Part shown: piece after piece, positions 1-55,522 of the stretch | Layout of the letters: every line of letters begins with the position of its first letter | Position numbering within the stretch: position 1 is the first letter of the stretch | IMG/VR virus record: IMGVR_UViG_3300029258_003280 | Coordinates: 1 to 55,522 of that record | Reading direction: 5' to 3' (one strand) | From: a virus | Taxonomy: Duplodnaviria > Caudoviricetes | Length of the DNA stretch: 55,522 bases | The notes under the pieces: generated by a model | What the model was told of the DNA's origin: nothing | The model's database searches: none | The model's input: only the letters and a program-made list of their open reading frames with translations | Position numbers and translations under genes: made by a program

Positions 1-144
1 AGTCGCTCGATACCGGCATGGGCCAGTTCCTTCCCCCGGAAGCGGCGGAAGTAGGACAGTTCATTCCCGAGCAGTTCGGAGAATACACGGTAGGCATCGG
101 CGAAGAAGCCGAAGTCGAATATTAAACAATGAAATTTTTCGGGA
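1..144. repeat. Terminal direct repeat, left copy (circular assembly overlap)
   Basis: Bases 1-144 are identical to 55379-55522; the ORF at 54337-55503 reads through this sequence. Confidence 0.95.
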
Positions 145-146
145 TA

Positions 147-191
147 GGGCGTATCCCCGGAGTCCCTTGCTTACGCCCGAACGGTAAGGGA
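147..191 (+). promoter_or_regulatory. Putative H-type pseudoknot in the 5' leader of capsid gene 1
   Basis: GGGCGTA(147-153) pairs with TACGCCC(172-178), interleaved with TCCCTTGC(163-170) and GTAAGGGA(184-191); GGAGG RBS follows at 196-200. Confidence 0.6.
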
Positions 192-207
192 AATTGGAGG
201 AATAGGT

Positions 208-825
208 ATGACCAGACGTGTAGCACCCGCTCCGCCGGGCGTTCCGGCATTGGAGCCAATCAGGCAAGACCTCTATGACACTAAAGTCCAGGACGGCTTG
301 GTGTCAACGCTCGAATTCTTCAGGAATCCGGGCATCGCGGGGCAGGCCGAGCTTGCAACAAACATGCAGGCGAACGGCCAGCTTCCCTATCCGCAGCAGT
401 TCCACGTCTTCGGGATAAACCTCGAATTTATCCCCACATTCGGCGAGGGCGCATCGGTGAGCTACGACAATGCCTTCTGGCAGAACAAGAAGAAAGTCCT
501 CGAACTCTGCTTTATGCGATTTCGCATAGGCTCCAAGGACTATCTTGTTGACCCCGCGAAGCGAATCCCGGCAGGCCTCGGCCCGGCAGGTTTCGCCAAC
601 GGAGCTCAGGCAATCGATGCATTCCCCACTAACGGGTTGCAGGACATCCAGCATTACTACGATGTCACGATTCGCCAGGGCGGAAAAATCAAACCCATCC
701 ACATCCCGGCACAGCAGTCATTCTTCATACAGCTTGTATGGCCGTTCGGGAACCCGGCGGTAAACCGCAATGGATGGGCGGTCAGGGCGTACCTCGTCGG
801 TATTCTCTGGAGAGAAGTTCAATAA
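208..825 (+). CDS. Putative major capsid protein 1 (single jelly-roll type)
   Basis: 205 aa, strong RBS, beta-strand pattern, LYDT..FF.NP..TNM..GQLPYPQQF motif; clear paralog of the next gene. The fold is inferred. Confidence 0.7.
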   Translation: MTRRVAPAPPGVPALEPIRQDLYDTKVQDGLVSTLEFFRNPGIAGQAELATNMQANGQLPYPQQFHVFGINLEFIPTFGEGASVSYDNAFWQNKKKVLELCFMRFRIGSKDYLVDPAKRIPAGLGPAGFANGAQAIDAFPTNGLQDIQHYYDVTIRQGGKIKPIHIPAQQSFFIQLVWPFGNPAVNRNGWAVRAYLVGILWREVQ

Positions 826-844
826 CTTGACATATTGATGAATA

Positions 845-894
845 GGGCGCATTCATAGCCTTCTTCCCCGCTTGCGCCCGAATGCGGGAAGAGG
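845..894 (+). promoter_or_regulatory. Putative H-type pseudoknot in the 5' leader of capsid gene 2
   Basis: GGGCGCA(845-851) pairs with TGCGCCC(873-879), interleaved with CCTTCTTCCCCGC(859-871) and GCGGGAAGAGG(884-894). Confidence 0.6.
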
Positions 895-917
895 AAAAAT
901 TTTCGATGGAGGTCGAT

Positions 918-1541
918 ATGACCAGACGTGTAGCACCAGCACCGGCAGGTGTCCCGGCGCTTGAGCCTATCGCTCAGGAACTTTATGACACCAAGGATTA
1001 TCCCATCGCGGGTACGGGAACTCTCACATTCTTCCAGAACCCCTCGGCTCTCGGAGAGATAGAGACAAACATGGTGGCTTCAGGCCAGCTTCCCTATCCG
1101 CAGCAGTACCATGCTTTCGGTATCTGTTTCGAGATTTTCCCGGGATACACCGAGCCCGAAGCGGTCGGCAACAACGTAGCGTGGGCTCGCGAAAAGCAGA
1201 AGCTCCGAGAAAAATGCTTCCTTCGCCTCACCATAGGCTCGAAGGACTACCTCACGCTGCCCGGATGCCACATTCCCGAAGGAATGGGCATTGCGGGATT
1301 CTCCGCGGGAGACGATACGCTCTCGAATTACGCATCGTTGACCCAGGGCATTCAGGACATCAAGCATGCTTTCGAGCTTACGGTGCCCCAGGCCGGAAAA
1401 ATCAAGCCCATCCATATCCCGGCCCAGCAGTCGTTCAAGGTCGAGATAAGATGGCCTACTCCGCTCGTGCTTGCGACACCGGAGCAGCCTGTCAAATTCA
1501 GAGTTTACCTCGTAGGAATACTCTGGAGAGAGGTACAGTAG
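918..1541 (+). CDS. Putative major capsid protein 2 (paralog of 208-825)
   Basis: Start moved to ATG 918 (GGAGG upstream, same MTRRVAPAP N-terminus). Shares GQLPYPQQ, IGSKDYL, GKIKPIHIPAQQSF and YLVGILWREVQ with capsid gene 1. Confidence 0.75.
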   Translation: MTRRVAPAPAGVPALEPIAQELYDTKDYPIAGTGTLTFFQNPSALGEIETNMVASGQLPYPQQYHAFGICFEIFPGYTEPEAVGNNVAWAREKQKLREKCFLRLTIGSKDYLTLPGCHIPEGMGIAGFSAGDDTLSNYASLTQGIQDIKHAFELTVPQAGKIKPIHIPAQQSFKVEIRWPTPLVLATPEQPVKFRVYLVGILWREVQ

Positions 1542-1599
1542 CATTCTCAAGGACGCTCCCCTTCGGTAATCCCGCCGAAAAGAGTGTCTTTTCTTCGCT

Positions 1600-1628
1600 G
1601 GCCGCTCCGTTACGGGGCGGAGCGGCCT
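1600..1628 (+). terminator. GC-rich hairpin after the capsid genes (terminator or RNA stabiliser)
   Basis: GGCCGCTCCG...CGGAGCGGCC inverted repeat with only a weak U tract. Confidence 0.4.
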
Positions 1629-1703
1629 TATAAAAAGAATGGGATGAGCGATATTCCAGTAATAGCGGAATAAATAAATGTCACTTTAACAGGAGAAACA
1701 GAC

Positions 1704-2474
1704 ATGGCAGCAAGAATAGTAAAAACAAGAGACGGACGCACCCTTCTCTATAAAGGAATGCCCCATCCCCTCGATGGCTCGATGGGCCAGCTTCCACGGA
1801 ATCAATATGCATCTCCGTCGGCACCCTCGCCGATATCCCCCGAGTTGTCGCCGAGGCTCCCTCAGAGCATTCTTAAGCCCGTCCCCAGAAGCGCGGTAAG
1901 CCCTCAGAGGCGGGTTGAGTACCCGATTCGCACGGCCGAAACGGAAGAGCTTCAAAGAAGCATGTCCCCGGAACAATACTTGCGAAAAAAGACATTCGAG
2001 CGCCCGGCATTTTACGGCATTCAGACGCCGTTGCAGACGACCGCGCCGTGGCAGAATTCGGTGCTCGTAGCGGGGCCTTCGGGTACGGCGGTCACCGGTA
2101 CCTTCGAGATAACCTCCGAGGCCGACTTCGAGGCGGTCAAGATTATGGTTACAGGCCGCAAACTTGTTGACCAGGAATGGCTCCCCACAAGAAACTTCGC
2201 AATAACATTCAAAGACCTCGCGAGCGGTCGAGACCTTAACAATGTTCCCATCTTCGCGGAGCATTTCGGGGGCAATGCCAACGAGCCTCTTATCTTCCCC
2301 GTTACGTTGTTTATCAACCGCAATTCGGCGGTGACGGTGGACTTTATCAACCTTGAGCCGGTGGATGCGGACATCTACGTCTATTTCTCGCTCCTCGGTA
2401 TCAAGTACTACTATCTGGATGCTCTCAATCTCACTACCGGATATCCGGAACAGGGCGAGTACAAAAGAGTTTAA
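1704..2474 (+). CDS. Putative minor capsid protein with a beta-sandwich C-terminal domain
   Basis: Pro/Ser-rich N-terminus, then a beta-rich domain (EADF..SGRDL..VP..P.IFP..LLGIKYY); lies directly after the capsid genes. Confidence 0.55.
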   Translation: MAARIVKTRDGRTLLYKGMPHPLDGSMGQLPRNQYASPSAPSPISPELSPRLPQSILKPVPRSAVSPQRRVEYPIRTAETEELQRSMSPEQYLRKKTFERPAFYGIQTPLQTTAPWQNSVLVAGPSGTAVTGTFEITSEADFEAVKIMVTGRKLVDQEWLPTRNFAITFKDLASGRDLNNVPIFAEHFGGNANEPLIFPVTLFINRNSAVTVDFINLEPVDADIYVYFSLLGIKYYYLDALNLTTGYPEQGEYKRV

Positions 2475-2507
2475 TTCAAATGTACAGTCAAGTTGAGAGG
2501 AGCTTCC

Positions 2508-3140
2508 ATGAACGAACGGGAACTATACTATAGGCTCTCGGGTCTCGGGGATAATCCCGAAGACAGAAATTGGTTTTGGCGAGAGGGCTTCCCGGAGCTT
2601 ATGCGCCGGGGCCTCGGCAAGGGGGCCAAGCGCGAATGGCTCGGAAGCGACAAAGACAACATGGGCTCTATGTTGTTGCGCCTCGCCGAAAACTACATTA
2701 TGGCCCCGCAAAATGTAGTGCCTGCTTTCGCACAACCATTCAAAATCACTACCGGGCCCGGGGACGGGCTCGAAATACCGCCTAATGGCGCCGGGCCGGG
2801 TGAAACATTCTATACCGGCGTGAGATTTCCCGTCCCGGTGGATTCGGCGGCGATAGTGACATGTCTTCATCAGGAACTCGAAAGCCCGGCCGCCTATAGC
2901 GATGTCAACATAAGGCTCTGGTATCGCGGCGGCCACAAGAACTTTTGGCATCCGCAAAAGCCGGAAGTAACGCCCGTGAAAATAGTGGTCTTCGAGAAGG
3001 AAACCATAGAAATTCAATGGGAAAACAACGGGCTTATTTCACATTGGCTCAAGGCGGAAATTATAGGCTACTGGTTTAACGTACCCAAGCCCGACAAATC
3101 TCAGCGTGGGCTTACAGTCCCCACTCAAACCCAGGGATAG
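2508..3140 (+). CDS. Putative virion structural protein, beta-rich C-terminal half
   Basis: ATG 2508 after GAGGAG; within the structural operon. Confidence 0.55.
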   Translation: MNERELYYRLSGLGDNPEDRNWFWREGFPELMRRGLGKGAKREWLGSDKDNMGSMLLRLAENYIMAPQNVVPAFAQPFKITTGPGDGLEIPPNGAGPGETFYTGVRFPVPVDSAAIVTCLHQELESPAAYSDVNIRLWYRGGHKNFWHPQKPEVTPVKIVVFEKETIEIQWENNGLISHWLKAEIIGYWFNVPKPDKSQRGLTVPTQTQG

Positions 3141-3149
3141 GAGGAATAC

Positions 3150-4091
3150 ATGGGAACTGAGGATATCAGAATACTGCCCGCGCAAGGAGTTTTCGTACCT
3201 CGAATTACCCACGATTCGAGGGGAAACAGGATTATCCCCCTTCTCGGGGCGGGACAGTCATACGACACCGGCGTTTTTATGGTCAGGGGTTATAACAAGA
3301 TAGACATTATAGCCCGCTCCAATGTCAACGCGGACATCTTCGTTTACATGGGGCCAGACCCCGCCCAACTTGCGGCAATGACGCCCGGGGACAACCGGGA
3401 AAAAGCGAGGCTTCCGTATGCCGAGCTTGCCGTTCCGAACGGCGATTTTCCGCCCGAACAATACAGCGTTCAGGTAAGCGGAGATTTCGCGCGGGTAATA
3501 TTCAGGAACAACACCGCGGAGGCTCAGACCGTATGGGATTTTCAGGTCAACTTGAAGCCCATCGGCGAAGGTCAATGCTTCAGGGAATACATAGACGGCG
3601 CGGTAAACCCGCTCGGGATTCCCATCTATCGTTATCTGACCATGACATCCGACCACAGGCTCCGCGTCGATGTCAGCGGCGGAGGCGGGGGGGCCCTTCC
3701 GGTTTCGGGCGAGAAAGAGCAGTTGGTATGGCTGGCTAACAACTCCTCGGCGAATGCCGGGAACACCATCCCGGCCGACCCCAACACCGGGAGTTTTTCA
3801 ATTGACAGCGCCGGAACATTAACCGAGCTCGATGGCTCCATTAAGGAATTTACCATTTACGCGGAAATATTATCGTCCGGGGCCGGTAGCGGCGATATAG
3901 TAATTGAGGGAAGAAGTATTCATAACGTCGTTCCTTGGGTAGAGTTCGACAGGTTTCCTTTGGCTGCGGGGCAGAGGTTGTTTAAGACATTTAAGGCTCA
4001 GGCCAACGCCTACAGGGTTTATTTCGACAATACGGGGGGCGTGCTTGTTACCGGATTTTATGGTAACGTTTACCTGAAGCCTCAAACATAA
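3150..4091 (+). CDS. Putative vertex or spike protein (two beta domains with a Gly linker)
   Basis: 313 aa, GGAGG RBS, SGGGGG linker between beta-rich halves. Confidence 0.5.
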   Translation: MGTEDIRILPAQGVFVPRITHDSRGNRIIPLLGAGQSYDTGVFMVRGYNKIDIIARSNVNADIFVYMGPDPAQLAAMTPGDNREKARLPYAELAVPNGDFPPEQYSVQVSGDFARVIFRNNTAEAQTVWDFQVNLKPIGEGQCFREYIDGAVNPLGIPIYRYLTMTSDHRLRVDVSGGGGGALPVSGEKEQLVWLANNSSANAGNTIPADPNTGSFSIDSAGTLTELDGSIKEFTIYAEILSSGAGSGDIVIEGRSIHNVVPWVEFDRFPLAAGQRLFKTFKAQANAYRVYFDNTGGVLVTGFYGNVYLKPQT

Positions 4092-4100
4092 GGAGATGAG

Positions 4101-4439
4101 ATGCAAGAGGTTATCGGTACGGATTCAAAAAGGCTCATAGCTAATAATTTGGACATACTCGCGCTCGCGACGGTGGCCGGGCCGACCGAAAATATGAGAA
4201 ATCATGCTTTTCTCGGCGTTACCTGTCATACCAGCCAGGACGGCCAGCTCGAAATAGAATACAGGATGCCCGGCGGGATATGGCGGCAAATAGACGGCAG
4301 CCCTTTCGCGATAACGGGCGGCGTCGCATTCGACAGGGTTTACAGGATTACCCGCGATGAATACAGAGTTACCTTCACCGACACTTCCGGGGTTGCCAAT
4401 AATGTTGATTTGGGAACGCTCAGAACGAATGTAAATTAG
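4101..4439 (+). CDS. Small beta-rich virion protein
   Basis: AGGAG RBS, tight operon packing. Confidence 0.55.
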   Translation: MQEVIGTDSKRLIANNLDILALATVAGPTENMRNHAFLGVTCHTSQDGQLEIEYRMPGGIWRQIDGSPFAITGGVAFDRVYRITRDEYRVTFTDTSGVANNVDLGTLRTNVN

Positions 4440-4447
4440 GAGGCGAT

Positions 4448-4786
4448 ATGACCGCAAGGGAATGGATAGAAAGAGTTTTTGCTAAAAAAATAAAAAACGA
4501 TAAAATTATCATAGCGGCCGGGACGAAAACCGTAAAAGACGGCGCGAGGAAAATCGAAAGACAGACCGGAGCGCGTATTTACGTTGAAGTAGCCAATTTC
4601 GAACGCCTCTTCAAGGAGGAAATAGAAGCTGGAGGCACCGATGCCGAAATAGCGGCCAGAATCGCGGCCAAGAAAACGGTCAGGAGGGGTTTTAATCCCG
4701 AAACCAACAAGGTTGAAGACATGACTTTCGACACGGGATATAAAAGCCTTATCGAGGACATGGCCGACAAGGGGGCGTTTGCTTAG
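4448..4786 (+). CDS. Hypothetical protein
   Basis: GGAGG RBS, operon packing. Confidence 0.6.
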   Translation: MTAREWIERVFAKKIKNDKIIIAAGTKTVKDGARKIERQTGARIYVEVANFERLFKEEIEAGGTDAEIAARIAAKKTVRRGFNPETNKVEDMTFDTGYKSLIEDMADKGAFA

Positions 4787-4795
4787 GAGATAAAA

Positions 4796-5323
4796 ATGGG
4801 AGCGGTAGTATATCCGAAACTACAGATAACTAATATTTATACCGGAGCGCCTCCGGGGGTTCCCGATTACGATGTCACTATAAGTGCAAGCGATTACAAC
4901 AGCAGTTCATCCTCGCCCTATCGTTCGAGGGGTCAGGCCGGAACTACTGCCCATGAATATACATTCTTCGTCCCGGACGGCTTCCCCGGTCTTTCGAAGC
5001 TGGTTGCGCTCGAACTCATTTTTATAAATCGAAGCGCTAATCCCGGCCCGGCAACCGTCCAGATAGATTTTTCAAGCGAATATGCTCTCGATGGGCAAGC
5101 CAAGAATGCAAATTTTGTCAACCACCCCGACCCCGCGGGCGGTGCTGGCTCCTATGTCCTTCCGGCCGCGAATGTACTCGGAAGGTTTGATTTAACCAAT
5201 CTCGTAGGAATTAATATGTACCCCAATCTCGCCGCCAATCATCGTTGCGGCTTAAGGGTAAACCATCGCGGCATTGGTGGAGCGATAGAGTATCTGGGAA
5301 TACGGATTGCTTTTAACTATTAG
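4796..5323 (+). CDS. Putative spike or virion protein
   Basis: AGGAG RBS, beta-rich, ends LGIRIAFNY. Confidence 0.55.
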   Translation: MGAVVYPKLQITNIYTGAPPGVPDYDVTISASDYNSSSSSPYRSRGQAGTTAHEYTFFVPDGFPGLSKLVALELIFINRSANPGPATVQIDFSSEYALDGQAKNANFVNHPDPAGGAGSYVLPAANVLGRFDLTNLVGINMYPNLAANHRCGLRVNHRGIGGAIEYLGIRIAFNY

Positions 5324-5331
5324 AGGTTAAT

Positions 5332-5592
5332 ATGACCGAATATATATACACGCGGGAACTGGTAGCCGACCAACAATATTACAATCTTCCGAATCCGGAC
5401 AGGGACTTAGACCCGGAAACGGGCACCCCCATTCTACCCTGCCAGGACATTTACGATGCGATAGGGCTTTGTGTAGATATATATAACACGACAGCAGAAA
5501 GTTTTACGGTCGTAACGGAAAGAGAATTGACGACACAGGAAAAGACCGACATGGATGCGGCCATCGCCGGACACAAGAATAATTTTCAGTAG
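5332..5592 (+). CDS. Hypothetical acidic protein (possible spike chaperone)
   Basis: GAGG RBS, operon packing. Confidence 0.55.
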   Translation: MTEYIYTRELVADQQYYNLPNPDRDLDPETGTPILPCQDIYDAIGLCVDIYNTTAESFTVVTERELTTQEKTDMDAAIAGHKNNFQ

Positions 5593-5601
5593 GAGAAACA
5601 G

Positions 5602-5988
5602 ATGGGTTTCGGTTCGCTTGTATATCCGCCGCAAATTATTCCGGCCGAGATGGTTTTTTACCGGCCAGACTTGGTACTTGCGGGCGTAACCCCTACGGTT
5701 GCGGATGTTGTTGCGGCTGGCTGGTTCAAGCGATGCCGGGGCATAGGCATCGGCATCGATGGCTCGGTATGGTGGATGTACTATGACGGCAGCGTTGTCG
5801 AGTCGGTCGAGCTATCATCTACCGGGTGGATTGACCTGTTTTTCGAGGATTTCGAAGCTGGCGACTGGCGCGGGCTTTGGAATGAGCCGACCATCCCGGT
5901 TTTTAATGAAAACTTCGAGGACGGCGACTGGCGAGGTGAATGGATGTCCACTAACAACGTATTTACCGAAGATTTTGAAAGCTGGTAG
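5602..5988 (+). CDS. Virion protein with a module shared with 6878-7093 and three F.E(D/N)FE repeats
   Basis: VADVVAAGW..G.GIG.DGSVWWMY.DGS is shared with 6878-7093; C-terminal FFEDFE, FNENFE and FTEDFE. Confidence 0.6.
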   Translation: MGFGSLVYPPQIIPAEMVFYRPDLVLAGVTPTVADVVAAGWFKRCRGIGIGIDGSVWWMYYDGSVVESVELSSTGWIDLFFEDFEAGDWRGLWNEPTIPVFNENFEDGDWRGEWMSTNNVFTEDFESW

Positions 5989-5997
5989 GAGAATAAA

Positions 5998-6672
5998 ATG
6001 ACATTGTTTGTTATTATACTTAGCATACTGATTATATATGCAATGTCGGCCTCGGATTGGGACTTCGGGACTCAGAATACCGTAATCCCCACCATAGTCG
6101 CTGACGGCGACTTTGTTCTACAGGTGGACTTCAATCCCGGCGGCGGCCCGGCCGAGATTTTTGACATGTTCTATAACGGCGATGTCAACATAGGCCCGAA
6201 CACCGAGATAGACTTCAAAATCAAGGCGCTCGACACGGAGCAATTTCAGACTCAGGGCAACCCTAATATCTGGTTCCGAAGCGACTCCATTGATGTAAGT
6301 GCGCTGACGGGAATAAATGTTCGCTTCAAGGGCAGCTTCTCGGGCGGATGGTGGCGGGCGGTCGATATATACAAGTATGACGGCGGGACGCCCACCCTGC
6401 TTAATGCTTCCGGTAATCTTCATACCATAGCGGTAAACACATGGTACAGGTACCGGGTTAGGGTATGGGATACGGTTTTTCCGGCGAACAATACGCGCTA
6501 TTCGGTGGAGCTATGGACGGGTGCGGCTTGGAACTTGTTGCTTCAATATGATGACGCGACGGCATGGCTAAAGGGAATTAATGGCAGGTTCGGAACGGGC
6601 GGTCGCGGTTCTACGGCGGTCTTGGCCCAGCAGGAACGATGGAACGACCTCGCGATAGGAGAGATGTCGTAA
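5998..6672 (+). CDS. Putative lectin-like beta-sandwich receptor-binding protein
   Basis: Hydrophobic N-terminus; Trp-rich beta pattern (NTWYRYRVRV) resembling concanavalin-A-like folds. Inferred. Confidence 0.45.
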   Translation: MTLFVIILSILIIYAMSASDWDFGTQNTVIPTIVADGDFVLQVDFNPGGGPAEIFDMFYNGDVNIGPNTEIDFKIKALDTEQFQTQGNPNIWFRSDSIDVSALTGINVRFKGSFSGGWWRAVDIYKYDGGTPTLLNASGNLHTIAVNTWYRYRVRVWDTVFPANNTRYSVELWTGAAWNLLLQYDDATAWLKGINGRFGTGGRGSTAVLAQQERWNDLAIGEMS

Positions 6673-6878
6673 TGTATATAGAGATAGAGGAAGACGGAAC
6701 ATATAAGTTAAACGGAAAGCCGGTCGAAGTCACGCGGCTGGACGTGCTCGGCCATACAGTCGAGGCAATCTTTCACAAGGGGAGCTATTTCCCCGTAACC
6801 ATACCGGACAAGGGTAAAAATTTCCAGCAAGAGTTGAAAAAGGTGCTTCATAACCCAAATTTGTGGGAGGATAAATAA
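6672..6878 (+). CDS. Hypothetical protein
   Basis: ATG 6672 overlaps the upstream stop (TAATG); GGAG upstream. Confidence 0.55.
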   Translation: MYIEIEEDGTYKLNGKPVEVTRLDVLGHTVEAIFHKGSYFPVTIPDKGKNFQQELKKVLHNPNLWEDK

Positions 6879-7093
6879 TGGCTGCGCTGGCGTATCCGGA
6901 GCTCGTCATTCCCGTCGAATTGGCACGCTATAAAGAAGACGTAGCCTTATCCGGCGCGGTGCCGGTCGTCGCGGACGTGGTTGCGGCCGGTTGGAGCGGG
7001 GGCGACCGGGGAGTCGGCATTGGCACGGACGGCAGCGTTTGGTGGATGTATTTCGATGGCTCGGCGCTCGAAGCGGTCGAGCATACAGTATAG
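6878..7093 (+). CDS. Small virion protein, paralog of the 5602-5988 N-terminal module
   Basis: Shared VADVVAAGW..GIG.DGSVWWMY motif; GGAGG RBS. Confidence 0.6.
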   Translation: MAALAYPELVIPVELARYKEDVALSGAVPVVADVVAAGWSGGDRGVGIGTDGSVWWMYFDGSALEAVEHTV

Positions 7094-7102
7094 GAGGGCA
7101 TA

Positions 7103-8116
7103 ATGCCGCATAAAAGGCAGCATGACATAAATGATACTCTTGACCATGCGCCGGGAACTAACAATACCGTTCTCGGAACGGACGGCGGAGTGCTCGCCGA
7201 AGTACCGTTTTCGGCCGGGGTTTCCAATAATAACCTTGTTCAGAGGGACGGCAGCGGCGACATTGCGGTAAACCTCATCCCGGGCGGAGCATCGGCGGCG
7301 GCCAGCAAGCAATATGTTGACAATGTGGCGGTCGGGCTCAAGTGGGTTTCGCCCGCGCAGGTCTTAAAGATAAAAGACGATGGCGATGCGGGCGGAGCCC
7401 CCCCCGCAGCCAATCGCGGCGATGCTTTCGTGGTCAATAATTGGGGCGGGGGCTACAATGACGGGGATATCGTCGAGTACGACGGGACATCCTTTAATGT
7501 AATACTCTCCAATGTCGGCGGCGAGCCCCCGGATGGCACGAGAGCGGTCGTGATTGATGCGGCCGCGGCCGGGTCTTTTGCTGGTCATGAAGACGAAATA
7601 GCCACCTACGACACCGGAACAAGCTTATGGAGCTTTACTTCCCCGGTCGATGGGAATGCCATTCTTATCGTGGGTGAAAACGGAATAAATGAAAATCGAG
7701 CCTATACCTATGACGCCGCTCCCGGCGAATGGATACAATTCTCTTCGCTTGGAGCTTTCGAGCAGATGCAGTTTTATTTCGGCGTGGACGGAACCATCGC
7801 GGTAGGCGACGACCAGACGCTCTGGCTTATAGCGGGACAGGCCGTAACCGCGATAGAGGCTTATGCCGCAATTAAGACCGCCCCCACCGGCGCGGCTCTG
7901 ACCATTGAAATCGAAAAGTCGAGCAACCTCGGCGGCGCTTGGAGTACGGTAGTTTCTTCGGCGGCGCTTCAAATAGCGGCCGGTGCTCAGGAGGGCGAAG
8001 CTACCGGACTCTCGGTTTCCATCGCGAAAAACGACATACTCAGAATCAACATAGACCAAGTAGGCAGCACGGTCGCGGGCGCGGACTTGTCTGTAGTTTT
8101 GAAGGTGATAAAATGA
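7103..8116 (+). CDS. Fibre or spike protein with a DUF2793-like central region
   Basis: AASKQYVD fibre motif, G.FAGHEDEIA..W.F..P..G motif, beta-rich C-terminal domain. Confidence 0.55.
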   Translation: MPHKRQHDINDTLDHAPGTNNTVLGTDGGVLAEVPFSAGVSNNNLVQRDGSGDIAVNLIPGGASAAASKQYVDNVAVGLKWVSPAQVLKIKDDGDAGGAPPAANRGDAFVVNNWGGGYNDGDIVEYDGTSFNVILSNVGGEPPDGTRAVVIDAAAAGSFAGHEDEIATYDTGTSLWSFTSPVDGNAILIVGENGINENRAYTYDAAPGEWIQFSSLGAFEQMQFYFGVDGTIAVGDDQTLWLIAGQAVTAIEAYAAIKTAPTGAALTIEIEKSSNLGGAWSTVVSSAALQIAAGAQEGEATGLSVSIAKNDILRINIDQVGSTVAGADLSVVLKVIK

Positions 8117-8433
8117 TAACAAGTAAAATATTCGAGGTAAGCGGCGGTTACGGTTATGACATATTAATAGATGGGAAGCTGTTTATTCGCCAGCCCCATG
8201 TCCCGGCGATAGGCGGAATGGTTATTATGACCCGCACCCAAGCAGAAAACATGGCGGCATTGGTGATAGACAAACTCAATGACAAGCGTACCGTGCAAGA
8301 AAATGAAGAGCTTCAAACGCTGCTGCAAAAGGACACCCTTACCGAACAGGAAAAAGCGAGGGCGGAAACGCTTTCGAACAAGGAAAACCCGACCGTCACG
8401 GTCGCGGAGGCTGAGAGCATTGTAAATGGGTGA
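8113..8433 (+). CDS. DUF4907-like protein
   Basis: ATGA overlap with the upstream stop; GYGYDI..GK..I.QPH.PAI.G..A...A.LVI.KL motif. Confidence 0.55.
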   Translation: MITSKIFEVSGGYGYDILIDGKLFIRQPHVPAIGGMVIMTRTQAENMAALVIDKLNDKRTVQENEELQTLLQKDTLTEQEKARAETLSNKENPTVTVAEAESIVNG

Positions 8434-9307
8434 TAGCTGGCAAAGAAAAACTGACTACGGAGGCTCGGCGAAGTTTCGGGCCGTAGGCTTTGCTATCGGG
8501 AGCAAGGGCTACATAGGCACCGGGTGTTGGGGTACGAGCGAATACAAGGACTTCTGGGAATATGACCCCGCCGCCGATGCCTGGACTCAGAAGGCCGACT
8601 TTCCGGGCAATCATAGATATGCCGCGGCGGGCTTTGCCATAGGCTCATACGGCTATCTGGGTACGGGTAAAAACACTTCGACTTTCAATGATTTTTACAG
8701 GTACGACCCCTCGACTAATTCATGGCTCGCAAGGCAGAATTTCGGCGGGTATATCCGGTATGGCGCGGTCGGCTTCGCTATCGGAAGCAAGGGCTATATG
8801 GGGACTGGCTGGAAAACATCGCGCAAGGTTGATTTCTGGGAATACAACCCGGCGACTAATGCCTGGACTCAGAAAGCGAACTTCGGCGGCGCGGCGAGAC
8901 TATATGCTACCGGCTTCGGCCTCAACGGCAAGGGCTATCTGGGCACCGGCAACACGGACGGCGGCGTTCCCGTAAAAGATTTCTGGGAATACGACCCCGA
9001 CCTAAATGCGTGGACTCAAAAAACCGACTTCGGCGGAAGCGCCCGGTATGAAGCTGGCTCATTTACCCTCGGCGAAAAAGGATATATCGGCTTCGGTTGG
9101 GACGGAGCGACCAAGAATGACCTCTGGGAATACGACCCGAGCGCGGATTCATGGACTCGAAAATCCGATTGCGGCGTTACAATGGGATATTCACCATCGG
9201 GCTTCGCGATAAACTTCAAGGGATACATGGGCGTGGGCCAGACCGAACAATTTTGGGAATGGGGCACGGACTCCTTTAAGGCAATGATGATTCAAATGAC
9301 ACCATAG
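8426..9307 (+). CDS. Kelch-repeat beta-propeller protein
   Basis: About six repeats of R..A.GFAIG.KGY.GTG....DFWEYDP....W.QKA.F. Confidence 0.9.
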   Translation: MGDSWQRKTDYGGSAKFRAVGFAIGSKGYIGTGCWGTSEYKDFWEYDPAADAWTQKADFPGNHRYAAAGFAIGSYGYLGTGKNTSTFNDFYRYDPSTNSWLARQNFGGYIRYGAVGFAIGSKGYMGTGWKTSRKVDFWEYNPATNAWTQKANFGGAARLYATGFGLNGKGYLGTGNTDGGVPVKDFWEYDPDLNAWTQKTDFGGSARYEAGSFTLGEKGYIGFGWDGATKNDLWEYDPSADSWTRKSDCGVTMGYSPSGFAINFKGYMGVGQTEQFWEWGTDSFKAMMIQMTP

Positions 9308-9316
9308 GAGAAGATT

Positions 9317-9598
9317 ATGGATGGTAAAAACGGAACCAAGATGGTAGCCTTGTCACTTCCGGTAGTCGTGATTATACTCGGTGCGCTGGCGACGCTTCTA
9401 ACGAGCTCTCTTCTGGCTTACAGCGATGTATGCGTGGATATAAGGGGTAATAGCGAAAACATAAAGAGTATAAAATACCAGCAGGACAGGGAAATGTCTA
9501 ATTTGAACAAAAAGATAGATGAGCTTCGCGAGGACATTAAAAACCTCAACGACAAGATAGACAAGATGTTCTGGCCGTTTACGAAAAAAAAGGATTAG
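9317..9598 (+). CDS. Membrane-anchored coiled-coil protein (possible lysis protein)
   Basis: N-terminal TM segment followed by a heptad coiled coil. Confidence 0.55.
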   Translation: MDGKNGTKMVALSLPVVVIILGALATLLTSSLLAYSDVCVDIRGNSENIKSIKYQQDREMSNLNKKIDELREDIKNLNDKIDKMFWPFTKKKD

Positions 9599-9603
9599 CC
9601 AGC

Positions 9604-9819
9604 ATGCAAGAAGACTACAAAGCGATGTTAAAAGCAACCAACCTTAAGGGCGCTCTAATATCACTTAAGGAAGCTTCAATGCATCTGGAAAGGGCCGGGG
9701 AAACGGCCCTTCTTAAACAATGTAAGAAACTCGGCAAAGACATAGTAAAAAGAGCCTATGACGAGTTTCATGAAAAATATCCTAACCTGTGGCGAGGACT
9801 CGAAGGAGAAGAAAGATGA
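9604..9819 (+). CDS. Hypothetical protein
   Basis: Operon packing, helical. Confidence 0.55.
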   Translation: MQEDYKAMLKATNLKGALISLKEASMHLERAGETALLKQCKKLGKDIVKRAYDEFHEKYPNLWRGLEGEER

Positions 9820-10130
9820 ATTGGATAGCCGAAAATTACATGGCCATGATATTTCTTGTGACAACCGCGATGTCGCTAATAATCGCCGTACTCAACCACA
9901 TCGGCAAGAAAAAGACGGCCGCGAAGGTGCAGGCCTTTAAGGACATCCTCCATCAGACTTTCGGCAATGTTGAAAGCCTCAAGGTCAAGTGGAAGGAAAG
10001 CGGCCTTGAAGACAAGTATGGCCGTATAGGCAGTATCTTCGCCGAGATAAACAAACAATCCGATATCGAGGAAGTTTTAAGAAAGGCCTACGAGGAATGG
10101 GCCAAGCAGCAAGGAATCAAGGTAAAATGA
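9816..10130 (+). CDS. Single-TM membrane protein (holin-like candidate)
   Basis: ATG 9816 overlaps the upstream stop; MNWIAENY followed by a TM segment and a basic stretch. Confidence 0.5.
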   Translation: MNWIAENYMAMIFLVTTAMSLIIAVLNHIGKKKTAAKVQAFKDILHQTFGNVESLKVKWKESGLEDKYGRIGSIFAEINKQSDIEEVLRKAYEEWAKQQGIKVK

Positions 10131-10170
10131 AGATATACTTTTTAAGACAGGATGTTTAAGGAGGTTAGTT

Positions 10171-10452
10171 ATGAAGAGGCTTTGTATGATAATGATATTG
10201 GCCCTTACTTGCTGCGCTTGCGCTCCTCTGATGCACAGGACGGTAGCCGAGCAGACGGTCAGGCTCGACAAGAACTTACACGAGCTCCTTCCGGGGTACA
10301 GGCTTGTACTTAATGACGAGCTCGAAGAGGCCGAAAAGCTCCCGGATGGGCCGGTCGAAGATATAAAGCATGATATATTGCTTCTCGATGCGACCCTGCT
10401 ATTGAGCGAAGACATGAGAAAAACGGCGGACTTGACCCTTAAGGAAAAATAG
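10171..10452 (+). CDS. Putative lipoprotein
   Basis: MKR plus hydrophobic core plus Cys lipobox-like ALTCCAC; AGGAGG RBS. Confidence 0.55.
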   Translation: MKRLCMIMILALTCCACAPLMHRTVAEQTVRLDKNLHELLPGYRLVLNDELEEAEKLPDGPVEDIKHDILLLDATLLLSEDMRKTADLTLKEK

Positions 10453-11712
10453 ATGGCTAAGGCTCCGAAAGTCAGGATTACATATTATGACGAGTATAGT
10501 CGCGAGATGGACTATACCATCGGCAAAAACCGGTACAGGGCTCACGGCATCGAAAAGCTTTTTTACAATGATATAATAAATCTTATAGACCGTAAAAAGT
10601 ATGGAGATGCGATAAAGCTGCTGCGGAAAATAAAGCAATACCAGAAACTCCCGGAGGGAAAAATGGACAATCCAGTTGACAGGGCGGTAGAATGTGCGAT
10701 GAATCAATTCGGCGCGAATCCCCTTAACCAGAGCGAATTCAACAACAAAATCGAGAGGGTTCAAGTCCATCTCGACAAGGGAAAGTCGCTGCTTCGTTCC
10801 GGGCAGGCGCATCTCGCCGAAGAAGAGGCCTATCAGGGTCTCGGACTGCTCGAAGGGGTCGAGGCCGAGGCCGCCTCGATAATGGGCACGAGCGGAGAAA
10901 AGCGCCGTATCGTTCACGAGCTTCGCGCTTCGCTCAACAAGCTCATCGGCCACTCCGATGAAAGGCAGGGTCGAGCTCCTAATCCGCTTACCCAGAATGA
11001 ATATGACAGTCTTCTTGACATGATTATTCATACCGTTGATTTGGCCGAAAAGGAATACAAATGGGGTAATATAGCCGATGCAGTCGAGCGGATTAACTAC
11101 GCCGATGGCTTGATGGGGGCCGCCTACGGCGCGATACTAAAGCCCGGAGTTAAAACCAAGGAGAAATTCAGGGGAGTAAACAACAGGCTAAGGGCCCTGC
11201 AAAAGACATTGCGTGTCAAGTATCTTCCCAAGAAAAAGAATCCGGATGATTGGCAGCATCCGAGCTTGGGCTCTTCCGATATCGCCCCGGGTTACTTTAT
11301 AAATGTTCATGGAGCTCCCGGGTTAATGGTTGGCTATGAGTTCGAGGGTTATGACAGGCCCAGATGGGAAGAAAAACCCTCGCACCCACATCCCCATTAC
11401 AAGCTTATAGTCCTGCATGGCAAGAAGAAACAGACCTTCAACTATTGGGGGAGCCGACATGATTACGACATTGGTAAAAAGACCCTCTCGGAGATTGAGC
11501 TTGTCGAGGCGTTTACCATGCTTCTGGAAGATATCCGGGCGTCCAAGTTGACATTAAAAGACTTCGCCCTCGAATTCGGCTATGTTACTCAGGCGGCGGC
11601 CACAGCGACATGGAAAGCCTGTAAGACTATTCACGAAAAATGGAAGAAGCTCAACTACAGAAGGGGCTTAAGCAATACCATAAATGACATAAGAGACCAT
11701 TACGACCTTTAG
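10453..11712 (+). CDS. Multidomain protein with NP-delimited modules
   Basis: Four NP motifs (MDNP, GANP, APNP, KKNP); two helical modules begin NPL(N/T)Q.E. Confidence 0.7.
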   Translation: MAKAPKVRITYYDEYSREMDYTIGKNRYRAHGIEKLFYNDIINLIDRKKYGDAIKLLRKIKQYQKLPEGKMDNPVDRAVECAMNQFGANPLNQSEFNNKIERVQVHLDKGKSLLRSGQAHLAEEEAYQGLGLLEGVEAEAASIMGTSGEKRRIVHELRASLNKLIGHSDERQGRAPNPLTQNEYDSLLDMIIHTVDLAEKEYKWGNIADAVERINYADGLMGAAYGAILKPGVKTKEKFRGVNNRLRALQKTLRVKYLPKKKNPDDWQHPSLGSSDIAPGYFINVHGAPGLMVGYEFEGYDRPRWEEKPSHPHPHYKLIVLHGKKKQTFNYWGSRHDYDIGKKTLSEIELVEAFTMLLEDIRASKLTLKDFALEFGYVTQAAATATWKACKTIHEKWKKLNYRRGLSNTINDIRDHYDL

Positions 11713-11726
11713 AAAGGAGTGTTACT

Positions 11727-12305
11727 ATGCCTATGTTTATAGGACAACAGGGAGGCGGAATGTCGAGCTCGCTCGCGACCGGCAACCCGCAAGCCGAAGA
11801 CAGGAAGGACACCGAGCGGATAGCCCGTTTGGTTGCTATGGCCCGGCAGGGCCAGGGCCAGCTTAGTCTTCCGGAAACAAAGCTTCTCAAGAAGATACAG
11901 CGTGAGCGCGAAAAACATGCCAAGGCTCAAGCCGACTGGCAGCGCAGGGCGGCCGCGCATCGCCAGAAGATAAGCATGCTTCTTGACCAGTTAGAGCAGG
12001 TCAGGAGTCCGCGGCCGGAAGGAAGATTCCAGCAGGCGGCCGCGCAGCCTCGCGTAGTCGGCAAGGGAAACCGCAAAGCCATCTCGAAAGCAAGAGCAAC
12101 CCGAAGAGCACCGGCGCCCGAGCCACCGGCGAGAGTAGCCATGCCTCGCAAGGAAAGAGTCCAGCAGCAGATGCGCCAGCAGTCCAGACGGTTAGCAAAG
12201 AGGAGCATTCCCGCCCAGGCGAAGGCGGCGAGGGGTATCCCCGCCCAGCAGGAAGTGGTCAGGGCTCCGTTGAGAAGAATAAAATCCGTACCGTGGCTCA
12301 GATAG
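11727..12305 (+). CDS. Arg/Gln/Ala-rich basic protein (possible core or DNA-condensing protein)
   Basis: AAGGAG RBS; strongly basic composition. Confidence 0.6.
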   Translation: MPMFIGQQGGGMSSSLATGNPQAEDRKDTERIARLVAMARQGQGQLSLPETKLLKKIQREREKHAKAQADWQRRAAAHRQKISMLLDQLEQVRSPRPEGRFQQAAAQPRVVGKGNRKAISKARATRRAPAPEPPARVAMPRKERVQQQMRQQSRRLAKRSIPAQAKAARGIPAQQEVVRAPLRRIKSVPWLR

Positions 12306-12314
12306 GAGGTATCA

Positions 12315-12686
12315 ATGAGCATTAACACCGAAATTGAAAGGCTTAAAGAGGTTTACGAAACAATAAAGAATGACAAGGAAGCAAAAGCCATTATCAAGGA
12401 AGGCAAGTCGATTATAGATGCCTTCCTTAAGAAAGGCGACAAGGACATCATCGCCAAGTTGACGGGCTACGCCGATGTGGATGAAACCATTGCTCTGGCC
12501 CACAAGGGACAGCAAATGCGCGAAGCATATCAAGCCCGGACTAAGGCGATTCATTTTATAACTAACGTCCTGCAAGTCGTCTCTCGCTTTATGCCCGTAG
12601 TCAAGGAGGCGGCGAAAGCGGCCGACAACATAAGAAAAACGGCGGAAAAAACCGTCAAGAAAAGCCTCAAGAGAAGGAAGAAATAA
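12315..12686 (+). CDS. Lys-rich helical hypothetical protein
   Basis: GGAGG RBS. Confidence 0.65.
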   Translation: MSINTEIERLKEVYETIKNDKEAKAIIKEGKSIIDAFLKKGDKDIIAKLTGYADVDETIALAHKGQQMREAYQARTKAIHFITNVLQVVSRFMPVVKEAAKAADNIRKTAEKTVKKSLKRRKK

Positions 12687-15600
12687 ATGGAAAGCCCTAC
12701 GAAGCTTCATGGTATTCATGTAACAAGCGACCCCCAGCCGGTGCTCGATGTATTGCGAAGCGGCGGCGATATTTCCAAGGGCAGGGTTGAAGGCCTCGTA
12801 GGCGACCTCGGAAGCTCGGGCCTCTATTTCAGCCAGTCTCCCCAGTTGTGGACGGGCCGGGCCTACGGCAAGTGGGAGTTTCTTAAAGGGCTCTCGAAAA
12901 CCCAGCGTGAAAAGCTCGGCGACAAGCTCACAAAAGAGCTCCAAGACGAAAGAAGCTCGGGATATATAACGGAATGGGAGCTCGAAAGCGCGTTAAGATA
13001 CATAGACCAGTATGTAAACCATGACTTTGCGGGCTCTATAGTAATGATTGCGGGGCAACCTTACAACATAGGCTTCTGGAAGGAAAAATGGCTAAGCCCT
13101 CTGGGTATCGAGCAGGCAAGGCCGCCTATGTATATCGAAGTCGAGGCCGAGGGTTTGTTTGCGGACTTGACCGGCATGGCTATAACCCCCGATTTGATAC
13201 AAAAACTCAAGGAAGAAGGATATGACGGCGCTTACCACCGTGGCGATATGATTAACCTGCCTCAAAGCGTTGTCTGGAATACCAATGCCATAACCAAATT
13301 CGGGGAGATGTCATTCGCTCACAATCCGGCTTACTGGCCTATCTTCGCGGCCGGGATAGCTTCCGGGGTGGCAAGCGGCGCGGCCTTCGCTATTACCGGT
13401 TATGCCCTCAATAAATACGCCAGCAATCCCGAAATTAAGGTTTACAAAGGGGCTCTCGGGACTCCTGCGGTCGATTGGCCCGATGGTAAGACTTACATGT
13501 TGTCATACAGGAGTTGGGATGGGGCCTATGTCTTCGTTGACCCCGATACGAAACGTAGGCTTGAATTTGCTCCGCCCGAGGGCCGTAAATGGGAAACAAG
13601 CCCGATGGCCCCGGGTAAGCGGCCGGGATTTTCCCGGGTACAGAGACCGGGAGAATGGGTTTATGACCCGGCAGCGCGAAAGGTTTACAGGAGACCGGCC
13701 GACAATCCGGAGATGGTATCCCCGCATCCGGAAGAGGTCGAGCACCTCAGCGAGCAGGTGAAATTACTCTGGCAGAAAGCATGCGAATGGGAAGGAATCC
13801 CCCCGGACAGCAAGGTTGTAATATTCAGCAAGGACAATCCATACAATGATGCCTACAATAAGGCGATGACACAATACATGAAAACAAGAAAAGAGTTTTA
13901 CAAGGCGGTCGGCAAGCTCTTTGAGCGAAAGCGAGAGGAAAGAATGGACAATCCTATAGACGATTACAAGGGTTTTCGCGCTTGGATTACTCCCATCCCG
14001 GAAGAGAAAAGCGAAGGAAAATGGGATTGGGATGTAAAAGTCCAGCGCCTAAGCGATGGCAAGACAAAGACATTAAAGGTTTCCGGTGGCTGGCAAGTCG
14101 CCGAGAGCTACGTCCGGCAACTAATGGATGAGCTCGGCGAAGACGGCTATGCCAAAAACCCGACAACCAAACAGCCTTGGGAGATGACATATAGAGAGCT
14201 TAGAAACAAACTCGAAGAACTTGAAATGGGAAGCTTAACAGATTTTAATGAATCTAACATTGTAATATCAATGCCGGAAATAGTTATATCCCCGGGCAGA
14301 ATCGACTATACGGGGTTGTCGGCTGCTCATAGGTCGGCGATATCAAGAGCCCTCTCTCAGGGTTTTCAGGTGCCAGCAAAGGTGTTAAGGGAATATAAAG
14401 AAAACCCATCACGTAATGTTTTGCAGGTTTGGGCCGAAGATTTACATCCATCTCAAGCCAAAAAAGCCATTGATGGATGGGCATATGTATTTTGCTATAA
14501 TACTTGGGATATGCGCGGGCCGATTATAACCACCAAACTTGCAAGCCAAGCTTTGCCAGGAAGCGACATTGAATTCTTTCAGAAAAAGTTCGGTCGTCAC
14601 AAGTTTCGTGTCGTGAAAGCCCCGACCGCCAGCAATCCTAAATACATGAAATTCAAAGACCTGGACAAGGGTGCCGTTTTTATCTTCGCATCGGAAAAAG
14701 AATTTCCATATAGCGGCATGGCCAAGGGGCCTTGGAAGAAAATATCATCGAAAAAATACATTCTCGAAGATGAGCCATCGGTAGAGCACCAGGTGGGGAG
14801 CGTAAATGCCGAAGTTATACCCTACCACCAGGCCCGGAAAGGCTATATAGCGCCTTCAGAGCTACCGCCCGCAGGCCGTACAATCCAATTCTACGAAGGC
14901 GGCAGGCTTTTTACGGGCAGGGTAGTAGAGCAGGAACCGGAACTCGACGCCGTGCGGGTAGTTCCGGATACGGACAAGCATGCATTGTGGCTGATAAGCA
15001 GGGTAATGATAGTGGGCTCATACGCCAGCAATCCTCTCAATACGCAAGAAACCGCCGAGCTCGTGCATCTGGCCCGGATAGCTCTTGATACAGCGAAAAA
15101 AAATGTCAAAGGCAAACAATGGTCGATAGTAGCTTTTTATATAGGCGCAGCAGATGCCAACATCGAAGCCGCTTACCAGCATGGACTCGAAAAAACACAT
15201 ATGTCTAAAGAACTATTTGATGAGATAAGGCGCATGCGCAAGGAAATAAAAGACTTTCAAAAAGAACATTCAAGAGCACTGCTCGGTCTCACCAGCAACC
15301 CCGAAAAACCCGGCGTAGTTTGGCCGGTGGGTGCGAAGTTGTATGATAAGCAGGGTAAGTTGGTAGGGGTATGCCTCGATACGCCGAATGCTATAGCTAA
15401 GGCAATGATGGAGCATCCGGAAATAGAAGCCGCTCATACTCTTCTCGGTGTTAAAACGCGAGAGGACTACGTAAGCAGAATGCAGCCTTGGAATACAGCT
15501 AAAAGCCATTTTAAGGCAATGGCCGAAAACCCGGAGGGGTATCAGGGCTGGAAAAACTACGAAACATGGAACGTGGCCCTCTGGATGGGCAACGATGAAT

Positions 15601-17243
15601 TCTGGTATGATGTGGCAAAACATTCCCTCGATTACAGGCGCTTCAAAAATGCGATGATAAATCGTCATGGAATAACCGAGACCCCGGACGGCGTAAAGCT
15701 ACGCAGTCAAAAGCTCGACCGTAAGGCGCTTGACGAGCTCATCCTCGACCTCGGCGGCGGGAAAAAAGCCATAGAAAAACGCAAGCTCGAAAAGAGACGC
15801 GCCGCAAGAGAAGCAAAAGCCCAAACCGGTAAATATGCGCTCTTGAAGGACAACAAGGTTATCTTCGAGGGCACCAAAAACGAATGTCTTGCTTTTCTAC
15901 AAAGGCACCAGGGCCGGTCATGGGATTACGCCTTCAAATACGGCGGATACAGGCTCATCCCCATAAAAGACCTCCCGCCCGACGTCATTCGCATACCCAA
16001 GGGAATGACATCCGAAGGCTTCGTTTACAATCCTCAAAACACGCCTTGGGGAAAGGCCCAGAACCAGACAAAGCTCGCCAAGGGCGTTACCTGGGTTAGC
16101 ACTTCGAGGCACGGCGGGATGATGGTATCGGAAGGATATGCCAACAGGAATCTCAGTATCGCGGCCCGGAAACGGGCTCTCCGATACGGCAAGTATTATT
16201 GCTATGAGGAAGACGATGCCTGGATGATACCGGCATGGGAGCTCCCCCAAGTTTGGGATGAACTTTTCAAATACATGGAGCCCTCCAACTACAAGGAGAG
16301 GAAACTTTATCTTCTCGAAGGGTTGTCACGCTGGAATGCGGACTATCTTCTCGATATTCATGAAACTCCCATCCAGCCGCAATATGACCTATGGCGAGCC
16401 AAGCAAGCCGAAGAGAAATTGAGGCAGATGCAGCATCCCAATCTCATCACGGCTGCCAAACGGACAAGCGACCCCCACATCACTCAGGTATGGACGGCCG
16501 ATGGCGAAACTCATTTTGTTACCGCGAAAAGCTATTCGGAAAAATACCATCCCCAATACCCGACTTATCTAACCGACATGGAGATTGCCCATCCTCCTAC
16601 GCCGAAAGCGATGGGCCCGGCAGACTTCGTGTATAATCCCAAGAAAGCAGGCGGCCTCTACCAATACCGCGAACTCTACAGGAAGAAAAACAACTACATA
16701 CTTTATACAACCATAGGGGGCTTGGGTTGGTCTCGAAGCCGAAGAGACATATATGAGCCTATGGGGTATCCGGGCAAAATAGAGGTCGTGATAGGAAACA
16801 AAAAAGGCGACATAGTTTATGTCGATTCCGCCTATCTCAAGTCAACCAAAAACATTACCTTGAAAAACATTTCCTACTATGACAAAAGCACCATACCTCT
16901 GTACATGCAAAAAGAGGTCGTTAAAATATTCAAGGAGTTTGCCGGGAAAAGCAAGCCGCGCAAAGCCATCAGGGAACTAATGTCGATGGGCGAGTATCCG
17001 ACCGCTTTTCATAAGGAATTCAGCAGCAACCCCCAAAAACATCCCGACGAGATGACTCTGGCAGAGCATGCGGAAGCGTGGTGGCGCGAGCAGGGCAAGA
17101 AGGTGCCGAGACGCAACACTAAGAAATGGAAAAAAATGTATGAAAAATGGGTTGCCTTTGCCTTTAAGGATTTCGGCAAGAATCCGCCCCGGGGCAGGAC
17201 TACAAAAACCTATGGCGGCAAGGGCGGCGCATTACCCAGATAA
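12687..17243 (+). CDS. Large polyvalent-type multidomain protein: N-terminal ADP-ribosyltransferase-like domain, DUF7007-like domain, 15 NP motifs
   Basis: 1518 aa; H..S..G.G.GLYFS..GYDG..QSVVW pattern at the N-terminus; TPWG..Q....GV.WVST..HGG..YEED..W module; GWKNYETWNVALW module. Confidence 0.7.
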   Translation: MESPTKLHGIHVTSDPQPVLDVLRSGGDISKGRVEGLVGDLGSSGLYFSQSPQLWTGRAYGKWEFLKGLSKTQREKLGDKLTKELQDERSSGYITEWELESALRYIDQYVNHDFAGSIVMIAGQPYNIGFWKEKWLSPLGIEQARPPMYIEVEAEGLFADLTGMAITPDLIQKLKEEGYDGAYHRGDMINLPQSVVWNTNAITKFGEMSFAHNPAYWPIFAAGIASGVASGAAFAITGYALNKYASNPEIKVYKGALGTPAVDWPDGKTYMLSYRSWDGAYVFVDPDTKRRLEFAPPEGRKWETSPMAPGKRPGFSRVQRPGEWVYDPAARKVYRRPADNPEMVSPHPEEVEHLSEQVKLLWQKACEWEGIPPDSKVVIFSKDNPYNDAYNKAMTQYMKTRKEFYKAVGKLFERKREERMDNPIDDYKGFRAWITPIPEEKSEGKWDWDVKVQRLSDGKTKTLKVSGGWQVAESYVRQLMDELGEDGYAKNPTTKQPWEMTYRELRNKLEELEMGSLTDFNESNIVISMPEIVISPGRIDYTGLSAAHRSAISRALSQGFQVPAKVLREYKENPSRNVLQVWAEDLHPSQAKKAIDGWAYVFCYNTWDMRGPIITTKLASQALPGSDIEFFQKKFGRHKFRVVKAPTASNPKYMKFKDLDKGAVFIFASEKEFPYSGMAKGPWKKISSKKYILEDEPSVEHQVGSVNAEVIPYHQARKGYIAPSELPPAGRTIQFYEGGRLFTGRVVEQEPELDAVRVVPDTDKHALWLISRVMIVGSYASNPLNTQETAELVHLARIALDTAKKNVKGKQWSIVAFYIGAADANIEAAYQHGLEKTHMSKELFDEIRRMRKEIKDFQKEHSRALLGLTSNPEKPGVVWPVGAKLYDKQGKLVGVCLDTPNAIAKAMMEHPEIEAAHTLLGVKTREDYVSRMQPWNTAKSHFKAMAENPEGYQGWKNYETWNVALWMGNDEFWYDVAKHSLDYRRFKNAMINRHGITETPDGVKLRSQKLDRKALDELILDLGGGKKAIEKRKLEKRRAAREAKAQTGKYALLKDNKVIFEGTKNECLAFLQRHQGRSWDYAFKYGGYRLIPIKDLPPDVIRIPKGMTSEGFVYNPQNTPWGKAQNQTKLAKGVTWVSTSRHGGMMVSEGYANRNLSIAARKRALRYGKYYCYEEDDAWMIPAWELPQVWDELFKYMEPSNYKERKLYLLEGLSRWNADYLLDIHETPIQPQYDLWRAKQAEEKLRQMQHPNLITAAKRTSDPHITQVWTADGETHFVTAKSYSEKYHPQYPTYLTDMEIAHPPTPKAMGPADFVYNPKKAGGLYQYRELYRKKNNYILYTTIGGLGWSRSRRDIYEPMGYPGKIEVVIGNKKGDIVYVDSAYLKSTKNITLKNISYYDKSTIPLYMQKEVVKIFKEFAGKSKPRKAIRELMSMGEYPTAFHKEFSSNPQKHPDEMTLAEHAEAWWREQGKKVPRRNTKKWKKMYEKWVAFAFKDFGKNPPRGRTTKTYGGKGGALPR

Positions 17244-17247
17244 GTCC

Positions 17248-17275
17248 TTGACAGGCGGCCGATTTGAGTTATACT
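17248..17275 (+). promoter_or_regulatory. Near-consensus sigma70 promoter
   Basis: TTGACA(17248-17253), 16-nt spacer, TATACT(17270-17275). Confidence 0.65.
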
Positions 17276-17281
17276 TTATTA

Positions 17282-17378
17282 CTCAAAGCGACAGGCTTGT
17301 TTTCCGGAGGCGTCATGTGAGTTTTGAGCAACTAGCTAGTTGGCTGGAAGGAAAAGGCCGGTAAAACCGGCCTTTTTT
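17282..17378 (+). ncRNA. Putative small RNA of about 95 nt
   Basis: Bounded by the promoter above and the terminator below; CTCAAA/TTTGAG stem and CAACTAGCTAGTTG palindrome; no usable ORF. Confidence 0.5.
17352..17378. terminator. Bidirectional intrinsic terminator where the two genome arms converge
   Basis: AAAAGGCCGGT-AAA-ACCGGCCTTTTTT. Confidence 0.85.
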
Positions 17379-17415
17379 ATATCGATATCGAATTGTAGCC
17401 AACGCTATAATTAGT

Positions 17416-17640
17416 TTAAGCCTTTTTTGGCAGCGGTATTTCTTCCGTCCAGTCGTTTTTAGAACCTTTTTTATAACCCTTACATTGAAATACCGGACAT
17501 GGGTAGTTTGGGTCAAATCCCTCAAAAAACCAGACATGGTTGGTGTGACCACGCCTCCAAGCACATGCAATATTGGCCGAGCCGGGAACTTTCATTTTAT
17601 TTTTACAGTCCCAACACAACACCCGTTTTTTAGACATCAT
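17416..17640 (-). CDS. Small Cys-rich hypothetical protein
   Basis: CxxC and further Cys; purine-rich RBS. Confidence 0.55.
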   Translation of the reverse strand: MMSKKRVLCWDCKNKMKVPGSANIACAWRRGHTNHVWFFEGFDPNYPCPVFQCKGYKKGSKNDWTEEIPLPKKA

Positions 17641-17657
17641 TCCCCCTTCTCTTAATC

Positions 17658-18563
17658 TTAGGAGCTCTCTTCCACGACAGGCTCCGCCTCATCTATAAAA
17701 AGATTGCGCTGCATCTCCCCCTCGGGGATATCGTAGTTGCCTATCACGAGCTCGGTTACACGCTTCCCCTCGGTGAAGACGTTCTCGGAAGTGTAGATGG
17801 TGGGTACTTCTCTTATCGTAAAATCTTTATACATTTCTCTGGCTTCCTCGCAGTCATCTATACTGAGCATCCAGTACCCCTTGAACTTTGCTAATATGGC
17901 CGCAAGGTCTTCATGGTCTTTCATGGTAAAGTCGTTGGCATAACAGGCAACCGGATGCTTGGTGACACAGAAATATGGCGGGTCGCAATAAGCGAAGACT
18001 CGCCGCTTCTTAGTCTTCTTTGTGGCCTTCTTGTTGACGATTTTGAGGAATTCCCGGAAGTCCCTGTTTTCAATTATAACATCCTTAAGCCGCTCGAAGA
18101 CTCCCTGCCAATCTACGCCGTAAAAACCCGTCATTTTATCGGTGCCAACAGTAGAGCCCCATACCTCTTCGCCCGTAAAAAGTCTCATCGTACCGAACGA
18201 GCTTTTAATCAGGTAGTAAGCCATCGCGGCCCGGATATAAGGCGTAATGTCTTTGTAGGTCTCGGGGTCGCTCAGGGCCTCTCGATACTCATAAAATAGA
18301 GCTCTACTTTTTGGGTGAAAGGTCAGATACGAAACAAATTTCTCATGGAGCTCCGGGTCTTTGACCACCTTCCAGAGGTTAATCAGGAGGTCATCGACAT
18401 CACATACCCATTCCTGCTTGCTCTCTTTCTTCCAGAAGAGAAGATGGCCCGCTCCCAGAAATGGCTCTACATAGATATCATGCGGCGGGAACATAGTAAC
18501 AAGTTTGCGCTTGAGACGATTCTTACCCCCAATCCAGCTTAGCGGTGTTTCGATTTTTGACAT
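17658..18563 (-). CDS. DNA adenine methyltransferase, D12/Dam family
   Basis: WIGGK, YVEPFLGAG and YCDPPY motifs. Confidence 0.9.
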   Translation of the reverse strand: MSKIETPLSWIGGKNRLKRKLVTMFPPHDIYVEPFLGAGHLLFWKKESKQEWVCDVDDLLINLWKVVKDPELHEKFVSYLTFHPKSRALFYEYREALSDPETYKDITPYIRAAMAYYLIKSSFGTMRLFTGEEVWGSTVGTDKMTGFYGVDWQGVFERLKDVIIENRDFREFLKIVNKKATKKTKKRRVFAYCDPPYFCVTKHPVACYANDFTMKDHEDLAAILAKFKGYWMLSIDDCEEAREMYKDFTIREVPTIYTSENVFTEGKRVTELVIGNYDIPEGEMQRNLFIDEAEPVVEESS

Positions 18564-18695
18564 AGCTAACCTTTCAAATCGTTACAGGAGCGGGCCCTTG
18601 CGAGCGAAGCGAGCATGATTGCGCGGCTTGCCGCGCTCCACTTTCCCCTCTCCTCTCCGAACCCCTCTCCCCCTTTTTATTTTTATCATCCAAAG

Positions 18696-18717
18696 AATAA
18701 CCCCGCTAATACCGCAA
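18696..18717. repeat. Distal copy of the replication iteron
   Basis: AATAACCCCGCTAATACCGCAA has two 20-bp inverted matches, to 39872-39891 and 40057-40076. Confidence 0.7.
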
Positions 18718-18770
18718 CCAACCCCTGTTTTTAGGCTCAAATAGCCTACATGATTAAAAAAATAGAGTAC

Positions 18771-18959
18771 CTAATCCTCTTCGGGCTCTTTTGGTAATGT
18801 AAGCAGTTTTTTCAGGCTCCCGGGAACGGGCGGCCCGGCTACAATAATACCATCATCTAAGGTTCTCGGATTGTCATAAAACCACGGCCACAAAATAAAT
18901 TTTCTGAGCCATTCCCTTTCCTCGGGAAAACCCATCGGCATAAATCTTCTCGGGGTCAT
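18771..18959 (-). CDS. Hypothetical protein
   Basis: Tiles the minus-strand operon. Confidence 0.45.
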   Translation of the reverse strand: MTPRRFMPMGFPEEREWLRKFILWPWFYDNPRTLDDGIIVAGPPVPGSLKKLLTLPKEPEED

Positions 18960-18965
18960 AAGTTT

Positions 18966-19229
18966 CTAAGTTTTCTTCATCACCGTCTCGACATATTCCT
19001 TGAATCTTTTGCTCTTTTGTAATACTTCTTTGTTTTTGTCTTCCAAGTAGGGAATTATATCTTCGAGCGTGCAGCCGAAAAATTCATCAAAAGTTTTACC
19101 GTCAAGCTTCGTCACTCCGGGCCTGCTGCAATAAAGGCTTACCACTCCGGGCTTGCGACAAAATATGTAATCTACTAACATATCTTCGATAAAATCATTT
19201 AGTCCATATGTGTAGTTGGACTCTTTCAT
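18966..19229 (-). CDS. Hypothetical protein
   Basis: Tiles the minus-strand operon. Confidence 0.5.
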   Translation of the reverse strand: MKESNYTYGLNDFIEDMLVDYIFCRKPGVVSLYCSRPGVTKLDGKTFDEFFGCTLEDIIPYLEDKNKEVLQKSKRFKEYVETVMKKT

Positions 19230-19241
19230 GTCTTTTCTTCG

Positions 19242-19451
19242 CTATTTAGTTTCGAGCAGCAGTTTTTGGTTTTCTACCTTACTGGTAAGCTCATCCACCT
19301 TGTTGAGTAGAAACCTCACCGGGCATAAATCCCCGCGCTTGTCGCGGCGCAAACCGAGTTCGCAGTCAACACAGGGCCTTTTCCGGGAGATTTCTTCCGG
19401 GGTATTGTCATATTTACAGGGATACCTTTCGCTCATTTCAGTCATTTTCAA
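19242..19451 (-). CDS. Cys-containing hypothetical protein
   Basis: CxxC and a coiled-coil tail. Confidence 0.5.
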   Translation of the reverse strand: MKMTEMSERYPCKYDNTPEEISRKRPCVDCELGLRRDKRGDLCPVRFLLNKVDELTSKVENQKLLLETK

Positions 19452-20028
19452 GCTCCAAGTCTATAACATCTTCGATAGCCTCTTCCTCTTCAGGCGTCAT
19501 TTCTTCGGCTATCACGACTTCTTTTCCCGCATAGGGGCCATAGCTTCTTGTGGCGTCGGTGGCGATATCTTCCTCATCGAAGGGCTCCGAGCCCATCGGC
19601 AGTTCGACATATTCTATTTCGTTATCATCGTAATGAAGGTTGACTTTGAATATTTCCACTACAACATAGTCGGCATCGCCGTCATCGTAGTTGTCAAGCG
19701 GGTTGTCCATCCCTTCATAATACGGATGTCGCTGGCAAAAAAGATGGCCGAATTCATGTATAAATATCCCCTGTCTGTTTTCTTCCGATAATTCGACCAT
19801 CATGCTGCTGCAACAAACAGTATTGGGGTGATGCATGGTATGGGCGTAGAGTCTCGGCGGCAAACCCTTTTTGGCCTGCTCCTCGATACTTTCCTGATAG
19901 GCCTGCTCGGCGTCCGGGCAGACATGTAAAACCACATTCTTGAATTCCGGCCTTTTATCTACCACGAAAGCCTTTACGACCTCGAAGCTCTGGACGACTT
20001 TTTTCAAGTCTGAATTTATTTTTTCCAT
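19438..20028 (-). CDS. Putative zincin-like metallopeptidase with an acidic tail
   Basis: FIHEFGHL (HExxH) motif. Confidence 0.55.
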   Translation of the reverse strand: MEKINSDLKKVVQSFEVVKAFVVDKRPEFKNVVLHVCPDAEQAYQESIEEQAKKGLPPRLYAHTMHHPNTVCCSSMMVELSEENRQGIFIHEFGHLFCQRHPYYEGMDNPLDNYDDGDADYVVVEIFKVNLHYDDNEIEYVELPMGSEPFDEEDIATDATRSYGPYAGKEVVIAEEMTPEEEEAIEDVIDLELEND

Positions 20029-20366
20029 TCGTCACCATCTTCTTTGTGAAATCCGGACATTAACCTTAGTTGGGTCACCATAAAACATTGTGCGCTATCG
20101 CGGCATCTCGCGCATCGCTTGGTGTAAATCTCCCTGTCAAAGCCGTCCATAACACTACAGTAATTTCCAAAACAGCCGCTCTTTTTATCCATACAGGCCT
20201 CGCGAAACTTCGCATAAGCCTCTTCCTTCTTCCTGAACTCTTCATCGTTGTTGGCATACGGATTTTCCCCGGCTATCACTCCACCTTGTTGAGGAAAATC
20301 TTCCGGAAGCCCGTCCGGAATCTCCGGAAACTCTTGCTTATCTTCTGTCATTTTCTCTCCATGCAC
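20016..20366 (-). CDS. Cys-rich hypothetical protein
   Basis: SGCFG.Y...C..C....C pattern. Confidence 0.55.
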   Translation of the reverse strand: MHGEKMTEDKQEFPEIPDGLPEDFPQQGGVIAGENPYANNDEEFRKKEEAYAKFREACMDKKSGCFGNYCSVMDGFDREIYTKRCARCRDSAQCFMVTQLRLMSGFHKEDGDEWKK

Positions 20367-20481
20367 CAGATAAATAGTGTTATTAATGCTCCAAACGAGA
20401 CCTCGAATCTTTCCGGAGTAGAATATACCAGAAAAACAAGGGCCCCTGCAAGCAAATATATAGCCATTTTTTGCTTACGGT

Positions 20482-21078
20482 TTACCACCTGTAATCTTCG
20501 CCCTCTTTGTTGGGGTCTTCCCAATGATGGAACTTCGGAATAACCCCACCGGCCTTATCCTTGTATCCCTGCCAGTATCCGGTGGAATATCCCAGGTCTC
20601 TTTTATACTGCAAACCCTCTTTGAAAATGGGTACGAGCTTGGAATGTACTTCGGGATTGACAAGGGGCTTGGCGGCCTCGGAAAACTTCACCAGAAGCCC
20701 GTTGGATATCTCCGTACTGGCCAGAGTGAGCTCCCCCGGGGCCTCTTTGTTCTCATCGCGGTCGCCGTATCCCCGCATGTAGCCGAGGCGATAGGAAACA
20801 TCCTGCTCTTCGTTGAAAAACTCCTCGGCCTTGGTATAAATCTCATGAGCCGGGGAAGGCAGGCAGGGAACTCTCTTGCTTGCCTTGGTCGGCTTTCCGC
20901 CTTTTATCGCCGAAGGTATCATTACCTCGACCACTCTCTCCTCTTTTTCGTATGGTATGCCGATTGCTTCACAGGCATACCTTCCGAAGGCGTCCTCCAC
21001 GCTTTCGAATACGGGCTTTTTTGTAACGCCATTTTTCGTGGCGACGTTCATCTCCCCTATTTGTTTTAATTCAAACAT
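20482..21078 (-). CDS. Hypothetical protein with GYxxGY repeats
   Basis: GGAGG RBS; LGYMRGY and LGYSTGYWQGY. Confidence 0.6.
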   Translation of the reverse strand: MFELKQIGEMNVATKNGVTKKPVFESVEDAFGRYACEAIGIPYEKEERVVEVMIPSAIKGGKPTKASKRVPCLPSPAHEIYTKAEEFFNEEQDVSYRLGYMRGYGDRDENKEAPGELTLASTEISNGLLVKFSEAAKPLVNPEVHSKLVPIFKEGLQYKRDLGYSTGYWQGYKDKAGGVIPKFHHWEDPNKEGEDYRW

Positions 21079-21087
21079 GTTCCCTCC

Positions 21088-22008
21088 TTACAAAACAAAA
21101 ACCATCAATCCTTCCTTCGCGACTCCAATATAACTGAAATTCAGCTTCTTTACCTCCATTTTCGAGTTTATTAGTGAAAATTTTCCGTCTATACATACCG
21201 ATGCTATTCCGCCGCTAAACGGAAAAGCCCACATATAATCATCCGAAACCTTTTTCCCGGTTTTATCTATATAAAACCAGTTGTTGTCTCGCATCACCGG
21301 GCATACCCCTTCTTTGAAGCCGATGGCATATTCAAATGTCGGCGCTATCACTACATTACCCTTCGTCCCGATAAAGCCGAAAAGCCCGTCTTTGATGTAT
21401 AGTCCCATGCCATCTGAGAAATTACCAAAGCAGGCTTCGGACATCTTGTAAATGTACTCGCCCTTGCGGTTGATATATCCGTCAAGTACGCTTGCTATCC
21501 CGTTGACAAAGCCGCCCGGTTCCTTGAATTTGGGCTCTATGGCAATATTCCCCCTCTTGTCTATGTATCCCCAGAGCTTTGACTTCATTACCGGGGCCAG
21601 CCCGCCGCAAAAGGGCATCGCCCCTTCAAACGTAGGCTCTATGGCCCAATCACCGGAATGGTCGAGATACCCATACAGGCCTTTCCCCGCGACAAGCAGG
21701 CCTTCATTAAATCCCCGATAGTCTATATTACAGTCCTGCTCGCTAACCAGTATCTTACCCCTCTTGTCTATGACACATCTAATGTTGTCTTTCCTGATTA
21801 CCGTAAAACCTTCCCTGAAAGGCATGGCCGCATCAAACTGAGGCATCATCGCGTATTGTCCGGCTTTGGTAATGTAGCCCACAAGGTTATTCTGGCCCTT
21901 TACCTGAGCAAGAAATTCGCTGAAATCCCACGCCCCCTTGAATGCGGCGGGGATAACTACTTCTCCTTGGCGGTCGAGGTATCCGTATTTTCTTGTTCTT
22001 TGGTACAT
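21088..22008 (-). CDS. WG-repeat (KWG/WG_beta_rep-like) protein
   Basis: Repeated YG(Y/F)ID..G...I.P.F..A..F.EG(L/F)A units. Confidence 0.88.
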   Translation of the reverse strand: MYQRTRKYGYLDRQGEVVIPAAFKGAWDFSEFLAQVKGQNNLVGYITKAGQYAMMPQFDAAMPFREGFTVIRKDNIRCVIDKRGKILVSEQDCNIDYRGFNEGLLVAGKGLYGYLDHSGDWAIEPTFEGAMPFCGGLAPVMKSKLWGYIDKRGNIAIEPKFKEPGGFVNGIASVLDGYINRKGEYIYKMSEACFGNFSDGMGLYIKDGLFGFIGTKGNVVIAPTFEYAIGFKEGVCPVMRDNNWFYIDKTGKKVSDDYMWAFPFSGGIASVCIDGKFSLINSKMEVKKLNFSYIGVAKEGLMVFVL

Positions 22009-22571
22009 TCGTCCATCTCTATATCTGTTTGAATGTCGAATCCGAACATAGACAGTAGTTGGGTGGTGGTATGGGCGAGCTCGACTTGAGGCGGCGCATC
22101 CAGATTGCCCACGTACAAACCCTTGTGAAACTCTACCTGAAAGCCCTTGACGCCGAGGTCTTCCCGGGGAATCTCCAGCCCGGCCTCTACAACCACGGCA
22201 ACTATATCTATGTCGCCTTTATGGGTGTCGATAGTGGCCTTTATGTTGGCAACTCCGAAACGTTCTTTCTTATTGACGGTAAGACATACTAAGTTTTCTT
22301 CCCGTCGTACCCTGTAGTCGAACACCTTGAGGAAGTTTACCAACTTCTTCATCTCCTGATATTGCTCATGGACAGTTTTGATTTGCAGAATTTCTCTCAA
22401 GACGATGCTGTCGAATGGATGGTCTTCCTGAGAGGCCGCAAGAGAGCAAAGTATGGGCATTTCGCCTGCCGGTAGCCCCTTGCGATTGGTGGGGATGGCC
22501 TTGAAGTCGATGGCTATCTGGAAATTTTTGATGGCGTATTGCTTTTCGTTTACATTAATTAGAAGCTTCAT
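21957..22571 (-). CDS. Hypothetical protein
   Basis: GGAGG RBS, 204 aa. Confidence 0.6.
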   Translation of the reverse strand: MKLLINVNEKQYAIKNFQIAIDFKAIPTNRKGLPAGEMPILCSLAASQEDHPFDSIVLREILQIKTVHEQYQEMKKLVNFLKVFDYRVRREENLVCLTVNKKERFGVANIKATIDTHKGDIDIVAVVVEAGLEIPREDLGVKGFQVEFHKGLYVGNLDAPPQVELAHTTTQLLSMFGFDIQTDIEMDECTKEQENTDTSTAKEK

Positions 22572-22580
22572 TATTCCTCC

Positions 22581-22814
22581 TTATCCCCAATGTAGTACAA
22601 AATCTTCGAGCGATATCTCCTCGAAGTCGTTACACTCATATCTGGGTCTTAAGCATTCGCCGCCGTGCTTGCCCATGCAGGAGCCGTCCCAAGGGTTGCA
22701 ATGAGCGCATCCCATGTAACCCTTCTCCTCGATGGCTTTCTTGCGGGCTTCTTTACATTTTTCCATGAAGCTCTTGTTTTTCTTCGCGTATTCCCATGCG
22801 TTTTTCTCGGCCAT
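22581..22814 (-). CDS. Cys-rich hypothetical protein
   Basis: GGAGG RBS; CxxC..C..C..C. Confidence 0.55.
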   Translation of the reverse strand: MAEKNAWEYAKKNKSFMEKCKEARKKAIEEKGYMGCAHCNPWDGSCMGKHGGECLRPRYECNDFEEISLEDFVLHWG

Positions 22815-22824
22815 TATTTCCTCC

Positions 22825-23199
22825 TTACAGGACTTCCGGGTCGAGGCCCTTTTTTGCGAGCTTTTCCCTCTCTTTTTTGTTTTTTTCGGCGCGTTTCCTA
22901 ACGCTGTCCTGATAGAATATGCCGCTCCCGTAGCAATACGGACATTTGCCGTGCGTCCCCTCGAAGCCGCTCCCGCCGCAATAAGGACAATGCATCTTTA
23001 CGGGTTTATCGCTCATTATCAATTCGTGGCCTGCCGGTTTTTTGGTATGCTTATCTATCAGGACGTGGCGGCGGCCACAGGCATCGCATTCAAGTACCGG
23101 GTATTCCAGCCCCACGATAAAACGAAACACCATACTCCTGCAATTGGGCTCCGAACACTCCTGAGCGAAAAGGCCGCTATTGAGTTCTCTTGCTATCAT
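22825..23199 (-). CDS. Zinc-finger protein with DnaJ-type CxxCxGxG repeats
   Basis: CPYCGGSG and CPYCYGSG. Confidence 0.65.
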   Translation of the reverse strand: MIARELNSGLFAQECSEPNCRSMVFRFIVGLEYPVLECDACGRRHVLIDKHTKKPAGHELIMSDKPVKMHCPYCGGSGFEGTHGKCPYCYGSGIFYQDSVRKRAEKNKKEREKLAKKGLDPEVL

Positions 23200-23498
23200 T
23201 CCTCCTCCACTTTCTCTATCTTCATGTAATTAAGTAACACCAATAGCTTCACCAGAAGAGCTATCTTGTCATTCCTTTTTACGAAGTCCACCCCGAGGTT
23301 GTCTATCTTTTCGTTGCCGTGCCTGTTTTCGGAGATGTAGTCATAACACTTTTTACAGACGTTGAATATAACGCCATCGCCGTCTATGTTAATCATCTCT
23401 TCCGGACAGTTGGGGAGCTCAAGGTCTATAAAAATGTCCCAAGAAGCCTCTTCGGTAGTGATTCGCTTGCCGCAAATATCGCATTTGATTGTTATCAT
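23196..23498 (-). CDS. Zinc-ribbon hypothetical protein
   Basis: CDICGK and CKKC. Confidence 0.6.
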   Translation of the reverse strand: MITIKCDICGKRITTEEASWDIFIDLELPNCPEEMINIDGDGVIFNVCKKCYDYISENRHGNEKIDNLGVDFVKRNDKIALLVKLLVLLNYMKIEKVEEE

Positions 23499-23508
23499 AA
23501 CCCTTCCT

Positions 23509-24195
23509 TTAACTTACCGGATTAATGCCGGGGGCAAAATGCCTGCCTATCCTCGATTTCAAGATGTTTATAACGGACTTAATCATTGATTCATCATTGC
23601 CCAGCTTGTCGGTGTCGATGCCCTCGAAAACGTACACTATCATCTCGGCGGCCTCGTTGACATCTTTCCAGAATTCCTTGTACTTGTTGAGCACATTTAT
23701 CACGGTGGTCTTGGGGTCGCTCAGGTTGTCGGTCTGGATTGCATTCAGGCCGAAAAACTTACCGGCAATCTGCCGGGCTTCCGAGGACTCCTCGTTGCGG
23801 AGCTTCGCGAGAAAGTCAAATAGGAATGAGCACGACCATTTGTTTGCTTCCTGAAAGCCGAGATAATGAAGCGCCGCATCATGAACATCTTTTCGCTCCT
23901 GTTTAAGGTTTTCAATAAATTCGTTGGCGAGCTTGACGGCGTTTAACAGGTCTTTTTCGGTGGGATTCTTGCCCGGCTCGATTGTGGTAACCTCGGCCGG
24001 GAGAGGTCTTCGCAAGGGAAAAACATCCTTGTCATCTATGCCGAAGTCTTCCTTGATGGCCTTCGCAACCGGGGGTACTATCTGCCCGGAGTTTTCATAC
24101 TTTATGATAACATCCTTGAGCTTTTCCTTGATAAGCTTTCTGAGCTCTTCGTCTTCGATGCCCAGCGTAATACACATAATCAACTCCTTTACCAC
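23509..24195 (-). CDS. Hypothetical helical protein
   Basis: 228-aa ORF tiling the operon. Confidence 0.6.
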   Translation of the reverse strand: MVKELIMCITLGIEDEELRKLIKEKLKDVIIKYENSGQIVPPVAKAIKEDFGIDDKDVFPLRRPLPAEVTTIEPGKNPTEKDLLNAVKLANEFIENLKQERKDVHDAALHYLGFQEANKWSCSFLFDFLAKLRNEESSEARQIAGKFFGLNAIQTDNLSDPKTTVINVLNKYKEFWKDVNEAAEMIVYVFEGIDTDKLGNDESMIKSVINILKSRIGRHFAPGINPVS

Positions 24196-24779
24196 TTAAC
24201 GTATGAGGTCACTTCCATCCATCGGTCGAGGCGAATGTAATCGAGCCGGTCTTTTTGTTTGTCTATAGGCAGCACCAAAGCAAAATACCTGCCCGGGCCC
24301 GGGCCCTTGGGGACGGATGTGCCTATAGATATGAAATTCTCTACATGTTTAATCTCGCCGTCTTTTATCTTGTCTGTAAGCGGGTCGGTATTCATTAACT
24401 CTTCCCAATGGCCGCTTGGATTTAATATATAAAATGTTTGGTCGGCTTTTATGTCTTCCACCCCGGCGTTATACCCATCCTCGTAACCCCTAACATATTC
24501 CGGGTTGTCCTCCGGATTGGATTCGAGCCGTTTAAGGTGAAGAAGTTCGCGCAAGTTATTAACATCGTTATAGTCGAAGTCTATATGGGCCAGATTCAAA
24601 AATCTGAATATGGCTTCGACAAAATCCTCCGCATCAACCAGATAGCCGCATTCGGCACATCCAACATGTTTATGCCAGAGCTTATAGGCCATCTCGGCCT
24701 TGTCATGCTCTACCTCGAAGTTCAAGGGGCCTCCAACGCTAAAGTGGCGCTTGCTGCCCGGTACCATAATTCCGGTCAT
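24189..24779 (-). CDS. Hypothetical protein with a GYxxGY motif
   Basis: AGGAG RBS; YVRGYEDGYNAG. Confidence 0.6.
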   Translation of the reverse strand: MTGIMVPGSKRHFSVGGPLNFEVEHDKAEMAYKLWHKHVGCAECGYLVDAEDFVEAIFRFLNLAHIDFDYNDVNNLRELLHLKRLESNPEDNPEYVRGYEDGYNAGVEDIKADQTFYILNPSGHWEELMNTDPLTDKIKDGEIKHVENFISIGTSVPKGPGPGRYFALVLPIDKQKDRLDYIRLDRWMEVTSYVKW

Positions 24780-24794
24780 AAAATTTCTCCTATC

Positions 24795-25394
24795 CTACCA
24801 TTTCCTTACCGCATCGAACTGGGCCCAGCGCGGCATAGTCTTGCCATCGACCCTCTCTCCCTGTATTCTTACCGGGAGCCTTACATCGTCATGGTCAACT
24901 TTAACCACGACGGCCTTGGTGCCGGGCACGAAAACCCGCTTAATCCATTGGTCATCGATATGGCCTGTTGTTATGACCACATCGCCGACCCTTACCGGTT
25001 CGAGCTTGCTCATTTTTATATAGGTCTCCCCGTTCTCGACCTCTTTCGAGAGCTCGCAGTAGTTTTTCTTCGAGTGCATAACCGGGGCTTCCTTGATAAA
25101 ACCTTCTCCGTGGCATTCTGGACATCTGGCTATACCCTTGCCGCCGCATCTCCTGCATCGGGATTTTATCTGGCCCGAGCCGCCGCAATTGACACAGGTT
25201 TTTTTAGCTTCCTCTTCGTTGCTGCATATGCTGCATTGTCTCATCCGGAAACCCTTGCCATCGCAGAAGTCGCAATCCTCATTCTTGGGCGAAACACCTT
25301 TCCCCTTACAGTTATTACATGTCGTCTTGTCGAAACAGGCTACAACCCTGACCATCCAATCTCCATACCAGCAAGCAGTATTGGGCTCAATCAT
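24795..25394 (-). CDS. DnaJ-type zinc-finger repeat protein
   Basis: Five CxxCxGxG repeats, then a small beta (SH3-like) domain. Confidence 0.7.
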   Translation of the reverse strand: MIEPNTACWYGDWMVRVVACFDKTTCNNCKGKGVSPKNEDCDFCDGKGFRMRQCSICSNEEEAKKTCVNCGGSGQIKSRCRRCGGKGIARCPECHGEGFIKEAPVMHSKKNYCELSKEVENGETYIKMSKLEPVRVGDVVITTGHIDDQWIKRVFVPGTKAVVVKVDHDDVRLPVRIQGERVDGKTMPRWAQFDAVRKW

Positions 25395-25672
25395 TCTTTC
25401 TCCTCTTTCGTCCCTATCTTTTCAAAAGCCATGATACAATAGCCTTCCGGCAAGCCGAAAACAGGCGGAGCATCCTTATAGATATAAGTCACTTTTACAT
25501 ATAAAGTCCTGCCGGTGAAGCGGCCGCCCCGGCGCTGGGGGATGAATTCGCGCAGCCGAAGCGTGTCTCCCACCCGAAAACCCCTGTCATCCTTGCGATA
25601 TTCGAAGGGTTTTTTACCTTCGAGCATTTCGCCGAAGGAATGGGGCCATGTTTTCAGAGTATGAACTTTCAT
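25391..25672 (-). CDS. DUF3850 / ASCH-like protein
   Basis: H.LK.WP..F.....G.K.FE.R.DDR.F.VGD.L.L.E signature. Confidence 0.85.
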   Translation of the reverse strand: MKVHTLKTWPHSFGEMLEGKKPFEYRKDDRGFRVGDTLRLREFIPQRRGGRFTGRTLYVKVTYIYKDAPPVFGLPEGYCIMAFEKIGTKEEKE

Positions 25673-25911
25673 TTATCACCTTCATACCACTCTTCTTTTA
25701 CTGTTACTTTTTGCAGGCCGGTAATCCTGTCTATCCCTATATTAAAGTTTCTATTACCGGCGAGACAATCCCCTTCGGGAATACCACCGGCCAGATTTAC
25801 GACATACGGGCGTCCGCATATTTCTATTCTTTCCGCCCCTAATATGTCCTTAAACCTGACAAAGACGGCGTTGGCCCCCTCGATAAACTTCTCAATTTCA
25901 AACTTGGTCAT
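25669..25911 (-). CDS. Hypothetical protein
   Basis: GGAGG RBS; the start lies inside the 50-bp direct repeat. Confidence 0.6.
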   Translation of the reverse strand: MTKFEIEKFIEGANAVFVRFKDILGAERIEICGRPYVVNLAGGIPEGDCLAGNRNFNIGIDRITGLQKVTVKEEWYEGDK

Positions 25912-25945
25912 AATACCTCCGCAGTACAGTACACTACTAAACCTT
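25896..25945. repeat. 50-bp direct repeat, copy 1
   Basis: Matches 26370-26419 with one mismatch. Confidence 0.9.
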
Positions 25946-26375
25946 AAACTATAATATAATTACCCATATATGTTCTTACACGGGTTGCTTTTTTTCGTGT
26001 TTTTGGTAGATGTAATTCATCTAATATTTTTTGGATAAGAGACCTCCGAGTAATATATTTGTCACAACATTTTTTACATAATTTTTTCAGAACACGAACA
26101 TGCCGAGAATTTTCAAGAAACCGGGTTTTTGCGCCGCACCATTTACATTTTACTACTCCTGTATAGTAAACAGGTGGTGAACATTCAATATACCCATCTC
26201 CTTCTCTATCTCCAAAAATTTTATTTCTTTCAAAGCCTAATATAAATGCACAATTTACACATAAAGGCTCATTGTTGTCATCGTATGCTGTCTCATCGCT
26301 ATTTATATATGTTCCGCAGTTATGGCAAATTTTATCCCAAGTTTCTTCCCTCATTTTTAAGTTTCCTTGTTTCAA
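25944..26375 (-). CDS. AT-rich Cys-rich (zinc-binding) protein between direct repeats
   Basis: Four CxxC pairs; visibly AT-rich; the likely start is the internal ATG (MREETWDK). Confidence 0.6.
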   Translation of the reverse strand: MKQGNLKMREETWDKICHNCGTYINSDETAYDDNNEPLCVNCAFILGFERNKIFGDREGDGYIECSPPVYYTGVVKCKWCGAKTRFLENSRHVRVLKKLCKKCCDKYITRRSLIQKILDELHLPKTRKKATRVRTYMGNYIIV

Positions 26376-26419
26376 ACTTGGTCATAATACCCCCGCAGTA
26401 CAGTACACTACTAAACCTT
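26370..26419. repeat. 50-bp direct repeat, copy 2
   Basis: Matches 25896-25945 and overlaps the distal end of the pentamer array. Confidence 0.9.
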
Positions 26420-26829
26420 GCCTTGACCTCACAGTGCGACACTAAACACTACCCTTACTTTACAACACCGCGCCTTACCTTACCCTTACGACACCTTACC
26501 AGACTAAACAGGACAGTCACAGTACTTTACAACACAGCACTAAACATTACCCTTACAAAACGCCACAAGACTAAACTTTACCATCACAGCACTATACGCC
26601 ACCATACACTACAACACGGTACCGTCACATTACCGGGCAAGACAACACAACACCGTCACAGTAAAAGACGCTACGCCACAACACATTATCCTACTAAACA
26701 TGACCTCAGCCATACAACATTCCACTTGACCAATACGGAACCAGACTTCACTTGACTTTACCTCTACATCGCTCTACGCTACTTTACCGGCACGGTACAG
26801 TACGCTATGTGACAAAACGGAACCGCCAC
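26395..26829 (-). ncRNA. Periodic non-coding array (GT-NNN)n with hexamer punctuation; candidate guide-RNA array
   Basis: Manual parse: 71 five-nt and 13 six-nt units; 74 of 85 anchors are GT and 7 are GC on the minus strand. Lies directly downstream of the Cas7-like gene. The repeat structure is seen directly; RNA status is inferred. Confidence 0.75.
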
Positions 26830-26833
26830 CTAA

Positions 26834-26845
26834 TTGTCAAAGAGC
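26834..26845 (-). promoter_or_regulatory. boxA-like antitermination element in front of the array
   Basis: Minus strand reads GCTCTTTGACAA, close to the rrn boxA TGCTCTTTAACA. Confidence 0.65.
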
Positions 26846-26846
26846 T

Positions 26847-26875
26847 TGTAACGGGGCGATGGCCGCCCCGCTACA
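26847..26875 (-). other. Stem-loop between the Cas7-like gene and the array
   Basis: TGTAACGGGGCG and CGCCCCGCTACA form a 12-bp stem with one G-U pair in the minus-strand RNA. Confidence 0.65.
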
Positions 26876-26889
26876 GGTCGTCATGAGCG

Positions 26890-27543
26890 CTATTCTACAA
26901 AGACATACTTGAAGCGGCCGTAATCCGCGTTTCTCCATTGGCCTATGCCTTTGAATTCGCCGTAATCGAGCCATTCCTCGATGCAGTCGAGCAAGTCCGG
27001 CGCGAGCGTGACAACTTCTATCCGGCACGTAGTCCCGGCCGGTATCATCTCGCTCCGGGCGATAGAAATCCGCTCTCCCTGCGGAGTCTGGGCCCTGAGC
27101 GGCCGCTCTAACATGGTCGGCTTGGTGCCCTCGGGGAGAGTGAGAATAATCTTCCGGGGATAGACGAAGACATGCCGGTTAATGCGCTTGCTGAAATTTT
27201 TCTTGACCTTCTCGGAGGCCGTCCCTTTTATCGGATAAAGCGCCTGACAGGCCGCCTTGAAGAAGCCCTTGAACATGTAGTTATAGATGAATATCTTGCC
27301 GTCGTCATCCCGAAGAAAGAATGTGCTCCTCTTGTCGGCCTCATCCTGAAAGTCCTTGAGCGTCTCCTTGAGCGTTTTTAAATGCTCAACCTCGACCTCG
27401 GCCGGGATTTCTTCCCCCTTCTTTCTGGCCGCCTCGATAATATGCTTGATAAGTATGTCCACATCGCCCGGATTCGTCCCCAAAACCGGCTCGATAAAAG
27501 TCACATCCGCCACCAACTTAGTCAAAAGCCCTTTCAATGCCAT
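26890..27543 (-). CDS. Stand-alone Cas7/RAMP-like RNA-binding protein
   Basis: N-terminal strand VTFIEPVLGT, a helix with FKGFFKAAC, SEMIPAGT..RIEV, and a C-terminal Gly-rich loop GIGQWRNADYGRF typical of RAMPs; AAGGAG RBS. Confidence 0.75.
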   Translation of the reverse strand: MALKGLLTKLVADVTFIEPVLGTNPGDVDILIKHIIEAARKKGEEIPAEVEVEHLKTLKETLKDFQDEADKRSTFFLRDDDGKIFIYNYMFKGFFKAACQALYPIKGTASEKVKKNFSKRINRHVFVYPRKIILTLPEGTKPTMLERPLRAQTPQGERISIARSEMIPAGTTCRIEVVTLAPDLLDCIEEWLDYGEFKGIGQWRNADYGRFKYVFVE

Positions 27544-27567
27544 AATTGGCTCCTTTCATAAATAGGG

Positions 27568-27873
27568 CTACTGTTTAATCTCCGGAACACCCCGGAGTTT
27601 TCTTGTCTGGTTTATCCATTTTTTTACGAGCTCCACGTTTGTCGTTGCTATCATTCTTAATTGAAGACAGCAGAGAAATATCCTCTTGACGAGAGCCCAT
27701 CTGGCGAAGTAGTCCAGCATTATCTTGCCTTTAATGCTCAACCTGTATGGATGGACGTCATCGCTCTCATCCCGGATAGAAGCGTAAGGAAACTCGGCTT
27801 CGAGCTCCTTCTTGACCTTTTCGTAGTCTTCGGAATTTTCCAGATAAATCAACTCTATCATTTGTTCCACCAA
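27568..27873 (-). CDS. Hypothetical protein
   Basis: Tiles the operon immediately upstream of the Cas7-like gene. Confidence 0.55.
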   Translation of the reverse strand: MVEQMIELIYLENSEDYEKVKKELEAEFPYASIRDESDDVHPYRLSIKGKIMLDYFARWALVKRIFLCCLQLRMIATTNVELVKKWINQTRKLRGVPEIKQ

Positions 27874-28091
27874 AAGTTTTCTACATTGCCGTTGTTGTGC
27901 CAGTTGTTTCTCGATACCGGGCCCGGGGTCTCTTTATGTGTCTCTCCCCGGACGATGGCGGAGATGGTCGTGGTGCTAACGCCGAATTTTTCCGCAAGCT
28001 CTTTCATTTTGTATTTTTTCGTGGCATATAGCTGGCGAATCTCTATTACATCCCCGCGATAAAGCTTGTCTCTTATGCCGGTTTTGTTCAT
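27858..28091 (-). CDS. Small helix-turn-helix protein
   Basis: V.EIR.LY..MKELAEKFGVSTTTISAIVRG. Confidence 0.75.
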   Translation of the reverse strand: MNKTGIRDKLYRGDVIEIRQLYATKKYKMKELAEKFGVSTTTISAIVRGETHKETPGPVSRNNWHNNGNVENFWWNK

Positions 28092-28353
28092 GATTTACAC
28101 TCGCATCCCCGCCCGTCCTGTATATCTTCTTTCGCGTGTCATCGGCTAAGGTGTCCGGATGCCATCCGAGCTCGAAGTTTTTTCTGTACCGGGCGCTAAG
28201 GGCCTTCCACTTGAGATAGTCATTTTTCTTGTTGTACAAGCCCTCTTGCAATAGGGCATAGAAAACCCACCGCAGAGAGACCTTGTATGGCACTTCGTTG
28301 ACGAGCTCAAGGGCCCGGGCGAGTATTTGTCCTGTTTTTCTGTTAGGAGCCAT
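27976..28353 (-). pseudogene. N-terminal fragment resembling the winged-helix of Topo VI-A/Spo11-like phage proteins, catalytic part missing
   Basis: VSLRWVFYALL..G......Y......R....G.......D.TR pattern, then runs out of register into the next gene. Confidence 0.4.
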
Positions 28354-28594
28354 CGCGCTTCCTGTTGATATAATGGCCAACGCATAAACCCGTAAAAAAT
28401 GCAAACAGGTTATTAAGAGACGCCCATCCAAGTCCTGCTACGGCAGTGAAGATAAATGTCACCAGCATTATAGCGCCTAACAAGAATAGTCCCATTTCGC
28501 TTGAACTCCGGTTAGCCTCATCCTTGGCTGTGTAGCCCACAAGAAGACCTGCCAGATAAGCGGACACAAGATTAGCAACTACGATACCTGTCAT
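28343..28594 (-). CDS. Small membrane protein
   Basis: Three hydrophobic segments; AGGAG RBS. Confidence 0.55.
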   Translation of the reverse strand: MTGIVVANLVSAYLAGLLVGYTAKDEANRSSSEMGLFLLGAIMLVTFIFTAVAGLGWASLNNLFAFFTGLCVGHYINRKRDGS

Positions 28595-28649
28595 AATAAT
28601 CTCCTAAAGGGACGGGCCACTAACGGGTTCAGCGTGTAGTGGGTGGATA

Positions 28650-28961
28650 TCATGCCCGTCCCTTCTTCTTTATAACTACTTCGTAAAATTCCGTATTGAG
28701 TCTTATCCCCCGGCTCTGCTCTTTGTCCTTTATTATGTATTTCTTTTCGGCAAGCTGGTTGACGACTTGGGCGGCCCGGGTATGCTGCCACTTCATATGC
28801 GATGCTATCTCCCGGAGCGTAGGGGGCCTATGTATTTTGGCAATACACTTGACTATAATGTTGAACACATCGCGCTCGGTAGGCAATAGATTCGCGAGCT
28901 TGCGGCGCTGGGCCGCCTTGAGCTTCCTGATATGCTTTTTTATGCCTCTACTTTTTTTCAA
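28650..28961 (-). CDS. LexA-like DNA-binding (winged helix) protein without the peptidase domain
   Basis: PPTLREIA..MK.......V..L..K.YI.......RGIRL. Confidence 0.8.
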   Translation of the reverse strand: MKKSRGIKKHIRKLKAAQRRKLANLLPTERDVFNIIVKCIAKIHRPPTLREIASHMKWQHTRAAQVVNQLAEKKYIIKDKEQSRGIRLNTEFYEVVIKKKGRA

Positions 28962-29388
28962 ATTCTTCTCCTATAGGATACAGGTTGTTGAGTTGTTCGG
29001 CGAAGACATATTTCTTGCGGTTGTATGTTAAGTCCCATTTCCTGCCGTGGCTTGCCCACGTATCGGCGAGCTCTTCATCGGTGACCGCCCTCCAAACGCC
29101 GAGCTTGACTTCTATTGCAATGCAATTAATTCTTTCCAGTCCCCTGCCGTCTTCTTCAAACCATCTTGAGGTATCTACGAATGCATCCATGTAGTCATAG
29201 TCATCCCGCTCTATCGTATCGAGGCGATATTCAATCTCTCGCCTGACTTCCGGGATGACCATTTCCTTAATTACTTCTATCGCTTCCCGCCTTGTCATGT
29301 CTTTCCTTCGCAGTAAAGGGGATGGCTCTGGATAACGTGATACAGCCTGAATGTGGTTTTGGTGCGTACAGTTACCATCCCCTTCCAT
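28948..29388 (-). CDS. Hypothetical protein
   Basis: Likely start at the internal MTRREAIE after AAGGA. Confidence 0.55.
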   Translation of the reverse strand: MEGDGNCTHQNHIQAVSRYPEPSPLLRRKDMTRREAIEVIKEMVIPEVRREIEYRLDTIERDDYDYMDAFVDTSRWFEEDGRGLERINCIAIEVKLGVWRAVTDEELADTWASHGRKWDLTYNRKKYVFAEQLNNLYPIGEEFEKK

Positions 29389-29404
29389 ATTTTCAACGCT
29401 TATT

Positions 29405-29440
29405 AGGGGGAGCCGTTGTGTTCCCTTTCGGCTCCCCCAA
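29405..29440. terminator. GC-rich hairpin
   Basis: GGGGGAGCCG...CGGCTCCCCC inverted repeat in an intergenic gap. Confidence 0.45.
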
Positions 29441-29558
29441 GGAGCACGACGGTACTATTCCAGTTTAACTCCCCTCTATACACTTGTCCAGAACTTTTTT
29501 ACAAAAATGCGCCCATTTCTTTGCCGAAACACTATCAATGGCATCTCTGCCTGTTTTA

Positions 29559-30263
29559 TCAAACTATATCTCTTGCCTTAACTCCAATCATACTTACTCT
29601 AACAAAAACCCTGCCCAAGTCTTCTTTGTCGTATTGCGGAGAAACCTCCCATGATAATTTTGCCCTAACCGCTTGAGCCCAATGAATATGTAAGGGGGAA
29701 AGTTTACCCTTTATAAACACACACATACCATAAAAATAATCTCCGGGCTCGGGATTAAATATGGTCTTTTCGAGGACTTCCGGTTTTTCTATTTTTTCGG
29801 AAATGCTTAGCTGGGTGAAATCTTCCGAGCCCAGATTGGGTGTTGAAAATGTATATTTGTAAATCTTCGGCGCATCGGCCGGGATAAGGGCGTTTACCAC
29901 GGAGTTCACCGGCACTTCGAGATATATCTTGTCGCCTATAATAAATTGGAAAAATGCACCTTCGATAAGCTCCTTTGCCTGCAATCGAGTAAAAATGTTC
30001 CCGTCAAGTAAAAGCAGGTTAATCATTAGCCCTACCAGATAAAATGAATTAGGCTCTTCAATCCCGTTTGGCGGCCAGTTGGAATATAAACGGCCCTTGC
30101 CTTGTGGGATGAAAAGATTCATTTCTGACACTCCGGTCTCGGGCAGCTCGACCGTATCATAATATGTATATCTTACCAATTCCTGACACGTTATACCGAC
30201 CATGTGCGAGTGGGATGGTGCTTCTGGTAATTGGTCTTTTTTGTTATGTTTATCTTGGTGCAT
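29559..30263 (-). CDS. Divergent third paralog of the major capsid proteins
   Basis: Colinear motifs against capsid 2: YYDT/LYDT, FQFIIGDKIYL/LRLTIGSKDYL, GKLSPLHI/GKIKPIHI, VRVSMIGVKARDIV/FRVYLVGILWREVQ. Confidence 0.75.
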   Translation of the reverse strand: MHQDKHNKKDQLPEAPSHSHMVGITCQELVRYTYYDTVELPETGVSEMNLFIPQGKGRLYSNWPPNGIEEPNSFYLVGLMINLLLLDGNIFTRLQAKELIEGAFFQFIIGDKIYLEVPVNSVVNALIPADAPKIYKYTFSTPNLGSEDFTQLSISEKIEKPEVLEKTIFNPEPGDYFYGMCVFIKGKLSPLHIHWAQAVRAKLSWEVSPQYDKEDLGRVFVRVSMIGVKARDIV

Positions 30264-30276
30264 TATTTACCCTTTC

Positions 30277-30543
30277 CTACCAAATTCCAAGCATTATCAG
30301 GGTTAGTATTGCGAGAGCAACCCCGAAGAAATAATAGACGGTAAATTCTACCGCCTTGAGCTTTCTGGCCCGGGCCTTTTTCCGCTTAACTTTTTCCAAT
30401 GCCTCCTTCCAAAACGGTGTTATTTCATTATCCAATTTAAGTTTATCGATGTCTATCTCGCTCAAAACGTTAATAAAAAGATACTCGAAGAATGCCATAC
30501 CCAACTTACCCATAGCTTTTTGTTTCGGCGTCATTTGTGCCAT
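30277..30543 (-). CDS. Small membrane protein
   Basis: C-terminal TM segment. Confidence 0.55.
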   Translation of the reverse strand: MAQMTPKQKAMGKLGMAFFEYLFINVLSEIDIDKLKLDNEITPFWKEALEKVKRKKARARKLKAVEFTVYYFFGVALAILTLIMLGIW

Positions 30544-30836
30544 ATCCTGTTTTCCTCCATGATTTTATTTACCTTGCTTTCCAGCGCAAGCAGGCGCGTC
30601 TCTATGTTGGCTACCCGGGAAAGAAGGCTGTTAAAATTTTCCCTGAGCGTTTCGACCGTCGTAAAACTATGGATGGATTCGGGCACCATAAGATTTATTA
30701 CACTCTTACGGGTAACCTTAGATAGCTGCTCGCTGGCGGCCTCTGAGTCCTCGCGCTGGCGCTTTAATTTCTCGCTTTCGTTCATTTTCTTTCCCTCTTG
30801 AGCCTGTTGATAAAGCCGAGTACATCCTGCAAACAT
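30531..30836 (-). CDS. Coiled-coil hypothetical protein
   Basis: Likely start at the internal MNESEK. Confidence 0.5.
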   Translation of the reverse strand: MFAGCTRLYQQAQEGKKMNESEKLKRQREDSEAASEQLSKVTRKSVINLMVPESIHSFTTVETLRENFNSLLSRVANIETRLLALESKVNKIMEENRIWHK

Positions 30837-31021
30837 GAGTTATTCCAAACCGTATCGCTAAGAGGAAAAAAGCAATACTGCCTCCAGGGGGCGTACCATT
30901 TTATCTCGGCAAGCGGATAATCCCCCTTCTTGTTCATTACGACAAAGAGCGATGTCTTGCCGCTGCTCGATACGGCCGCTTCATCTATGTAGATGTGCTT
31001 GAATCTGGCTATGGTTTTCAT
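30782..31021 (-). CDS. Conserved-looking phage hypothetical protein
   Basis: L.EIKWY..WRQYCF.P...TVW...CL motif. Confidence 0.6.
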   Translation of the reverse strand: MKTIARFKHIYIDEAAVSSSGKTSLFVVMNKKGDYPLAEIKWYAPWRQYCFFPLSDTVWNNSCLQDVLGFINRLKRERK

Positions 31022-31188
31022 TTTCTTTCCCTTTCGACCTTATCCGGCCTTATATTCAGAAATATCATGACCGCTCGGATAAACCGTATCTGTTGCTCGG
31101 TGTCCATTGTTCGCAACACTTTTACTATAACGTTAAATAACCACAATTCCTTCTTTATTGTTTCGTCCGTAGTTTTCATAGTTTTCCC

Positions 31189-31512
31189 CTATTGGTAAGG
31201 TTCTTCCCTGTAAAACACGTAAACCATCAGGCCTATCACCAGCCCGGCCGCAAAGCCCACAAGGGAGCCCGTCCAACCGTCAATGATAAGGCCCATAAAC
31301 CATCCCGCTATCACGGCGGACAGTACATAAACCCAAGGCGGAGCATCATCGCTGCAATCTTCGAGAGGGCCGCCGCAATGAGGACATCTCAAGTCCCTGA
31401 TAGGTTCGCGGCTATATATCATGTTGCCCCTGCCACAATAGGCCTTGCATTCCCAATTCCAGCAATGATACTTGTGTTTCATTGCACCTCTCTCCATATC
31501 GCCGGGATGCAC
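31189..31512 (-). CDS. Zinc-ribbon membrane protein
   Basis: C....C and CPHCG followed by two TM segments. Confidence 0.55.
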   Translation of the reverse strand: MHPGDMERGAMKHKYHCWNWECKAYCGRGNMIYSREPIRDLRCPHCGGPLEDCSDDAPPWVYVLSAVIAGWFMGLIIDGWTGSLVGFAAGLVIGLMVYVFYREEPYQ

Positions 31513-31674
31513 CGGGCGCTCAGGATTTTTTTTCCGCCTTTTTCCTCGTAGAGCTTCGCTCGGCGGTTCATTTCGTCTTCCGCTTGCGCGGCCTTGCCGC
31601 TATAGGGCGGACAGTCGGCCTTGCGCTCTCCGGACTTGTCGATGGTAAAACTCACGGCATCCAAATCGACATAC

Positions 31675-32073
31675 CTAAACTTCCACTTCATCGTTGTCCT
31701 CCGTAAGGCCGAATATGTTCTCGGATGAAAACTTCGTCTTGAATTTCGCGAAGCGGGCAATCTTGGCGACCGCCTTCTGGTGGAGCTTTAACAGGGATTT
31801 TTTCTTGACGGGCCACTTGCCGTTGAAATGTTTTACCATCGCCCGGCTGTTAAGATGGAGCTCGACCGGCACATCGGCGAGGGCAAAATAGCTTAAAGCA
31901 TTTTCGAGCGCGTATATGACGGCGAGGTATTGAGCCTCCATTTTCGACCGGGCCGGTTCCACCCTTGCGCGGCCCGAGGACATTACTTTGCCATCGGCGT
32001 CATAAAAAACCGTTGCTATCAGGGCCTCTCCATTATCGACCTTGCCATCGCAGTATATCTTAATCGGTTCCAT
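31675..32073 (-). CDS. RNase H-like protein, possibly degenerate
   Basis: IYCDG, EAQY.AVI.ALE and NS..MV..FNG.W.VK...L motifs. Confidence 0.75.
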   Translation of the reverse strand: MEPIKIYCDGKVDNGEALIATVFYDADGKVMSSGRARVEPARSKMEAQYLAVIYALENALSYFALADVPVELHLNSRAMVKHFNGKWPVKKKSLLKLHQKAVAKIARFAKFKTKFSSENIFGLTEDNDEVEV

Positions 32074-32824
32074 CCTCTTCCTCCAAATCGCCGAAGACGG
32101 CTGGCATAAGAGTTATAAACTTGGCCATTATTGCTCTCATTATCTTGCGGATTTCCCATTGGGCCCTCTTGTTGAGCGCCCGGTGCTTGAAGACATGACG
32201 CCATTGCCGAAGATTGAATGTCGCGACCACTTCCGTCTTCGTGGCATTAGGGAGCATAAACCGGGCGTCTTCCGGGCTGTGTCCCTTCTGTAGCATGTGG
32301 AGATAGCTCTTGTAGGCATCGTTTATCCTGTCGAGCCACCATGAACTAACTCTCCACCCGTCTTGATAATACCAGTCATAAATTGCGATGTCTTTGTCTG
32401 GCTCAATCCTGTAGAGCTCGCTATTATCCGAGCGCTTGTATGTCCCGGAAGGAAGGTCATGGTTGTGTTTTCCCATTCGCGGCGGACAGATAACTTGCAG
32501 GCCCAACTTGCCGTAGTCGCAATATCGCTGGCTCTCCTGAGAATAGGCGGCGATGCGATGCCTTACAAGCTGGTGAGAGCATGCGCGGCTGCAATATATC
32601 TTGACGGTTATGACGCAATGTTCAATAACGCTTTCGTGGCCGCGCTTGATTATGCCCCTGACAAAATCCCGGGCGCTGCCATCGGTGATTTTGTTTTCGC
32701 TCTTGTAACATGTACGTCCCGCCTGCTCGATAACATCCAGCATACCGGGAAACCAATCGACCGGCGTAAGCAGCATATACCCCGGTTCCACGACCGTAAT
32801 CTTGTCCATACTATCTCCCTTCAA
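32060..32824 (-). CDS. thyX: FAD-dependent thymidylate synthase
   Basis: GHESVIEH, RACSHQLVRHR..YSQESQRY, PEDARFMLPNATKT and AQWEIR. Confidence 0.95.
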   Translation of the reverse strand: MKGDSMDKITVVEPGYMLLTPVDWFPGMLDVIEQAGRTCYKSENKITDGSARDFVRGIIKRGHESVIEHCVITVKIYCSRACSHQLVRHRIAAYSQESQRYCDYGKLGLQVICPPRMGKHNHDLPSGTYKRSDNSELYRIEPDKDIAIYDWYYQDGWRVSSWWLDRINDAYKSYLHMLQKGHSPEDARFMLPNATKTEVVATFNLRQWRHVFKHRALNKRAQWEIRKIMRAIMAKFITLMPAVFGDLEEEDGTD

Positions 32825-33200
32825 TTTTTTTAAGTAGCGCCAGTCTTGCCACTCGTATTCTTTTGAATTCTTCTATTCTGCCGTCATCGTGGAAAAGGAC
32901 TTCCGCAGTCCATATGTCTTCCAGAAGAGCCAGTCGGAGCTCCCCGGCGTCCTCGGCGCTTCTTCGTGCCTTTCTGAGCGCGGCGTTAATTCGGGCGGTT
33001 ACCATATCCCTGATGCCGTTGGCATCATGGGTGTTGAGAGTGAAGATATTAAAAAGCTTTGCCATCTCATTATTGTTAGAGTAGTTGGCCATGTTTTTCC
33101 TTTCTATTTCAAAGCTCATATAAAGCTTGTTATCTTTTATCTTATGCTTAATCCTGATAGTATCGCCCGGCAATATTTCCATAGGCTCGTTATTTTCCAT
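32811..33200 (-). CDS. Hypothetical protein
   Basis: Tiles the operon. Confidence 0.55.
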   Translation of the reverse strand: MENNEPMEILPGDTIRIKHKIKDNKLYMSFEIERKNMANYSNNNEMAKLFNIFTLNTHDANGIRDMVTARINAALRKARRSAEDAGELRLALLEDIWTAEVLFHDDGRIEEFKRIRVARLALLKKIEGR

Positions 33201-33350
33201 TCTTTTCCAACTCCATCTTTTTATTCCAATGTTTCATGGACTCTTCCAGAGTTTCTATCTTCTCGCCTCAGTTTACGCAAGCGCCGTGGCGGAGGCTTGC
33301 CAACATAAGCCGGGTTACAACCGATTTATCCCTTGTCTTCGGAGTATGTT

Positions 33351-34268
33351 TCATTGTTCTCCTAATATCGCATCGAGGCCGCTTTTGCCTGTTTTCGCGC
33401 AGTCATCTATCAGAGACCGCAACGCAAGCTTATGTTTACGCCTGTTTTTATCTATTGTGTTTTTTGGTTTACTTTTACGTACCGTTTCAATGGCTTCTTC
33501 GTCGAGACCTCCCCATGTGTTTACTATAAACTCCCCGGCTTCATCTCTTTCGAGTAATGAGAGCCTTGCGAGGATGGCGAATATCTCGAAAAGGTCATTT
33601 ATTTTATTTTGGAAGCGTGTCAAAAAGCTTAAAATCCTATCCCTTTCAATCTGGCTTTTTTTGTCGATAGTGGCTTTGTTAAGTTCATCTAATAACTTTT
33701 TCTCATTGTCGCCGTAAAAATAATGACCGCCTCTCTCATCTAAAAATTTATCTACTGCCGAGGCGGCGACAAGCGCGTGTTGATGTACTTTTGAGTTTTT
33801 AAGTACATTCTTTGCCGCTTCCGCGATGTAATTATCCTTGTCTTTTTGGAGGCTCCGGGCCAGAGAAGCCAATAAGGCATCATCAATAACGGGGTCTTCT
33901 TTTCTCTCGGCGGCCTTGACTATTCTGAGAGTTTTACCATGCGGCGTCATCCATCCGCAACCCTCGGGAACTTCGTCTATGGTTTTTATTATATTTTTAG
34001 GGGCAACATACCAAAATTCATGAAAGCATTCGCGAGCCCATGCATTTTTACTGGGGTTCTGAATTTCGCGAAGATAGTCATTACGGTCAACCTTAATCTC
34101 AAAGGCCCGGCGCACAAGCCCGTTCGAGGGCCAGAGGCTTATTACGACCGCATCAACCCACGACTGGTAGGCCGCGCCGGTGCAGTCGGCGACTTGTTCA
34201 AGCACTACATAAGCTTCGCCATACTTAAAGCGTAGTTTTTCAATTAAATCGCTCGCCTTATATTTCAT
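33351..34268 (-). CDS. MmcB-like PD-(D/E)XK nuclease-fold protein
   Basis: VDAV...W......AFEIKVDR.DY.RE...P.K......EFWYVAP. Confidence 0.7.
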   Translation of the reverse strand: MKYKASDLIEKLRFKYGEAYVVLEQVADCTGAAYQSWVDAVVISLWPSNGLVRRAFEIKVDRNDYLREIQNPSKNAWARECFHEFWYVAPKNIIKTIDEVPEGCGWMTPHGKTLRIVKAAERKEDPVIDDALLASLARSLQKDKDNYIAEAAKNVLKNSKVHQHALVAASAVDKFLDERGGHYFYGDNEKKLLDELNKATIDKKSQIERDRILSFLTRFQNKINDLFEIFAILARLSLLERDEAGEFIVNTWGGLDEEAIETVRKSKPKNTIDKNRRKHKLALRSLIDDCAKTGKSGLDAILGEQ

Positions 34269-34504
34269 TTTAATCCCGTAATTTCATAACCAGTAAAATA
34301 ACCTACCGTGATAAAAACAACGGCCATAAACCCCCAAAAGGTTAGCGGGACTGTCAACCCAACCGCTGTAAAAACTACAACCGAAAACAACATTATTTTT
34401 TCGTAGTCTTGGCCAGCCGAATATGCGGCGAAGCCCATAAGGTAGCCGCATACAAACTCCACCAACAGGGTGACTATGACCGCCATCATTAACCAGCTAA
34501 CCAT
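34265..34504 (-). CDS. Small membrane protein
   Basis: Predominantly hydrophobic. Confidence 0.55.
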   Translation of the reverse strand: MVSWLMMAVIVTLLVEFVCGYLMGFAAYSAGQDYEKIMLFSVVVFTAVGLTVPLTFWGFMAVVFITVGYFTGYEITGLK

Positions 34505-34587
34505 TCTCAGTTACCGCCTCATTAATGATTTTAATGGTGTAAAGCCAGACAATATACATCACGCCGAAAAAGATGTAGGCTATAAAC

Positions 34588-35232
34588 CTATCTATCGCTT
34601 CCTTCTCCATGAAGCTTCCCCTCCTTTTCTCTCTTCGCGAGCTTCTTGAGGTTTTCGGCCGCAATCTCATCGAGGTTAAGGCCGCAATCCGTGGCAACGG
34701 CGGCGAGTTCCCAGAGCACATCCCCGAGCTCCTTTGAAATCCGGGCCTTTCTTTCGGCATCAAGTTTCCCATCGCAGTCTCTTAATGCCTTCGCCAGCAA
34801 TCCAGAAACCTCCCCGGCCTCTTCGGCGAGGGCAAGCGCCGGATAGATTACAACATATCTCTCCGGGTAAACCGCAGTCTTATATGCCTCTTTCTGATAT
34901 TCCGATAACAACATATCTGACTCCTTAACCATATTAAGTTTGCCATTTAGAATTTTAATTACATGAGAAAGCCAGCCAAAACCGGGCGGCATATCGTTTG
35001 GCCCGTTATATATAATTTCAACCTTTCCCCGGCAGTTCATGCAGAATTTTTCGCTTTCAAGCTTTTCCTTTAAGGAAAGTTTTTTATGATTAGTAATCAA
35101 ACGCATATTATTACCATCAAAAGAAATCAGCGTGCAGTTGGTTTGCGGTATTCCATAATGAGTGGCATAGCAGGCACCGCATTTATAGCAATACATTACC
35201 TTACTTTCGCCTTTTGATGGGTCTATATACAT
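34588..35232 (-). CDS. MazG-like NTP pyrophosphatase with an N-terminal zinc-binding extension
   Basis: EYQ..A..TA.YP, LAEEAGEV, KELGDVLW and N..KL..R motifs. Confidence 0.85.
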   Translation of the reverse strand: MYIDPSKGESKVMYCYKCGACYATHYGIPQTNCTLISFDGNNMRLITNHKKLSLKEKLESEKFCMNCRGKVEIIYNGPNDMPPGFGWLSHVIKILNGKLNMVKESDMLLSEYQKEAYKTAVYPERYVVIYPALALAEEAGEVSGLLAKALRDCDGKLDAERKARISKELGDVLWELAAVATDCGLNLDEIAAENLKKLAKREKEGKLHGEGSDR

Positions 35233-35235
35233 ACT

Positions 35236-35766
35236 TTACCCCTTCAACATGTTAAGTTTACTGATGCTTGTTTCGCTCAATACGTGGACGCCATCCTCTT
35301 CGCTGCCATGTACCGTACCCGTAAGGAAGATGGCTAAACCTATCCTCCCCCATTTCTTTTCGGTATAACGTCTCTTCTTCTTCCAGATTATTTTCATGGT
35401 CGTCTTTTGAAAGCTCTTAATCTCCGGGAAAACTTGAGGCCCGGGCTGCTCGGGGACATCGCTCTTTTCTTCGGCTTCTTGTACGGTCACCTGTATCTTG
35501 TCGGTGGGAATCTCGACTACAGGGCCGCCGTTGGATTGGTAATGTATATGGCTCCCGGAAAGCAGGCGCCGCGCGTCTTTTTCGGTCAAGGGCCTGCCGC
35601 CGCGCATTTTCTCCTTGCGATAGTAGAGACGTATGGCTATCCCTCCCCAGAGGAAAGCGGGAAGGTCAACAGGGGCGGGTAAGAATGTCATGTTTTTGAC
35701 TCCATTCGGTGGTAAGGTCTTGATAACCCCTACAACCTGCCATGACTCCTTGAGTTTACGATTCAT
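35236..35766 (-). CDS. Hypothetical protein
   Basis: Tiles the operon. Confidence 0.5.
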   Translation of the reverse strand: MNRKLKESWQVVGVIKTLPPNGVKNMTFLPAPVDLPAFLWGGIAIRLYYRKEKMRGGRPLTEKDARRLLSGSHIHYQSNGGPVVEIPTDKIQVTVQEAEEKSDVPEQPGPQVFPEIKSFQKTTMKIIWKKKRRYTEKKWGRIGLAIFLTGTVHGSEEDGVHVLSETSISKLNMLKG

Positions 35767-36262
35767 ATATCACCGGTTCGGTCGTACTGCAAAGATACAG
35801 GGGATGGCGCGGATGGCCGTCCTTGTTGGTGCCGAGGCAATAAATTTTCTTGTTGTATTTGCGCAGCAGCTTCAACACCTTGGGGGCGCGTTCCTTGACC
35901 ATAATGTTGCTCCCCCATGCCACTATAACCATGTTGGCTTCTTTAGCGAGCCTGCCTATGTAGCGCCCATTCAGAGGGCCTACCGGGTCTTTGGCTTCCT
36001 TGAGGGCCTTCGGGTCTGTAGAAACGAGGGCGAAGAGATTAACGACATGGAATCCGCCGTAACCGAGGCCCCGGGCGAAACCGGAACACCTGTTGACAGT
36101 CCTGTCGAGCTCTTTTTCATCGGCGGTCGATGGATTAAGCATCACAAACAATAGCATGGGCTTATGTCTGTCCCATGTCCTGAACAGGTCGTATCTATAT
36201 GGGCCATCGAAGTCGGCACCGCCCTCGGTGAAGAGGTCTTGCTGTGCTCTCCTTTTATCCAT
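35756..36262 (-). CDS. DUF1643 family protein
   Basis: YRY.L.R.W, FVMLNPSTAD, NLFA..ST.P, AWG and G.PRHPLY. Confidence 0.9.
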   Translation of the reverse strand: MDKRRAQQDLFTEGGADFDGPYRYDLFRTWDRHKPMLLFVMLNPSTADEKELDRTVNRCSGFARGLGYGGFHVVNLFALVSTDPKALKEAKDPVGPLNGRYIGRLAKEANMVIVAWGSNIMVKERAPKVLKLLRKYNKKIYCLGTNKDGHPRHPLYLCSTTEPVIYES

Positions 36263-36372
36263 TTTTCTTCCCCTTAAGGAGGATATGCATTATATATGTA
36301 ATCCCAAAAAACCCGGATATCAGTATAGCCCAAGATGCCAAATCTGCCCCCCATTGCCACATAGACTCCCAA

Positions 36373-36672
36373 TTAAACATTTTCTCCTCCTACCAGTACC
36401 CCGTTTAGGAGCATAAACAACTCGCTGCGCCTCCTGTCATGGCTATGTGCAAGTTTTTGTATTTTTTCATACAGAGCCCTGTATTCCTCCATATTTTCTT
36501 TTATCTCCTGAATGCTTCCGCCTGACAAAAGTTTGGAGATTTTAGAGTGAAGCAACACGGAATTTCTAAGGCCTGCCAATATTTCCATGTATATTTTGGA
36601 CATTTCGAGCCTTGTTTCCTTAATACGGCGCTTTATCTGTTTGCGCTCTTTCAGTTTTTTTAAGATACCCAT
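36373..36672 (-). CDS. Hypothetical coiled-coil protein
   Basis: Tiles the operon. Confidence 0.5.
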   Translation of the reverse strand: MGILKKLKERKQIKRRIKETRLEMSKIYMEILAGLRNSVLLHSKISKLLSGGSIQEIKENMEEYRALYEKIQKLAHSHDRRRSELFMLLNGVLVGGENV

Positions 36673-37100
36673 TCCAGCCCCTCTATCTTGGCGGTCGTAA
36701 TACCGCGCAATGCTTTATATGATTCCGCCTTTTGCATCGTGACGGCAATGTCGCCATTAGCCAGAGCATTAATAAGCTCATCCGCCACCTCGATGATTAC
36801 TTTGTTGTTTCTGATTGTATTATTTAACATGAGAAGATTATGCTCCAACTGCTTAATCTTCGCCTTACGCTCGGCCTTGCTTCTTTTTTCGGGCTCTCTT
36901 TTGTCTTTTATGTTGGCCTTGAGGTCGGCCACTTGCTGTTTGAGAGCCTTGTTCTCGGCTTCCAGCTTGACGAGTCTTCTGCGCTTCTGGGCCTTCTCGA
37001 ACTTGCTCATTGTTTCCTCCTGTCTATCTTTGTACATATAACCTTTACCTTGTTGTATGGTTGCGCATATCTTACCTGAATGTAACCTTTGGCTATACAC
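36660..37100 (-). CDS. Coiled-coil hypothetical protein
   Basis: Likely start at the internal MSKFEK after GGAGG. Confidence 0.55.
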   Translation of the reverse strand: MYSQRLHSGKICATIQQGKGYMYKDRQEETMSKFEKAQKRRRLVKLEAENKALKQQVADLKANIKDKREPEKRSKAERKAKIKQLEHNLLMLNNTIRNNKVIIEVADELINALANGDIAVTMQKAESYKALRGITTAKIEGLEWVS

Positions 37101-37405
37101 CGGGGATTAACCCTGCCATTTTGGGAATGCTTACAGTTTTGGCAGTACCCCGGGGAGTCGAAATAACACAGGGCTACGCCCCCGGCGTTGGCATATCTTA
37201 ACCATGCAATAAGCCCTATTATAGAAAGAATGTTATACGCCGCGAAGAGGGCCGCCTGACTGTAGATGCCTATATTAAGGTCGATTATAATCCAGATGGT
37301 GTTGGCTGTAATCCACAAGGCGAAGCCGAGCCAATGTTTCTTGATTACAAACCAGTTGCCGGTGAGAGACAACCCCGCCGTAAACCAACCTATTATATCA
37401 AACAT
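37007..37405 (-). CDS. PnuC-like small membrane protein
   Basis: Three TM helices: W....LSL.G.W....K...GF.LW...N..W......G.YSQ..LF..Y...S..G...W. Confidence 0.65.
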   Translation of the reverse strand: MFDIIGWFTAGLSLTGNWFVIKKHWLGFALWITANTIWIIIDLNIGIYSQAALFAAYNILSIIGLIAWLRYANAGGVALCYFDSPGYCQNCKHSQNGRVNPRCIAKGYIQVRYAQPYNKVKVICTKIDRRKQ

Positions 37406-37413
37406 TATGTCTC

Positions 37414-38010
37414 CTATTTGTATTTCCAGAGTGGCATTATAGTCCCGACCACCGGGCCCACGGATGTTTCTCCCTCTATCCGAAGAGAGGAGTTATAATC
37501 ATCCTTTGCGAGATTGTTTGCCAGATAAATATCGACCGTTTCAGAAGAGCTCATTTCCTTTATGGCTTTAAGTACCTTCATTAGCAGGTCTATTTTTACC
37601 TTTGTCGATTTACACCCTTCCTTAAGCTTGGGGTTTTGGTTTTTCTCCGTTATATCGACAACATCCGGCATGTCGCCATCTTGCATTATACGACAGGGAA
37701 TATAAAGCTTACATCCCGAGTCTTCCCGGGCCTCGACAACGCTTTTATTCTCAAGCTCGAAATCAACAAGGGGGTTTTCGAGGCTCTTTATTTTTAATGC
37801 GTCCTCTTTTTTTACAAGCACCCTCTCACCCTTGTTTAGCTTGTGGGGGTTTAGGATTAAAGCCACCTTCCCATCACTACCGGCCGCCGCGCCAGATGTG
37901 CTTAGTATCATTTCATGAATTTTGTATCTCGAAAGCGTCCTGTCTCCGCATACGGCGGCAACCTCAAAATAGATACCTTTTAACATTATTCCTCTCCATA
38001 CAATGAACAA
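37414..38010 (-). CDS. Degenerate beta-clamp-like protein
   Basis: SDG..AL, G.MPD, LL..V.KA and a terminal G.IMP pattern recalling DnaN fragments. Inferred. Confidence 0.4.
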   Translation of the reverse strand: MFIVWRGIMLKGIYFEVAAVCGDRTLSRYKIHEMILSTSGAAAGSDGKVALILNPHKLNKGERVLVKKEDALKIKSLENPLVDFELENKSVVEAREDSGCKLYIPCRIMQDGDMPDVVDITEKNQNPKLKEGCKSTKVKIDLLMKVLKAIKEMSSSETVDIYLANNLAKDDYNSSLRIEGETSVGPVVGTIMPLWKYK

Positions 38011-38918
38011 TTACAGACGGGCTTGTCGGGGTCGAGCTCGAAGTGGTTGTATATATCGAGAGTTTCCTTGCAAAAACCCACCCACCCCTCGTAGCCGCGC
38101 ATTCTCAAGGCCATCAACACCTTTTCATACATATTTTTTCTTTCCGCAAAAGGAAGTCTCATCTTAAAGGCCTTGCCGTTATACCCGCATTTATCGCTCT
38201 CGCTTGTGGCTTTCCTTAACCATTTATGGTAGCGCCAATTATAATTGAAACGTAGCGAGCCCAAGGTAATGCGCTCTGGCTTAACTTCGGCACATTTAAT
38301 TATCTCATCCTGAGAATCTACATTTTTGCCCGTAAGGTTTTCAGGGATAAGGGGGTCTATCCTCAGCCTTATTCTCCAACCCGACTCTGATAACATCTTC
38401 GCGGCCACAAGGCGGTCTATCACTTCCGGGGCGTTCATTTCGTACATCCCGGCGTTGGTAGATACGCTAAATGAGACTATTACGTTGCCGAGAGCCGGGT
38501 ATGGCCTTAAGGCTTCCACAACATTCTTACCGCCTTTAGTGACAAGCAATAATGTATGTTTCTTGATATTCTTGTCGTAGGCAAACATCTCAAAAAGCAC
38601 TTGTAGATACTTTATATCTATAAAACTATCCGCAAGCTCCCCGGCATTCAGTATCGCCGGTTCCCCGGTCTTTTCTCCCCACGCCGCCAACTCCTTTTTT
38701 ATGTCTTCGGTGTTGGTGAAGACGTTTGGTATCGGCTTGCTGGTGCCTTTTATCAGGGTGTTGCGCATGGTATGTTTAAGATAGCAGTAAGCGCAATCAT
38801 AAAGACACCCGTTGGCGTGGGCGAGAATATAAAAATGAGGGCAAACGACACCCTTCGGGGTCGAGTCGAACTTCTTAATAAACGGTGAATGCCTTATTCT
38901 ATACACTATCTGGGCCAT
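37986..38918 (-). CDS. Radical SAM protein, spore photoproduct lyase-like
   Basis: GCLYDCAYCYL (CxxxCxxC), GELADS, LVTK, RIDPLIP and ITLGSLR. Confidence 0.85.
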   Translation of the reverse strand: MAQIVYRIRHSPFIKKFDSTPKGVVCPHFYILAHANGCLYDCAYCYLKHTMRNTLIKGTSKPIPNVFTNTEDIKKELAAWGEKTGEPAILNAGELADSFIDIKYLQVLFEMFAYDKNIKKHTLLLVTKGGKNVVEALRPYPALGNVIVSFSVSTNAGMYEMNAPEVIDRLVAAKMLSESGWRIRLRIDPLIPENLTGKNVDSQDEIIKCAEVKPERITLGSLRFNYNWRYHKWLRKATSESDKCGYNGKAFKMRLPFAERKNMYEKVLMALRMRGYEGWVGFCKETLDIYNHFELDPDKPVCNCSLYGEE

Positions 38919-39219
38919 CGGTTTCCTCTTTTTTGGTTTCCTGTATTTCCGGTTTTTTGGCCAGTCCCTTATATATAAGCCAATCCTCGATGTCGAAGAA
39001 ATGCTTACAGGTGTTGTCTGTGCATATAAACATTAGAGCGGGGTTTACGGGCTCACTCACCTCCACAGAGGATGATTCTCTAACAGGAAGCCCGTAATAG
39101 AAGGCTTTTATTCCCATAAGCAAATCTTGATTCCCGCATTTGGGACACCCGATAACCTGAGCCCCCACCAACATACCTTCAGAGGGTGTATCATTCTCTG
39201 TCTTTTTTCTTGGTTCCAC
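38899..39219 (-). CDS. Zinc-ribbon hypothetical protein
   Basis: CPKCG and C....C. Confidence 0.55.
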   Translation of the reverse strand: MEPRKKTENDTPSEGMLVGAQVIGCPKCGNQDLLMGIKAFYYGLPVRESSSVEVSEPVNPALMFICTDNTCKHFFDIEDWLIYKGLAKKPEIQETKKEETDGPDSV

Positions 39220-39453
39220 GTCTCCCTCTCCTTGCTAAAAAGCCTACAAGATTATATACCAATGTTGACAACCGGCAGCGCTTCTTGTCCGGTATCCAAA
39301 ACCAGCATGTCTCATTCTGAACACAATTTACTATGTTCATGAGATTAGCTATAGGGCATAATTTCTCTTTGTCGGGAGTCATCTCCACATCCTTTCTCTT
39401 AAAATGTTCCTTACTCCGAGCTCTCCCCCGGCGTCTGGTTTCCCCTTGGGTCA

Positions 39454-39831
39454 TTATTTCCCCTCTTTTGCTATATTTTCGAGGATATTAAAGATTCCCC
39501 ATTTTTTTGCCGTCTTATACAGGCCGGTAAGTTTTTGTAATGTTTCAGGGGATAACAAGCTTTTGGTTTTTTGGTAACCATCGGCTATATTCACCCTGGC
39601 AGTTTCGACCGCCGAAACGAGCTCGGTAAGAGCATCTATCGTCTTAATAGTTTTTTCTGTCACCCGGCGAGTCGCGTTAATTTGTTCCTTGGTTTTATTT
39701 ATATAGGTCTCTCCGTCCGGGCCCAGAAACTTCTCGATAAACTCATTTACATCCATCTTTCGCCTCCAAAAATACAATAGAATTTTCAGCTTGATTCGGC
39801 CATACTTGTTAATAATTTTATTTAATATCAT
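39454..39831 (-). CDS. Hypothetical protein
   Basis: Likely start at the internal MDVNEF after GGAGG. Confidence 0.55.
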   Translation of the reverse strand: MILNKIINKYGRIKLKILLYFWRRKMDVNEFIEKFLGPDGETYINKTKEQINATRRVTEKTIKTIDALTELVSAVETARVNIADGYQKTKSLLSPETLQKLTGLYKTAKKWGIFNILENIAKEGK

Positions 39832-42734
39832 TTTGGTTTTTCGTCTTTTTCCTCCTTTTTCTCTTTTTCGTTTGCGGTATTAGCGGGGTTAGATGTGTCA
39901 AGTGCAGGCCCTAATTTAATTTCGGGGGTTTCCCTACTTACCTGCTCTTCTGAAATATCGTTTGCGGTATTAGCGGTATTAGCGGTATTAGATGTGTTAG
40001 ATGTAAGTGGTTTGTTTTTTTCTAACTCCGGTTTTTTAGGTGTTTTTGCGGAGTTAGCGGTATTAGCGGGGTTATTTCCCGCAGCATCCGCCATAAATAT
40101 TTTCTTACTCTCACCATCGAATAAGAAATTCTCCCCATGTATGGCATAGCAACCATTATACCGCAAATACCGCAGATGGTCATCATCTACTATATCTGGG
40201 GGGGATAAAGGGTTTTTAGCACTATCCGTTGGCGGGGTTTTCTGATTTGATAATACCGCACCTGTCTCAGATAATACCGCTAATACCGCAGAATCCCCAT
40301 CAACCTCTTCAAGGCTCCAAAGCTTCTTTTTAAGATGGTCATCGGTAGAATAGTGGAGTTTTAAGTTGTTGAATATCTTACCACTCATACTTGATAATCG
40401 GCGGCCCAGAGAGCGCTTTAGACTCCCCTCTCCTTTTTCCTTTACAGATAATAATACATCAGGAAGGGTTTCTGCAATATCCGTACCATCCGTCATTATT
40501 TGAGAGCAGATTTCGGCAGTACTAACACCCGAGCTTCCCCATGTTTGATACCACGCATTAAAGAATGCCTGCCATTGTAAACCCTCATCATCTTGTAGGT
40601 CTCTAAGGGCGCCTTGGTTGCTTAGGAAACCTTTTATCCCGGCATGTTGGAGTACCCCGCCTATAATTTCACTCCATTCTATAAAACTACCCACGACCGG
40701 AATATCTTTCGGCGGCGGTTTACCGGCCGCATACCATGAACGGATAACTATAAAGGCGGCGCGAAGCAACTTAATGCGGTTTTCTCTCACATACCTCTCA
40801 AGGTTAGGATGTATAAATGAATCAGGACTTCTTTCCCAAGGACGCTCAAGATTACTATCAAGCCTTACAGTATAACACCTTCGAGGCATATCCCCTGTGA
40901 CTTTAATGTTATTACCCGTAGCCACCCATGAAATATTAACCTTGTAGGTTGGGTTATTGGTCTGTCCGAGTATTCGCCCGGCATAGTTACCAGAGGTTAT
41001 GATTGCGGCCAGAGGGGCGCTATCGAGCACTTCCTTCTCGGAAATATTGTCGAATAAAACGGCCGGGCTCCCCTGATGTAATATAGAAAGTAGGAGTTTT
41101 CGCCATTCCTCTTCGGCATAGCGTCCGTGAGGAGCGGACTGGCTCGAAAGTTCATCGCCGAGCGCTATAACGCTTAGGTTCTTTACAAGCTTTCCCTTGC
41201 CGGTACCTTGGGTTGGCGCATCCACAAGACAAAGAGGGACATAACCATCTATAACATTTCTCATTAACATAGTAAACAAGAAGGCCATAATATTAGCCGG
41301 GCCAGCCTTGTCCGCAAATGGGAAGTCGGCTATTACGTCAAGAAGAAGAGCCCTTGAATTTAAGAGCTCTTCTTCCGAGGGGCTTTCGGGGATTTCAGGC
41401 ATGCGAAAATCATCGGAAGGCGAATAATACATTGCGGTGTATTCATCATAGCCGGGCTCGGTGCATATAGAGCCGTCATCGCGCAAGATTGGAGCCCCTG
41501 TAACGCCGCGGAGCGGAGGAAAGGGCCAGTCCCCCAGAGTTAAAATTGCCTCTACCACATCATCGGGGGGTTTTTTGTAATGTTCTTCATCGTTACTTGC
41601 AAGCCATACATACCTGGCGCATTCGGACAACCTAAATCGAAGATTAGACTTTACCCAAGAATCGATTGTTATATTATCATTATCATCACGCAAAACCCTT
41701 ACGAGGCCGTTTCCTCTTGTAAAAATTGTTGGTGGGTCATTCTTTTTAACAAGAGCATCGAGCGATTGCCTAACCAGAGAGTCCACTATATGATTGTTGA
41801 CGTATATTTCAGGTAGGTCATATTTTTTACTCGGGTCTTTGGGTTTATATTTCTTTTTTGTTTCAAGGAGCTCCAGCATGGCTTTTCGTTTGTCTTTTTG
41901 GTAGCGCAGCTTATTGTCGAGGTCGGTTTTCCCGGCAGGAACATAATACACTTCACATTGGGTGTTAAGAAGCATTTCTCCTATATCGGTGAGCCATTTT
42001 CTTCCGGCTGCATCCGGGTCTGGAAATAAAATAACCTTACGAGATGCAACCATCGCAGTAAGTGAGGCCTCGCCTATCTGCCCGGGATTAACCCCCGCCG
42101 TACCTATAACATTATTAAAACCCGTTGACAGGGCGGCCAGCGCATCAGCCTCTCCCTCGACTATAAAAAGAGGGTCGTCTTCGGTGATGCCGGTTTTGGG
42201 GTAAAACAGGCCGTGCTTGTTGTTGCGCGGGGTATAGCTTTTTACGGGCTTGCCGTACCATTTAAATGATTTATTATTCCCCTTGCGTCTTTTAACACCG
42301 ACAATCGTTCCGGAGTCATCGCGCATTGGTATGCTTACATAGTCCTTTTCGTTTTCACAGCCGAGCAAATCAAAGGCGTGTACGCTCCAACCACGCAGGT
42401 TTGCAAGCATGTTAATTGGGGCAATCGGTTTAACATTCTTCTCATCGGGCGCGGCCATCCCGAACTCAGAGCGCAGCCAGTATGCGGCGTCCTTGGCCTC
42501 CAAGTCCTTTACCTGCATCACGAGGCCGAGGTTGTCCTTGGCTATATTGCATTTGAAACACTTGACGAGGTTTTTCTTGCCGCCGACCTCGCAGGCAGGA
42601 TTGGTGTCGTCATGTTCATGGTGGGTAAACGGGCATTTAATCCAGAGCTTGCCGCCGCGCTCTGTTGTTTCGAGCCCGAGAGCCTCAACGACTTTCTTAA
42701 CGGGTATAGAAAGTATGTTGTTTGTAAAATTCAA
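39828..42734 (-). CDS. Primase-helicase (CHC2-type zinc finger, TOPRIM, P-loop NTPase)
   Basis: CPF..H.D..P...C..C; IVEGEADAL and FPDPDAAG; Walker A GTGKGK, VLFDN and ATGNN. The TTG start is uncertain. Confidence 0.88.
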   Translation of the reverse strand: MNFTNNILSIPVKKVVEALGLETTERGGKLWIKCPFTHHEHDDTNPACEVGGKKNLVKCFKCNIAKDNLGLVMQVKDLEAKDAAYWLRSEFGMAAPDEKNVKPIAPINMLANLRGWSVHAFDLLGCENEKDYVSIPMRDDSGTIVGVKRRKGNNKSFKWYGKPVKSYTPRNNKHGLFYPKTGITEDDPLFIVEGEADALAALSTGFNNVIGTAGVNPGQIGEASLTAMVASRKVILFPDPDAAGRKWLTDIGEMLLNTQCEVYYVPAGKTDLDNKLRYQKDKRKAMLELLETKKKYKPKDPSKKYDLPEIYVNNHIVDSLVRQSLDALVKKNDPPTIFTRGNGLVRVLRDDNDNITIDSWVKSNLRFRLSECARYVWLASNDEEHYKKPPDDVVEAILTLGDWPFPPLRGVTGAPILRDDGSICTEPGYDEYTAMYYSPSDDFRMPEIPESPSEEELLNSRALLLDVIADFPFADKAGPANIMAFLFTMLMRNVIDGYVPLCLVDAPTQGTGKGKLVKNLSVIALGDELSSQSAPHGRYAEEEWRKLLLSILHQGSPAVLFDNISEKEVLDSAPLAAIITSGNYAGRILGQTNNPTYKVNISWVATGNNIKVTGDMPRRCYTVRLDSNLERPWERSPDSFIHPNLERYVRENRIKLLRAAFIVIRSWYAAGKPPPKDIPVVGSFIEWSEIIGGVLQHAGIKGFLSNQGALRDLQDDEGLQWQAFFNAWYQTWGSSGVSTAEICSQIMTDGTDIAETLPDVLLSVKEKGEGSLKRSLGRRLSSMSGKIFNNLKLHYSTDDHLKKKLWSLEEVDGDSAVLAVLSETGAVLSNQKTPPTDSAKNPLSPPDIVDDDHLRYLRYNGCYAIHGENFLFDGESKKIFMADAAGNNPANTANSAKTPKKPELEKNKPLTSNTSNTANTANTANDISEEQVSRETPEIKLGPALDTSNPANTANEKEKKEEKDEKPK
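39872..40290. repeat. Oppositely oriented iteron clusters (GCGGTATTA / TAATACCGC); putative replication origin
   Basis: GCGGTATTA at 39874, 39964, 39973, 39982 and 40057; TAATACCGC at 40251, 40272 and 40281; partial copies near 40160. Confidence 0.7.
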
Positions 42735-42754
42735 AGCAGCCCTCTACGAAGAGA

Positions 42755-42970
42755 CTAACCCCTCGCGTCGGAAACCAATATTTCATTGATTTCCACATTA
42801 AGCAGGTTTGAAATGACGACAAGGCGGCGCAAAGTAGGAGTGCGCTTGCCTTGGACGTAGAAATACAGGGTGCGCCTATTTACGCCGATGGCCTCGGCAA
42901 ACTCAGCCATCGTGTAACCGCTCAGTTTTATAGCTTTACGCAGCACCTTGCCGTCAATTAAACGCTTCAT
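42755..42970 (-). CDS. XRE/Cro-family HTH regulator
   Basis: G.T..EFAEAIGV.R.TL..Y..G.R.P....L..I...L.V. Confidence 0.88.
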   Translation of the reverse strand: MKRLIDGKVLRKAIKLSGYTMAEFAEAIGVNRRTLYFYVQGKRTPTLRRLVVISNLLNVEINEILVSDARG

Positions 42971-42982
42971 GTTGCCCCCGCC

Positions 42983-43369
42983 TTATTCGGGCTCCTCGGG
43001 TTTCGGCTCGGCCTCGCCTTCCTCTTTTTTTGTCACAGGCTCTTCCGGGGATGATTTTGCCTCCTCCTCTTTTTTTGCCTTTCTGAGGCCCACTTCGGCA
43101 TGTCTCATAACTTTACGGTATTTCATGCTCAGCGGGATAGCGGCCTTATAGACATCTATAAGGTCTTGGAGCTTTACGGCATCCTCTTCATCCGACTGCT
43201 CCTGTAGTTCGGCTATCGAGTCCGCCTGAGCCATGAAAAAATCGGGCGGGATGGTCGCTATCAATGAGGCCGCCTGCTTAAACTGCCCGTCGTATTGAAT
43301 CTCGGGGGCCAACTCTATCAGTTTGCCCGTTATCAAAGCATCGATATCAATGCCATTTTCACCATTCAT
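42983..43369 (-). CDS. Acidic hypothetical protein
   Basis: GGAGG RBS. Confidence 0.6.
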   Translation of the reverse strand: MNGENGIDIDALITGKLIELAPEIQYDGQFKQAASLIATIPPDFFMAQADSIAELQEQSDEEDAVKLQDLIDVYKAAIPLSMKYRKVMRHAEVGLRKAKKEEEAKSSPEEPVTKKEEGEAEPKPEEPE

Positions 43370-43467
43370 ATCCTACCTCCAAAACCGTTAAAGGGATGAA
43401 AAACTTTCCTTCGCGCCCTAAACCTAACAAAACCCCGGCGGCGTTTCAAGTCTATACACTTGTAATG

Positions 43468-43797
43468 TCAAAAAAAATCCTTTTTTGCCGCCCATTTCTT
43501 TAAGGTATCCGTTATCTGCTCATTGTCGCCGACGATACGTTTCAGCGCCGTCCCGTTGTCCATTATTAGCAATGTCGGCACGGAATACACGTCATGAAAC
43601 GCAGCGGCCGCAAGGCCGTCAACCGTCCCGGAACAAAAAACCCACAACAGGCTCTCCCCCCGGGGAACTGTCTGGGGGCGGATGGTGAGACTTTCCGCCT
43701 GGTCTTCATGAAAAATCCCCGCGCTAACGAGCTCGGAGATGACCTTCTCGCACTTCGGGCAATCGGGCCCGGTAAACAGGTATAAACTGTCGGGCAT
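43468..43797 (-). CDS. Thioredoxin/glutaredoxin-fold protein
   Basis: FT.P.CPKC and V.SVPTL motifs. Confidence 0.8.
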   Translation of the reverse strand: MPDSLYLFTGPDCPKCEKVISELVSAGIFHEDQAESLTIRPQTVPRGESLLWVFCSGTVDGLAAAAFHDVYSVPTLLIMDNGTALKRIVGDNEQITDTLKKWAAKKDFF

Positions 43798-43840
43798 AAA
43801 CTTTCCTTCCTACGGGCTATCGCCCGAATTGAAACGAAAT

Positions 43841-43864
43841 GCCCGGCGAGAGCCTCGCCGGGCC
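43841..43864 (-). terminator. Hairpin terminator
   Basis: GCCCGGCGAG / CTCGCCGGGC stem followed by a moderately T-rich run on the minus strand. Confidence 0.5.
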
Positions 43865-43871
43865 GTCCTCC

Positions 43872-44531
43872 TTAATTTTCTATTATAGCATCGAGACCGA
43901 ACTTCTTTGGCTTGGAGCTCTTCAAGGGTTTTGTAAAGCGCTCATCATTGTCCGGGACTGACATTATGTCTATCCCCTGCTCTTCGTACTCCCTGACTTT
44001 CTCTTCGGTTATGGCCGATTCGGTCATTACCTTTAAGAGCTTGTTGGGACGACAAAGCATTATTATCCCGGGCTTTTGAACAAGCTTTTTCTTCTCCTCG
44101 CTAAACTCCCTCACCGCTTTTTTATGGGCGAGAAAAAGCCATGTTTTACCCACCTTGAAAAAGTTAGGCAGGGCATTGATACGCTTCGAGACTCCCATTT
44201 CGATTGCTTCCTTGTTGAAGCTCTCGGGGGAATAATACTTGTCGCCTACCCACATCAATGCCGCCGGGTCTTCGCTCGGCTGGCATGCCGGGCAGGGTCT
44301 TAAGGACTTCGGGTCTTTGCAGTCTTTATGCTCCCCGAAGAGCTTAAGGGCGTTTAACTTCTGGATTCCCCCGCTGAAACGGATGGTCTCGCCGCAAGTC
44401 GGACATACCGGTATAGTGAATGGGAGCCTGTCGCAAACTACTGGCACTCCCGCCGAAACCAGATAGAGCCCGTTTACTTGCGGGTATCCGCAGCCGCGCT
44501 TTTCTCCGCCGAACTTAACTACAGCCATCAT
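43872..44531 (-). CDS. Cys-rich hypothetical protein
   Basis: KRGCG, CPTCG, CPAC and L.WVG..YY.P..F..EA...GVSKR; AAGGAG RBS. Confidence 0.65.
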   Translation of the reverse strand: MMAVVKFGGEKRGCGYPQVNGLYLVSAGVPVVCDRLPFTIPVCPTCGETIRFSGGIQKLNALKLFGEHKDCKDPKSLRPCPACQPSEDPAALMWVGDKYYSPESFNKEAIEMGVSKRINALPNFFKVGKTWLFLAHKKAVREFSEEKKKLVQKPGIIMLCRPNKLLKVMTESAITEEKVREYEEQGIDIMSVPDNDERFTKPLKSSKPKKFGLDAIIEN

Positions 44532-44749
44532 TTCTCCTTTCGAGGCCGGGTGCCCCCGGCCTCTCTTTCGCAAATATGCCGATGACTACACATCGGACAG
44601 AAATTGTTCTCTACATATTTTTGGCCGTAAGTACTGCAACAATAATCATGAAGCCTTCCTTCCCGTATGGCCTTTTCGGTCTGGAATTGAACGATTCTGG
44701 CCGGGGACAGCTTCGATATGGTTTGTTTCATACTACCCTCATTTCGCAA
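44528..44749 (-). CDS. Small Cys-rich hypothetical protein
   Basis: C...YG......C..C.....C. Confidence 0.5.
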   Translation of the reverse strand: MRNEGSMKQTISKLSPARIVQFQTEKAIREGRLHDYCCSTYGQKYVENNFCPMCSHRHICEREAGGTRPRKEK

Positions 44750-45155
44750 GAAAGTTTAATGCGCTTTGTTTCCTTCCTCGTTTGGGCGGTACAGGCTTCC
44801 CTTCGCGGACGGCCTCTTCCACCTTTTCTCGATAGGCTTTTTGCGCCTGTTTCTCTTTCGCCTTGCGCTCGGCCTCTGCTTTTTCTTGGGCTTTACGCTT
44901 TATCATTTTTGTAACCCGAAGCCTTTCGGCCCGGGTCTTGGCTATTTGCTCATCGAGGGGGTTGATGAAATTATCCGAGTGAAGCTTTTTAAGGGCTTCA
45001 TCATATTGCTGCTGGCATTCCCGTATCTCCGCCTTCGCGCTTTTAACTTCTTCCTTCGTCCATGTTTTCTTGAAATTCTGCAATTCCCATTTCAAGTGTT
45101 TAATGAACTTGCCAAAGGCTTCAATACCACGCCTATAGAGCTTGCGGTATTCCAT
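44739..45155 (-). CDS. Basic coiled-coil early protein
   Basis: AAAGGAG RBS directly after a boxA-like element. Confidence 0.65.
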   Translation of the reverse strand: MEYRKLYRRGIEAFGKFIKHLKWELQNFKKTWTKEEVKSAKAEIRECQQQYDEALKKLHSDNFINPLDEQIAKTRAERLRVTKMIKRKAQEKAEAERKAKEKQAQKAYREKVEEAVREGKPVPPKRGRKQSALNFLAK

Positions 45156-45171
45156 CGCATCTCCTTTCAAA

Positions 45172-45183
45172 TTGTCAAAGAAC
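45172..45183 (-). promoter_or_regulatory. boxA-like element
   Basis: Minus strand GTTCTTTGACAA. Confidence 0.55.
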
Positions 45184-45326
45184 GGAAAGGTATAAGGCCC
45201 TTATCTCTTCGCCCTCGGGGACTAAGGCAGGGGTAGTGAAGTGGTTTAAGTGGATGCCCGCCTCGGCGCTCTAAGGGCGAAGAGTAAAAGTCTTATTCCG
45301 GTATTGAGCCAGCAAGGCTAAAGAGA

Positions 45327-45536
45327 CTAATCGCCAGATAGTTTTTCTTCTCCGCATCGTAATGTTCGCGGTAAGAAACAATCCTCTTCGGCGGCTTCCA
45401 TGGTGCCGTATCGAGCCATGCCGCCTATGTCATGGGCGACATTCATAAGGACTTCTCCGAAGTCTCTTCGCGCCTCTATCGACTCCACGATATAGGCCGC
45501 AATACCGAGTAATACCATCGCTTCCTTGCGAGTCAT
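45327..45536 (-). CDS. Hypothetical early protein
   Basis: AAAGGAG RBS. Confidence 0.55.
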   Translation of the reverse strand: MTRKEAMVLLGIAAYIVESIEARRDFGEVLMNVAHDIGGMARYGTMEAAEEDCFLPRTLRCGEEKLSGD

Positions 45537-45554
45537 ATTACTCTCCTTTCCTAA

Positions 45555-45567
45555 TTATCAAAGAACA
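45555..45567 (-). promoter_or_regulatory. boxA-like element
   Basis: Minus strand TGTTCTTTGATAA. Confidence 0.5.
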
Positions 45568-45619
45568 AGGCTAAGGCCACTATCACATCCCACTCTCCCA
45601 AGTGGGATGAGTAGTAGTC

Positions 45620-45802
45620 TTATTTTTTGAAGCCGCTCGCCTGCAAAAACATGTCTTCGTCAAACCGACTGTTATCATTCTTGAACATCCTGATAAAGTC
45701 TTTTTCGATTCGGCGAATTACTACGCTTTTGCTATGCTTGCGAGCTTCTTTCAAGATACTCGCGACATCTGCATAGTGTCGCTTCGCGTACCTACTGGAC
45801 AT
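45620..45802 (-). CDS. Small phage early protein
   Basis: HY..VA.IL...F..DN.RFD...FL.A motif. Confidence 0.6.
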   Translation of the reverse strand: MSSRYAKRHYADVASILKEARKHSKSVVIRRIEKDFIRMFKNDNSRFDEDMFLQASGFKK

Positions 45803-45826
45803 GATTGCATCCCTTCGCTAACTAAC

Positions 45827-45860
45827 AAAAAAGGACAGGCCCTAACCCTGTCCCCTTTTG
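45827..45860 (-). terminator. Intrinsic terminator
   Basis: GGACAGG / CCTGTCC stem with a TTTTTT run on the minus strand. Confidence 0.6.
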
Positions 45861-45875
45861 CCGTAACGCCTCGCG

Positions 45876-46337
45876 TTACTTTTTCGTGGACGACTTGGAC
45901 TTTTTTGGCGAGCTCTTTTTGGCCTTGGCTTTCTTTCCTTTGGCCTTGGAGCTTTTCTTGGCCTTTGTCGGCTTTGACTCTTCCGACTTCTTCTCGGGCT
46001 TTTTTGCCGTCTTGTCGGGGGACTTTTCGGCTTTTACCGGAGCGGCCCATCCAAGCACGTCATCCCACTTTACCTTGCCACTCTTGAGCCCGTCCATCAA
46101 GCAATTACAAGCATGCTGAACGGCCCAATTTTTTCCGGCGTAGATGGGCGTCCCATCGTCTTTTTTCCCCACCGGCAAGGCTCCAAGGTACTCCCGGGCC
46201 TCGTGGCATTTCTTCATGTAAGCTATCTTCTCGGGCGTTGGCTTGCTATCAAGCTTGACCTGATTGGTACAAACCGGATTCACCCCGAGCGGATGCGTAC
46301 TGTCCGGATTGCTATGCTGTTTGTTATCTACTGTCAT
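45876..46337 (-). CDS. First early protein with a Lys/Ser/Ala-rich histone-H1-like tail
   Basis: Start at MTVDNK after AAGGGG; tail KAKKSSKAKGKKAKAKKSSPKK. Confidence 0.6.
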   Translation of the reverse strand: MTVDNKQHSNPDSTHPLGVNPVCTNQVKLDSKPTPEKIAYMKKCHEAREYLGALPVGKKDDGTPIYAGKNWAVQHACNCLMDGLKSGKVKWDDVLGWAAPVKAEKSPDKTAKKPEKKSEESKPTKAKKSSKAKGKKAKAKKSSPKKSKSSTKK

Positions 46338-46407
46338 GGTCGTACCCCTTTCTATTGAGTAACATGATAGCAGACGGTTAGGGCGCCTGCATAGCCATCC
46401 TGCCTTG

Positions 46408-46470
46408 TTGTCAAAGAGCCACTTCACATCGTGTGTACCAAAGTGTACCATAAGGCCACATTCAAATCAA
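46408..46470 (-). promoter_or_regulatory. Leftward early promoter followed by a boxA-like element
   Basis: Minus strand TTGATT(46470-46465), 17-nt spacer, TACACT(46447-46442) with an extended TG and an upstream T tract; GCTCTTTGACAA at 46419-46408. Confidence 0.65.
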
Positions 46471-46746
46471 TAAAAAAATAAAAAAATCTGTCCTCTTGTT
46501 TGTAACCTGTTGAGATATAAGGACTTATGACTACAAAAATATTGATGGGAAAAGAGGCTCGATTGATATTTTATCTTCATCGAGGCTTTCATTTAATCCC
46601 TAACTCTTTGCTCCCCAAGGGTTTACGCTCCGATGTGGCCTTCCACTCGATTATGCACCAATACATTCCCGGATGCGCTAAGCATTAACCGATTTACTCT
46701 AAAATAGCGCATAAATTGTTTTTGTATAGTCCGGAAATATTTTCTC

Positions 46747-46775
46747 TTGACTATACCTCATTAGCATTGTAACTT
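46747..46775 (+). promoter_or_regulatory. Possible rightward promoter
   Basis: TTGACT, 17-nt spacer, TAACTT in the AT-rich divergent control region. Confidence 0.4.
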
Positions 46776-46916
46776 CCATCGTGAAGAAAAGATACTTGCT
46801 TATGGGAATCGACTATTGAAATTCCTGATTAAAACCATGCAAAAAACCCGGAAAACCTACTTAAATCCCACGAGAAAAGTCTATTTTACCACATAAGCCT
46901 TTGTAAGGAGGAAGCA

Positions 46917-48830
46917 ATGCCCAAGAAAAAAGTGAGGGTTAATAGGACGGAAGAATTCGATGAGGAATTGCCGGAAAACGAAGAAGAGGAAGAAGAAGAT
47001 GATGGCCCCAAGCGGAAAACAAAATTACCCAAAATAGTAGAAGATATTCTGCTTGGCGAGATAACGGAGGTTCCCCCGGCCTATCAAGACTGGTCTATGC
47101 ATCTGATGCGATGGGCCCCGAAATACACGAGCGACAACAAATGGGAGCTCATAACCGGCCGCATCAGAAAAATCGACACCTTGACACCCTACAAGGATGT
47201 CGAAGAGGTAGCCGAAAGCGAGCACGGCGGAGGCACATATCACGTCAATGTCCTGAATGAAAAAGGCCAGATAGTTACAAGGAGAAAATTTATAATAGAG
47301 GGTCTTCCCAAGGTCACCAGAGAAGACATGAGACATACCACGGAAAAATCACCCCTCTTAAACAATGACGACAAGGAAGAGGGAGCCGATTACTGGCGAA
47401 AGAAAAAAGAGGAATACGAGGCGAAAGCGGAGGCTATGGAGGCTAAAAAACAGTATGAAAAAATGAGCTACCGGGAATCCGAAGAAGAAGAAGACGAAGA
47501 TGACTACAGGCCCGTTACCAATCCATTTATGGTTCCCTCTATGACGCCTCCATACCAAGGGCCCGGATATGTAAACGAGGAAAAACTCAGGCAAAAAATA
47601 GAGAAAGAAGTTTTCGAGAAGTTTTCGCGGCTCGAAGAGGAAAAAGAGAAAAACAGGGAAATCGAAGTTTTAAGAAGCGAGCTTAAAGAGCTTCGGCTGC
47701 TATTAACCGAGAAAGCCAATGCGCCGGACAATGGCTTTACAATGAAAGACGCCATGAAAATTATGTCAGACATGACCAACAAGGTGCTTGAAGCAAGGCA
47801 GGCCACAATTCCACCGGCGAGCGAGGATTCCAAGATGAGCGCCTTTGCGGCAATGATTACTCAGGCGATGCAGGGCGTCAACACGATGATGATGAACACT
47901 ATGCAGCAAACAGCTTCGGCTCAGCAGGAAATTCTCATGCAGAGCATTAAAAATGCGATGGCCCCTCCCGGCGAAAGAGACTGGAAGCTCGAACTGATAA
48001 ACAAGGGCGCCGACACCATGAAGGAGTTTGTCGGCAGTATCGTTGATGCTAACAAGAGCAGAAACGAGGTCGAAAAGAAAAAGCTCGAACTTTATGGCAA
48101 TATCAAGCCGGTGATGATACCGAAGAACATGGTAAAAACTCCTCAGCAGTCGCAAGCTCAGCAGCCTCCACAACCGCGGCAACCGCGGCAAGCTCAGCAG
48201 CCTCCACAACCGCGGCAACCAGAATACCAGGAAGTTACGGAAGCGCAGGCAAGGGAAATAATGCAGCGAGCGGAAAAACTCCAACACGAAGCCATCGCGG
48301 CATACCTGAGCGGCCAGAGTCCAGCATTCTTTGCAAGAAAGACATTACAGATAGCCGGGCAGGAAGTAACCAACTGGCTACGCGAAAACCCGAATTTGGA
48401 GACGTTACGCCAGCTTGCCCATGAACAAAAGGGAGATGCCGGTTTACAGGAGTTTGACAAATATATCACCAACAACCCGCAAGCCCGGGGATGGGTCGAA
48501 CAATGGCTCGGAGGTCTAACAGAAACATTCCATAGAGTTGACAAACAGTCCGGGGAACCGATTCAACAAGCCACTCAACACCCAAGACAACATGAAATAA
48601 TACAGGGGAATTTCAAGGTCGAAGAGCCGGAAGATGACGGAGATGAAGAGGATGAATACCTCGACATAGACGACTATGAAGAATTGCCGGGCGATGATTT
48701 TGAGAAAACAGAAAAAAAATTAGGGCAAGAAAAAGGCCTAAAAAACAATGAACAATCGGCCGAAAGCCCTTCAAATGCTAAGGATAAAGTGAATATGCCC
48801 GAAAATGCCGTAGGCGAACGTACAATATAA
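46917..48830 (+). CDS. Large acidic coiled-coil protein with Met/Gln-rich and Gln/Pro repeat regions
   Basis: AAGGAGG RBS; 637 aa; 33-bp duplication at 48152-48184 and 48188-48220. Confidence 0.75.
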   Translation: MPKKKVRVNRTEEFDEELPENEEEEEEDDGPKRKTKLPKIVEDILLGEITEVPPAYQDWSMHLMRWAPKYTSDNKWELITGRIRKIDTLTPYKDVEEVAESEHGGGTYHVNVLNEKGQIVTRRKFIIEGLPKVTREDMRHTTEKSPLLNNDDKEEGADYWRKKKEEYEAKAEAMEAKKQYEKMSYRESEEEEDEDDYRPVTNPFMVPSMTPPYQGPGYVNEEKLRQKIEKEVFEKFSRLEEEKEKNREIEVLRSELKELRLLLTEKANAPDNGFTMKDAMKIMSDMTNKVLEARQATIPPASEDSKMSAFAAMITQAMQGVNTMMMNTMQQTASAQQEILMQSIKNAMAPPGERDWKLELINKGADTMKEFVGSIVDANKSRNEVEKKKLELYGNIKPVMIPKNMVKTPQQSQAQQPPQPRQPRQAQQPPQPRQPEYQEVTEAQAREIMQRAEKLQHEAIAAYLSGQSPAFFARKTLQIAGQEVTNWLRENPNLETLRQLAHEQKGDAGLQEFDKYITNNPQARGWVEQWLGGLTETFHRVDKQSGEPIQQATQHPRQHEIIQGNFKVEEPEDDGDEEDEYLDIDDYEELPGDDFEKTEKKLGQEKGLKNNEQSAESPSNAKDKVNMPENAVGERTI

Positions 48831-48894
48831 AACGGAAATAAAAAAAATATTTCAGAAAAAAATAATTGACTTCGCTTATTGAGGGTGTATTTTT

Positions 48895-49104
48895 ATGACA
48901 GCTAAGGATAACAAGCCCGACTTGGACAGTATGATTGACAAGGGCTTGGAGCTCCTTGAAAAACAGAATGAGATTGAGGCAAAGAAAGAATTTCTCAATT
49001 TGGTAAAGCGTCATGGTTTGGCTATTTGGCATGCTCTCGTGGGTTTTATCTTGCGCGACCCGGGCGAGATAAAAAAATATAACGACACCTTGCCAAAAAA
49101 GTAA
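48895..49104 (+). CDS. Hypothetical protein
   Basis: Short ORF with GAGG upstream. Confidence 0.5.
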   Translation: MTAKDNKPDLDSMIDKGLELLEKQNEIEAKKEFLNLVKRHGLAIWHALVGFILRDPGEIKKYNDTLPKK

Positions 49105-49122
49105 ATCGCCGCCCTGAATATC

Positions 49123-49166
49123 AGGCCCGCGATGAACCAGAATGTTCATGGCGGGCTTTTTGTTTT
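49123..49166 (+). terminator. Intrinsic terminator upstream of the structural operon
   Basis: GCCCGCGATGAAC / GTTCATGGCGGGC stem followed by TTTTTGTTTT. Confidence 0.7.
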
Positions 49167-49177
49167 GAGGACGGCGA

Positions 49178-49744
49178 ATGCCAATACATGAGATTTGTAC
49201 CACCGGCGAAGTACCGGTAAGAGTGCAAAAAATCAACATCCCAAACGGTAATGCCGGGATAATGGTTTCGGCTAAGAAGATAGTCGAGCTTATCCGGGAA
49301 TATTCCGCAAATCAGGAACGCATTCGCTTTCTCGCCGAAGATATCACCAGAGGTTGCAGGTCTAAGGATTATCTCTGCAATGCAAAAAGCGTCTATGATT
49401 GGGTTAAGGCCAATATCAAGTGGGACAGAGACCCGGATGGCATGGAAATGCTTCGCTCGCCCATTGTCACTCTCGACAGGCGGGTGGGGGACTGCGATGA
49501 CCATACCATTCTTATAGCGTCTCTTCTCAAGAGCATTGGTATGCCGGTCAGAATCGTGCTTATAGCGTCCCGGAGTTACCGGCCCGAAATATACAACCAT
49601 GTTTTAGTGGAAACTCTCGCGCCCGTAAACGGCGAGATGAAATGGGTTGCAATCGACACGACGCCTCTGGATGTAAACGGTAAGTATTTTCCCTTCGGCG
49701 TCAGGCCTCCTTCATATAAAGCGAAGGTAATGGAGGTAAGATGA
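49178..49744 (+). CDS. Transglutaminase-like cysteine protease or transpeptidase
   Basis: GDCDD..ILIASLL..IG, NHVLVE and W.AIDTT give a Cys-His-Asp triad. Confidence 0.85.
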   Translation: MPIHEICTTGEVPVRVQKINIPNGNAGIMVSAKKIVELIREYSANQERIRFLAEDITRGCRSKDYLCNAKSVYDWVKANIKWDRDPDGMEMLRSPIVTLDRRVGDCDDHTILIASLLKSIGMPVRIVLIASRSYRPEIYNHVLVETLAPVNGEMKWVAIDTTPLDVNGKYFPFGVRPPSYKAKVMEVR

Positions 49745-50604
49745 AATACAGCGACAACCCGGCAGCGTTGCTTCTTGTACCACTTTTCCTGCTGGTAGGC
49801 GGCGGCGTAGCGGCGGCCGCGGTGATAGCAAAAAAGAAAAAAGAGCCGCAACCCGTCCCGGTGCCGCCCGGGTCGTTCAATTATCCATACGGCGAGCAGC
49901 CCACTAACCAACCCACAGCCAAGGATGCTCCCTACGGCGCGAACCCAGCCGAGATGATTAAGACGGCACAGGAACAATACAAGCAATATGGCCCGGGGAT
50001 AAAAGATGCGGCCCAGACGGCCTACGACATATTCAAAAGCGGCGAGACCCCGCCCGAAAAACCCGCCCAAAAATCAATCTCGGAAATGAGCAGCAAGGAA
50101 ATGTCTATATACTTCGAGCAGCGAGACAAGACTACCGGCAAAAAACCCACCGATGAGGAAATGAAGGAATACTTCCGTAAACTCGAAGAAGAGGAAGCCA
50201 AGAAAGCCGATGCCGAGGGTAAGGCTAAACCCGGAGACCTCGACAAGGCCAAGAAAGCGGCGGGGCCGCTCTCTCTTGTGACCGGAGCGGGAAAGCTCGC
50301 ATGGGCTGGCGTCTCCGGAGCGGCCAAGGGTGTAGCGGCCGGTGTATCCGCGGCGGCGCCCATCCTCTTGCCGTTGGCGGCGGTTGCGGCCGTCGGTGTC
50401 GCGGTCAACAGCTATCGTATGGTACAGAAAAAGTATGATAAATATGACGACCTTTACGATGCCCATCGCGCCAACGCAATAATTTATGACCAGGGTACCC
50501 AGAAACTAAACGAAGCCATCGCGACGTTAAAGTTAGCCAAGAATGACCTTTTACGAAAAATAGAAAACATGAAAACAATCGTCAATGCGGTGACCGGAGG
50601 ATAA
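49741..50604 (+). CDS. Virion membrane protein
   Basis: NP followed by a TM segment at the N-terminus; a second Ala/Gly-rich TM; coiled-coil C-terminus. Confidence 0.65.
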   Translation: MKYSDNPAALLLVPLFLLVGGGVAAAAVIAKKKKEPQPVPVPPGSFNYPYGEQPTNQPTAKDAPYGANPAEMIKTAQEQYKQYGPGIKDAAQTAYDIFKSGETPPEKPAQKSISEMSSKEMSIYFEQRDKTTGKKPTDEEMKEYFRKLEEEEAKKADAEGKAKPGDLDKAKKAAGPLSLVTGAGKLAWAGVSGAAKGVAAGVSAAAPILLPLAAVAAVGVAVNSYRMVQKKYDKYDDLYDAHRANAIIYDQGTQKLNEAIATLKLAKNDLLRKIENMKTIVNAVTGG

Positions 50605-50605
50605 C

Positions 50606-51037
50606 ATGCCGCTTCAATATGTAAAGTACAAGAAACCATTCCCCCGGATGCAAGTTCCGGGCATGGGGAGTCTCGGCCGGTCAGTCCAGCAAAAACGCAA
50701 AAGAAAAAAACAGGCCGAAAGAGCGTTTGCCCTAATGCAGCTTCGCAAAAAAGAATTTGAAGAAGCACAAATGAAAGCCGAGGAACTCAAGGTCGAAGTC
50801 GAGGAATTAGGTAAGGTTTTGGGAGTCCTCGCCGAGGTTGCGAAGATAAAGGGAGTCCCCGAAGATAAGATAAATTCCATAGTCGAGGGAAAAGGGGGCC
50901 TCGCCAAGGTAATGGAAGCCGCCAAGAAAGGCCCGCCCGAAGGAGGCGAGAAGCTTTCCCCCACCGAGCAAGCGGCCCTCCAAGCGAAGGCCGCCGAAAA
51001 CCTGAAAAAGAGAATTGGTCGCGGATTTTGGAGTTAA
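50606..51037 (+). CDS. Basic coiled-coil virion protein
   Basis: GGAGG RBS; GMGSLG motif. Confidence 0.6.
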   Translation: MPLQYVKYKKPFPRMQVPGMGSLGRSVQQKRKRKKQAERAFALMQLRKKEFEEAQMKAEELKVEVEELGKVLGVLAEVAKIKGVPEDKINSIVEGKGGLAKVMEAAKKGPPEGGEKLSPTEQAALQAKAAENLKKRIGRGFWS

Positions 51038-51048
51038 AAGGAGGAAAC

Positions 51049-51309
51049 ATGAAGCGAAGAGGAAGAGCCAAGCTGCCGAGAGGCTACTATCTTTGCAATA
51101 CTGCCAAAAAGGGCGGGTTACAGGCGGCGGACAGCATGGAGACTATGCCGGTTGTCGCCAACATGGGACAGGAAGATGCCGGGCCCATAGAGTACAGGAC
51201 GGTAGAGACCGCAATGGCCGGGGCGGCATTACTCGGAACAGCCATAAGGGTCGGCGTCATCGCGCTTCTGGGCTATCTCGGATACAAGGTAGTGAAAGGT
51301 GAAATATAA
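51049..51309 (+). CDS. Small membrane protein
   Basis: ATG 51049 after AAGGAGG; C-terminal TM segment. Confidence 0.65.
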   Translation: MKRRGRAKLPRGYYLCNTAKKGGLQAADSMETMPVVANMGQEDAGPIEYRTVETAMAGAALLGTAIRVGVIALLGYLGYKVVKGEI

Positions 51310-52271
51310 TGCCTTTTCGCAGGAAAGAATCTGAGCTCGCATCGGATATGAGGATGCATTGGCTCAACAATAAATACAAAAATGGAACTCAAAGAGATGT
51401 TATGACGCCCGACATGGTAGAGAGCTACGGGGCCCGGTTAAGGGCCCGGATAAGGCCCAAGGCGATTATCGACAAGTCGGGCATAAAAGAAACATTCTCT
51501 TTCGAGGCACCGGCAAGAGATTCAAGACTTGGAGCATACAAGGAGGTAAATATGAGGGGACGCTCGAAAAGCGCCTACAATATCATTACCGGAAAGGGCG
51601 AAACAGCCAAAAAGAGAATGGTGTTGACCGCCGCCGATAGCGGCCAACCTGCCGGGGTGAGCGATTATGTCACCACGCAGCAGATGCAGGGACTCGGGCA
51701 GACGGTCTCGGCCGAAGACCTCTGGAGGAGAGACCTTGACGATTTCAGCAAGGACATTCAGGGGATGCACATGTTCACAACCAACAGCCAAGAGATACGC
51801 TACTACACCAAAGGGCGTACTCTTGTGGACAACGGCAAACAGATATTTGCCAACAACCCGCAGATGCTTGCCGCCATCGCGCCGATAGAAGGCGAGCTCG
51901 GCAGATGGCGCGACCATAGGGCATGGGCCTTGACTCAGCAGCAGGGAACCGAAAACAGGGTTTCCATAGGCAAGATTCAGGACAGGATGATTAACGCGCT
52001 CAACTATGCCAGGACGGCGATGGGTATAGCGGCCATCCCGGGCGGAAACATTATCCCCGAGATGAACATACCGGAAGGCCAGCTTCCGAATATACCCGGC
52101 GCCCCCGGGACTCCGCAGCCGCCGCCGCCCGCGCCTCCAGTCCAAGCGACGCCGAGCGAAAAGGCGCTCGCGCCGAGGTCATGGTTGCAGAAAAACAAAA
52201 CTCTTGTTGCGGGTGCGGCATTCTTAACCCTGCTTATAGGCGGGTATGTCTGGATGCAAAGACAAGGATAA
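51309..52271 (+). CDS. Virion protein with a Pro-rich linker and C-terminal membrane anchor
   Basis: GVSDYV and GLGQ motifs; PQPPPPAPP; TM LVAGAAFLTLLIGGYVW. Confidence 0.65.
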   Translation: MPFRRKESELASDMRMHWLNNKYKNGTQRDVMTPDMVESYGARLRARIRPKAIIDKSGIKETFSFEAPARDSRLGAYKEVNMRGRSKSAYNIITGKGETAKKRMVLTAADSGQPAGVSDYVTTQQMQGLGQTVSAEDLWRRDLDDFSKDIQGMHMFTTNSQEIRYYTKGRTLVDNGKQIFANNPQMLAAIAPIEGELGRWRDHRAWALTQQQGTENRVSIGKIQDRMINALNYARTAMGIAAIPGGNIIPEMNIPEGQLPNIPGAPGTPQPPPPAPPVQATPSEKALAPRSWLQKNKTLVAGAAFLTLLIGGYVWMQRQG

Positions 52272-52273
52272 CA

Positions 52274-52615
52274 ATGGGAAAACCGGCATATATAAAAATC
52301 AATGGCAAGACCGTAAAAGGCGAATGGCTTGAACCGGATGAGATGCCCTTCATAGCCAATCCGCAGGTTGCCAATACGGTCATGTTTATTGCTGGTGCCG
52401 GGCTTGCGGCTATGAAAGCTATTCGAAACATTTCAGGAGTCGCCCTGAACCCGCCCCTGAGAACCAAAATTCAGAGGGCTCTTCCTTGGGCGTTCGCATC
52501 GGGCATTACTTTGTTGGTGGCACCGGCATGCGGCAAGGCCAAGAATCCCTTGAGGGTTATCGCCGCTCTTCTGGGTCTCAAAGCGGTCAACGACTATGTA
52601 AGGAAGGAAGACTAA
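52274..52615 (+). CDS. Small membrane protein with three NP motifs
   Basis: ATG 52274; IANP, ALNP and AKNP each precede a hydrophobic helix. Confidence 0.6.
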   Translation: MGKPAYIKINGKTVKGEWLEPDEMPFIANPQVANTVMFIAGAGLAAMKAIRNISGVALNPPLRTKIQRALPWAFASGITLLVAPACGKAKNPLRVIAALLGLKAVNDYVRKED

Positions 52616-53484
52616 TGGCCGATGAGGTCGTGACAATCAGCATAGGCGGAAAGCTCCGTACTTTCACGAGCAGGCCCTTGGGCCCCGAGGATGCGTCAAC
52701 GGCCCGGAAAAGTCTCGCCGTCTTCTATCAGACCGGCGAAGAGCTTAAGGTTTGGCGCGAAAACCTGATGGGGTTAAGGGACATAGCCTATACTCAATGG
52801 CCCGAGTTTGTCAGAATGAAAATGCTTCCCCTTATACCAAAAATGACAGAAGAGCAGTACAGGCTCTTCGAGCAGGTAGATAATCGAATAAAAGAGACCT
52901 ATGACCTAATGTCCGGTCAGTATGGCAAGGCTCAGTCCGATTGGGACTCTCTCCTTCCCCATATGACCAAGATGAAGGAAGAGCTCGGGATGGCGGGTTT
53001 CGGATATCTGGGAAACCCAGTCCCCATCCTTATTATTATCGCGGTCATAGCGGTCGCGGCCTCCGCCGCAACGGTCGGCACTATGGTTTATCTCAGAGAA
53101 AAAGAAATTTCGGACAGGGCCTTGCAGCCAATCAAGGCATATAACGAAGCGGTCACCAAGAAGGTGGAGCTAACCGAACAGACCATAGGCAGAATTGAAC
53201 AGCTTAACAGGGATATAATCAACGAAACCGACAAGGCCAAGCAGGATATCATGGTCAGGACTTATAATGATACGGTCGATGGTTATCTCTCGGCCTTGGG
53301 GACTCTCAAGGATGTAGAAAAAACCATACCAGACATTATAGAAAAACAGGCTAAATTCGAGAAGGCGGTATCAGAAGGGAACGGGCCTCTGGGCTGGATG
53401 AGACATATTCCCCTTATACTTCTGGGGGTGGTTGGGGTAATGGTAGCTCCGTCAATAGCACAATCATTACCTAAAAGGAAATAG
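52615..53484 (+). CDS. Two-TM coiled-coil virion membrane protein
   Basis: ATG 52615 overlaps the upstream stop; GFGYLGNP precedes the first TM. Confidence 0.65.
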   Translation: MADEVVTISIGGKLRTFTSRPLGPEDASTARKSLAVFYQTGEELKVWRENLMGLRDIAYTQWPEFVRMKMLPLIPKMTEEQYRLFEQVDNRIKETYDLMSGQYGKAQSDWDSLLPHMTKMKEELGMAGFGYLGNPVPILIIIAVIAVAASAATVGTMVYLREKEISDRALQPIKAYNEAVTKKVELTEQTIGRIEQLNRDIINETDKAKQDIMVRTYNDTVDGYLSALGTLKDVEKTIPDIIEKQAKFEKAVSEGNGPLGWMRHIPLILLGVVGVMVAPSIAQSLPKRK

Positions 53485-53486
53485 AG

Positions 53487-54326
53487 ATGGCAAATTATTT
53501 GTTCAAAAACCCGGGTAAAGGCAAAAGACGGCCGCCTAAAGAGTGGTTTTACTATACGGTCGAAAGGGTGAAGCAAAAACTGAAAAAGCGCGGTTTCAAA
53601 CATCGTCCGGGAAGCCCGTACAAGACCATACCTCAAGTTGCCAAGGCGATAGTCGGCGGTATGTGGTGGGGGACGACCGATGGACTCCACGAAAGCACGA
53701 AGCGCGACATTATAAGCGAAGTCATTAAAAACAGGGCCAAGGGCAAGGCCGCCGTGGTTACCAGCGATGGCACATTAACAAAGAAAGAAGTCAAGAGCGA
53801 GGTCGGCAAAAAGGCGGCCGAGAGCATATACAAGAAACTAAAGCTCACGAAGACGGAAATCAAAGAAGCCAAACAATTAAAGCGGGGAGTTCCCGCTATC
53901 GAACGGATAGCCGAGAGGCGAATGGTCGCTCCCAATCCTTCATTGCTTGTTGTTACCGGCAATCCGGGTATAGATTTATATGACAAGGGCAATCCTCCAT
54001 CGCTCGAAGACTTCAAGGAAGCCTATCCCGAGCTCTGGAAGGCCGCCATGAAACAATATAAGAAATTTCATGGCGTAGTGCCCGAAACGGTACAGATGCA
54101 ATGGGTTGATTCGGATGTTCCTCCCATACTGATTAAGATGGGAGATGCGCCCGATGTAACCTATCATGTCAAGGGGGCCAGCAAGAAACAGAAAAAGATA
54201 CCCTTTAAGCATGACTACAAGGGCGTTGTACATGTCTGTACCGATGCCAACGGCAGGATGATATTTCACATACCGGACGCCAAAAAAGGCAAAAATGTAA
54301 AAGTTACGGATTGGGTCAGAGGTTAG
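53487..54326 (+). CDS. Basic virion protein with four NP motifs
   Basis: FKNP, APNP, TGNP and KGNP; C-terminal Y.KFHG..G....V.Y......F.H module. Confidence 0.65.
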   Translation: MANYLFKNPGKGKRRPPKEWFYYTVERVKQKLKKRGFKHRPGSPYKTIPQVAKAIVGGMWWGTTDGLHESTKRDIISEVIKNRAKGKAAVVTSDGTLTKKEVKSEVGKKAAESIYKKLKLTKTEIKEAKQLKRGVPAIERIAERRMVAPNPSLLVVTGNPGIDLYDKGNPPSLEDFKEAYPELWKAAMKQYKKFHGVVPETVQMQWVDSDVPPILIKMGDAPDVTYHVKGASKKQKKIPFKHDYKGVVHVCTDANGRMIFHIPDAKKGKNVKVTDWVRG

Positions 54327-54336
54327 GAGAAAAACT

Positions 54337-55503
54337 ATGTGGGTATTTTTAGCGAATCCGCCCGAAAAAACGAAGGGAGGCAGTAAAGTGAGTTCCACTA
54401 CAAGAACGGGCAACAAGTTTCGGTCGCTTGTCAGGAAGCATGGCGTCACCAAGGGCGCCAAGGAATATAGAAAATGGAAGAGGGAGCAAAAACGGAAAAA
54501 GCCCTCTAAGAAGGCCAAGGCGAAAGGAGGAAAGCGTATGGCCAAAAGAGCATCTGGTTACAAGGCGCTCGTCAAGAAACACGGCGTCAAGAAGGCAGCG
54601 AAAATGTGGAGGGGTCGCGGAAAGAAAAAATCTTCGCGCAAATCCACGAAGGGCCGGAAACGCGCAACCGGCTACAAGGCGCTCGTCAAGAAGCACGGCG
54701 TCAAGAAGGCGGCGCGGATGTGGAGAGGTCGCTCGAAGAGCACCAAGAAGCGCTATGCCGCCAATTCATGGTCGGGCGACAAGAAGGGCCATTCCATCGC
54801 TTCGGCGGCGGGATGGGCGAGGCGTAAAGGCGTCCCCGTCCCCATATACCTTTCGCAGCGAGGCTACAGCAAGGCCGCAATCGACAGGTACATCAAGAAG
54901 CATGGCCCGGTCGGCAGAAGCCACAGGTCATACACCAAGACATACCCGGCGCGAAGCGCCAGGTATGCCATGAATCCCCTCGATACCGGCGTGGAAACCG
55001 TAAAAGGCGTCTTCGCCACGGAAACCGCCAAGACGGTTTTCGGTGTCGGTCTCGGATTCGTGGGGGTTGCGCTCGGAAACGCCGTAGTGCGCAGACTCAA
55101 ACCCGCAGCCGGGGGAGCCATGATAATCGGCGGCGAATTCGGCGGCTCGATACTTGCGGGCGCGGCCTATGCGATGGCAACGAAAGATGTCACCAAGGGC
55201 CTCTTGACCGCAAGCTCCGGTATCGCATTGAGCGTCTTCAAATTCGTCTGGGGCAAGTATGTCTCGGGCAGGAGTATATTCGGCCTCACCATGCCCGGCC
55301 TCAGCGACTATGTTGAGCTCCCCTACGGAGTCAGCGACTATGTTGAGCTCCCCTACACGGCGGGTTACGGCATGGGTCAGTCGCTCGATACCGGCATGGG
55401 CCAGTTCCTTCCCCCGGAAGCGGCGGAAGTAGGACAGTTCATTCCCGAGCAGTTCGGAGAATACACGGTAGGCATCGGCGAAGAAGCCGAAGTCGAATAT
55501 TAA
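54337..55503 (+). CDS. Putative DNA-condensing core protein precursor (basic repeats, TM helices, acidic tail)
   Basis: GYKALVKKHGVKKAA.MWRGR twice plus degenerate copies; hydrophobic helices after MNP; SDYVELPY twice (55301-55326 and 55331-55356). Confidence 0.7.
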   Translation: MWVFLANPPEKTKGGSKVSSTTRTGNKFRSLVRKHGVTKGAKEYRKWKREQKRKKPSKKAKAKGGKRMAKRASGYKALVKKHGVKKAAKMWRGRGKKKSSRKSTKGRKRATGYKALVKKHGVKKAARMWRGRSKSTKKRYAANSWSGDKKGHSIASAAGWARRKGVPVPIYLSQRGYSKAAIDRYIKKHGPVGRSHRSYTKTYPARSARYAMNPLDTGVETVKGVFATETAKTVFGVGLGFVGVALGNAVVRRLKPAAGGAMIIGGEFGGSILAGAAYAMATKDVTKGLLTASSGIALSVFKFVWGKYVSGRSIFGLTMPGLSDYVELPYGVSDYVELPYTAGYGMGQSLDTGMGQFLPPEAAEVGQFIPEQFGEYTVGIGEEAEVEY

Positions 55504-55522
55504 ACAATGAAATTTTTCGGGA
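55379..55522. repeat. Terminal direct repeat, right copy
   Basis: Identical to 1-144. Confidence 0.95.

Follow-up and report, generated by a model that had tools for sequence, protein, structure and literature searches.

The closest described systems are the polyvalent proteins, the prohead proteases, and the asparagine peptide lyases. In the polyvalent proteins of phages and conjugative elements, described by Iyer, Burroughs, Anand, de Souza, and Aravind in 2017 (PMC5512222), ADP-ribosyltransferases (ARTs) are the commonest protein-modifying domain; proteolytic release of the domains has been proposed, and members such as N4 vRNAP were reported to be packaged unprocessed. The T4 prohead protease gp21 cuts after L/I-x-E and strips N-terminal propeptides of 7-65 residues and capsid-targeting sequences from virion proteins, among them the packaged ART Alt, and the core proteins end up as several fragments each; gp175-type processing in phiKZ and SPN3US is a related system for comparison (PMC9026906). 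[quoted passage not shown]

The window analysed here is the whole 55,522-nucleotide stretch of a complete, uncultured 55.5-kb virus, and the gene at 12687..17243 lies on its late/structural (+) arm. The product is very probably a polyvalent protein whose modules are joined at Asn-Pro (NP) seams (Table 1). Similar to the proteins of PMC5512222, it combines many unrelated small domains in one mobile-element polypeptide, its domains reappear elsewhere in different arrangements or on their own, its gene is located among late/virion genes, and it begins with what is probably an ART-type head. It differs in having a two-residue seam at nearly every joint and a membrane anchor, in that its 1518 residues yielded neither an MPTase nor another peptidase domain, and in that neither a portal nor a terminase could be recognised in this virus. 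Term searches of that account turned up no mention of a seam motif, linker, or transmembrane segment, and no description of NP seams was found in the literature searched. As putative cleavage sites, the seams share with gp21 sites a very short motif and an occurrence in N-terminal leaders; unlike in T4, the motif is Asn-Pro rather than Glu, the capsid is predicted to be of jelly-roll rather than tailed-phage type, and no homolog of the T4-type serine prohead protease was found in this virus (compare PMC9026906). As in asparagine peptide lyases, an Asn would stand at the putative scissile bond, which in FlhB/YscU is likewise Asn-Pro, whereas those proteins have one site in a dedicated fold and the present chain has 14 inter-module NP sites with no common surrounding fold (compare PMC3207474).

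Table 1. Coordinates of the NP-seamed gene, its modules, and related features in the window.
Feature	Coordinates	Strand	Basis
Gene of the NP-seamed, very probably polyvalent protein	12687..17243	+	ORF, ATG start, stop codon included, 1518 aa
Module 1, res 1-212, head with a probable ADP-ribosyltransferase fold	12687..13322	+	invariant columns, structure matches
NP213, hydrophobic helix (res 219-237), NP247: seam-bracketed membrane anchor	13323..13430	+	hydropathy
Module A, res 249-339	13431..13703	+	retained in P0004 only
NP340, module BC (res 342-421), NP422	13704..13955	+	36 stand-alone homologs, projected onto 344-409
Internal NP384 of module BC	13836-13841	+	retained in stand-alone homologs
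Module D, res 424-490, NP491	13956..14162	+	5 stand-alone homologs, residues 419-491
Module E, res 493-572, PWEMT type, NP573	14163..14408	+	recurs in P0005, P0139
Module F, res 575-649, NP650	14409..14639	+	P0019 (74 aa) projects to 576-649
Module G and extension, res 652-781, NP782	14640..15035	+	25 stand-alone homologs, projected onto 652-718; family alignment
Module H, res 784-870, NP871	15036..15302	+	weak similarity; P0002 block edge
Module I, res 873-947, NP948	15303..15533	+	32 stand-alone homologs, projected 866-946
Module J, res 950-1114: DUF7249, NP-less basic linker, phrog_38200 unit, NP1115	15534..16034	+	
Module K, res 1117-1316: DUF7007, NP1317	16035..16640	+	Pfam; 11 stand-alone homologs, projected starts 1105-1117
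Module L, res 1319-1447, NP1448	16641..17033	+	missing seam to seam in P0002
Module M (MTLAEHAEAWW), res 1450-1498, NP1499, 18-residue basic tail	17034..17240	+	about 20 stand-alone proteins, 41-70 aa, projected onto 1439-1515
Second NP-seamed protein, 419 aa	10453..11712	+	4 NP vs 0.84 expected
Transglutaminase-fold Cys-His-Asp enzyme, candidate seam reader	49178..49744	+	PF01841
Leader MKYSD-NP, then membrane helix	49741..50604	+	leader is MQYRE-NP in G001
Late-arm protein, leader MANYLFK-NP and 3 more NPs	53487..54326	+	4 NP vs 0.54 expected
Late-arm protein, leader MWVFLA-NP, very basic region, NP, hydrophobic domain	54337..55503	+	
Pair of paralogous genes, capsid-like	208-825 and 882-1541 (208..1541)	+	conserved in G001

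The NP excess in the 1518-aa protein is real. The dipeptide occurs 15 times (residues 213, 247, 340, 384, 422, 491, 573, 650, 782, 871, 948, 1115, 1317, 1448, and 1499), in exactly the contexts listed by the first-pass annotation (AHNP, ASNP three times, ADNP, KDNP, MDNP, AKNP, KENP, TSNP, AENP, VYNP twice, SSNP, and GKNP), and the several-fold excess claimed there is borne out, since 3.31 are expected from a composition of 54 Asn and 93 Pro. Shuffled versions of the protein had a mean of 3.31 (SD 1.73), with at least 15 in 0 of 20,000; the Poisson tail is 2.2e-6, and 3.7e-4 once the expectation is scaled by the 1.58-fold excess on the virus's own minus arm. NP is the most enriched dipeptide (4.5x), followed by HP (7 vs 2.0 expected), and DP, SP, and GP stand at 0.86x, 1.18x, and 0.43x of expectation. 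The excess is shared by P0002 (11 vs 2.4), L011 (16 vs 2.8), and L010 (15 vs 3.2), and in 14 NP-rich relatives NP is observed 80 times against 14.6 expected, all other xP pairs being at most 1.4x. The comparison of arms that had been proposed gave 45 vs 18.8 expected on the + arm and 27 vs 17.1 on the - arm; the latter, a mild virus-wide over-representation, is what could be said for an origin of the excess in composition, a DNA motif, or chance. Such an origin is hardly credible in view of the shuffles, the rescaled tail, and the matching excess in relatives. The Asn codons are also mixed (10 AAT and 5 AAC), Pro is written with all four codons, and AAYCC is found 15 times in frame and 1 and 4 times in the other two frames. 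Because the codons vary, the selection must be at the protein level.

A chance origin would likewise leave the joint-specific placement of NP unexplained. Module borders were drawn from Pfam starts, stand-alone homologs of eight module families, and module gains and losses in relatives, and 14 of the 15 NPs fall on them. This agrees with the earlier suggestion that NPs mark domain starts, and the four examples named for it (NP948, NP1115, NP491, and NP1448) each precede a module; the suggestion fails for NP384 only, which lies inside a domain and is retained in 35 of the 38 stand-alone homologs listed. Both Pfam domains, DUF7249 (PF23907, residues 950-985, 47 bits, cut-off 27) and DUF7007 (PF22653, residues 1116-1240, 63.8 bits, cut-off 27), begin directly after an NP, and stand-alone homologs of DUF7007, DUF7249, and module M begin at or near NP1115, NP948, and NP1448, respectively. 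Solo DUF7249 and DUF7007 homologs occur in T4-like cyanophages and plasmids, with a preceding NP in 0 of 11 DUF7007 and 0 of 16 N-terminal DUF7249 copies, whereas here the two are beads of a 14-bead chain and each is preceded by NP; no paper was found under these names or accessions. The stand-alone homologs of module I also lack an N-terminal NP (0 of 32). Over all copies, an NP within 14 residues upstream is seen in 26 of 50 internal copies vs 5 of 140 N-terminal (stand-alone) ones (Fisher 1.3e-13); NP is thus joint-specific and lies outside the domains proper. It is absent before 24 of the 50 internal copies of these modules in other proteins, and the junction at about residues 1023-1048 of the 1518-aa protein is also without NP; phrog_871 (945-1022) and phrog_38200 (1049-1089) match on its two sides, and stand-alone DUF7249 proteins project onto residues 938-1026.

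Relatives gain, lose, and rearrange these units. P0004 matches residues 213-494 at 80% identity, P0009 is colinear as far as NP782 and divergent beyond, and P0002, which is homologous in blocks 867-1318 and 1452-1499, is without module L, so that its FVYNP leads directly into the next module. P0005 has the head module, NP, and then module E, which is repeated in P0139, mostly after NP. A weak similarity (E 0.003) links module H with residues 175-265 in the second NP-seamed protein (10453..11712). The 1518-aa protein thus consists of about fourteen small, autonomous, interchangeable modules with borders marked by NP; about twelve of them, 50-200 residues each, follow the head and helix, and at least eight also occur on their own as small proteins of phages or plasmids.

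The head module probably adopts an ADP-ribosyltransferase fold. H11, Y47, and Q193 are invariant in six homologs, and the AF2 model (pLDDT 71.6) gave tankyrase/PARP in the top Foldseek rows (E about 0.09), NatT (Z 6.5), MbcT (Z 5.7), and PARP2 (Z 4.9) in VIA, where 6 of 6 full-span rows belong to the ART superfamily, and ART-PolyVal/AcrIF11 clusters in the Atlas (0.91-0.92). The PF18760 HMM did not match the module at E<=10, which counts against the assignment. The protein is membrane-anchored by one predicted helix, with a hydropathy of 1.71 across residues 219-237; P0168 shares the NP-helix-NP arrangement, and P0002 has an extra module between the first NP (NP213) and the helix.

NP is also shared by other late-arm proteins. 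The AF2 model of the capsid-like proteins (pLDDT 52.8) has eight strands and one helix, jelly-roll capsid proteins make up nearly all of its Foldseek rows (E 0.016-0.09), and the Atlas gives a weak lead to PRD1 P3 and PM2 P2; since these genes lie on the + arm, this is the structural arm. The G001 ortholog of the 10453..11712 protein, 643 aa long, contains 6 NP and carries module insertions at NP, and the C-terminal domain of the 53487..54326 protein reappears as a module of P0156. An NP within the first 11 residues is found in 3 of 34 + arm proteins vs 0 of 57 - arm proteins, and all three leaders are retained in G001. The 49741..50604 product corresponds to the NP-and-helix C-terminus of a fused enzyme in distant viruses, and NP stands directly before the membrane helices of five late-arm proteins and of the distant transglutaminase-like proteins.

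An uncut structural role would therefore fit too, as an NP pair suits a helix start or strand break. The pair would then be a minimal insulator (Asn cap and Pro breaker) that also starts membrane helices and lets modules be swapped without misfolding, and the protein would be a single long chain, tethered and anchored in the membrane. This explanation, which we consider somewhat unlikely, could draw on the conserved structural NP384, on positions downstream of NP that are almost unconstrained, and on some polyvalent proteins that are delivered unprocessed (PMC5512222). However, the equally good cap-and-Pro pairs SP, TP, DP, and GP show no enrichment, the conserved short leaders have no preceding domain to insulate, and the free-standing homologs of 41-100 aa suggest that the modules work as separate small proteins. 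Insulation would also not account for the sequence upstream of NP. The same NP grammar is seen in P0002, P0004, and P0168, and within alignments to six relatives 15 of 16 NPs are retained where sequence identity predicts about 6.7. In the close lineage the third residue before NP is usually aromatic or hydrophobic, with an aromatic in 24 of 63 contexts vs a background of 9.5%; outside it this phase-specific preference is weaker (30/147). Two distant viruses repeat an 11-residue seam, (G)VR(K/R)NIFTFN-NP, in 2 and 3 copies before different modules.

The same upstream motif is left unexplained by enzyme-free cleavage, in which the Asn side chain would attack its own peptide bond via a succinimide, in the manner of asparagine peptide lyases; Pro would block deamidation, leaving cleavage as the sole outcome, and the chain would disintegrate slowly or when triggered inside the particle. 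The strict requirement for Asn before Pro speaks for it, as do the precedents of FlhB/YscU, between Asn and Pro-Thr-His, and reovirus mu1 at Asn42 (PMC3207474), and no dedicated protease was recognised by PHROGs or Pfam in the proteins searched. It is nevertheless improbable, because known lyases cut inside a fold, at a strained site that has catalytic partners, and the present seams lie outside homology-defined domains. Moreover, without a catalyst peptides take weeks to months to break at Asn-Pro.

Among 20 proteins searched against PHROGs, 18 had no family; the Pfam search of 10 + arm proteins gave none above cut-off, NCBIfam gave no match, and no member of the known virion-maturation protease families was found by the three. 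The product of 49178..49744 matches PF01841 (47.6 bits, cut-off 23), and its G001 ortholog is 74% identical. Diverged homologs (GDCD / HV / LD) are encoded directly upstream of an NP polyprotein in two distant viruses, a synteny that is not independent evidence because it is seen only in four viruses of one broad lineage. The transglutaminase fold is also used by cell-wall hydrolases and cross-linkers, and side-chain amides are substrates of enzymes with this fold. With its Cys/His/Asp intact and its gene conserved and syntenic with NP proteins, the enzyme could instead isopeptide-link or deamidate the seam Asn carboxamide and thereby attach the chain to proteins of the capsid, membrane, or core. 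This is very improbable; no transglutaminase is known to use Asn-Pro, linking every joint of a 14-module chain serves no evident purpose, and leaders ending in NP are better explained by trimming.

Collectively, the best explanation, to which we give a probability of about 0.5, is a membrane-anchored modular late-arm protein whose seams are most likely a processing signal, favoured because of the NP leaders, the aromatic at -3, the repeated seams of distant viruses, and the syntenic transglutaminase-fold enzyme. The NP-less joints, the unconstrained positions after NP, and the weaker -3 preference outside the close lineage weigh against it. The chance that a protease cuts the seams falls just short of even, and the conserved Cys-His-Asp protein at 49178-49744 would be the best candidate for it, if a rather doubtful one. 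The 1518-aa protein may be packaged in the virion and delivered, and its modules could be anti-host effectors released on entry, as the first-pass annotation proposed. A viral protease would cleave the polyvalent chain at its NP seams, so that the modules, no longer tied to the membrane anchor, would become small proteins of their own, and the same cleavage would trim the leaders MKYSD-NP, MANYLFK-NP, and MWVFLA-NP off other late-arm proteins.

The gene for the big protein opens at an ATG, encodes 1518 residues and is the last of the + arm, the late, structural gene arm of the window. The protein contains 15 Asn-Pro (NP) pairs, at residues 213, 247, 340, 384, 422, 491, 573, 650, 782, 871, 948, 1115, 1317, 1448, and 1499. 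All 15 pairs and their contexts agree exactly with those of the first-pass annotation, which had put the number several-fold above a chance level of about 3-4; the composition (54 Asn and 93 Pro) predicts 3.31, and 0 of 20,000 shuffles reached 15. NP is the most enriched dipeptide of the protein (4.5x), followed by HP (7 vs 2.0 expected). A mild NP excess is seen virus-wide: in the comparison between arms that the same annotation had proposed, the + arm without the big gene has 30 NPs vs about 15.5 expected and the - arm, which holds the replication genes, has 27 vs 17.05, as counted on 91 greedy ORF calls. Against this raised baseline, the tail probability for the big protein is 3.7e-4.

The Asn codons at the 15 sites are AAT (ten) and AAC (five), all four Pro codons are used, and AAYCC occurs 15 times in frame in the big gene, compared to once and four times in the two remaining frames. 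Variable codon use and a frame-specific excess place the signal at the protein rather than the DNA level and rule out a DNA-level motif or recombination signal. Other xP pairs of the protein occur at 0.86x (DP), 1.18x (SP), 1.81x (TP), and 0.43x (GP) of expectation, and in 14 NP-rich relatives NP is found 80 times vs 14.6 expected, with all other xP pairs at or below 1.4x. Asn alone serves before Pro at the seams, as we call the NPs at the borders between modules. The motif of 2A-like ribosome skipping is NPGP, and that of Pro-Pro endopeptidases is xNP/P, the slash marking the cut. Both were ruled out for the big protein, in which Gly follows NP in 0 of 15 cases and Pro in only one (NP1499).

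Module borders were set by homology of three kinds, namely Pfam families, stand-alone (solo) homologs, and relatives. DUF7249 at residues 950-985 (47.0 bits) and DUF7007 at 1116-1240 (63.8 bits) both score above the Pfam gathering cut-off of 27, and each begins directly past an NP. Among 1.84 billion representative proteins, HMMER with residues 213-947 as the query found 255 matches at E<=0.001, the best 150 of which are mostly proteins of 49-120 aa. When the ends of the listed matches of 120 aa or less were projected onto the big protein, five families emerged, and all five start within about 5 residues of an NP. Residues 948-1518 were covered by a word-based homolog search (see the table). 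One joint has no NP: at about residues 1023-1048, a basic linker separates DUF7249 from the phrog_38200 unit. The first-pass annotation had placed the NPs at apparent domain starts and had named NPs inside folded domains as evidence against its proposal; 14 of the 15 do lie at homology-defined borders, and NP384 alone falls inside a module, the first of the five solo families. NP384 is retained in 35 of 38 solo members among the matches listed and is a structural NP.

The specificity of NP for joints was tested by comparing eight modules with all fetched proteins and scoring an NP up to 14 residues upstream of each copy. NP precedes 5 of 140 N-terminal copies vs 26 of 50 internal copies (Fisher 1.3e-13). 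These homology data indicate that NP belongs to joints, not to domains. That NP is an intrinsic first element of the domains is ruled out for the seams by the 5 of 140 N-terminal copies and accepted for NP384 only. The 24 internal copies without NP are found in proteins that do not use it, such as P0145 (0 vs 1.7 expected), P0084, and P0034; in P0003 the head module (residues 1-212 of the big protein) is internal and flanked by Pro-rich linkers, with 4 NPs vs 2.7 expected. The seam is thus a lineage habit rather than a module property, since the same modules are joined without NP in other proteins. Fifteen of the 16 NPs inside alignments with six relatives are retained vs about 6.7 expected from identity, a count over non-independent pairs whose sole miss is an alignment gap.

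The relatives differ by whole modules. P0002, an ortholog of 1187 aa in a 57-kb sister virus, has blocks 1-257, 867-1318, and 1452-1499 in common with the big protein, is missing residues 1319-1450, a gap with a seam at either end, and has an additional module inserted directly after NP213. Five further database proteins (P0004, P0005, P0009, P0156, and P0168) contain subsets of the modules in differing orders, again with NP joints. The closest partial relative, P0004 (80% identity over residues 1-492), comes from a 3.7-kb contig in a Candidatus Omnitrophica metagenome bin, which may point to the host or may be an accident of binning.

Neither the whole big protein nor protein 53487 of the + arm found relatives in scans of viral contigs. 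The sister virus G001, found through the capsid-like protein, has 57,047 bases with terminal repeats and is syntenic with the window at 30-85% protein identity. Two distant viruses, L010 (a 44-kb record) and L011 (72.7 kb), were found through a small G-family alignment and show only faint similarity to the window; their polyproteins have 15 or 16 NPs each vs 3.2 and 2.8 expected. In these chains an 11-residue seam, (G)VR(K/R)NIFTFN-NP, is repeated two and three times, preceding different modules.

NP is also found on other late-arm proteins, with 4 vs 0.84 expected in protein 10453, 4 vs 0.54 in protein 53487, and 2 vs 0.19 in protein 54337. Short N-terminal leaders ending in NP are present on 3 of 34 + arm ORFs (MKYSD-NP, MANYLFK-NP, and MWVFLA-NP) vs 0 of 57 - arm ORFs. 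G001 retains all three leaders, and of the + arm NPs outside the big gene it retains 17 of 25 vs about 10.3 expected. Protein 10453, with 419 aa in the window and 643 aa in G001 (31872-33803), differs in length by whole segments added at NP sites. The C-terminal domain of protein 53487 (residues 150-277) is found again, as the final module, in P0156, an NP-seamed protein with DUF7007 on another contig (35% identity, E 4e-17); therefore, the structural-arm proteins and the polyvalent chains draw on one module pool. Protein 54337 has a very basic region, which may be DNA-condensing. Its distant homologs start MIGALVFA-NP and have six NPs between Arg-rich blocks, and in both distant viruses its gene is the next after that of the polyprotein.

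At 55,522 bases and with direct repeats at its ends, the window represents a complete virus record. Its + arm encodes capsid-like proteins, a Kelch 'virion structural' protein and membrane proteins. Membrane helices are present in many + arm proteins, and the late-arm proteins scanned are almost without matches in PHROGs, Pfam, and NCBIfam. The exceptions are the Kelch propeller and a transglutaminase-core protein. The propeller and its neighbour are probably host-recognition proteins, because they are absent or replaced in G001. On the replication arm, a primase and a DNA methyltransferase are the sole clearly named genes among the proteins scanned. For the capsid-like protein, the AlphaFold model (pLDDT 52.8) has eight strands and a helix, nearly every Foldseek row is a single-jelly-roll capsid protein (E 0.016-0.09), and an Atlas search points weakly to PRD1 P3 and PM2 P2. 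A jelly-roll capsid assignment of the tandem paralogs may be taken as a lead, not a finding.

Features of the window, of the big protein (residue positions) and of two distant records
Feature	Position	Strand	Remarks
+ arm	46917 to end, then 1 to 17243	+	late/structural genes
arm	17313-46451	-	replication genes
Big protein gene	12687-17243	+	1518 aa
Transglutaminase-core protein	49178-49744	+	PF01841 match
Overlapping gene	49741-50604		begins with leader MKYSD-NP, then helix
Capsid-like tandem paralogs	208-825 and 882-1541		205/219 aa; within 208-1541
Third, diverged capsid-like copy	29559-30263	-	- arm
Kelch-repeat propeller and neighbour	8426-9307 and 7103-8116		propeller, PHROG 'virion structural protein' match; neighbour, weak DUF2793/CBM matches
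Protein 10453	10453-11712		second NP protein
Protein 53487	53487-54326		
Protein 54337	54337-55503		leader-NP, very basic region, NP, hydrophobic domain
Homolog of protein 54337, L010	11829-12941		same arrangement
Homolog of protein 54337, L011	13035-14153		same arrangement
Primase/polymerase-helicase type protein	39828-42734	-	968 aa
DNA methyltransferase	17658-18563	-	phrog_56
Solo family	residues 344-409		at least 36 proteins
Solo family	residues 419-491		at least 5 proteins
Solo family	residues 576-649		at least 1 protein
Solo family	residues 652-718		at least 25 proteins
Solo family	residues 866-946		at least 32 proteins
Solo DUF7249 proteins	residues 938-1026		word-based search
Solo DUF7007 proteins	starts at residues 1105-1117		word-based search
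Solo family of 41-70 aa	residues 1439-1515		word-based search

The head of the big protein is probably an ADP-ribosyltransferase-fold domain, a lead to which three weak lines of evidence point. Six homologs all carry H11, Y47, and Q193 unchanged. The AlphaFold model (pLDDT 71.6) gave tankyrase/PARP as the best Foldseek rows (E about 0.09), and all six whole-model rows of an exhaustive structural search belong to the ADP-ribosyltransferase superfamily (NatT, Z 6.5; MbcT, Z 5.7; SAIP; two tankyrase entries; PARP2, Z 4.9), at Z scores of 4.9-6.5 that are all below 8, the level counted as clear. A language-model (Atlas) search placed the head beside the ART-PolyVal and AcrIF11 ADP-ribosyltransferase clusters (0.91-0.92). 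By sequence, Pfam gave nothing for residues 1-212, at E<=10 the PF18760 (ART-PolyVal) profile matched no part of the window, and solved structures gave 0 matches to the whole big protein or a head-module profile. Polyvalent ADP-ribosyltransferases (PF18760/Tox-ART-HYD2 clade) have H in strand 1, Y in strand 2, and D in strand 5, according to PMC5512222, whereas the third position of the head is Gln (Q193). A solo gene of 313 aa on a plasmid-like element of an uncultured archaeon (LC711081.1, 82501-83442) matches the head with 31% identity over residues 11-216 (E 2e-17). Behind the head, a hydrophobic helix (residues 219-237) lies between NP213 and NP247, an arrangement also found in P0168 and P0139. 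Solo DUF7249 genes occur among small hypothetical genes of T4-like cyanophages, and a solo DUF7007 gene is found on a Vibrio plasmid.

Positive evidence that the seam could be a recognition signal comes from the exclusivity of Asn, an aromatic residue at -3, the repeated upstream seam of the distant viruses, and the conserved leaders. The aromatic preference is phase-specific (24 of 63 non-redundant close-lineage contexts vs 9.5% background; 30 of 147 over all contexts). We consider it somewhat unlikely that the seam is structural and stays uncut; in the conserved leaders, there is no upstream domain to insulate. The closest worked example for cutting is gp21 of T4 (PMC9026906). It cuts after L/I-x-E and strips propeptides of 7-65 residues, among them the propeptide of Alt, an ADP-ribosyltransferase that is packaged; core proteins are also split by it into several pieces. 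Cutting of the seam by a viral protease is favoured because of the recognition-signal evidence and this example, and we would give it a probability of about 0.45. Self-cleavage by the seam Asn, of the kind known from FlhB/YscU and reovirus mu1 (PMC3207474), seems quite improbable, since the seams fall outside homology-defined domains whereas asparagine peptide lyases cleave within a dedicated fold with catalytic partner residues. The first-pass annotation had offered cross-linking beside cutting, and this would be a most improbable use of the seam.

A prohead protease is encoded by T4, but no homolog of it was found among the window ORFs scanned. No gp21-like serine protease was found, 18 of 20 proteins scanned have no PHROG family (the exceptions being the primase and the methyltransferase), and PHROGs, Pfam, and NCBIfam gave no peptidase family among the window ORFs scanned. 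The candidate for the seam protease is the transglutaminase-core protein, a role that we regard as doubtful. It belongs to the transglutaminase-like superfamily (47.6 bits, cut-off 23), and its GDCD, HV, and (I/L)D motifs align with those of a distant homolog as a predicted Cys-His-Asp triad. In both distant viruses, the gene immediately upstream of the polyprotein is a diverged homolog (L013 and L014) that has the GDCD, His, and Asp motifs; each is a single frame of 554/555 aa whose C-terminal end consists of NP, a membrane helix and an Arg tail. The enzyme of the window is split just ahead of the NP, and the overlapping gene corresponds to the C-terminal piece of the distant homologs.

With cutting by a viral protease as the favoured reading, a bolder and unlikely extension is that Phi-x-x-Asn-Pro would be a new code for cleavage during virion maturation, with a transglutaminase-fold Cys-His-Asp protease as its reader, and the 1518-residue chain a true polyprotein. 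Its carriers would be a prokaryotic virus lineage with jelly-roll capsids and internal membranes. Synthesis of the polyprotein would be late, the viral membrane would anchor it, and cleavage would give about fourteen small proteins, which other phages would make from separate small genes, and the particle would bring a ready-made 'early proteome', including an ADP-ribosyltransferase, to the next cell. Such a system would parallel, in prokaryotic viruses, the core polyproteins of adenoviruses and asfarviruses, which are processed by a protease.

The big protein can be classed with the polyvalent proteins (Iyer et al. 2017, PMC5512222), sharing two features of the class and, possibly in part, a third. 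According to that paper, polyvalent proteins have 2 to 15 or more distinct domains per virus or plasmid polypeptide, and those of phages are packaged and encoded among the virion genes of portal-terminase phages. Likewise, the big protein has about 14 modules, homologs of ten of which are solo or differently fused, and its domains recur in other orders in the six module-sharing proteins. Its gene is at the end of the structural + arm; among the window proteins scanned there was no recognisable portal, terminase or packaging ATPase. No seam motif turned up in the passages and the ART section of the paper on polyvalent proteins, term searches of that paper gave 0 occurrences each of 'linker' and 'transmembrane', and full-text literature searches (Asn-Pro polyproteins and phage, virion cleavage, phage asparagine peptide lyases, and both DUF names) returned nothing relevant. 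Polyvalent proteins are already known, but a strict two-residue seam at nearly every joint is not described in the literature searched. The seam is kept while the surrounding modules swap, and it also closes short leaders on other late proteins. From the window come, in addition, the statistic that sets joints against N-termini, the short leaders, the preference at -3, the membrane anchor, and a transglutaminase-fold enzyme with conserved synteny. Should the seam prove to be a cut site, it would represent a new protease specificity and a new route by which prokaryotic viruses deliver many small host-takeover proteins together; it would also provide a simple rule for dividing hundreds of uncharacterised giant viral proteins into working units and, for protein engineering, a natural and compact 'cassette' format. 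If it is uncut, the seam is still a clear case of a grammar that allows free module exchange.

What the first reader, a model, noticed from the sequence alone, without database searches (positions are those of the whole stretch)
26395..27543. Stand-alone Cas7/RAMP-like gene coupled to a 5-nt-periodic non-coding array: candidate non-CRISPR RNA-guided system
Seen: a 217-aa ORF with a RAMP-type C-terminal Gly loop (GIGQWRNADYGRF) is followed on the same strand by a 12-bp hairpin, a boxA-like 12-mer and a 435-bp array. In the array a fixed GT (sometimes GC) recurs every 5 nt while the other three bases vary. There are no other cas genes and no CRISPR repeat-spacer array. Established: Cas7-family RAMPs polymerise along guide RNA with a fixed nucleotide step. 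Inference: each subunit grips the constant dinucleotide while the variable bases read a target through a gapped code, which would give a one-protein programmable repressor against rival mobile elements or host defences. I recall recent reports of viral RAMP plus pentamer-repeat RNA loci (VIPR, GGY/NN units); that recollection is unverified, and the GY-NNN grammar here would be a different variant.
Basis: partly seen in the sequence, partly recalled or inferred. Interest (0 to 1): 0.95.

Follow-up and report, generated by a model that had tools for sequence, protein, structure and literature searches.

The report
Phage VIPR locus with GT-NNN guides
This is a real copy of the VIPR system described in 2026 preprints, a lone Cas7-like protein gene followed by about 13 short five-base-step guide RNAs, so it is a tidy new member of a known kind whose targets and exact reading rule are still unknown.

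Summary
A 217-aa ORF (26890-27543, minus strand) is followed on the same strand by a 12-bp hairpin, a boxA-like 12-mer and a ~435-nt tract with strong 5-nt periodicity.

- **Protein:** it has a confident RAMP/Cas7 fold. Its profile aligns end to end with the SUSP1 Vipr clade.
- **Conservation:** all 80 viral relatives fetched carry a 5-nt-periodic tract next to the gene, almost always on the gene's strand.
- **Identity:** this is a VIPR system (bioRxiv 10.64898/2026.04.26.720920). That paper's Methods already list YNNNG repeats, and a legend describes 'staggered' arrays.
- **Array anatomy:** the tract is not in one register. It is 13 abutting blocks of (G-Y-N-N-N)n plus one extra G, mostly 26-36 nt.
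- **Protein-RNA match:** the two published contacts of the first G (H17, D177) are T23 and Q202 here. The contacts of the second G and the pyrimidine (W, R) are kept. This fits the grammar.
- **Accessory gene:** no conserved vap gene was found.
- **Targets:** none were found and the reading rule is unresolved.

This scan has noted VIPR loci many times on other DNA. Novelty: new member of a known kind.

The parts
26890..27543 (-). vipr gene: 217-aa stand-alone RAMP (RRM core, helical bundle 28-62, thumb hairpin ~143-167, G-loop GIGQWRNADYGRF 199-211)
   Evidence: ORF. AF2 model pLDDT 91.9. Foldseek best hit type VII Cas7, E 3.2e-7. VIA-align best hit Csm3, Z 12.4. hhalign to the SUSP1 Vipr clade: E 4.5e-5 over 180 columns.
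26847..26875 (-). 12-bp hairpin with 5-nt loop just after the stop codon, no U-tract
   Evidence: Not flagged as an intrinsic terminator. Absent from the closest relative L205, where the array starts at the stop codon.
26834..26845 (-). boxA-like 12-mer GCTCTTTGACAA, also containing a TTGACA hexamer
   Evidence: two identical copies on the minus strand (26845, 46419). On the gene's strand none of the 80 relatives has a copy between gene and array.
26392..26823 (-). vrRNA array: 13 abutting guide blocks of (G-Y-N-N-N)n + G
26788..26823 (-). block 1, 36 nt, 7 units
26762..26787 (-). block 2, 26 nt, 5 units
26731..26761 (-). block 3, 31 nt, 6 units
26705..26730 (-). block 4, 26 nt, 5 units
26654..26704 (-). 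block 5, 51 nt, 10 units (two degenerate units; may be two fused blocks)
26623..26653 (-). block 6, 31 nt, 6 units
26582..26622 (-). block 7, 41 nt, 8 units
26551..26581 (-). block 8, 31 nt, 6 units
26516..26550 (-). block 9, 35 nt, 7 units
   Evidence: Blocks 9-11 (98 nt in all) are missing from one metagenome contig.
26484..26515 (-). block 10, 32 nt, 6 units
26453..26483 (-). block 11, 31 nt, 6 units
26422..26452 (-). block 12, 31 nt, 6 units
26392..26421 (-). block 13 (last), 6 units, running into the ribosome-binding site of the next gene
26370..26419 (.). 50-nt direct repeat, copy A (last guide block + RBS + first codons of the downstream gene)
   Evidence: 98% identical to copy B
25896..25945 (.). 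50-nt direct repeat, copy B
25944..26375 (-). 143-aa Cys-rich ORF inserted between the array and the 80-aa gene. Not part of the conserved module.
   Evidence: Flanked by the 50-nt repeats. Absent from the syntenic relative L205. No family match.

Best explanation
The locus is a VIPR system of an uncultured sediment/seawater phage.

Proposed mechanism:
- The 217-aa protein is a Vipr-family RAMP.
- The downstream tract is transcribed with, or just after, the gene. It yields about 13 short guide RNAs (vrRNAs).
- By analogy with the published SUSP1 system, one protomer binds each 5-nt unit. It buries the constant G-Y pair and presents the variable bases, so that a short helical filament (5-10 protomers per block) pairs with double-stranded DNA through a gapped code and blocks transcription of a rival mobile element.
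- The extra G after each block shifts the register by one. A filament therefore cannot run on into the next block, and each block is a separate guide.
- In this clade the pocket for the first G of the canonical GGY is lost (H17 to T23, D177 to Q202). The contacts for the second G and the pyrimidine (W203, R204) are kept. This explains the G-Y-only grammar.

Shown here: the fold, the profile link to SUSP1 Vipr, the array grammar and block structure, their conservation across relatives, and hypervariability of the array between syntenic relatives.

Inferred: transcription, processing at block borders, filament assembly, DNA targeting and silencing. Whether two or three variable bases per unit are read is open.
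For: Fold:
- AF2 with a 60-sequence alignment gave pLDDT 91.9.
- Foldseek against PDB gave 139 hits at E<=1e-3. The listed best hits are Cas7/Csm3-type subunits of type VII and type III effector complexes, best E 3.2e-7.
- VIA-align ranks 1-31 are all CRISPR RAMPs. The best is Csm3 9g9a_D: Z 12.4, rmsd 3.4, 156 residues aligned.

Family link:
- I located the SUSP1 vipr gene between GGY-NN arrays.
- The profile of this clade (A1) against the SUSP1 clade (A2) gave E 4.5e-5, probability 68.9%, 180 columns, colinear from residue 7 to 217.
- The G-loops read G-I-G-Q-W-R here and G-V-G-D-W-R in SUSP1.
- The cryo-EM preprint assigns G1 to H17 and D177, G2 to W178 and R138, and Y3 to R179. Here T23, Q202, W203 and R204 align to H17, D177, W178 and R179.

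Conserved association:
- The family is large: 2157 proteins at E<=1e-3.
- All 80 viral loci fetched have a 5-nt-periodic tract within about 600 nt of the gene.
- 87 of 91 arrays lie on the gene's strand.
- The +1 register shift accounts for 1157 of 1395 boundaries. Block lengths peak at 26, 31 and 36 nt.
- Blocks have a conserved last unit followed by G.

Grammar tracks the protein:
- 75 of 80 loci have the G-x-G-Q-W-R loop. The arrays beside them have G at 8-35% in the position before G-Y; L065, covered in the next point, is the exception.
- L065 also carries a second, SUSP1-like gene with G-I-G-E-W-R. Two of its three arrays (2850, 3740) have G at 67-73% in that position.

Hypervariability: in the syntenic relative L205 (78% aa identity, flanks 70-84% nt identity) the array keeps the grammar but shares no BLASTN-alignable sequence.

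Modularity: one metagenome contig lacks exactly blocks 9-11, 98 nt.
Against: - No RNA data exist for this DNA, so transcription, processing and binding are untested.
- The hhalign probability to the SUSP1 clade is only 68.9%. With SUSP1 alone as template, only the G-loop aligned. A profile search of the SUSP1 genome with A1 found nothing.
- No target was found under any of the rules tried: in the window, in 52 whole relative phage genomes, or in three collection scans.
- No accessory (vap) gene is conserved: 0 of 12 window neighbours have a homolog near vipr in the 80 relatives.
- The canonical 3' tail/pseudoknot is absent.
- I could not see the paper's figures or supplements, so the assignment to its 'staggered' / YNNNG class rests on wording alone.
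Confidence: 0.88

Rival explanations
1. Canonical reading. The unit is N-G-Y/N-N. Only the two bases after the pyrimidine pair with the target, with one skipped target base per unit as in SUSP1. The base before G is an unread, unconstrained filler.
For: - It is the only rule shown experimentally.
- The gLM preprint models non-canonical arrays as three scaffold plus two variable positions, including W-G-T/NN.
- The TA deficit is much stronger between the first two variable positions (log2 O/E -0.95) than between the second and third (-0.22).
- The third variable position varies somewhat more between near-identical blocks: 73 variable columns against 51 and 52, of 627 each.
Against: - In middle units the three positions vary alike: 37, 40 and 43 variable columns.
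- There was no enrichment of matches under this rule in 2.1 Mb of relative phage genomes. With 5-7 units the rule gives only 10-14 read bases, so the test is weak.
Confidence: 0.45
2. Three-base reading. With the G1 pocket lost, the base before G joins the two variable bases. Each protomer then reads three bases, most simply with one skipped target base (5 RNA : 4 DNA).
For: - Both published G1 contacts are replaced, while the G2/Y3 contacts are kept.
- All three positions carry about zero information in block logos.
- Dinucleotide biases are flat across the G-Y gap, which argues against contiguous reading without a skip.
- One exact 18-of-18 hit was found under this rule: a guide of L003 on another phage, G002. 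About 0.1 such hits are expected by chance.
Against: - The single hit is compatible with chance. Its homologous site in G001 differs at read positions, not skip positions.
- There was no enrichment at up to 1 mismatch: 6 hits against 3-13 in controls.
- The between-unit correlations predicted for a period-4 target on coding DNA were not seen.
- Two collection scans with such patterns found nothing.
Confidence: 0.3
3. The tract acts as DNA, not RNA. It would be a periodic protein-binding or structural element (iterons, bent DNA, an origin) that merely sits beside the gene.
For: No transcript data for this locus. The periodicity as such is a DNA property.
Against: - Strand-specific G-Y grammar on the gene's strand in 87 of 91 arrays.
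- The partner has an RNA-binding RAMP fold.
- Published vrRNAs of the same design are transcribed and co-purify with Vipr.
- A 5-nt period does not match the DNA helical repeat.
Confidence: 0.03
4. The tract is one long scaffold RNA covered by a single filament or by linked filaments. The +1 slips would be helical punctuation rather than borders of separately processed guides.
For: - No ribozyme or known processing element lies in or beside the array: Rfam gave 0 hits.
- The modal block of 6 units equals the six-subunit turn reported for the binary filament.
Against: - The conserved last unit plus G at each border looks like a processing or termination signal.
- The discovery paper's legend speaks of individually processed vrRNAs in staggered arrays.
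- A functional 6-unit, 18-bp footprint is published.
Confidence: 0.15

Closest known systems
VIPR with alternative YNNNG repeats and 'staggered' vrRNA arrays (bioRxiv 10.64898/2026.04.26.720920, Methods 'VIPR type classification' and legend of fig. S18)
   Same: A lone Vipr-type RAMP. Five-base units with only G and a pyrimidine fixed. Guides abut one another without tails, with borders offset by one base.
   Different: I could read only the wording, not the figure or data S4, so the type number (I-VII) is unassigned. This phage uses G-T (92%), whereas the gut relatives use mostly G-C.
Type II VIPR of Escherichia phage SUSP1 and the Pseudomonas fulva prophage
   Same: - RAMP with RRM core, helical bundle, thumb and a G-x-G-x-W-R G-loop.
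- One pentamer per protomer expected.
- Phage-borne, with no cas genes or CRISPR array.
   Different: - G-Y/NNN instead of GGY/NN.
- H17 and D177 are replaced by T23 and Q202.
- Guides of 5-10 units with no 3' tail or pseudoknot, against about 100-nt vrRNAs with 9-16 repeats and a tail.
- No vap1 homolog.
- Sequence similarity is detectable only profile to profile.
Non-canonical VIPR arrays found with a genomic language model (bioRxiv 10.64898/2026.10.21.760802: 21 clusters, motifs such as W-G-T/NN and T-G-H/NN)
   Same: Period-5 arrays with a partly degenerate scaffold beside a Vipr-like fold.
   Different: That paper fits three scaffold plus two variable positions and reports about 10 repeats. 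It does not mention 5n+1 blocks in the passages I read. The base before G here is close to unbiased: A .24, C .19, G .19, T .37.
Cas7-family backbone subunits of CRISPR effector complexes (Csm3, Cmr4, type VII Cas7)
   Same: Fold (Z 12.4 to Csm3) and a G-loop that aligns by sequence to type VII Cas7 (profile E 0.0014).
   Different: No CRISPR repeats, no Cas10/Cas5/Cas6/Cas11 partners seen, a 5-nt rather than 6-nt step, and a smaller protein with a single RRM.

Membership tests
VIPR system | Vipr protein: stand-alone RAMP with RRM core, G-loop and thumb | tested here: met
   AF2 pLDDT 91.9. Foldseek best hits are CRISPR Cas7-type subunits, best E 3.2e-7. VIA-align ranks 1-31 are all RAMPs, best Z 12.4. 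The thumb hairpin (~143-167) and G-loop (199-211) are visible in the secondary structure.
VIPR system | Homology to a published Vipr (SUSP1) | tested here: met
   Profile-profile E 4.5e-5, probability 68.9%, 180 colinear columns. The link is weak: single-template hhalign aligned only the G-loop, and the profile found nothing in the SUSP1 genome.
VIPR system | Membership of the paper's own PSI-BLAST set and its type I-VII tree | not testable with these tools
   Supplementary tables and data are closed, and the seed X1U2U4 was not available.
VIPR system | Tandem pentamer repeats with fixed scaffold bases alternating with hypervariable bases, next to vipr | tested here: met
   Window. Relatives: 80 of 80. 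87 of 91 arrays on the gene's strand. Array hypervariable against syntenic L205.
VIPR system | Canonical GGY/NN unit | tested here: not met
   G is at 19% in the position before G-Y. The paper allows 'a related consensus', including YNNNG.
VIPR system | Accessory vap gene (stated as typical, not universal) | tested here: not met
   0 of 12 neighbouring window ORFs have a homolog within 4 kb of vipr in the 80 relatives. No family hits for the flanking ORFs. A 77-aa HTH protein lies two genes upstream.
VIPR system | No CRISPR array, viral context | tested here: met
   Rfam gave 0 hits and TRF shows no repeat-spacer array. The record is held as a virus record. It has a primase/polymerase-type gene. 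cas genes were not scanned ORF by ORF.
VIPR system | vrRNAs expressed and bound by Vipr | not testable with these tools
   No RNA run holds this DNA.
VIPR system | Guides match DNA of rival elements under a gapped rule | tested here: inconclusive
   No enrichment under any rule tried. Three collection scans were empty.
Type II VIPR (SUSP1 type) | About 100-nt vrRNAs with a conserved structured 3' tail | tested here: not met
   Blocks abut with a single extra G and no tail. SUSP1 arrays with tails were seen for comparison.
CRISPR-Cas class 1 effector | Repeat-spacer array and partner cas genes | tested here: not met
   PADLOC and NCBIfam gave no cas match for the protein or the flanking ORFs scanned.

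The most novel reading that the evidence does not exclude
In this Q-loop clade, loss of the first-G pocket has turned a scaffold base into a third reading base. Each protomer would then read three bases (a 5:4 RNA:DNA code, distinct from the published 5:3 code). The array would be a train of one-turn mini-filaments, each set off by a single extra G. That would be a second, denser programmable code within VIPR. It would be orthogonal to the canonical one, as the co-residence of both types in one phage (L065) hints.
Probability: 0.3. Interest if true: 0.65.

Novelty: new member of a known kind. Interest (0 to 1): 0.3.

Why it matters
VIPR is a months-old class of RNA-guided DNA binders. Its diversity outside type II is described in print mostly in supplements.

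This locus is a clean, compact example of the G-Y/NNN 'staggered' form: one 217-aa protein and 13 guides in 1.15 kb.

It also offers a residue-level explanation for the altered grammar. Both published G1 contacts are replaced and the G2/Y3 contacts are kept. Swapping two residues would test this directly.

If the third variable base is read, the clade would supply a different programmable code. Otherwise it is an ordinary further member of the class.

Tried and rejected
**Family libraries.** Pfam, PHROGs, PADLOC and NCBIfam gave no family for the protein. A single-sequence AF2 run was useless, pLDDT 39.

**boxA as a conserved part of the module: rejected.** On the gene's strand none of the 80 relatives has the motif between gene and array. 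The closest relative, L205, has neither the spacer nor the hairpin.

**Promoter or terminator for the array.** The consensus scan found none at the junction.

**Target searches, all without signal:**
- Exact 5-unit matches in 0.7 Mb of flanks, three-base rules with 0, 1 or 3 skips.
- Two-base rules in the same flanks.
- Window guides against the window itself.
- All 889 unique blocks against 52 whole relative genomes plus the window, 2.1 Mb. Only period-5 'hits' to unmasked arrays stood out.
- L205 guides against the window.
- Two viral-contig scans and one metagenome-contig scan with one guide each: 0 matches.

**Two isolated near-hits, compatible with chance.** One was 18 of 18 under three-plus-one skip. 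The other was 20 of 21 under contiguous reading.

**Statistical inference of the rule.** Triplet O/E, dinucleotide O/E and within-block correlations were suggestive at most. They are confounded by adjacent duplicated units.

**Expression.** No RNA holder was listed for this DNA.

**Other gaps.** Supplements of all four preprints were not seen and may already hold the type assignment and the reading rule for this clade.
Full report
**What is in the sequence**

The ORF lies on the minus strand at 26890-27543. It is 217 aa and ends in GIGQWRNADYGRFKYVFVE. On the same strand it is followed by three features:
- a 12-bp hairpin at about 26847-26875;
- the 12-mer GCTCTTTGACAA at 26834-26845;
- a tract running to about 26392.

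Across 26395-26830, same-base identity at lag 5 is 0.483, against 0.16-0.28 at neighbouring lags. None of 2000 shuffles reached it (z 9.4). It is the most periodic of 551 tiles in the window.

The register is not constant. Phase tracking splits the tract into 13 blocks of 36, 26, 31, 26, 51, 31, 41, 31, 35, 32, 31, 31 and about 30 nt. Nearly all blocks are a run of G-Y-N-N-N units plus one extra G, so the next block starts one base out of step. Over 83 units, G is 95% and T 92% (C 8%). The three other positions are variable.

Rfam finds nothing in the window at gathering score. There is no repeat-spacer array.

**The protein**

Pfam, PHROGs, PADLOC and NCBIfam give no family. The protein nonetheless belongs to a large family: 2157 proteins at E<=1e-3, none with a Pfam domain among the 120 listed.

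With a 60-sequence alignment, AlphaFold2 gives pLDDT 91.9. The structure searches agree:
- Foldseek against PDB returns 139 matches at E<=1e-3. The listed best hits are Cas7/Csm3-type subunits of type VII and type III effector complexes, best E 3.2e-7.
- VIA-align against 48,161 chains puts CRISPR RAMPs at ranks 1-31. The top is Csm3 9g9a_D (Z 12.4, rmsd 3.4, 156 residues aligned).
- By sequence, the family profile touches the type VII Cas7 and Csm4 G-loops at E about 0.0015.

**It is a VIPR system**

bioRxiv 10.64898/2026.04.26.720920 describes phage-borne Vipr RAMPs with vrRNAs of alternating GGY/NN units, which silence DNA through a gapped code. I read the outline, the Results, Methods sections 18 and 20, and legend passages.
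- Its Methods state that some loci have 'NNNGG, YNNNG, and NNNNG repeats'.
- A legend describes 'staggered' arrays in which the end of one processed vrRNA marks the start of the next.
- G-Y-N-N-N is YNNNG read from another start.

A later preprint, 10.64898/2026.10.21.760802 (passages only), reports 21 clusters with non-canonical motifs. A third, 10.64898/2026.10.15.759431 (passages only), shows a working six-unit, 18-bp footprint.

To test membership directly I located the SUSP1 vipr gene (195 aa) between its GGY-NN arrays. I then built a 42-sequence alignment of its clade and compared profiles. The result was E 4.5e-5, probability 68.9%, with 180 columns colinear over the whole length. This link is modest. 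With SUSP1 alone only the G-loop aligned, and the profile found nothing in the SUSP1 genome.

**Conservation of the module**

- All 80 IMG/VR relatives fetched (of 560 confirmed) have a 5-nt-periodic tract within about 600 nt of the gene. In most it abuts the gene.
- Of 91 arrays of 250 nt or more, 87 read G-Y on the gene's strand: 57 downstream and 30 upstream.
- The +1 slip makes up 1157 of 1395 boundaries. Block lengths peak at 26 (235), 31 (334) and 36 (233) nt.
- The last unit of a block is conserved (G-C-A-A-N, then G). The window's blocks end similarly (G-T-R-A-N, then G).
- None of 12 neighbouring window ORFs has a homolog near vipr in these relatives. The conserved module is therefore the gene plus the array, with no vap gene.
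- In L205, the closest relative (Omnitrophota MAG contig, 78% aa identity), the flanking genes align at 70-84% nt identity. The ~520-nt G-T array shares no BLASTN-alignable sequence with the window's, yet keeps the same grammar and 5n+1 blocks.

**Why G-Y and not G-G-Y**

The cryo-EM preprint 10.64898/2026.04.26.720927 (outline and Results part 1) assigns contacts as follows:
- the first G to H17 and D177;
- the second G to W178 and R138;
- the pyrimidine to R179, among others.

In the profile alignment these positions are T23, Q202, W203 and R204 here. T23 and Q202 are at least 90% conserved in the clade. So both G1 contacts are replaced and the aligned G2/Y3 contacts are kept, which matches the grammar.

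A natural control supports this. 75 of 80 loci have the Q loop, and the arrays beside them have G at 8-35% in the position before G-Y. L065, which also has the Q-loop gene, is the exception: it carries a second, SUSP1-like gene (E 3e-10 to SUSP1 Vipr) with an E at that loop position, and two of its three arrays (2850, 3740) have G at 67-73% there. This residue-level reading is my inference. I did not find it in the text I read.

**How it most likely works**

By analogy with SUSP1, one protomer binds each unit. It hides G-Y and presents the variable bases, so that a filament of 5-10 protomers binds matching DNA and blocks transcription. The extra G breaks the register, so each block should be its own guide. 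The modal six units equal one turn of the published binary filament.

None of these steps is shown for this locus. No RNA run holds it.

**The reading rule is open**

All target searches were negative:
- window guides against the window;
- all guides against 0.7 Mb of flanks;
- all guides against 2.1 Mb of whole relative genomes;
- L205 guides against the window;
- three collection scans.

Two isolated near-hits are compatible with chance.

Indirect statistics:
- Dinucleotide biases are flat across the G-Y gap, which speaks against contiguous reading.
- The TA deficit is stronger between the first two variable bases.
- Middle units vary alike at all three positions.
- Correlations expected for a period-4 target were not seen. 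That test is confounded by duplicated neighbouring units.

I put two-base canonical reading at about 0.45 and three-base reading at about 0.3.

**Comparison and verdict**

The locus meets the defining features of VIPR: a stand-alone RAMP, a pentamer guide array on the same strand, a viral setting and no CRISPR array. It differs from the studied type II systems in four ways:
- G-Y/NNN units;
- short tail-less abutting guides;
- no vap gene;
- a changed G1 pocket.

All but the last are already mentioned in print, at least in words. This scan has also noted VIPR loci many times on other DNA: 687 notes. They include G-Y/NNN staggered arrays whose rule was likewise left open.

It is a real, well-formed new member of a known kind. 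Interest is moderate to low unless the three-base code proves true.

Noticed in passing
window 25896-25945 and 26370-26419; ORF 25944-26375 (-): A 50-nt direct repeat (98% identical) brackets a 143-aa Cys-rich ORF. The repeat comprises the last guide block, the ribosome-binding site and the first five codons of the 80-aa gene. The syntenic relative L205 goes straight from the array to the 80-aa gene's ortholog. The ORF therefore looks like an insertion that duplicated its target.
   Followed up: partly
window 26834-26845 (-) and 46408-46419 (-): The 12-mer GCTCTTTGACAA occurs twice on the minus strand, where about 0.007 copies are expected by chance. A 2-mismatch copy lies at 45183. The motif is not conserved beside the arrays of relatives.
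   Followed up: partly
window 26450-26547: One low-depth metagenome contig (run X5, depth 4.4) joins 26449 to 26548. It skips 98 nt, which is exactly blocks 9-11, between two copies of a 9-nt repeat. It then diverges into a different periodic sequence beyond 26587, so strains seem to differ by whole blocks.
   Followed up: no
window 26456-26597: A 67-nt unit (two blocks) is present in 2.1 tandem copies at 74-75% identity. This suggests the array grows by duplication of blocks that then diverge. Adjacent identical units inside blocks point the same way.
   Followed up: no
L065 (IMG/VR locus) 2220-2888 and 4010-4657: One phage carries two different vipr genes. One is SUSP1-like with an E in the G-loop, next to canonical GGY-NN arrays. 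The other is of the window's Q-loop clade. This hints that the two grammars are orthogonal.
   Followed up: partly
window 26416-26699 (-): The unit G-T-T-T-A followed by G-T recurs six times, usually as the second unit of a block. It is also frequent in the L205 array. I have no explanation: it could be a shared target word or a processing cue.
   Followed up: no
window 25391-25672 (-): Two genes downstream of the array lies a 93-aa protein that matches PHROG 986, annotated 'RNA-binding protein' (E 6e-28). No link to the array was tested.
   Followed up: no
L207 (Aquificae Conch Spring virus) 3705-4130; L208 (Hydrogenobaculum phage 1) 3800-4420: Distant homologs of the protein (26% identity) in two thermophile viruses are also followed by 5-nt-periodic tracts. 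The tract in L207 is purine-rich.
   Followed up: no
G002 (L087) 7716-7738: A six-unit guide shared by L003, L019 and L022 matches this site of another phage at 18 of 18 read bases, under a three-read-plus-one-skip rule. About 0.1 such hits are expected by chance. The homologous site in G001 matches 16 of 18.
   Followed up: partly

What the first reader, a model, noticed from the sequence alone, without database searches (positions are those of the whole stretch)
26395..26829. Higher-order grammar in the array: hexamer punctuation defines guide-sized blocks
My manual parse gives 71 pentamers and 13 hexamers. On the + strand the runs of pentamers before each hexamer are 5,5,5,5,6,5,7,5,9,4,5,4,6, so the modal block is 31 nt. 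Twelve of the 13 hexamer inserts (cttg, cctt x3, catc, cgtc x2, ctca, caat, ctct, cggc, cgcc; exception agtc) begin with C, creating GGY on the sense strand at each phase shift. The variable triplet strings differ between blocks, which simple microsatellite slippage would not produce. Inference: the hexamers are processing sites or filament boundaries that split the transcript into about 13 distinct guides of crRNA-like length.
Basis: partly seen in the sequence, partly recalled or inferred. Interest (0 to 1): 0.85.

Follow-up and report, generated by a model that had tools for sequence, protein, structure and literature searches.

The report
Punctuated VIPR guide-RNA array in phage
The five-base repeat array with a six-base step about every sixth unit is real and conserved, and it is the guide-RNA array of a VIPR system (a CRISPR-related phage device first described in 2026), so it is a new example of a known kind.

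Summary
On the minus (gene-sense) strand, 26390-26829 is about 85 units of G-T-N-N-N. Thirteen steps are 6 nt long, and 12 of the 13 carry an added G (GGT). Nine of 11 gaps between these steps are 5-7 units, a level reached by 0 of 20,000 permutations.

The upstream 217-aa gene has a Cas7 fold. In 81 of 81 viral loci and 78 of 85 further loci, its homologues sit beside a G-periodic array on the same strand. Those arrays show the same punctuation: the added base is G in 80-87%, and the modal spacing is 6 units, or 31 nt.

This matches VIPR systems (Vipr protein plus pentanucleotide vrRNA), described in 2026 bioRxiv preprints. These already mention YNNNG/NNNNG repeats and 'staggered' arrays. Their cryo-EM filament has a six-subunit periodicity.

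The hexamers are therefore selected block boundaries. Whether the RNA is cut there into about 13 guides is not shown: I found no RNA data and no targets.

This scan has noted the same architecture before on other phage DNA.

Verdict: new member of a known kind, moderate-low interest.

The parts
26890..27543 (-). vipr-like gene: a 217-aa stand-alone Cas7-fold (RAMP) protein
   Evidence: No Pfam family above cut-off and no PHROG family. The AlphaFold2 model has mean pLDDT 90.8. Foldseek finds type VII Cas7 8z4j_J at E 1.2e-7 and Csm3 6xn3_F at E 1e-6. VIA-align finds Csm3 9g9a_D at Z 11.9, rmsd 3.1, 155 residues aligned. There are 2157 homologues with E<=1e-3 among 2421 candidates. hhalign against the SUSP1 Vipr family gives Prob 53%, E 1.3e-4, over 181 collinear columns.
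26390..26829 (-). vrRNA-type array: about 85 units of G-T-N-N-N (YNNNG type) with 13 six-nt steps. It reads 5'->3' from 26829 down to 26390.
   Evidence: Parses and statistics. The Fourier peak is at 5.15 nt, with G as the periodic base on the minus strand. Position 2 is T in 77 of 84 units and C in 7 of 84. No Rfam match. The RNA folds no better than shuffles, z -0.16.
26415..26827 (-). The 13 six-nt steps (block boundaries). Their + strand starts are 26415, 26451, 26482, 26513, 26549, 26580, 26621, 26652, 26703, 26729, 26760, 26786 and 26822. Start-to-start distances are 36, 31, 31, 36, 31, 41, 31, 51, 26, 31, 26 and 36 nt.
   Evidence: Read from the AC positions and the unit list. Twelve of 13 are ACCNNN on the + strand, which is NNNGGT on the minus strand.
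26456..26589 (-). Internal tandem duplication of 67 nt (two blocks, 13 units). The copies are 75% identical.
   Evidence: By eye in the output, most differences fall in the variable positions and most AC anchors are kept.
26852..26870 (-). GC-rich hairpin between the gene's stop codon and the array: a 7-bp stem (CGGGGCG / CGCCCCG) with a 5-nt loop.
   Evidence: Read directly from the sequence. The terminator scan does not call it. It is absent in the 78%-identical relative L088, where the array starts at the stop codon.
27858..28091 (-). 77-aa helix-turn-helix gene two genes upstream. It is a possible vap-like accessory gene, but this is not shown.
   Evidence: Pfam HTH_3 at E 3.6e-6. A 68-75-aa ORF lies directly upstream of the vipr-like gene in 40 of 82 sources; its one tested member (L004) matches HTH_3 at E 1.6e-5. 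BLASTP finds no similarity between the window's neighbours and those loci.
25944..26375 (-). 143-aa zinc-ribbon-like gene inserted between the array and the next gene. It is flanked by a 50-bp duplication (25896-25945 and 26370-26419, 98% identical).
   Evidence: for the repeat and for the ORF. In L088 the array is followed directly by the homologue of gene 25669-25911.

Best explanation
The array is the guide-RNA (vrRNA) array of a VIPR system. It is transcribed on the minus strand together with the vipr-like gene 26890-27543.

By analogy with the published type II system, one Cas7-fold protomer binds each 5-nt unit. It holds the constant G and pyrimidine and presents the variable bases for gapped pairing with double-stranded DNA of competing mobile elements.

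In this family only one G per unit is fixed (YNNNG or NNNNG type). This fits the replacement of the two residues that read the first G in SUSP1 Vipr.

About every sixth unit carries an added G, making GGY. This is a selected boundary mark that divides the array into modules of 5-7 units (26-36 nt). The modules are duplicated, lost and replaced as units.

Most likely each module is a short, tail-less guide unit, the 'staggered' array form of VIPR, roughly one helical turn of filament long.

Shown here: the periodicity, the punctuation, their conservation, the gene-array linkage and the Cas7 fold. Inferred: RNA binding, DNA targeting, and whether the RNA is actually cut at the boundaries.

Gene-array linkage:
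- In 81 of 81 IMG/VR loci, the strongest 4.6-5.8-nt period in the locus lies within about 1.2 kb of the homologous gene. The period is 5.10-5.20 in 80 of them. The periodic base is G on the gene's strand in 79.
- A strict parse finds a + strand array in 82 of 82 sources and in 78 of 85 independent metagenome and genome loci.

Punctuation is conserved:
- In 46 non-redundant arrays the added base is G in 87% of 642 hexamers. Of 574 spacings, 136 are 5 units, 188 are 6 and 99 are 7. The sd is 1.97, against 5.16 expected for random placement.
- 72.3% of spacings fall in 5-7, against 20.5% after shuffling unit order. 35 of 43 arrays have at least 60% of spacings in 5-7.
- Replication in 78 further arrays: 60.7% in 5-7, and G in 80% of 1265 hexamers.

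The boundary context is more conserved than the interior:
- In the unit before the added G, position 2 is C in 82% and position 4 is A in 69%. Elsewhere these values are about 50% and 33%.

Arrays are modular and hypervariable:
- Arrays vary strongly between conserved flanks.
- Twelve of 29 distinct indels are whole blocks.
- The window itself carries a 67-nt two-block duplication.

Protein:
- Cas7 fold.
- The alignment to the SUSP1 Vipr family is collinear, with G-loop GxGDWRP against GxGQWRN.
- SUSP1 residues H17 and D177, which read G1 according to the preprint section read, align to T23 and Q202 here. W178 and R179, which read G2 and Y3, are kept as W203 and R204.

Literature:
- bioRxiv 10.64898/2026.04.26.720920. 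I read the Results, Discussion and Methods sections 18, 20 and 26, plus figure legends. [quoted passage not shown]
- bioRxiv 10.64898/2026.04.26.720927. I read passages and sections 5 and 9. It reports one protomer per repeat and a binary filament with six-subunit periodicity.

Control:
- SUSP1's own tracts of 15, 14, 6 and 11 in-phase units have no internal 6-nt step. Three of the four (15, 14 and 11 units) are closed by one at the junction to the tail; the 6-unit tract is followed by a 13-nt spacing.
Against: - No RNA evidence. No RNA run holds this DNA.
- No target was found for any decoding rule in the 0.96 Mb I could search locally.
- Blocks of about 6 units are shorter than the 9-16 repeats of the vrRNAs studied at the bench.
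- The array has no recognisable 3' tail or ribozyme.
- Sequence homology to a validated Vipr is weak. hhalign gives Prob 53%. The family profile does not hit the deposited SUSP1 Vipr chain 36pp_D at E<=1, while it hits type VII Cas7 at E 1e-3.
- Homology breakpoints between related arrays are only modestly enriched at the junctions: 21.8% lie within 2 nt, against 16.3% expected, n=472.
- Thirteen of 29 indels are single or multiple 5-nt units, so blocks are not indivisible.
- In the window's own GT lineage the words next to the boundary are only weakly conserved.
- I could read only the legend of the preprint's Fig. S18, not the figure, so the equation with 'staggered arrays' is an inference.
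Confidence: 0.6

Rival explanations
1. Continuous filament. The whole array, or long parts of it, is one vrRNA coated by one long filament. The added G about once per six protomers is a structural register or hinge, one extra base per helical turn. It is not a boundary between guides, and the RNA is not cut.
For: The published binary Vipr-vrRNA filament has a six-subunit periodicity, and five in the DNA-bound state. The modal spacings here are 6, 5 and 7 units. The cryo-EM preprint's discussion says that filament length follows vrRNA length, with natural vrRNAs of up to 30 repeats. In the window's lineage the array lies inside an operon with no terminator on either side.
Against: Type II vrRNAs run 14-15 units, more than two turns, without any 6-nt step, so the filament does not need one. 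Spacings vary from 4 to 10 without compensation, lag-1 correlation +0.13, so the marks would drift around the helix. The units next to the mark are conserved words in many lineages, and a continuous target could hardly match those. Arrays reach 217 units and are mosaics.
Confidence: 0.25
2. Neutral relic. The arrays grew by tandem duplication of an ancestral module of about 31 nt, and the six-nt step is merely inherited with it and has no function.
For: A 67-nt two-block duplication in the window. Whole-block indels between relatives.
Against: Variable positions have diverged to near-random, about 1.9-2.0 bits. Yet the added base stays G in 80-87% and the spacing stays 5-7 across arrays of phages from many phyla, whose proteins are only 36-48% identical to the window's. 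That pattern indicates selection.
Confidence: 0.05
3. DNA-level element. The steps keep a 5.15-bp (10.3 bp per two units) lattice in phase with the DNA helix for a DNA-wrapping protein or an origin.
For: The mean period of 5.15 nt doubles to 10.3, which is close to the helical repeat of B-DNA (the helical repeat is general knowledge).
Against: A lattice predicts that a long spacing is followed by a short one. The lag-1 correlation is +0.13, whereas shuffles give -0.07 +/- 0.04. The periodic G is on the gene's sense strand in 79 of 81 loci, whether the array lies upstream or downstream of the gene. The partner protein has an RNA-binding Cas7 fold.
Confidence: 0.03
4. CRISPR-like reading. Each 31-nt block is a contiguous crRNA-type spacer bound by a class 1-type Cas7 backbone with 6-nt periodicity.
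For: The protein's closest solved folds are Csm3 and type VII Cas7. The block length resembles that of spacers.
Against: The period is 5.15 nt, not 6. There are no long direct repeats. Pfam finds no other cas gene among ten neighbouring ORFs. A fixed G-Y in every unit would be pointless in a contiguous guide.
Confidence: 0.02

Closest known systems
VIPR systems (Vipr protein plus vrRNA). The type II exemplar is Escherichia phage SUSP1, bioRxiv 10.64898/2026.04.26.720920 and 10.64898/2026.04.26.720927.
   Same: - A stand-alone small RAMP/Cas7-fold protein carried on a phage.
- An adjacent non-coding array of 5-nt units on the same strand, with constant G and pyrimidine and variable remaining bases.
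- A C-terminal G-loop motif of the form GxGxWR...GRF.
- Hypervariable arrays between conserved flanks.
- A small HTH gene nearby in many loci.
   Different: - The unit is G-Y-N-N-N (one fixed G, three free bases), not GG-Y-N-N.
- The aligned residues for the first G differ: H17/D177 against T23/Q202.
- There is no leader and no 3' pseudoknot tail between tracts.
- Tracts are about 6 units long, not 9-16, and abut each other, separated only by one added G.
- The array is 85 units long here and up to 217 in relatives.
- Sequence similarity of the proteins is only at profile level (Prob 53%).
'Staggered vrRNA arrays' and the alternative YNNNG/NNNNG repeats of the same preprint (main text, Methods 'VIPR type classification', legend of Fig. 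S18).
   Same: The repeat consensus matches. The array is continuous, and the end of one tract is the start of the next, with a one-nucleotide offset of the pentamer register.
   Different: I could not see the figure or the data files, so identity is inferred. The preprint's text gives no block length, no GG rule and no statistics. It also says that only the other two array types were confirmed by sRNA-seq.
Class 1 CRISPR-Cas backbones (Cas7/Csm3/Cmr4 on crRNA).
   Same: The Cas7 fold, with thumb and G-loop. One protomer binds per short RNA segment. The guide function in silencing or defence is presumed, not shown.
   Different: The step is 5 nt rather than 6, and it is sequence-specific. There is no repeat-spacer array. 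No Cas5, Cas6, Cas10, Cas8 or Cas1 was found among the neighbours. The system is phage-borne.
TRAP-type RNA binding (11 (G/U)AG triplets with 2-3-nt spacers in the Bacillus trp leader; recalled from general knowledge, not from a call).
   Same: A short fixed motif recurs every 5-6 nt on a single-stranded RNA, with one motif per protein subunit.
   Different: TRAP binds 11 sites on a closed ring. It has no variable 'code' positions, no block structure, an unrelated fold, and a regulatory rather than guide function.

Membership tests
VIPR system | Stand-alone RAMP protein (RRM core, G-loop, thumb) outside a CRISPR-Cas locus | tested here: met
   Confident model, pLDDT 90.8. Cas7/Csm3 matches: E 1.2e-7 and Z 11.9. 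C-terminal G-loop GIGQWRNADYGRF. None of ten neighbouring ORFs matches a cas family in Pfam.
VIPR system | Adjacent tandem pentanucleotide repeats (GGY/NN, or the alternative NNNGG, YNNNG or NNNNG) on the gene's strand | tested here: met
   The window has 84-86 units of G-T-N-N-N. 82 of 82 and 78 of 85 homologous loci carry such an array. The preprint's Methods list YNNNG and NNNNG repeats.
VIPR system | Protein belongs to the Vipr clade (homology to a validated Vipr) | tested here: inconclusive
   hhalign of the family profile against the SUSP1 family profile gives Prob 53.2%, E 1.3e-4, over 181 collinear columns. Against the single SUSP1 sequence it gives Prob 26.7%. hmmsearch with the family profile does not reach the SUSP1 Vipr chain 36pp_D at E<=1. 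No Vipr structure appeared among the matches from the fold libraries searched.
VIPR system | vrRNA is expressed, is about 100 nt or shorter, and co-purifies with the protein | not testable with these tools
   No RNA run was listed for this DNA, so there are no data on this either way.
VIPR system | Invariable structured 3' tail after each repeat tract (type II) | tested here: not met
   No tail or leader lies between blocks. No Rfam family matches. The fold z-score is -0.16. The preprint states that array architecture differs between types, so this feature defines type II rather than VIPR as a whole.
VIPR system | Accessory vap gene next to vipr | tested here: inconclusive
   A 77-aa HTH_3 gene lies two genes upstream. 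A small ORF lies directly upstream in 40 of 82 sources; its one tested member (L004) matches HTH_3. BLASTP finds no neighbour shared between the window and those loci.
VIPR system | Variable bases pair with dsDNA targets of competing elements by a skip rule | tested here: inconclusive
   Local searches with 12 and 16 rule variants against 0.56 and 0.96 Mb found nothing above shuffled-unit decoys. The few excess hits were homologous flanks or over-extended parses. The database was far too small for a fair test.
Staggered vrRNA array (VIPR sub-form) | Abutting vrRNAs whose boundaries are offset by one nucleotide within a continuous array | tested here: inconclusive
   The register shifts by +1 at each of 13 steps, and relatives show the same. 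Only the legend of Fig. S18 could be read.
Class 1 CRISPR-Cas | Repeat-spacer array with direct repeats of about 23-50 nt and a 6-nt Cas7 register | tested here: not met
   The period is 5.15 nt. The only direct repeats found are a 67-nt duplication and a 50-bp duplication.

The most novel reading that the evidence does not exclude
The added G every 5-7 units is a minimal guide terminator. In this reading, this large VIPR branch (more than 2000 protein clusters) has replaced the structured 3' tail with a single extra G, plus a short conserved word in many lineages. Dozens of tail-less guides, each one filament turn long (about 6 protomers, 12-18 specified bases), are then packed head to tail, and block length is set by the six-subunit helical repeat of the filament. 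That would be the shortest and densest natural guide-RNA format known. It would also be a case where filament geometry, rather than an RNA hairpin or a ribozyme, measures the guide.
Probability: 0.3. Interest if true: 0.55.

Novelty: new member of a known kind. Interest (0 to 1): 0.3.

Why it matters
VIPR is a very recent, preprint-stage class of RNA-guided DNA binders proposed to pre-date CRISPR. So far only its type II form, with long tracts and structured tails, has been dissected at the bench.

This window and its 160-odd relatives give a quantitative description of another form. That form has one fixed G per unit, three free bases, and blocks of about six units closed by an added G.

If the blocks prove to be separate guides, three questions follow: how so few specified bases give useful specificity, what cuts or measures the RNA, and whether the six-subunit helical repeat of the filament sets guide length.

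The practical value is a compact array format for multiplexed guides. As a scan result, it is a confirmation of a known kind rather than a discovery.

Tried and rejected
- Tandem Repeats Finder did not call the 5-nt array.
- A permissive G-anchored parse ran far into coding DNA and I discarded it. All counts use the stricter parse. Even that parse over-extends in a few GC-rich loci. I dropped L051 before the counts (one search used only the new loci). I dropped L084 from the counts because it is the same contig as L001. L120, L164, L098 and L118 contribute some spurious short spacings.
- Rfam gave no match in 25800-27700.
- The promoter/terminator scan found nothing in or next to the array above chance.
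- No RNA holder was listed among the 6 runs found, all of them DNA.
- DNA helical-lattice idea: rejected because successive spacings do not compensate.
- Codon-like signature of the variable triplets: TAG (18 observed, 55 expected) and TAA (51 observed, 90 expected) are depleted. But TGA is not (41 against 39) and CTA is (10 against 28). This looks like TA avoidance, not stop-codon avoidance, so it is inconclusive.
- Target search: two local searches over 0.56 and 0.96 Mb of loci plus the window, using 16 and 12 decoding rules with shuffled-unit decoys, found no excess. The excess for period-5 and period-6 rules was traced to homologous array ends, flanks and mis-parsed coding DNA. I did not send decoded patterns to the public collections, because that would mean typing changed sequence.
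- The family profile does not hit SUSP1 Vipr in the PDB sequence file. No Vipr chain was listed by Foldseek or VIA-align.
- Complex prediction was not used. A filament without its RNA is a poor case for it, and the report does not rest on it.
- Supplementary files and figures of the preprints could not be seen. Fig. S17, Fig. S18 and data S4 may already show this family and its punctuation.
- In the passages I read, no text gives the GG rule, the 5-7-unit spacing or a link to the six-subunit repeat. 'hexa' and 'hexam' had 0 occurrences in the two main preprints.
This call repeats it with that field added.
Full report
**What is there.** The 515-bp gap between two minus-strand genes (25944-26375 and 26890-27543) is filled by a C-rich, G-poor stretch on the + strand: C 148, A 148, T 86, G 53. 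AC recurs every 5 nt (42 of 86 spacings) or every 6 nt (11 of 86). A dynamic-programming parse gives 86 units, 72 pentamers and 14 hexamers, and 75 of them start with AC. On the minus strand, the sense strand of the flanking genes, the unit reads G-T-N-N-N and the six-nt step reads G-G-T-N-N-N.

**It is not chance.** The array has one sharp Fourier peak at 5.15 nt with power 14.7. The maximum is 3.89 in 271 other windows of the contig and 4.27 in 200 shuffles. In the stricter G-anchored parse, 9 of 11 spacings between six-nt steps are 5-7 units. None of 20,000 permutations of unit order reaches that. The added base is G in 11 of 12 steps, whereas G is at position 5 in 13 of 72 pentamers.

**The partner gene.** The 217-aa product of 26890-27543 has no Pfam family above cut-off and no PHROG family. 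It does have 2157 homologues at E<=1e-3 among 2421 candidates. Its AlphaFold2 model is confident, with pLDDT 90.8, and it has a Cas7 fold. Foldseek finds type VII Cas7 at E 1.2e-7 and Csm3 at E 1e-6. VIA-align finds Csm3 at Z 11.9 (rmsd 3.1, 155 aligned), Cmr Cas7 at Z 11.5 and type VII Cas7 at Z 10.5.

**Linkage of gene and array.**
- In 81 of 81 IMG/VR loci that encode a homologue, the strongest 4.6-5.8-nt periodicity in the roughly 6.5-kb locus lies within about 1.2 kb of the gene, either downstream or upstream. The period is 5.10-5.20 in 80 loci and 4.95 in one. The periodic base is G on the gene's strand in 79 and A in 2.
- A strict parse finds a same-strand array in 82 of 82 sources. Six loci have arrays on both sides of the gene.
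- I replicated this on 85 independent loci from metagenome and genome contigs spanning Omnitrophota, Planctomycetota, Clostridia, Coriobacteriia, Bacteroidota, Chloroflexota and others. Of these, 78 have such an array, 5 have none at the threshold (two of those are cut contigs), and 2 register only on the other strand.
- BLASTP finds no other gene of the window's neighbourhood shared with these loci.
- A 68-75-aa ORF lies directly upstream of the gene in 40 of 82 sources, and its one tested member (L004) matches HTH_3. The window has a 77-aa HTH gene two genes upstream.

**The higher-order grammar is conserved.**
- In 46 non-redundant arrays, position 1 of the pentamer is G in 95% of 3229 units. 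The added base of the six-nt step is G in 87% of 642 steps.
- Of 574 spacings between steps, 136 are 5 units, 188 are 6 and 99 are 7. The mean is 5.69 and the sd 1.97, against 5.16 expected for random placement.
- 72.3% of spacings lie in 5-7, against 20.5% after shuffling unit order. 35 of 43 arrays have at least 60% of spacings in that range.
- The second set of 78 non-redundant arrays gives 60.7% in 5-7 (n=1187, including some spurious short spacings from over-extended parses) and G in 80% of 1265 steps.
- In many lineages the units flanking the added G form a conserved word, for example GCAAW-G-GAAWN or GCGAM-G. In the unit before the G, position 2 is C in 82% and position 4 is A in 69%, against about 50% and 33% in interior units. 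In the window's own GT lineage (the window plus L088, whose protein is 78% identical) the word is weak and the mark is mainly the added G.

**Blocks behave as modules.**
- Successive spacings do not compensate each other. The lag-1 correlation is +0.13, whereas shuffles give -0.07 +/- 0.04. This argues against a rigid 5.15-nt (10.3-bp) lattice and in favour of independent blocks.
- Thirteen closely related phages have near-identical flanks, namely the gene's end and a terminator hairpin after the array. Their arrays are mosaics.
- Among 110 related array pairs I found 29 distinct internal indels with clean flanks. Twelve are whole blocks (21, 26, 31, 36 x5, 62 x3 and 67 nt). Thirteen are multiples of 5 (5 x5, 10 x4, 20 x4). 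Four are other lengths.
- Homology breakpoints are only modestly enriched near the junctions: 21.8% lie within 2 nt, against 16.3% expected, n=472.
- The window itself carries a 67-nt tandem duplication of two blocks at 75% identity.

**What it is.** A full-text search led to bioRxiv 10.64898/2026.04.26.720920. I read its Results, Discussion, Methods sections 18, 20 and 26, and figure legends.
- It describes VIPR systems: a phage-borne RAMP (Vipr) flanked by arrays of YNNGG pentamers (vrRNAs). The variable NN bases pair with dsDNA using a one-base skip, and this silences competing phages and satellites.
- It recognises seven types. Its Methods mention the alternative NNNGG, YNNNG and NNNNG repeats.
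- It says that only the ribozyme-interspersed and single-vrRNA forms were confirmed by sRNA-seq.

The companion cryo-EM preprint, 10.64898/2026.04.26.720927, I read as passages plus sections 5 and 9. It shows one protomer per repeat and a binary filament with six-subunit periodicity and a pitch of about 72 A, dropping to five subunits when DNA is bound. G1 is read by H17 and D177, G2 by R138 and W178, and Y3 by a pocket that includes R179.

I read passages of two further preprints. 10.64898/2026.10.21.760802 reports 21 clusters with non-canonical 5-mer motifs next to Vipr-like folds. 10.64898/2026.10.15.759431 deals with the SUSP1 system.

**Direct comparison with SUSP1.**
- I fetched SUSP1 (KT454805.2). 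Its Vipr is the gene at 28474-29061 on the minus strand. The flanking tracts are 15, 14, 6 and 11 in-phase NNGGY units with no internal six-nt step. Three of them (15, 14 and 11 units) end with a six-nt step at the junction to the tail, ATGGGT in the two whose sequence I read; the 6-unit tract is followed by a 13-nt spacing. These tails share one sequence, so this is effectively a single observation.
- Profile-profile comparison of the window's family (A1, 47 sequences) with the SUSP1 family (A2, 39 sequences) gives Prob 53%, E 1.3e-4, over 181 collinear columns. The G-loops align: GVGDWRPRFGRF against GIGQWRNADYGRF.
- In that alignment W178 and R179 are kept as W203 and R204. The two G1 readers are replaced, with H17 aligning to T23 and D177 to Q202, and Q202 is at least 90% conserved in the family. 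This fits an array in which only one G per unit is fixed. It is an inference from a weak alignment.
- By hmmsearch the family profile does not reach the deposited SUSP1 Vipr chain. Its best PDB hit is type VII Cas7 at E 1e-3. Clade membership is therefore not settled here.

**Mechanism.** The steps below are inferred by analogy, except where I state otherwise.
- The array is transcribed with the gene. In L088 it starts at the stop codon and runs straight into the next gene.
- In the window a GC-rich hairpin lies between the gene and the array, but the scan does not call it a terminator.
- The array RNA is no more structured than its shuffles, z -0.16.
- Protomers bind one unit each and present the free bases.
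- The added G closes modules of 5-7 units.

I favour modules as separate short guides or guide segments, with confidence about 0.6 for the whole statement and about 0.4 for actual cutting. My reasons are:
- the conserved boundary words could not pair with arbitrary targets;
- type II filaments need no such step over 14-15 units;
- spacings do not compensate;
- arrays are mosaics that reach 217 units.

The main rival, at 0.25, is a continuous filament with one extra base per six-subunit turn. The match between the spacing and the published helical repeat supports it.

**What failed.** No RNA run holds this DNA. Local target searches under many decoding rules found nothing real. The figures and supplementary data of the preprints could not be seen.

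**Context and verdict.** The contig (55,522 bp, the whole assembly) is phage-like. It has a primase-type 968-aa protein and a virion structural protein hit. DNA runs that hold it are labelled sediment and seawater metagenomes. Earlier notes of this scan describe the same kind of array, 'blocks closed by GG hexamers' or 'staggered guide array', in other phage genomes. I reached the same reading independently. The finding is a true, well-conserved feature and a new member of a known, very recent kind.

Noticed in passing
window 25896-25945 and 26370-26419; gene 25944-26375 (-): A 50-bp direct repeat (98% identical) brackets an AT-rich 143-aa zinc-ribbon-like gene that lies between the array's 3' end and the next gene. 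In the 78%-identical relative L088 the array is followed directly by the homologue of gene 25669-25911, so the 143-aa gene looks like a recent insertion with duplication of the junction.
   Followed up: partly
L082 (Escherichia phage phiSUSP1) 27499-28031 and 29061-29511, minus strand: The validated type II vrRNA tracts (15, 14, 6 and 11 in-phase NNGGY units) have no internal six-nt step. Three of them (15, 14 and 11 units) end with one at the junction to the tail, ATGGGT with an extra G in the two I read, which resembles the added G that closes blocks in the window's family; the 6-unit tract is followed by a 13-nt spacing. The tails share one sequence, so this is not independent evidence.
   Followed up: partly
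L065, L067, L068, L070, L074, L078 (IMG/VR loci): These loci carry G-periodic arrays on both sides of the vipr-like gene: 43-78 units upstream and 70-80 units downstream, all on the gene's strand.
   Followed up: no
L086, L096, L101 (full flanks); L149, L159: Three loci encode a homologue but show no G-anchored array at my threshold within 2.5 kb. Two others register only on the opposite strand. They may use another constant base or a more distant array.
   Followed up: no
variable triplets of 46 arrays: TAG (18 observed, 55 expected), TAA (51 against 90) and CTA (10 against 28) are depleted among the three free bases, while TGA is not (41 against 39). This suggests avoidance of the TA dinucleotide, cause unknown.
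   Followed up: partly
L002 4953-5633; L004 4366-4905: Downstream of the arrays, the gut-phage loci carry an ERF-family recombinase gene (19 loci in its cluster) or a 3D-domain gene (13 loci). The module therefore sits in the early/recombination region of these phages.
   Followed up: no
window 26834-26845 (-): Another first-stage note reports a boxA-like motif just 5' of the array. I saw the TTGACA within it, but the promoter scan called nothing there.
   Followed up: no
other genomes (scan notes e1-5802627, e1-6077715, e1-6101467): Other agents of this scan report VIPR-like arrays written entirely in six-base units (four fixed bases, two free). If that is real, the Vipr-like fold can accommodate a 6-nt step, which bears on how the single six-nt steps here are bound.
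   Followed up: no
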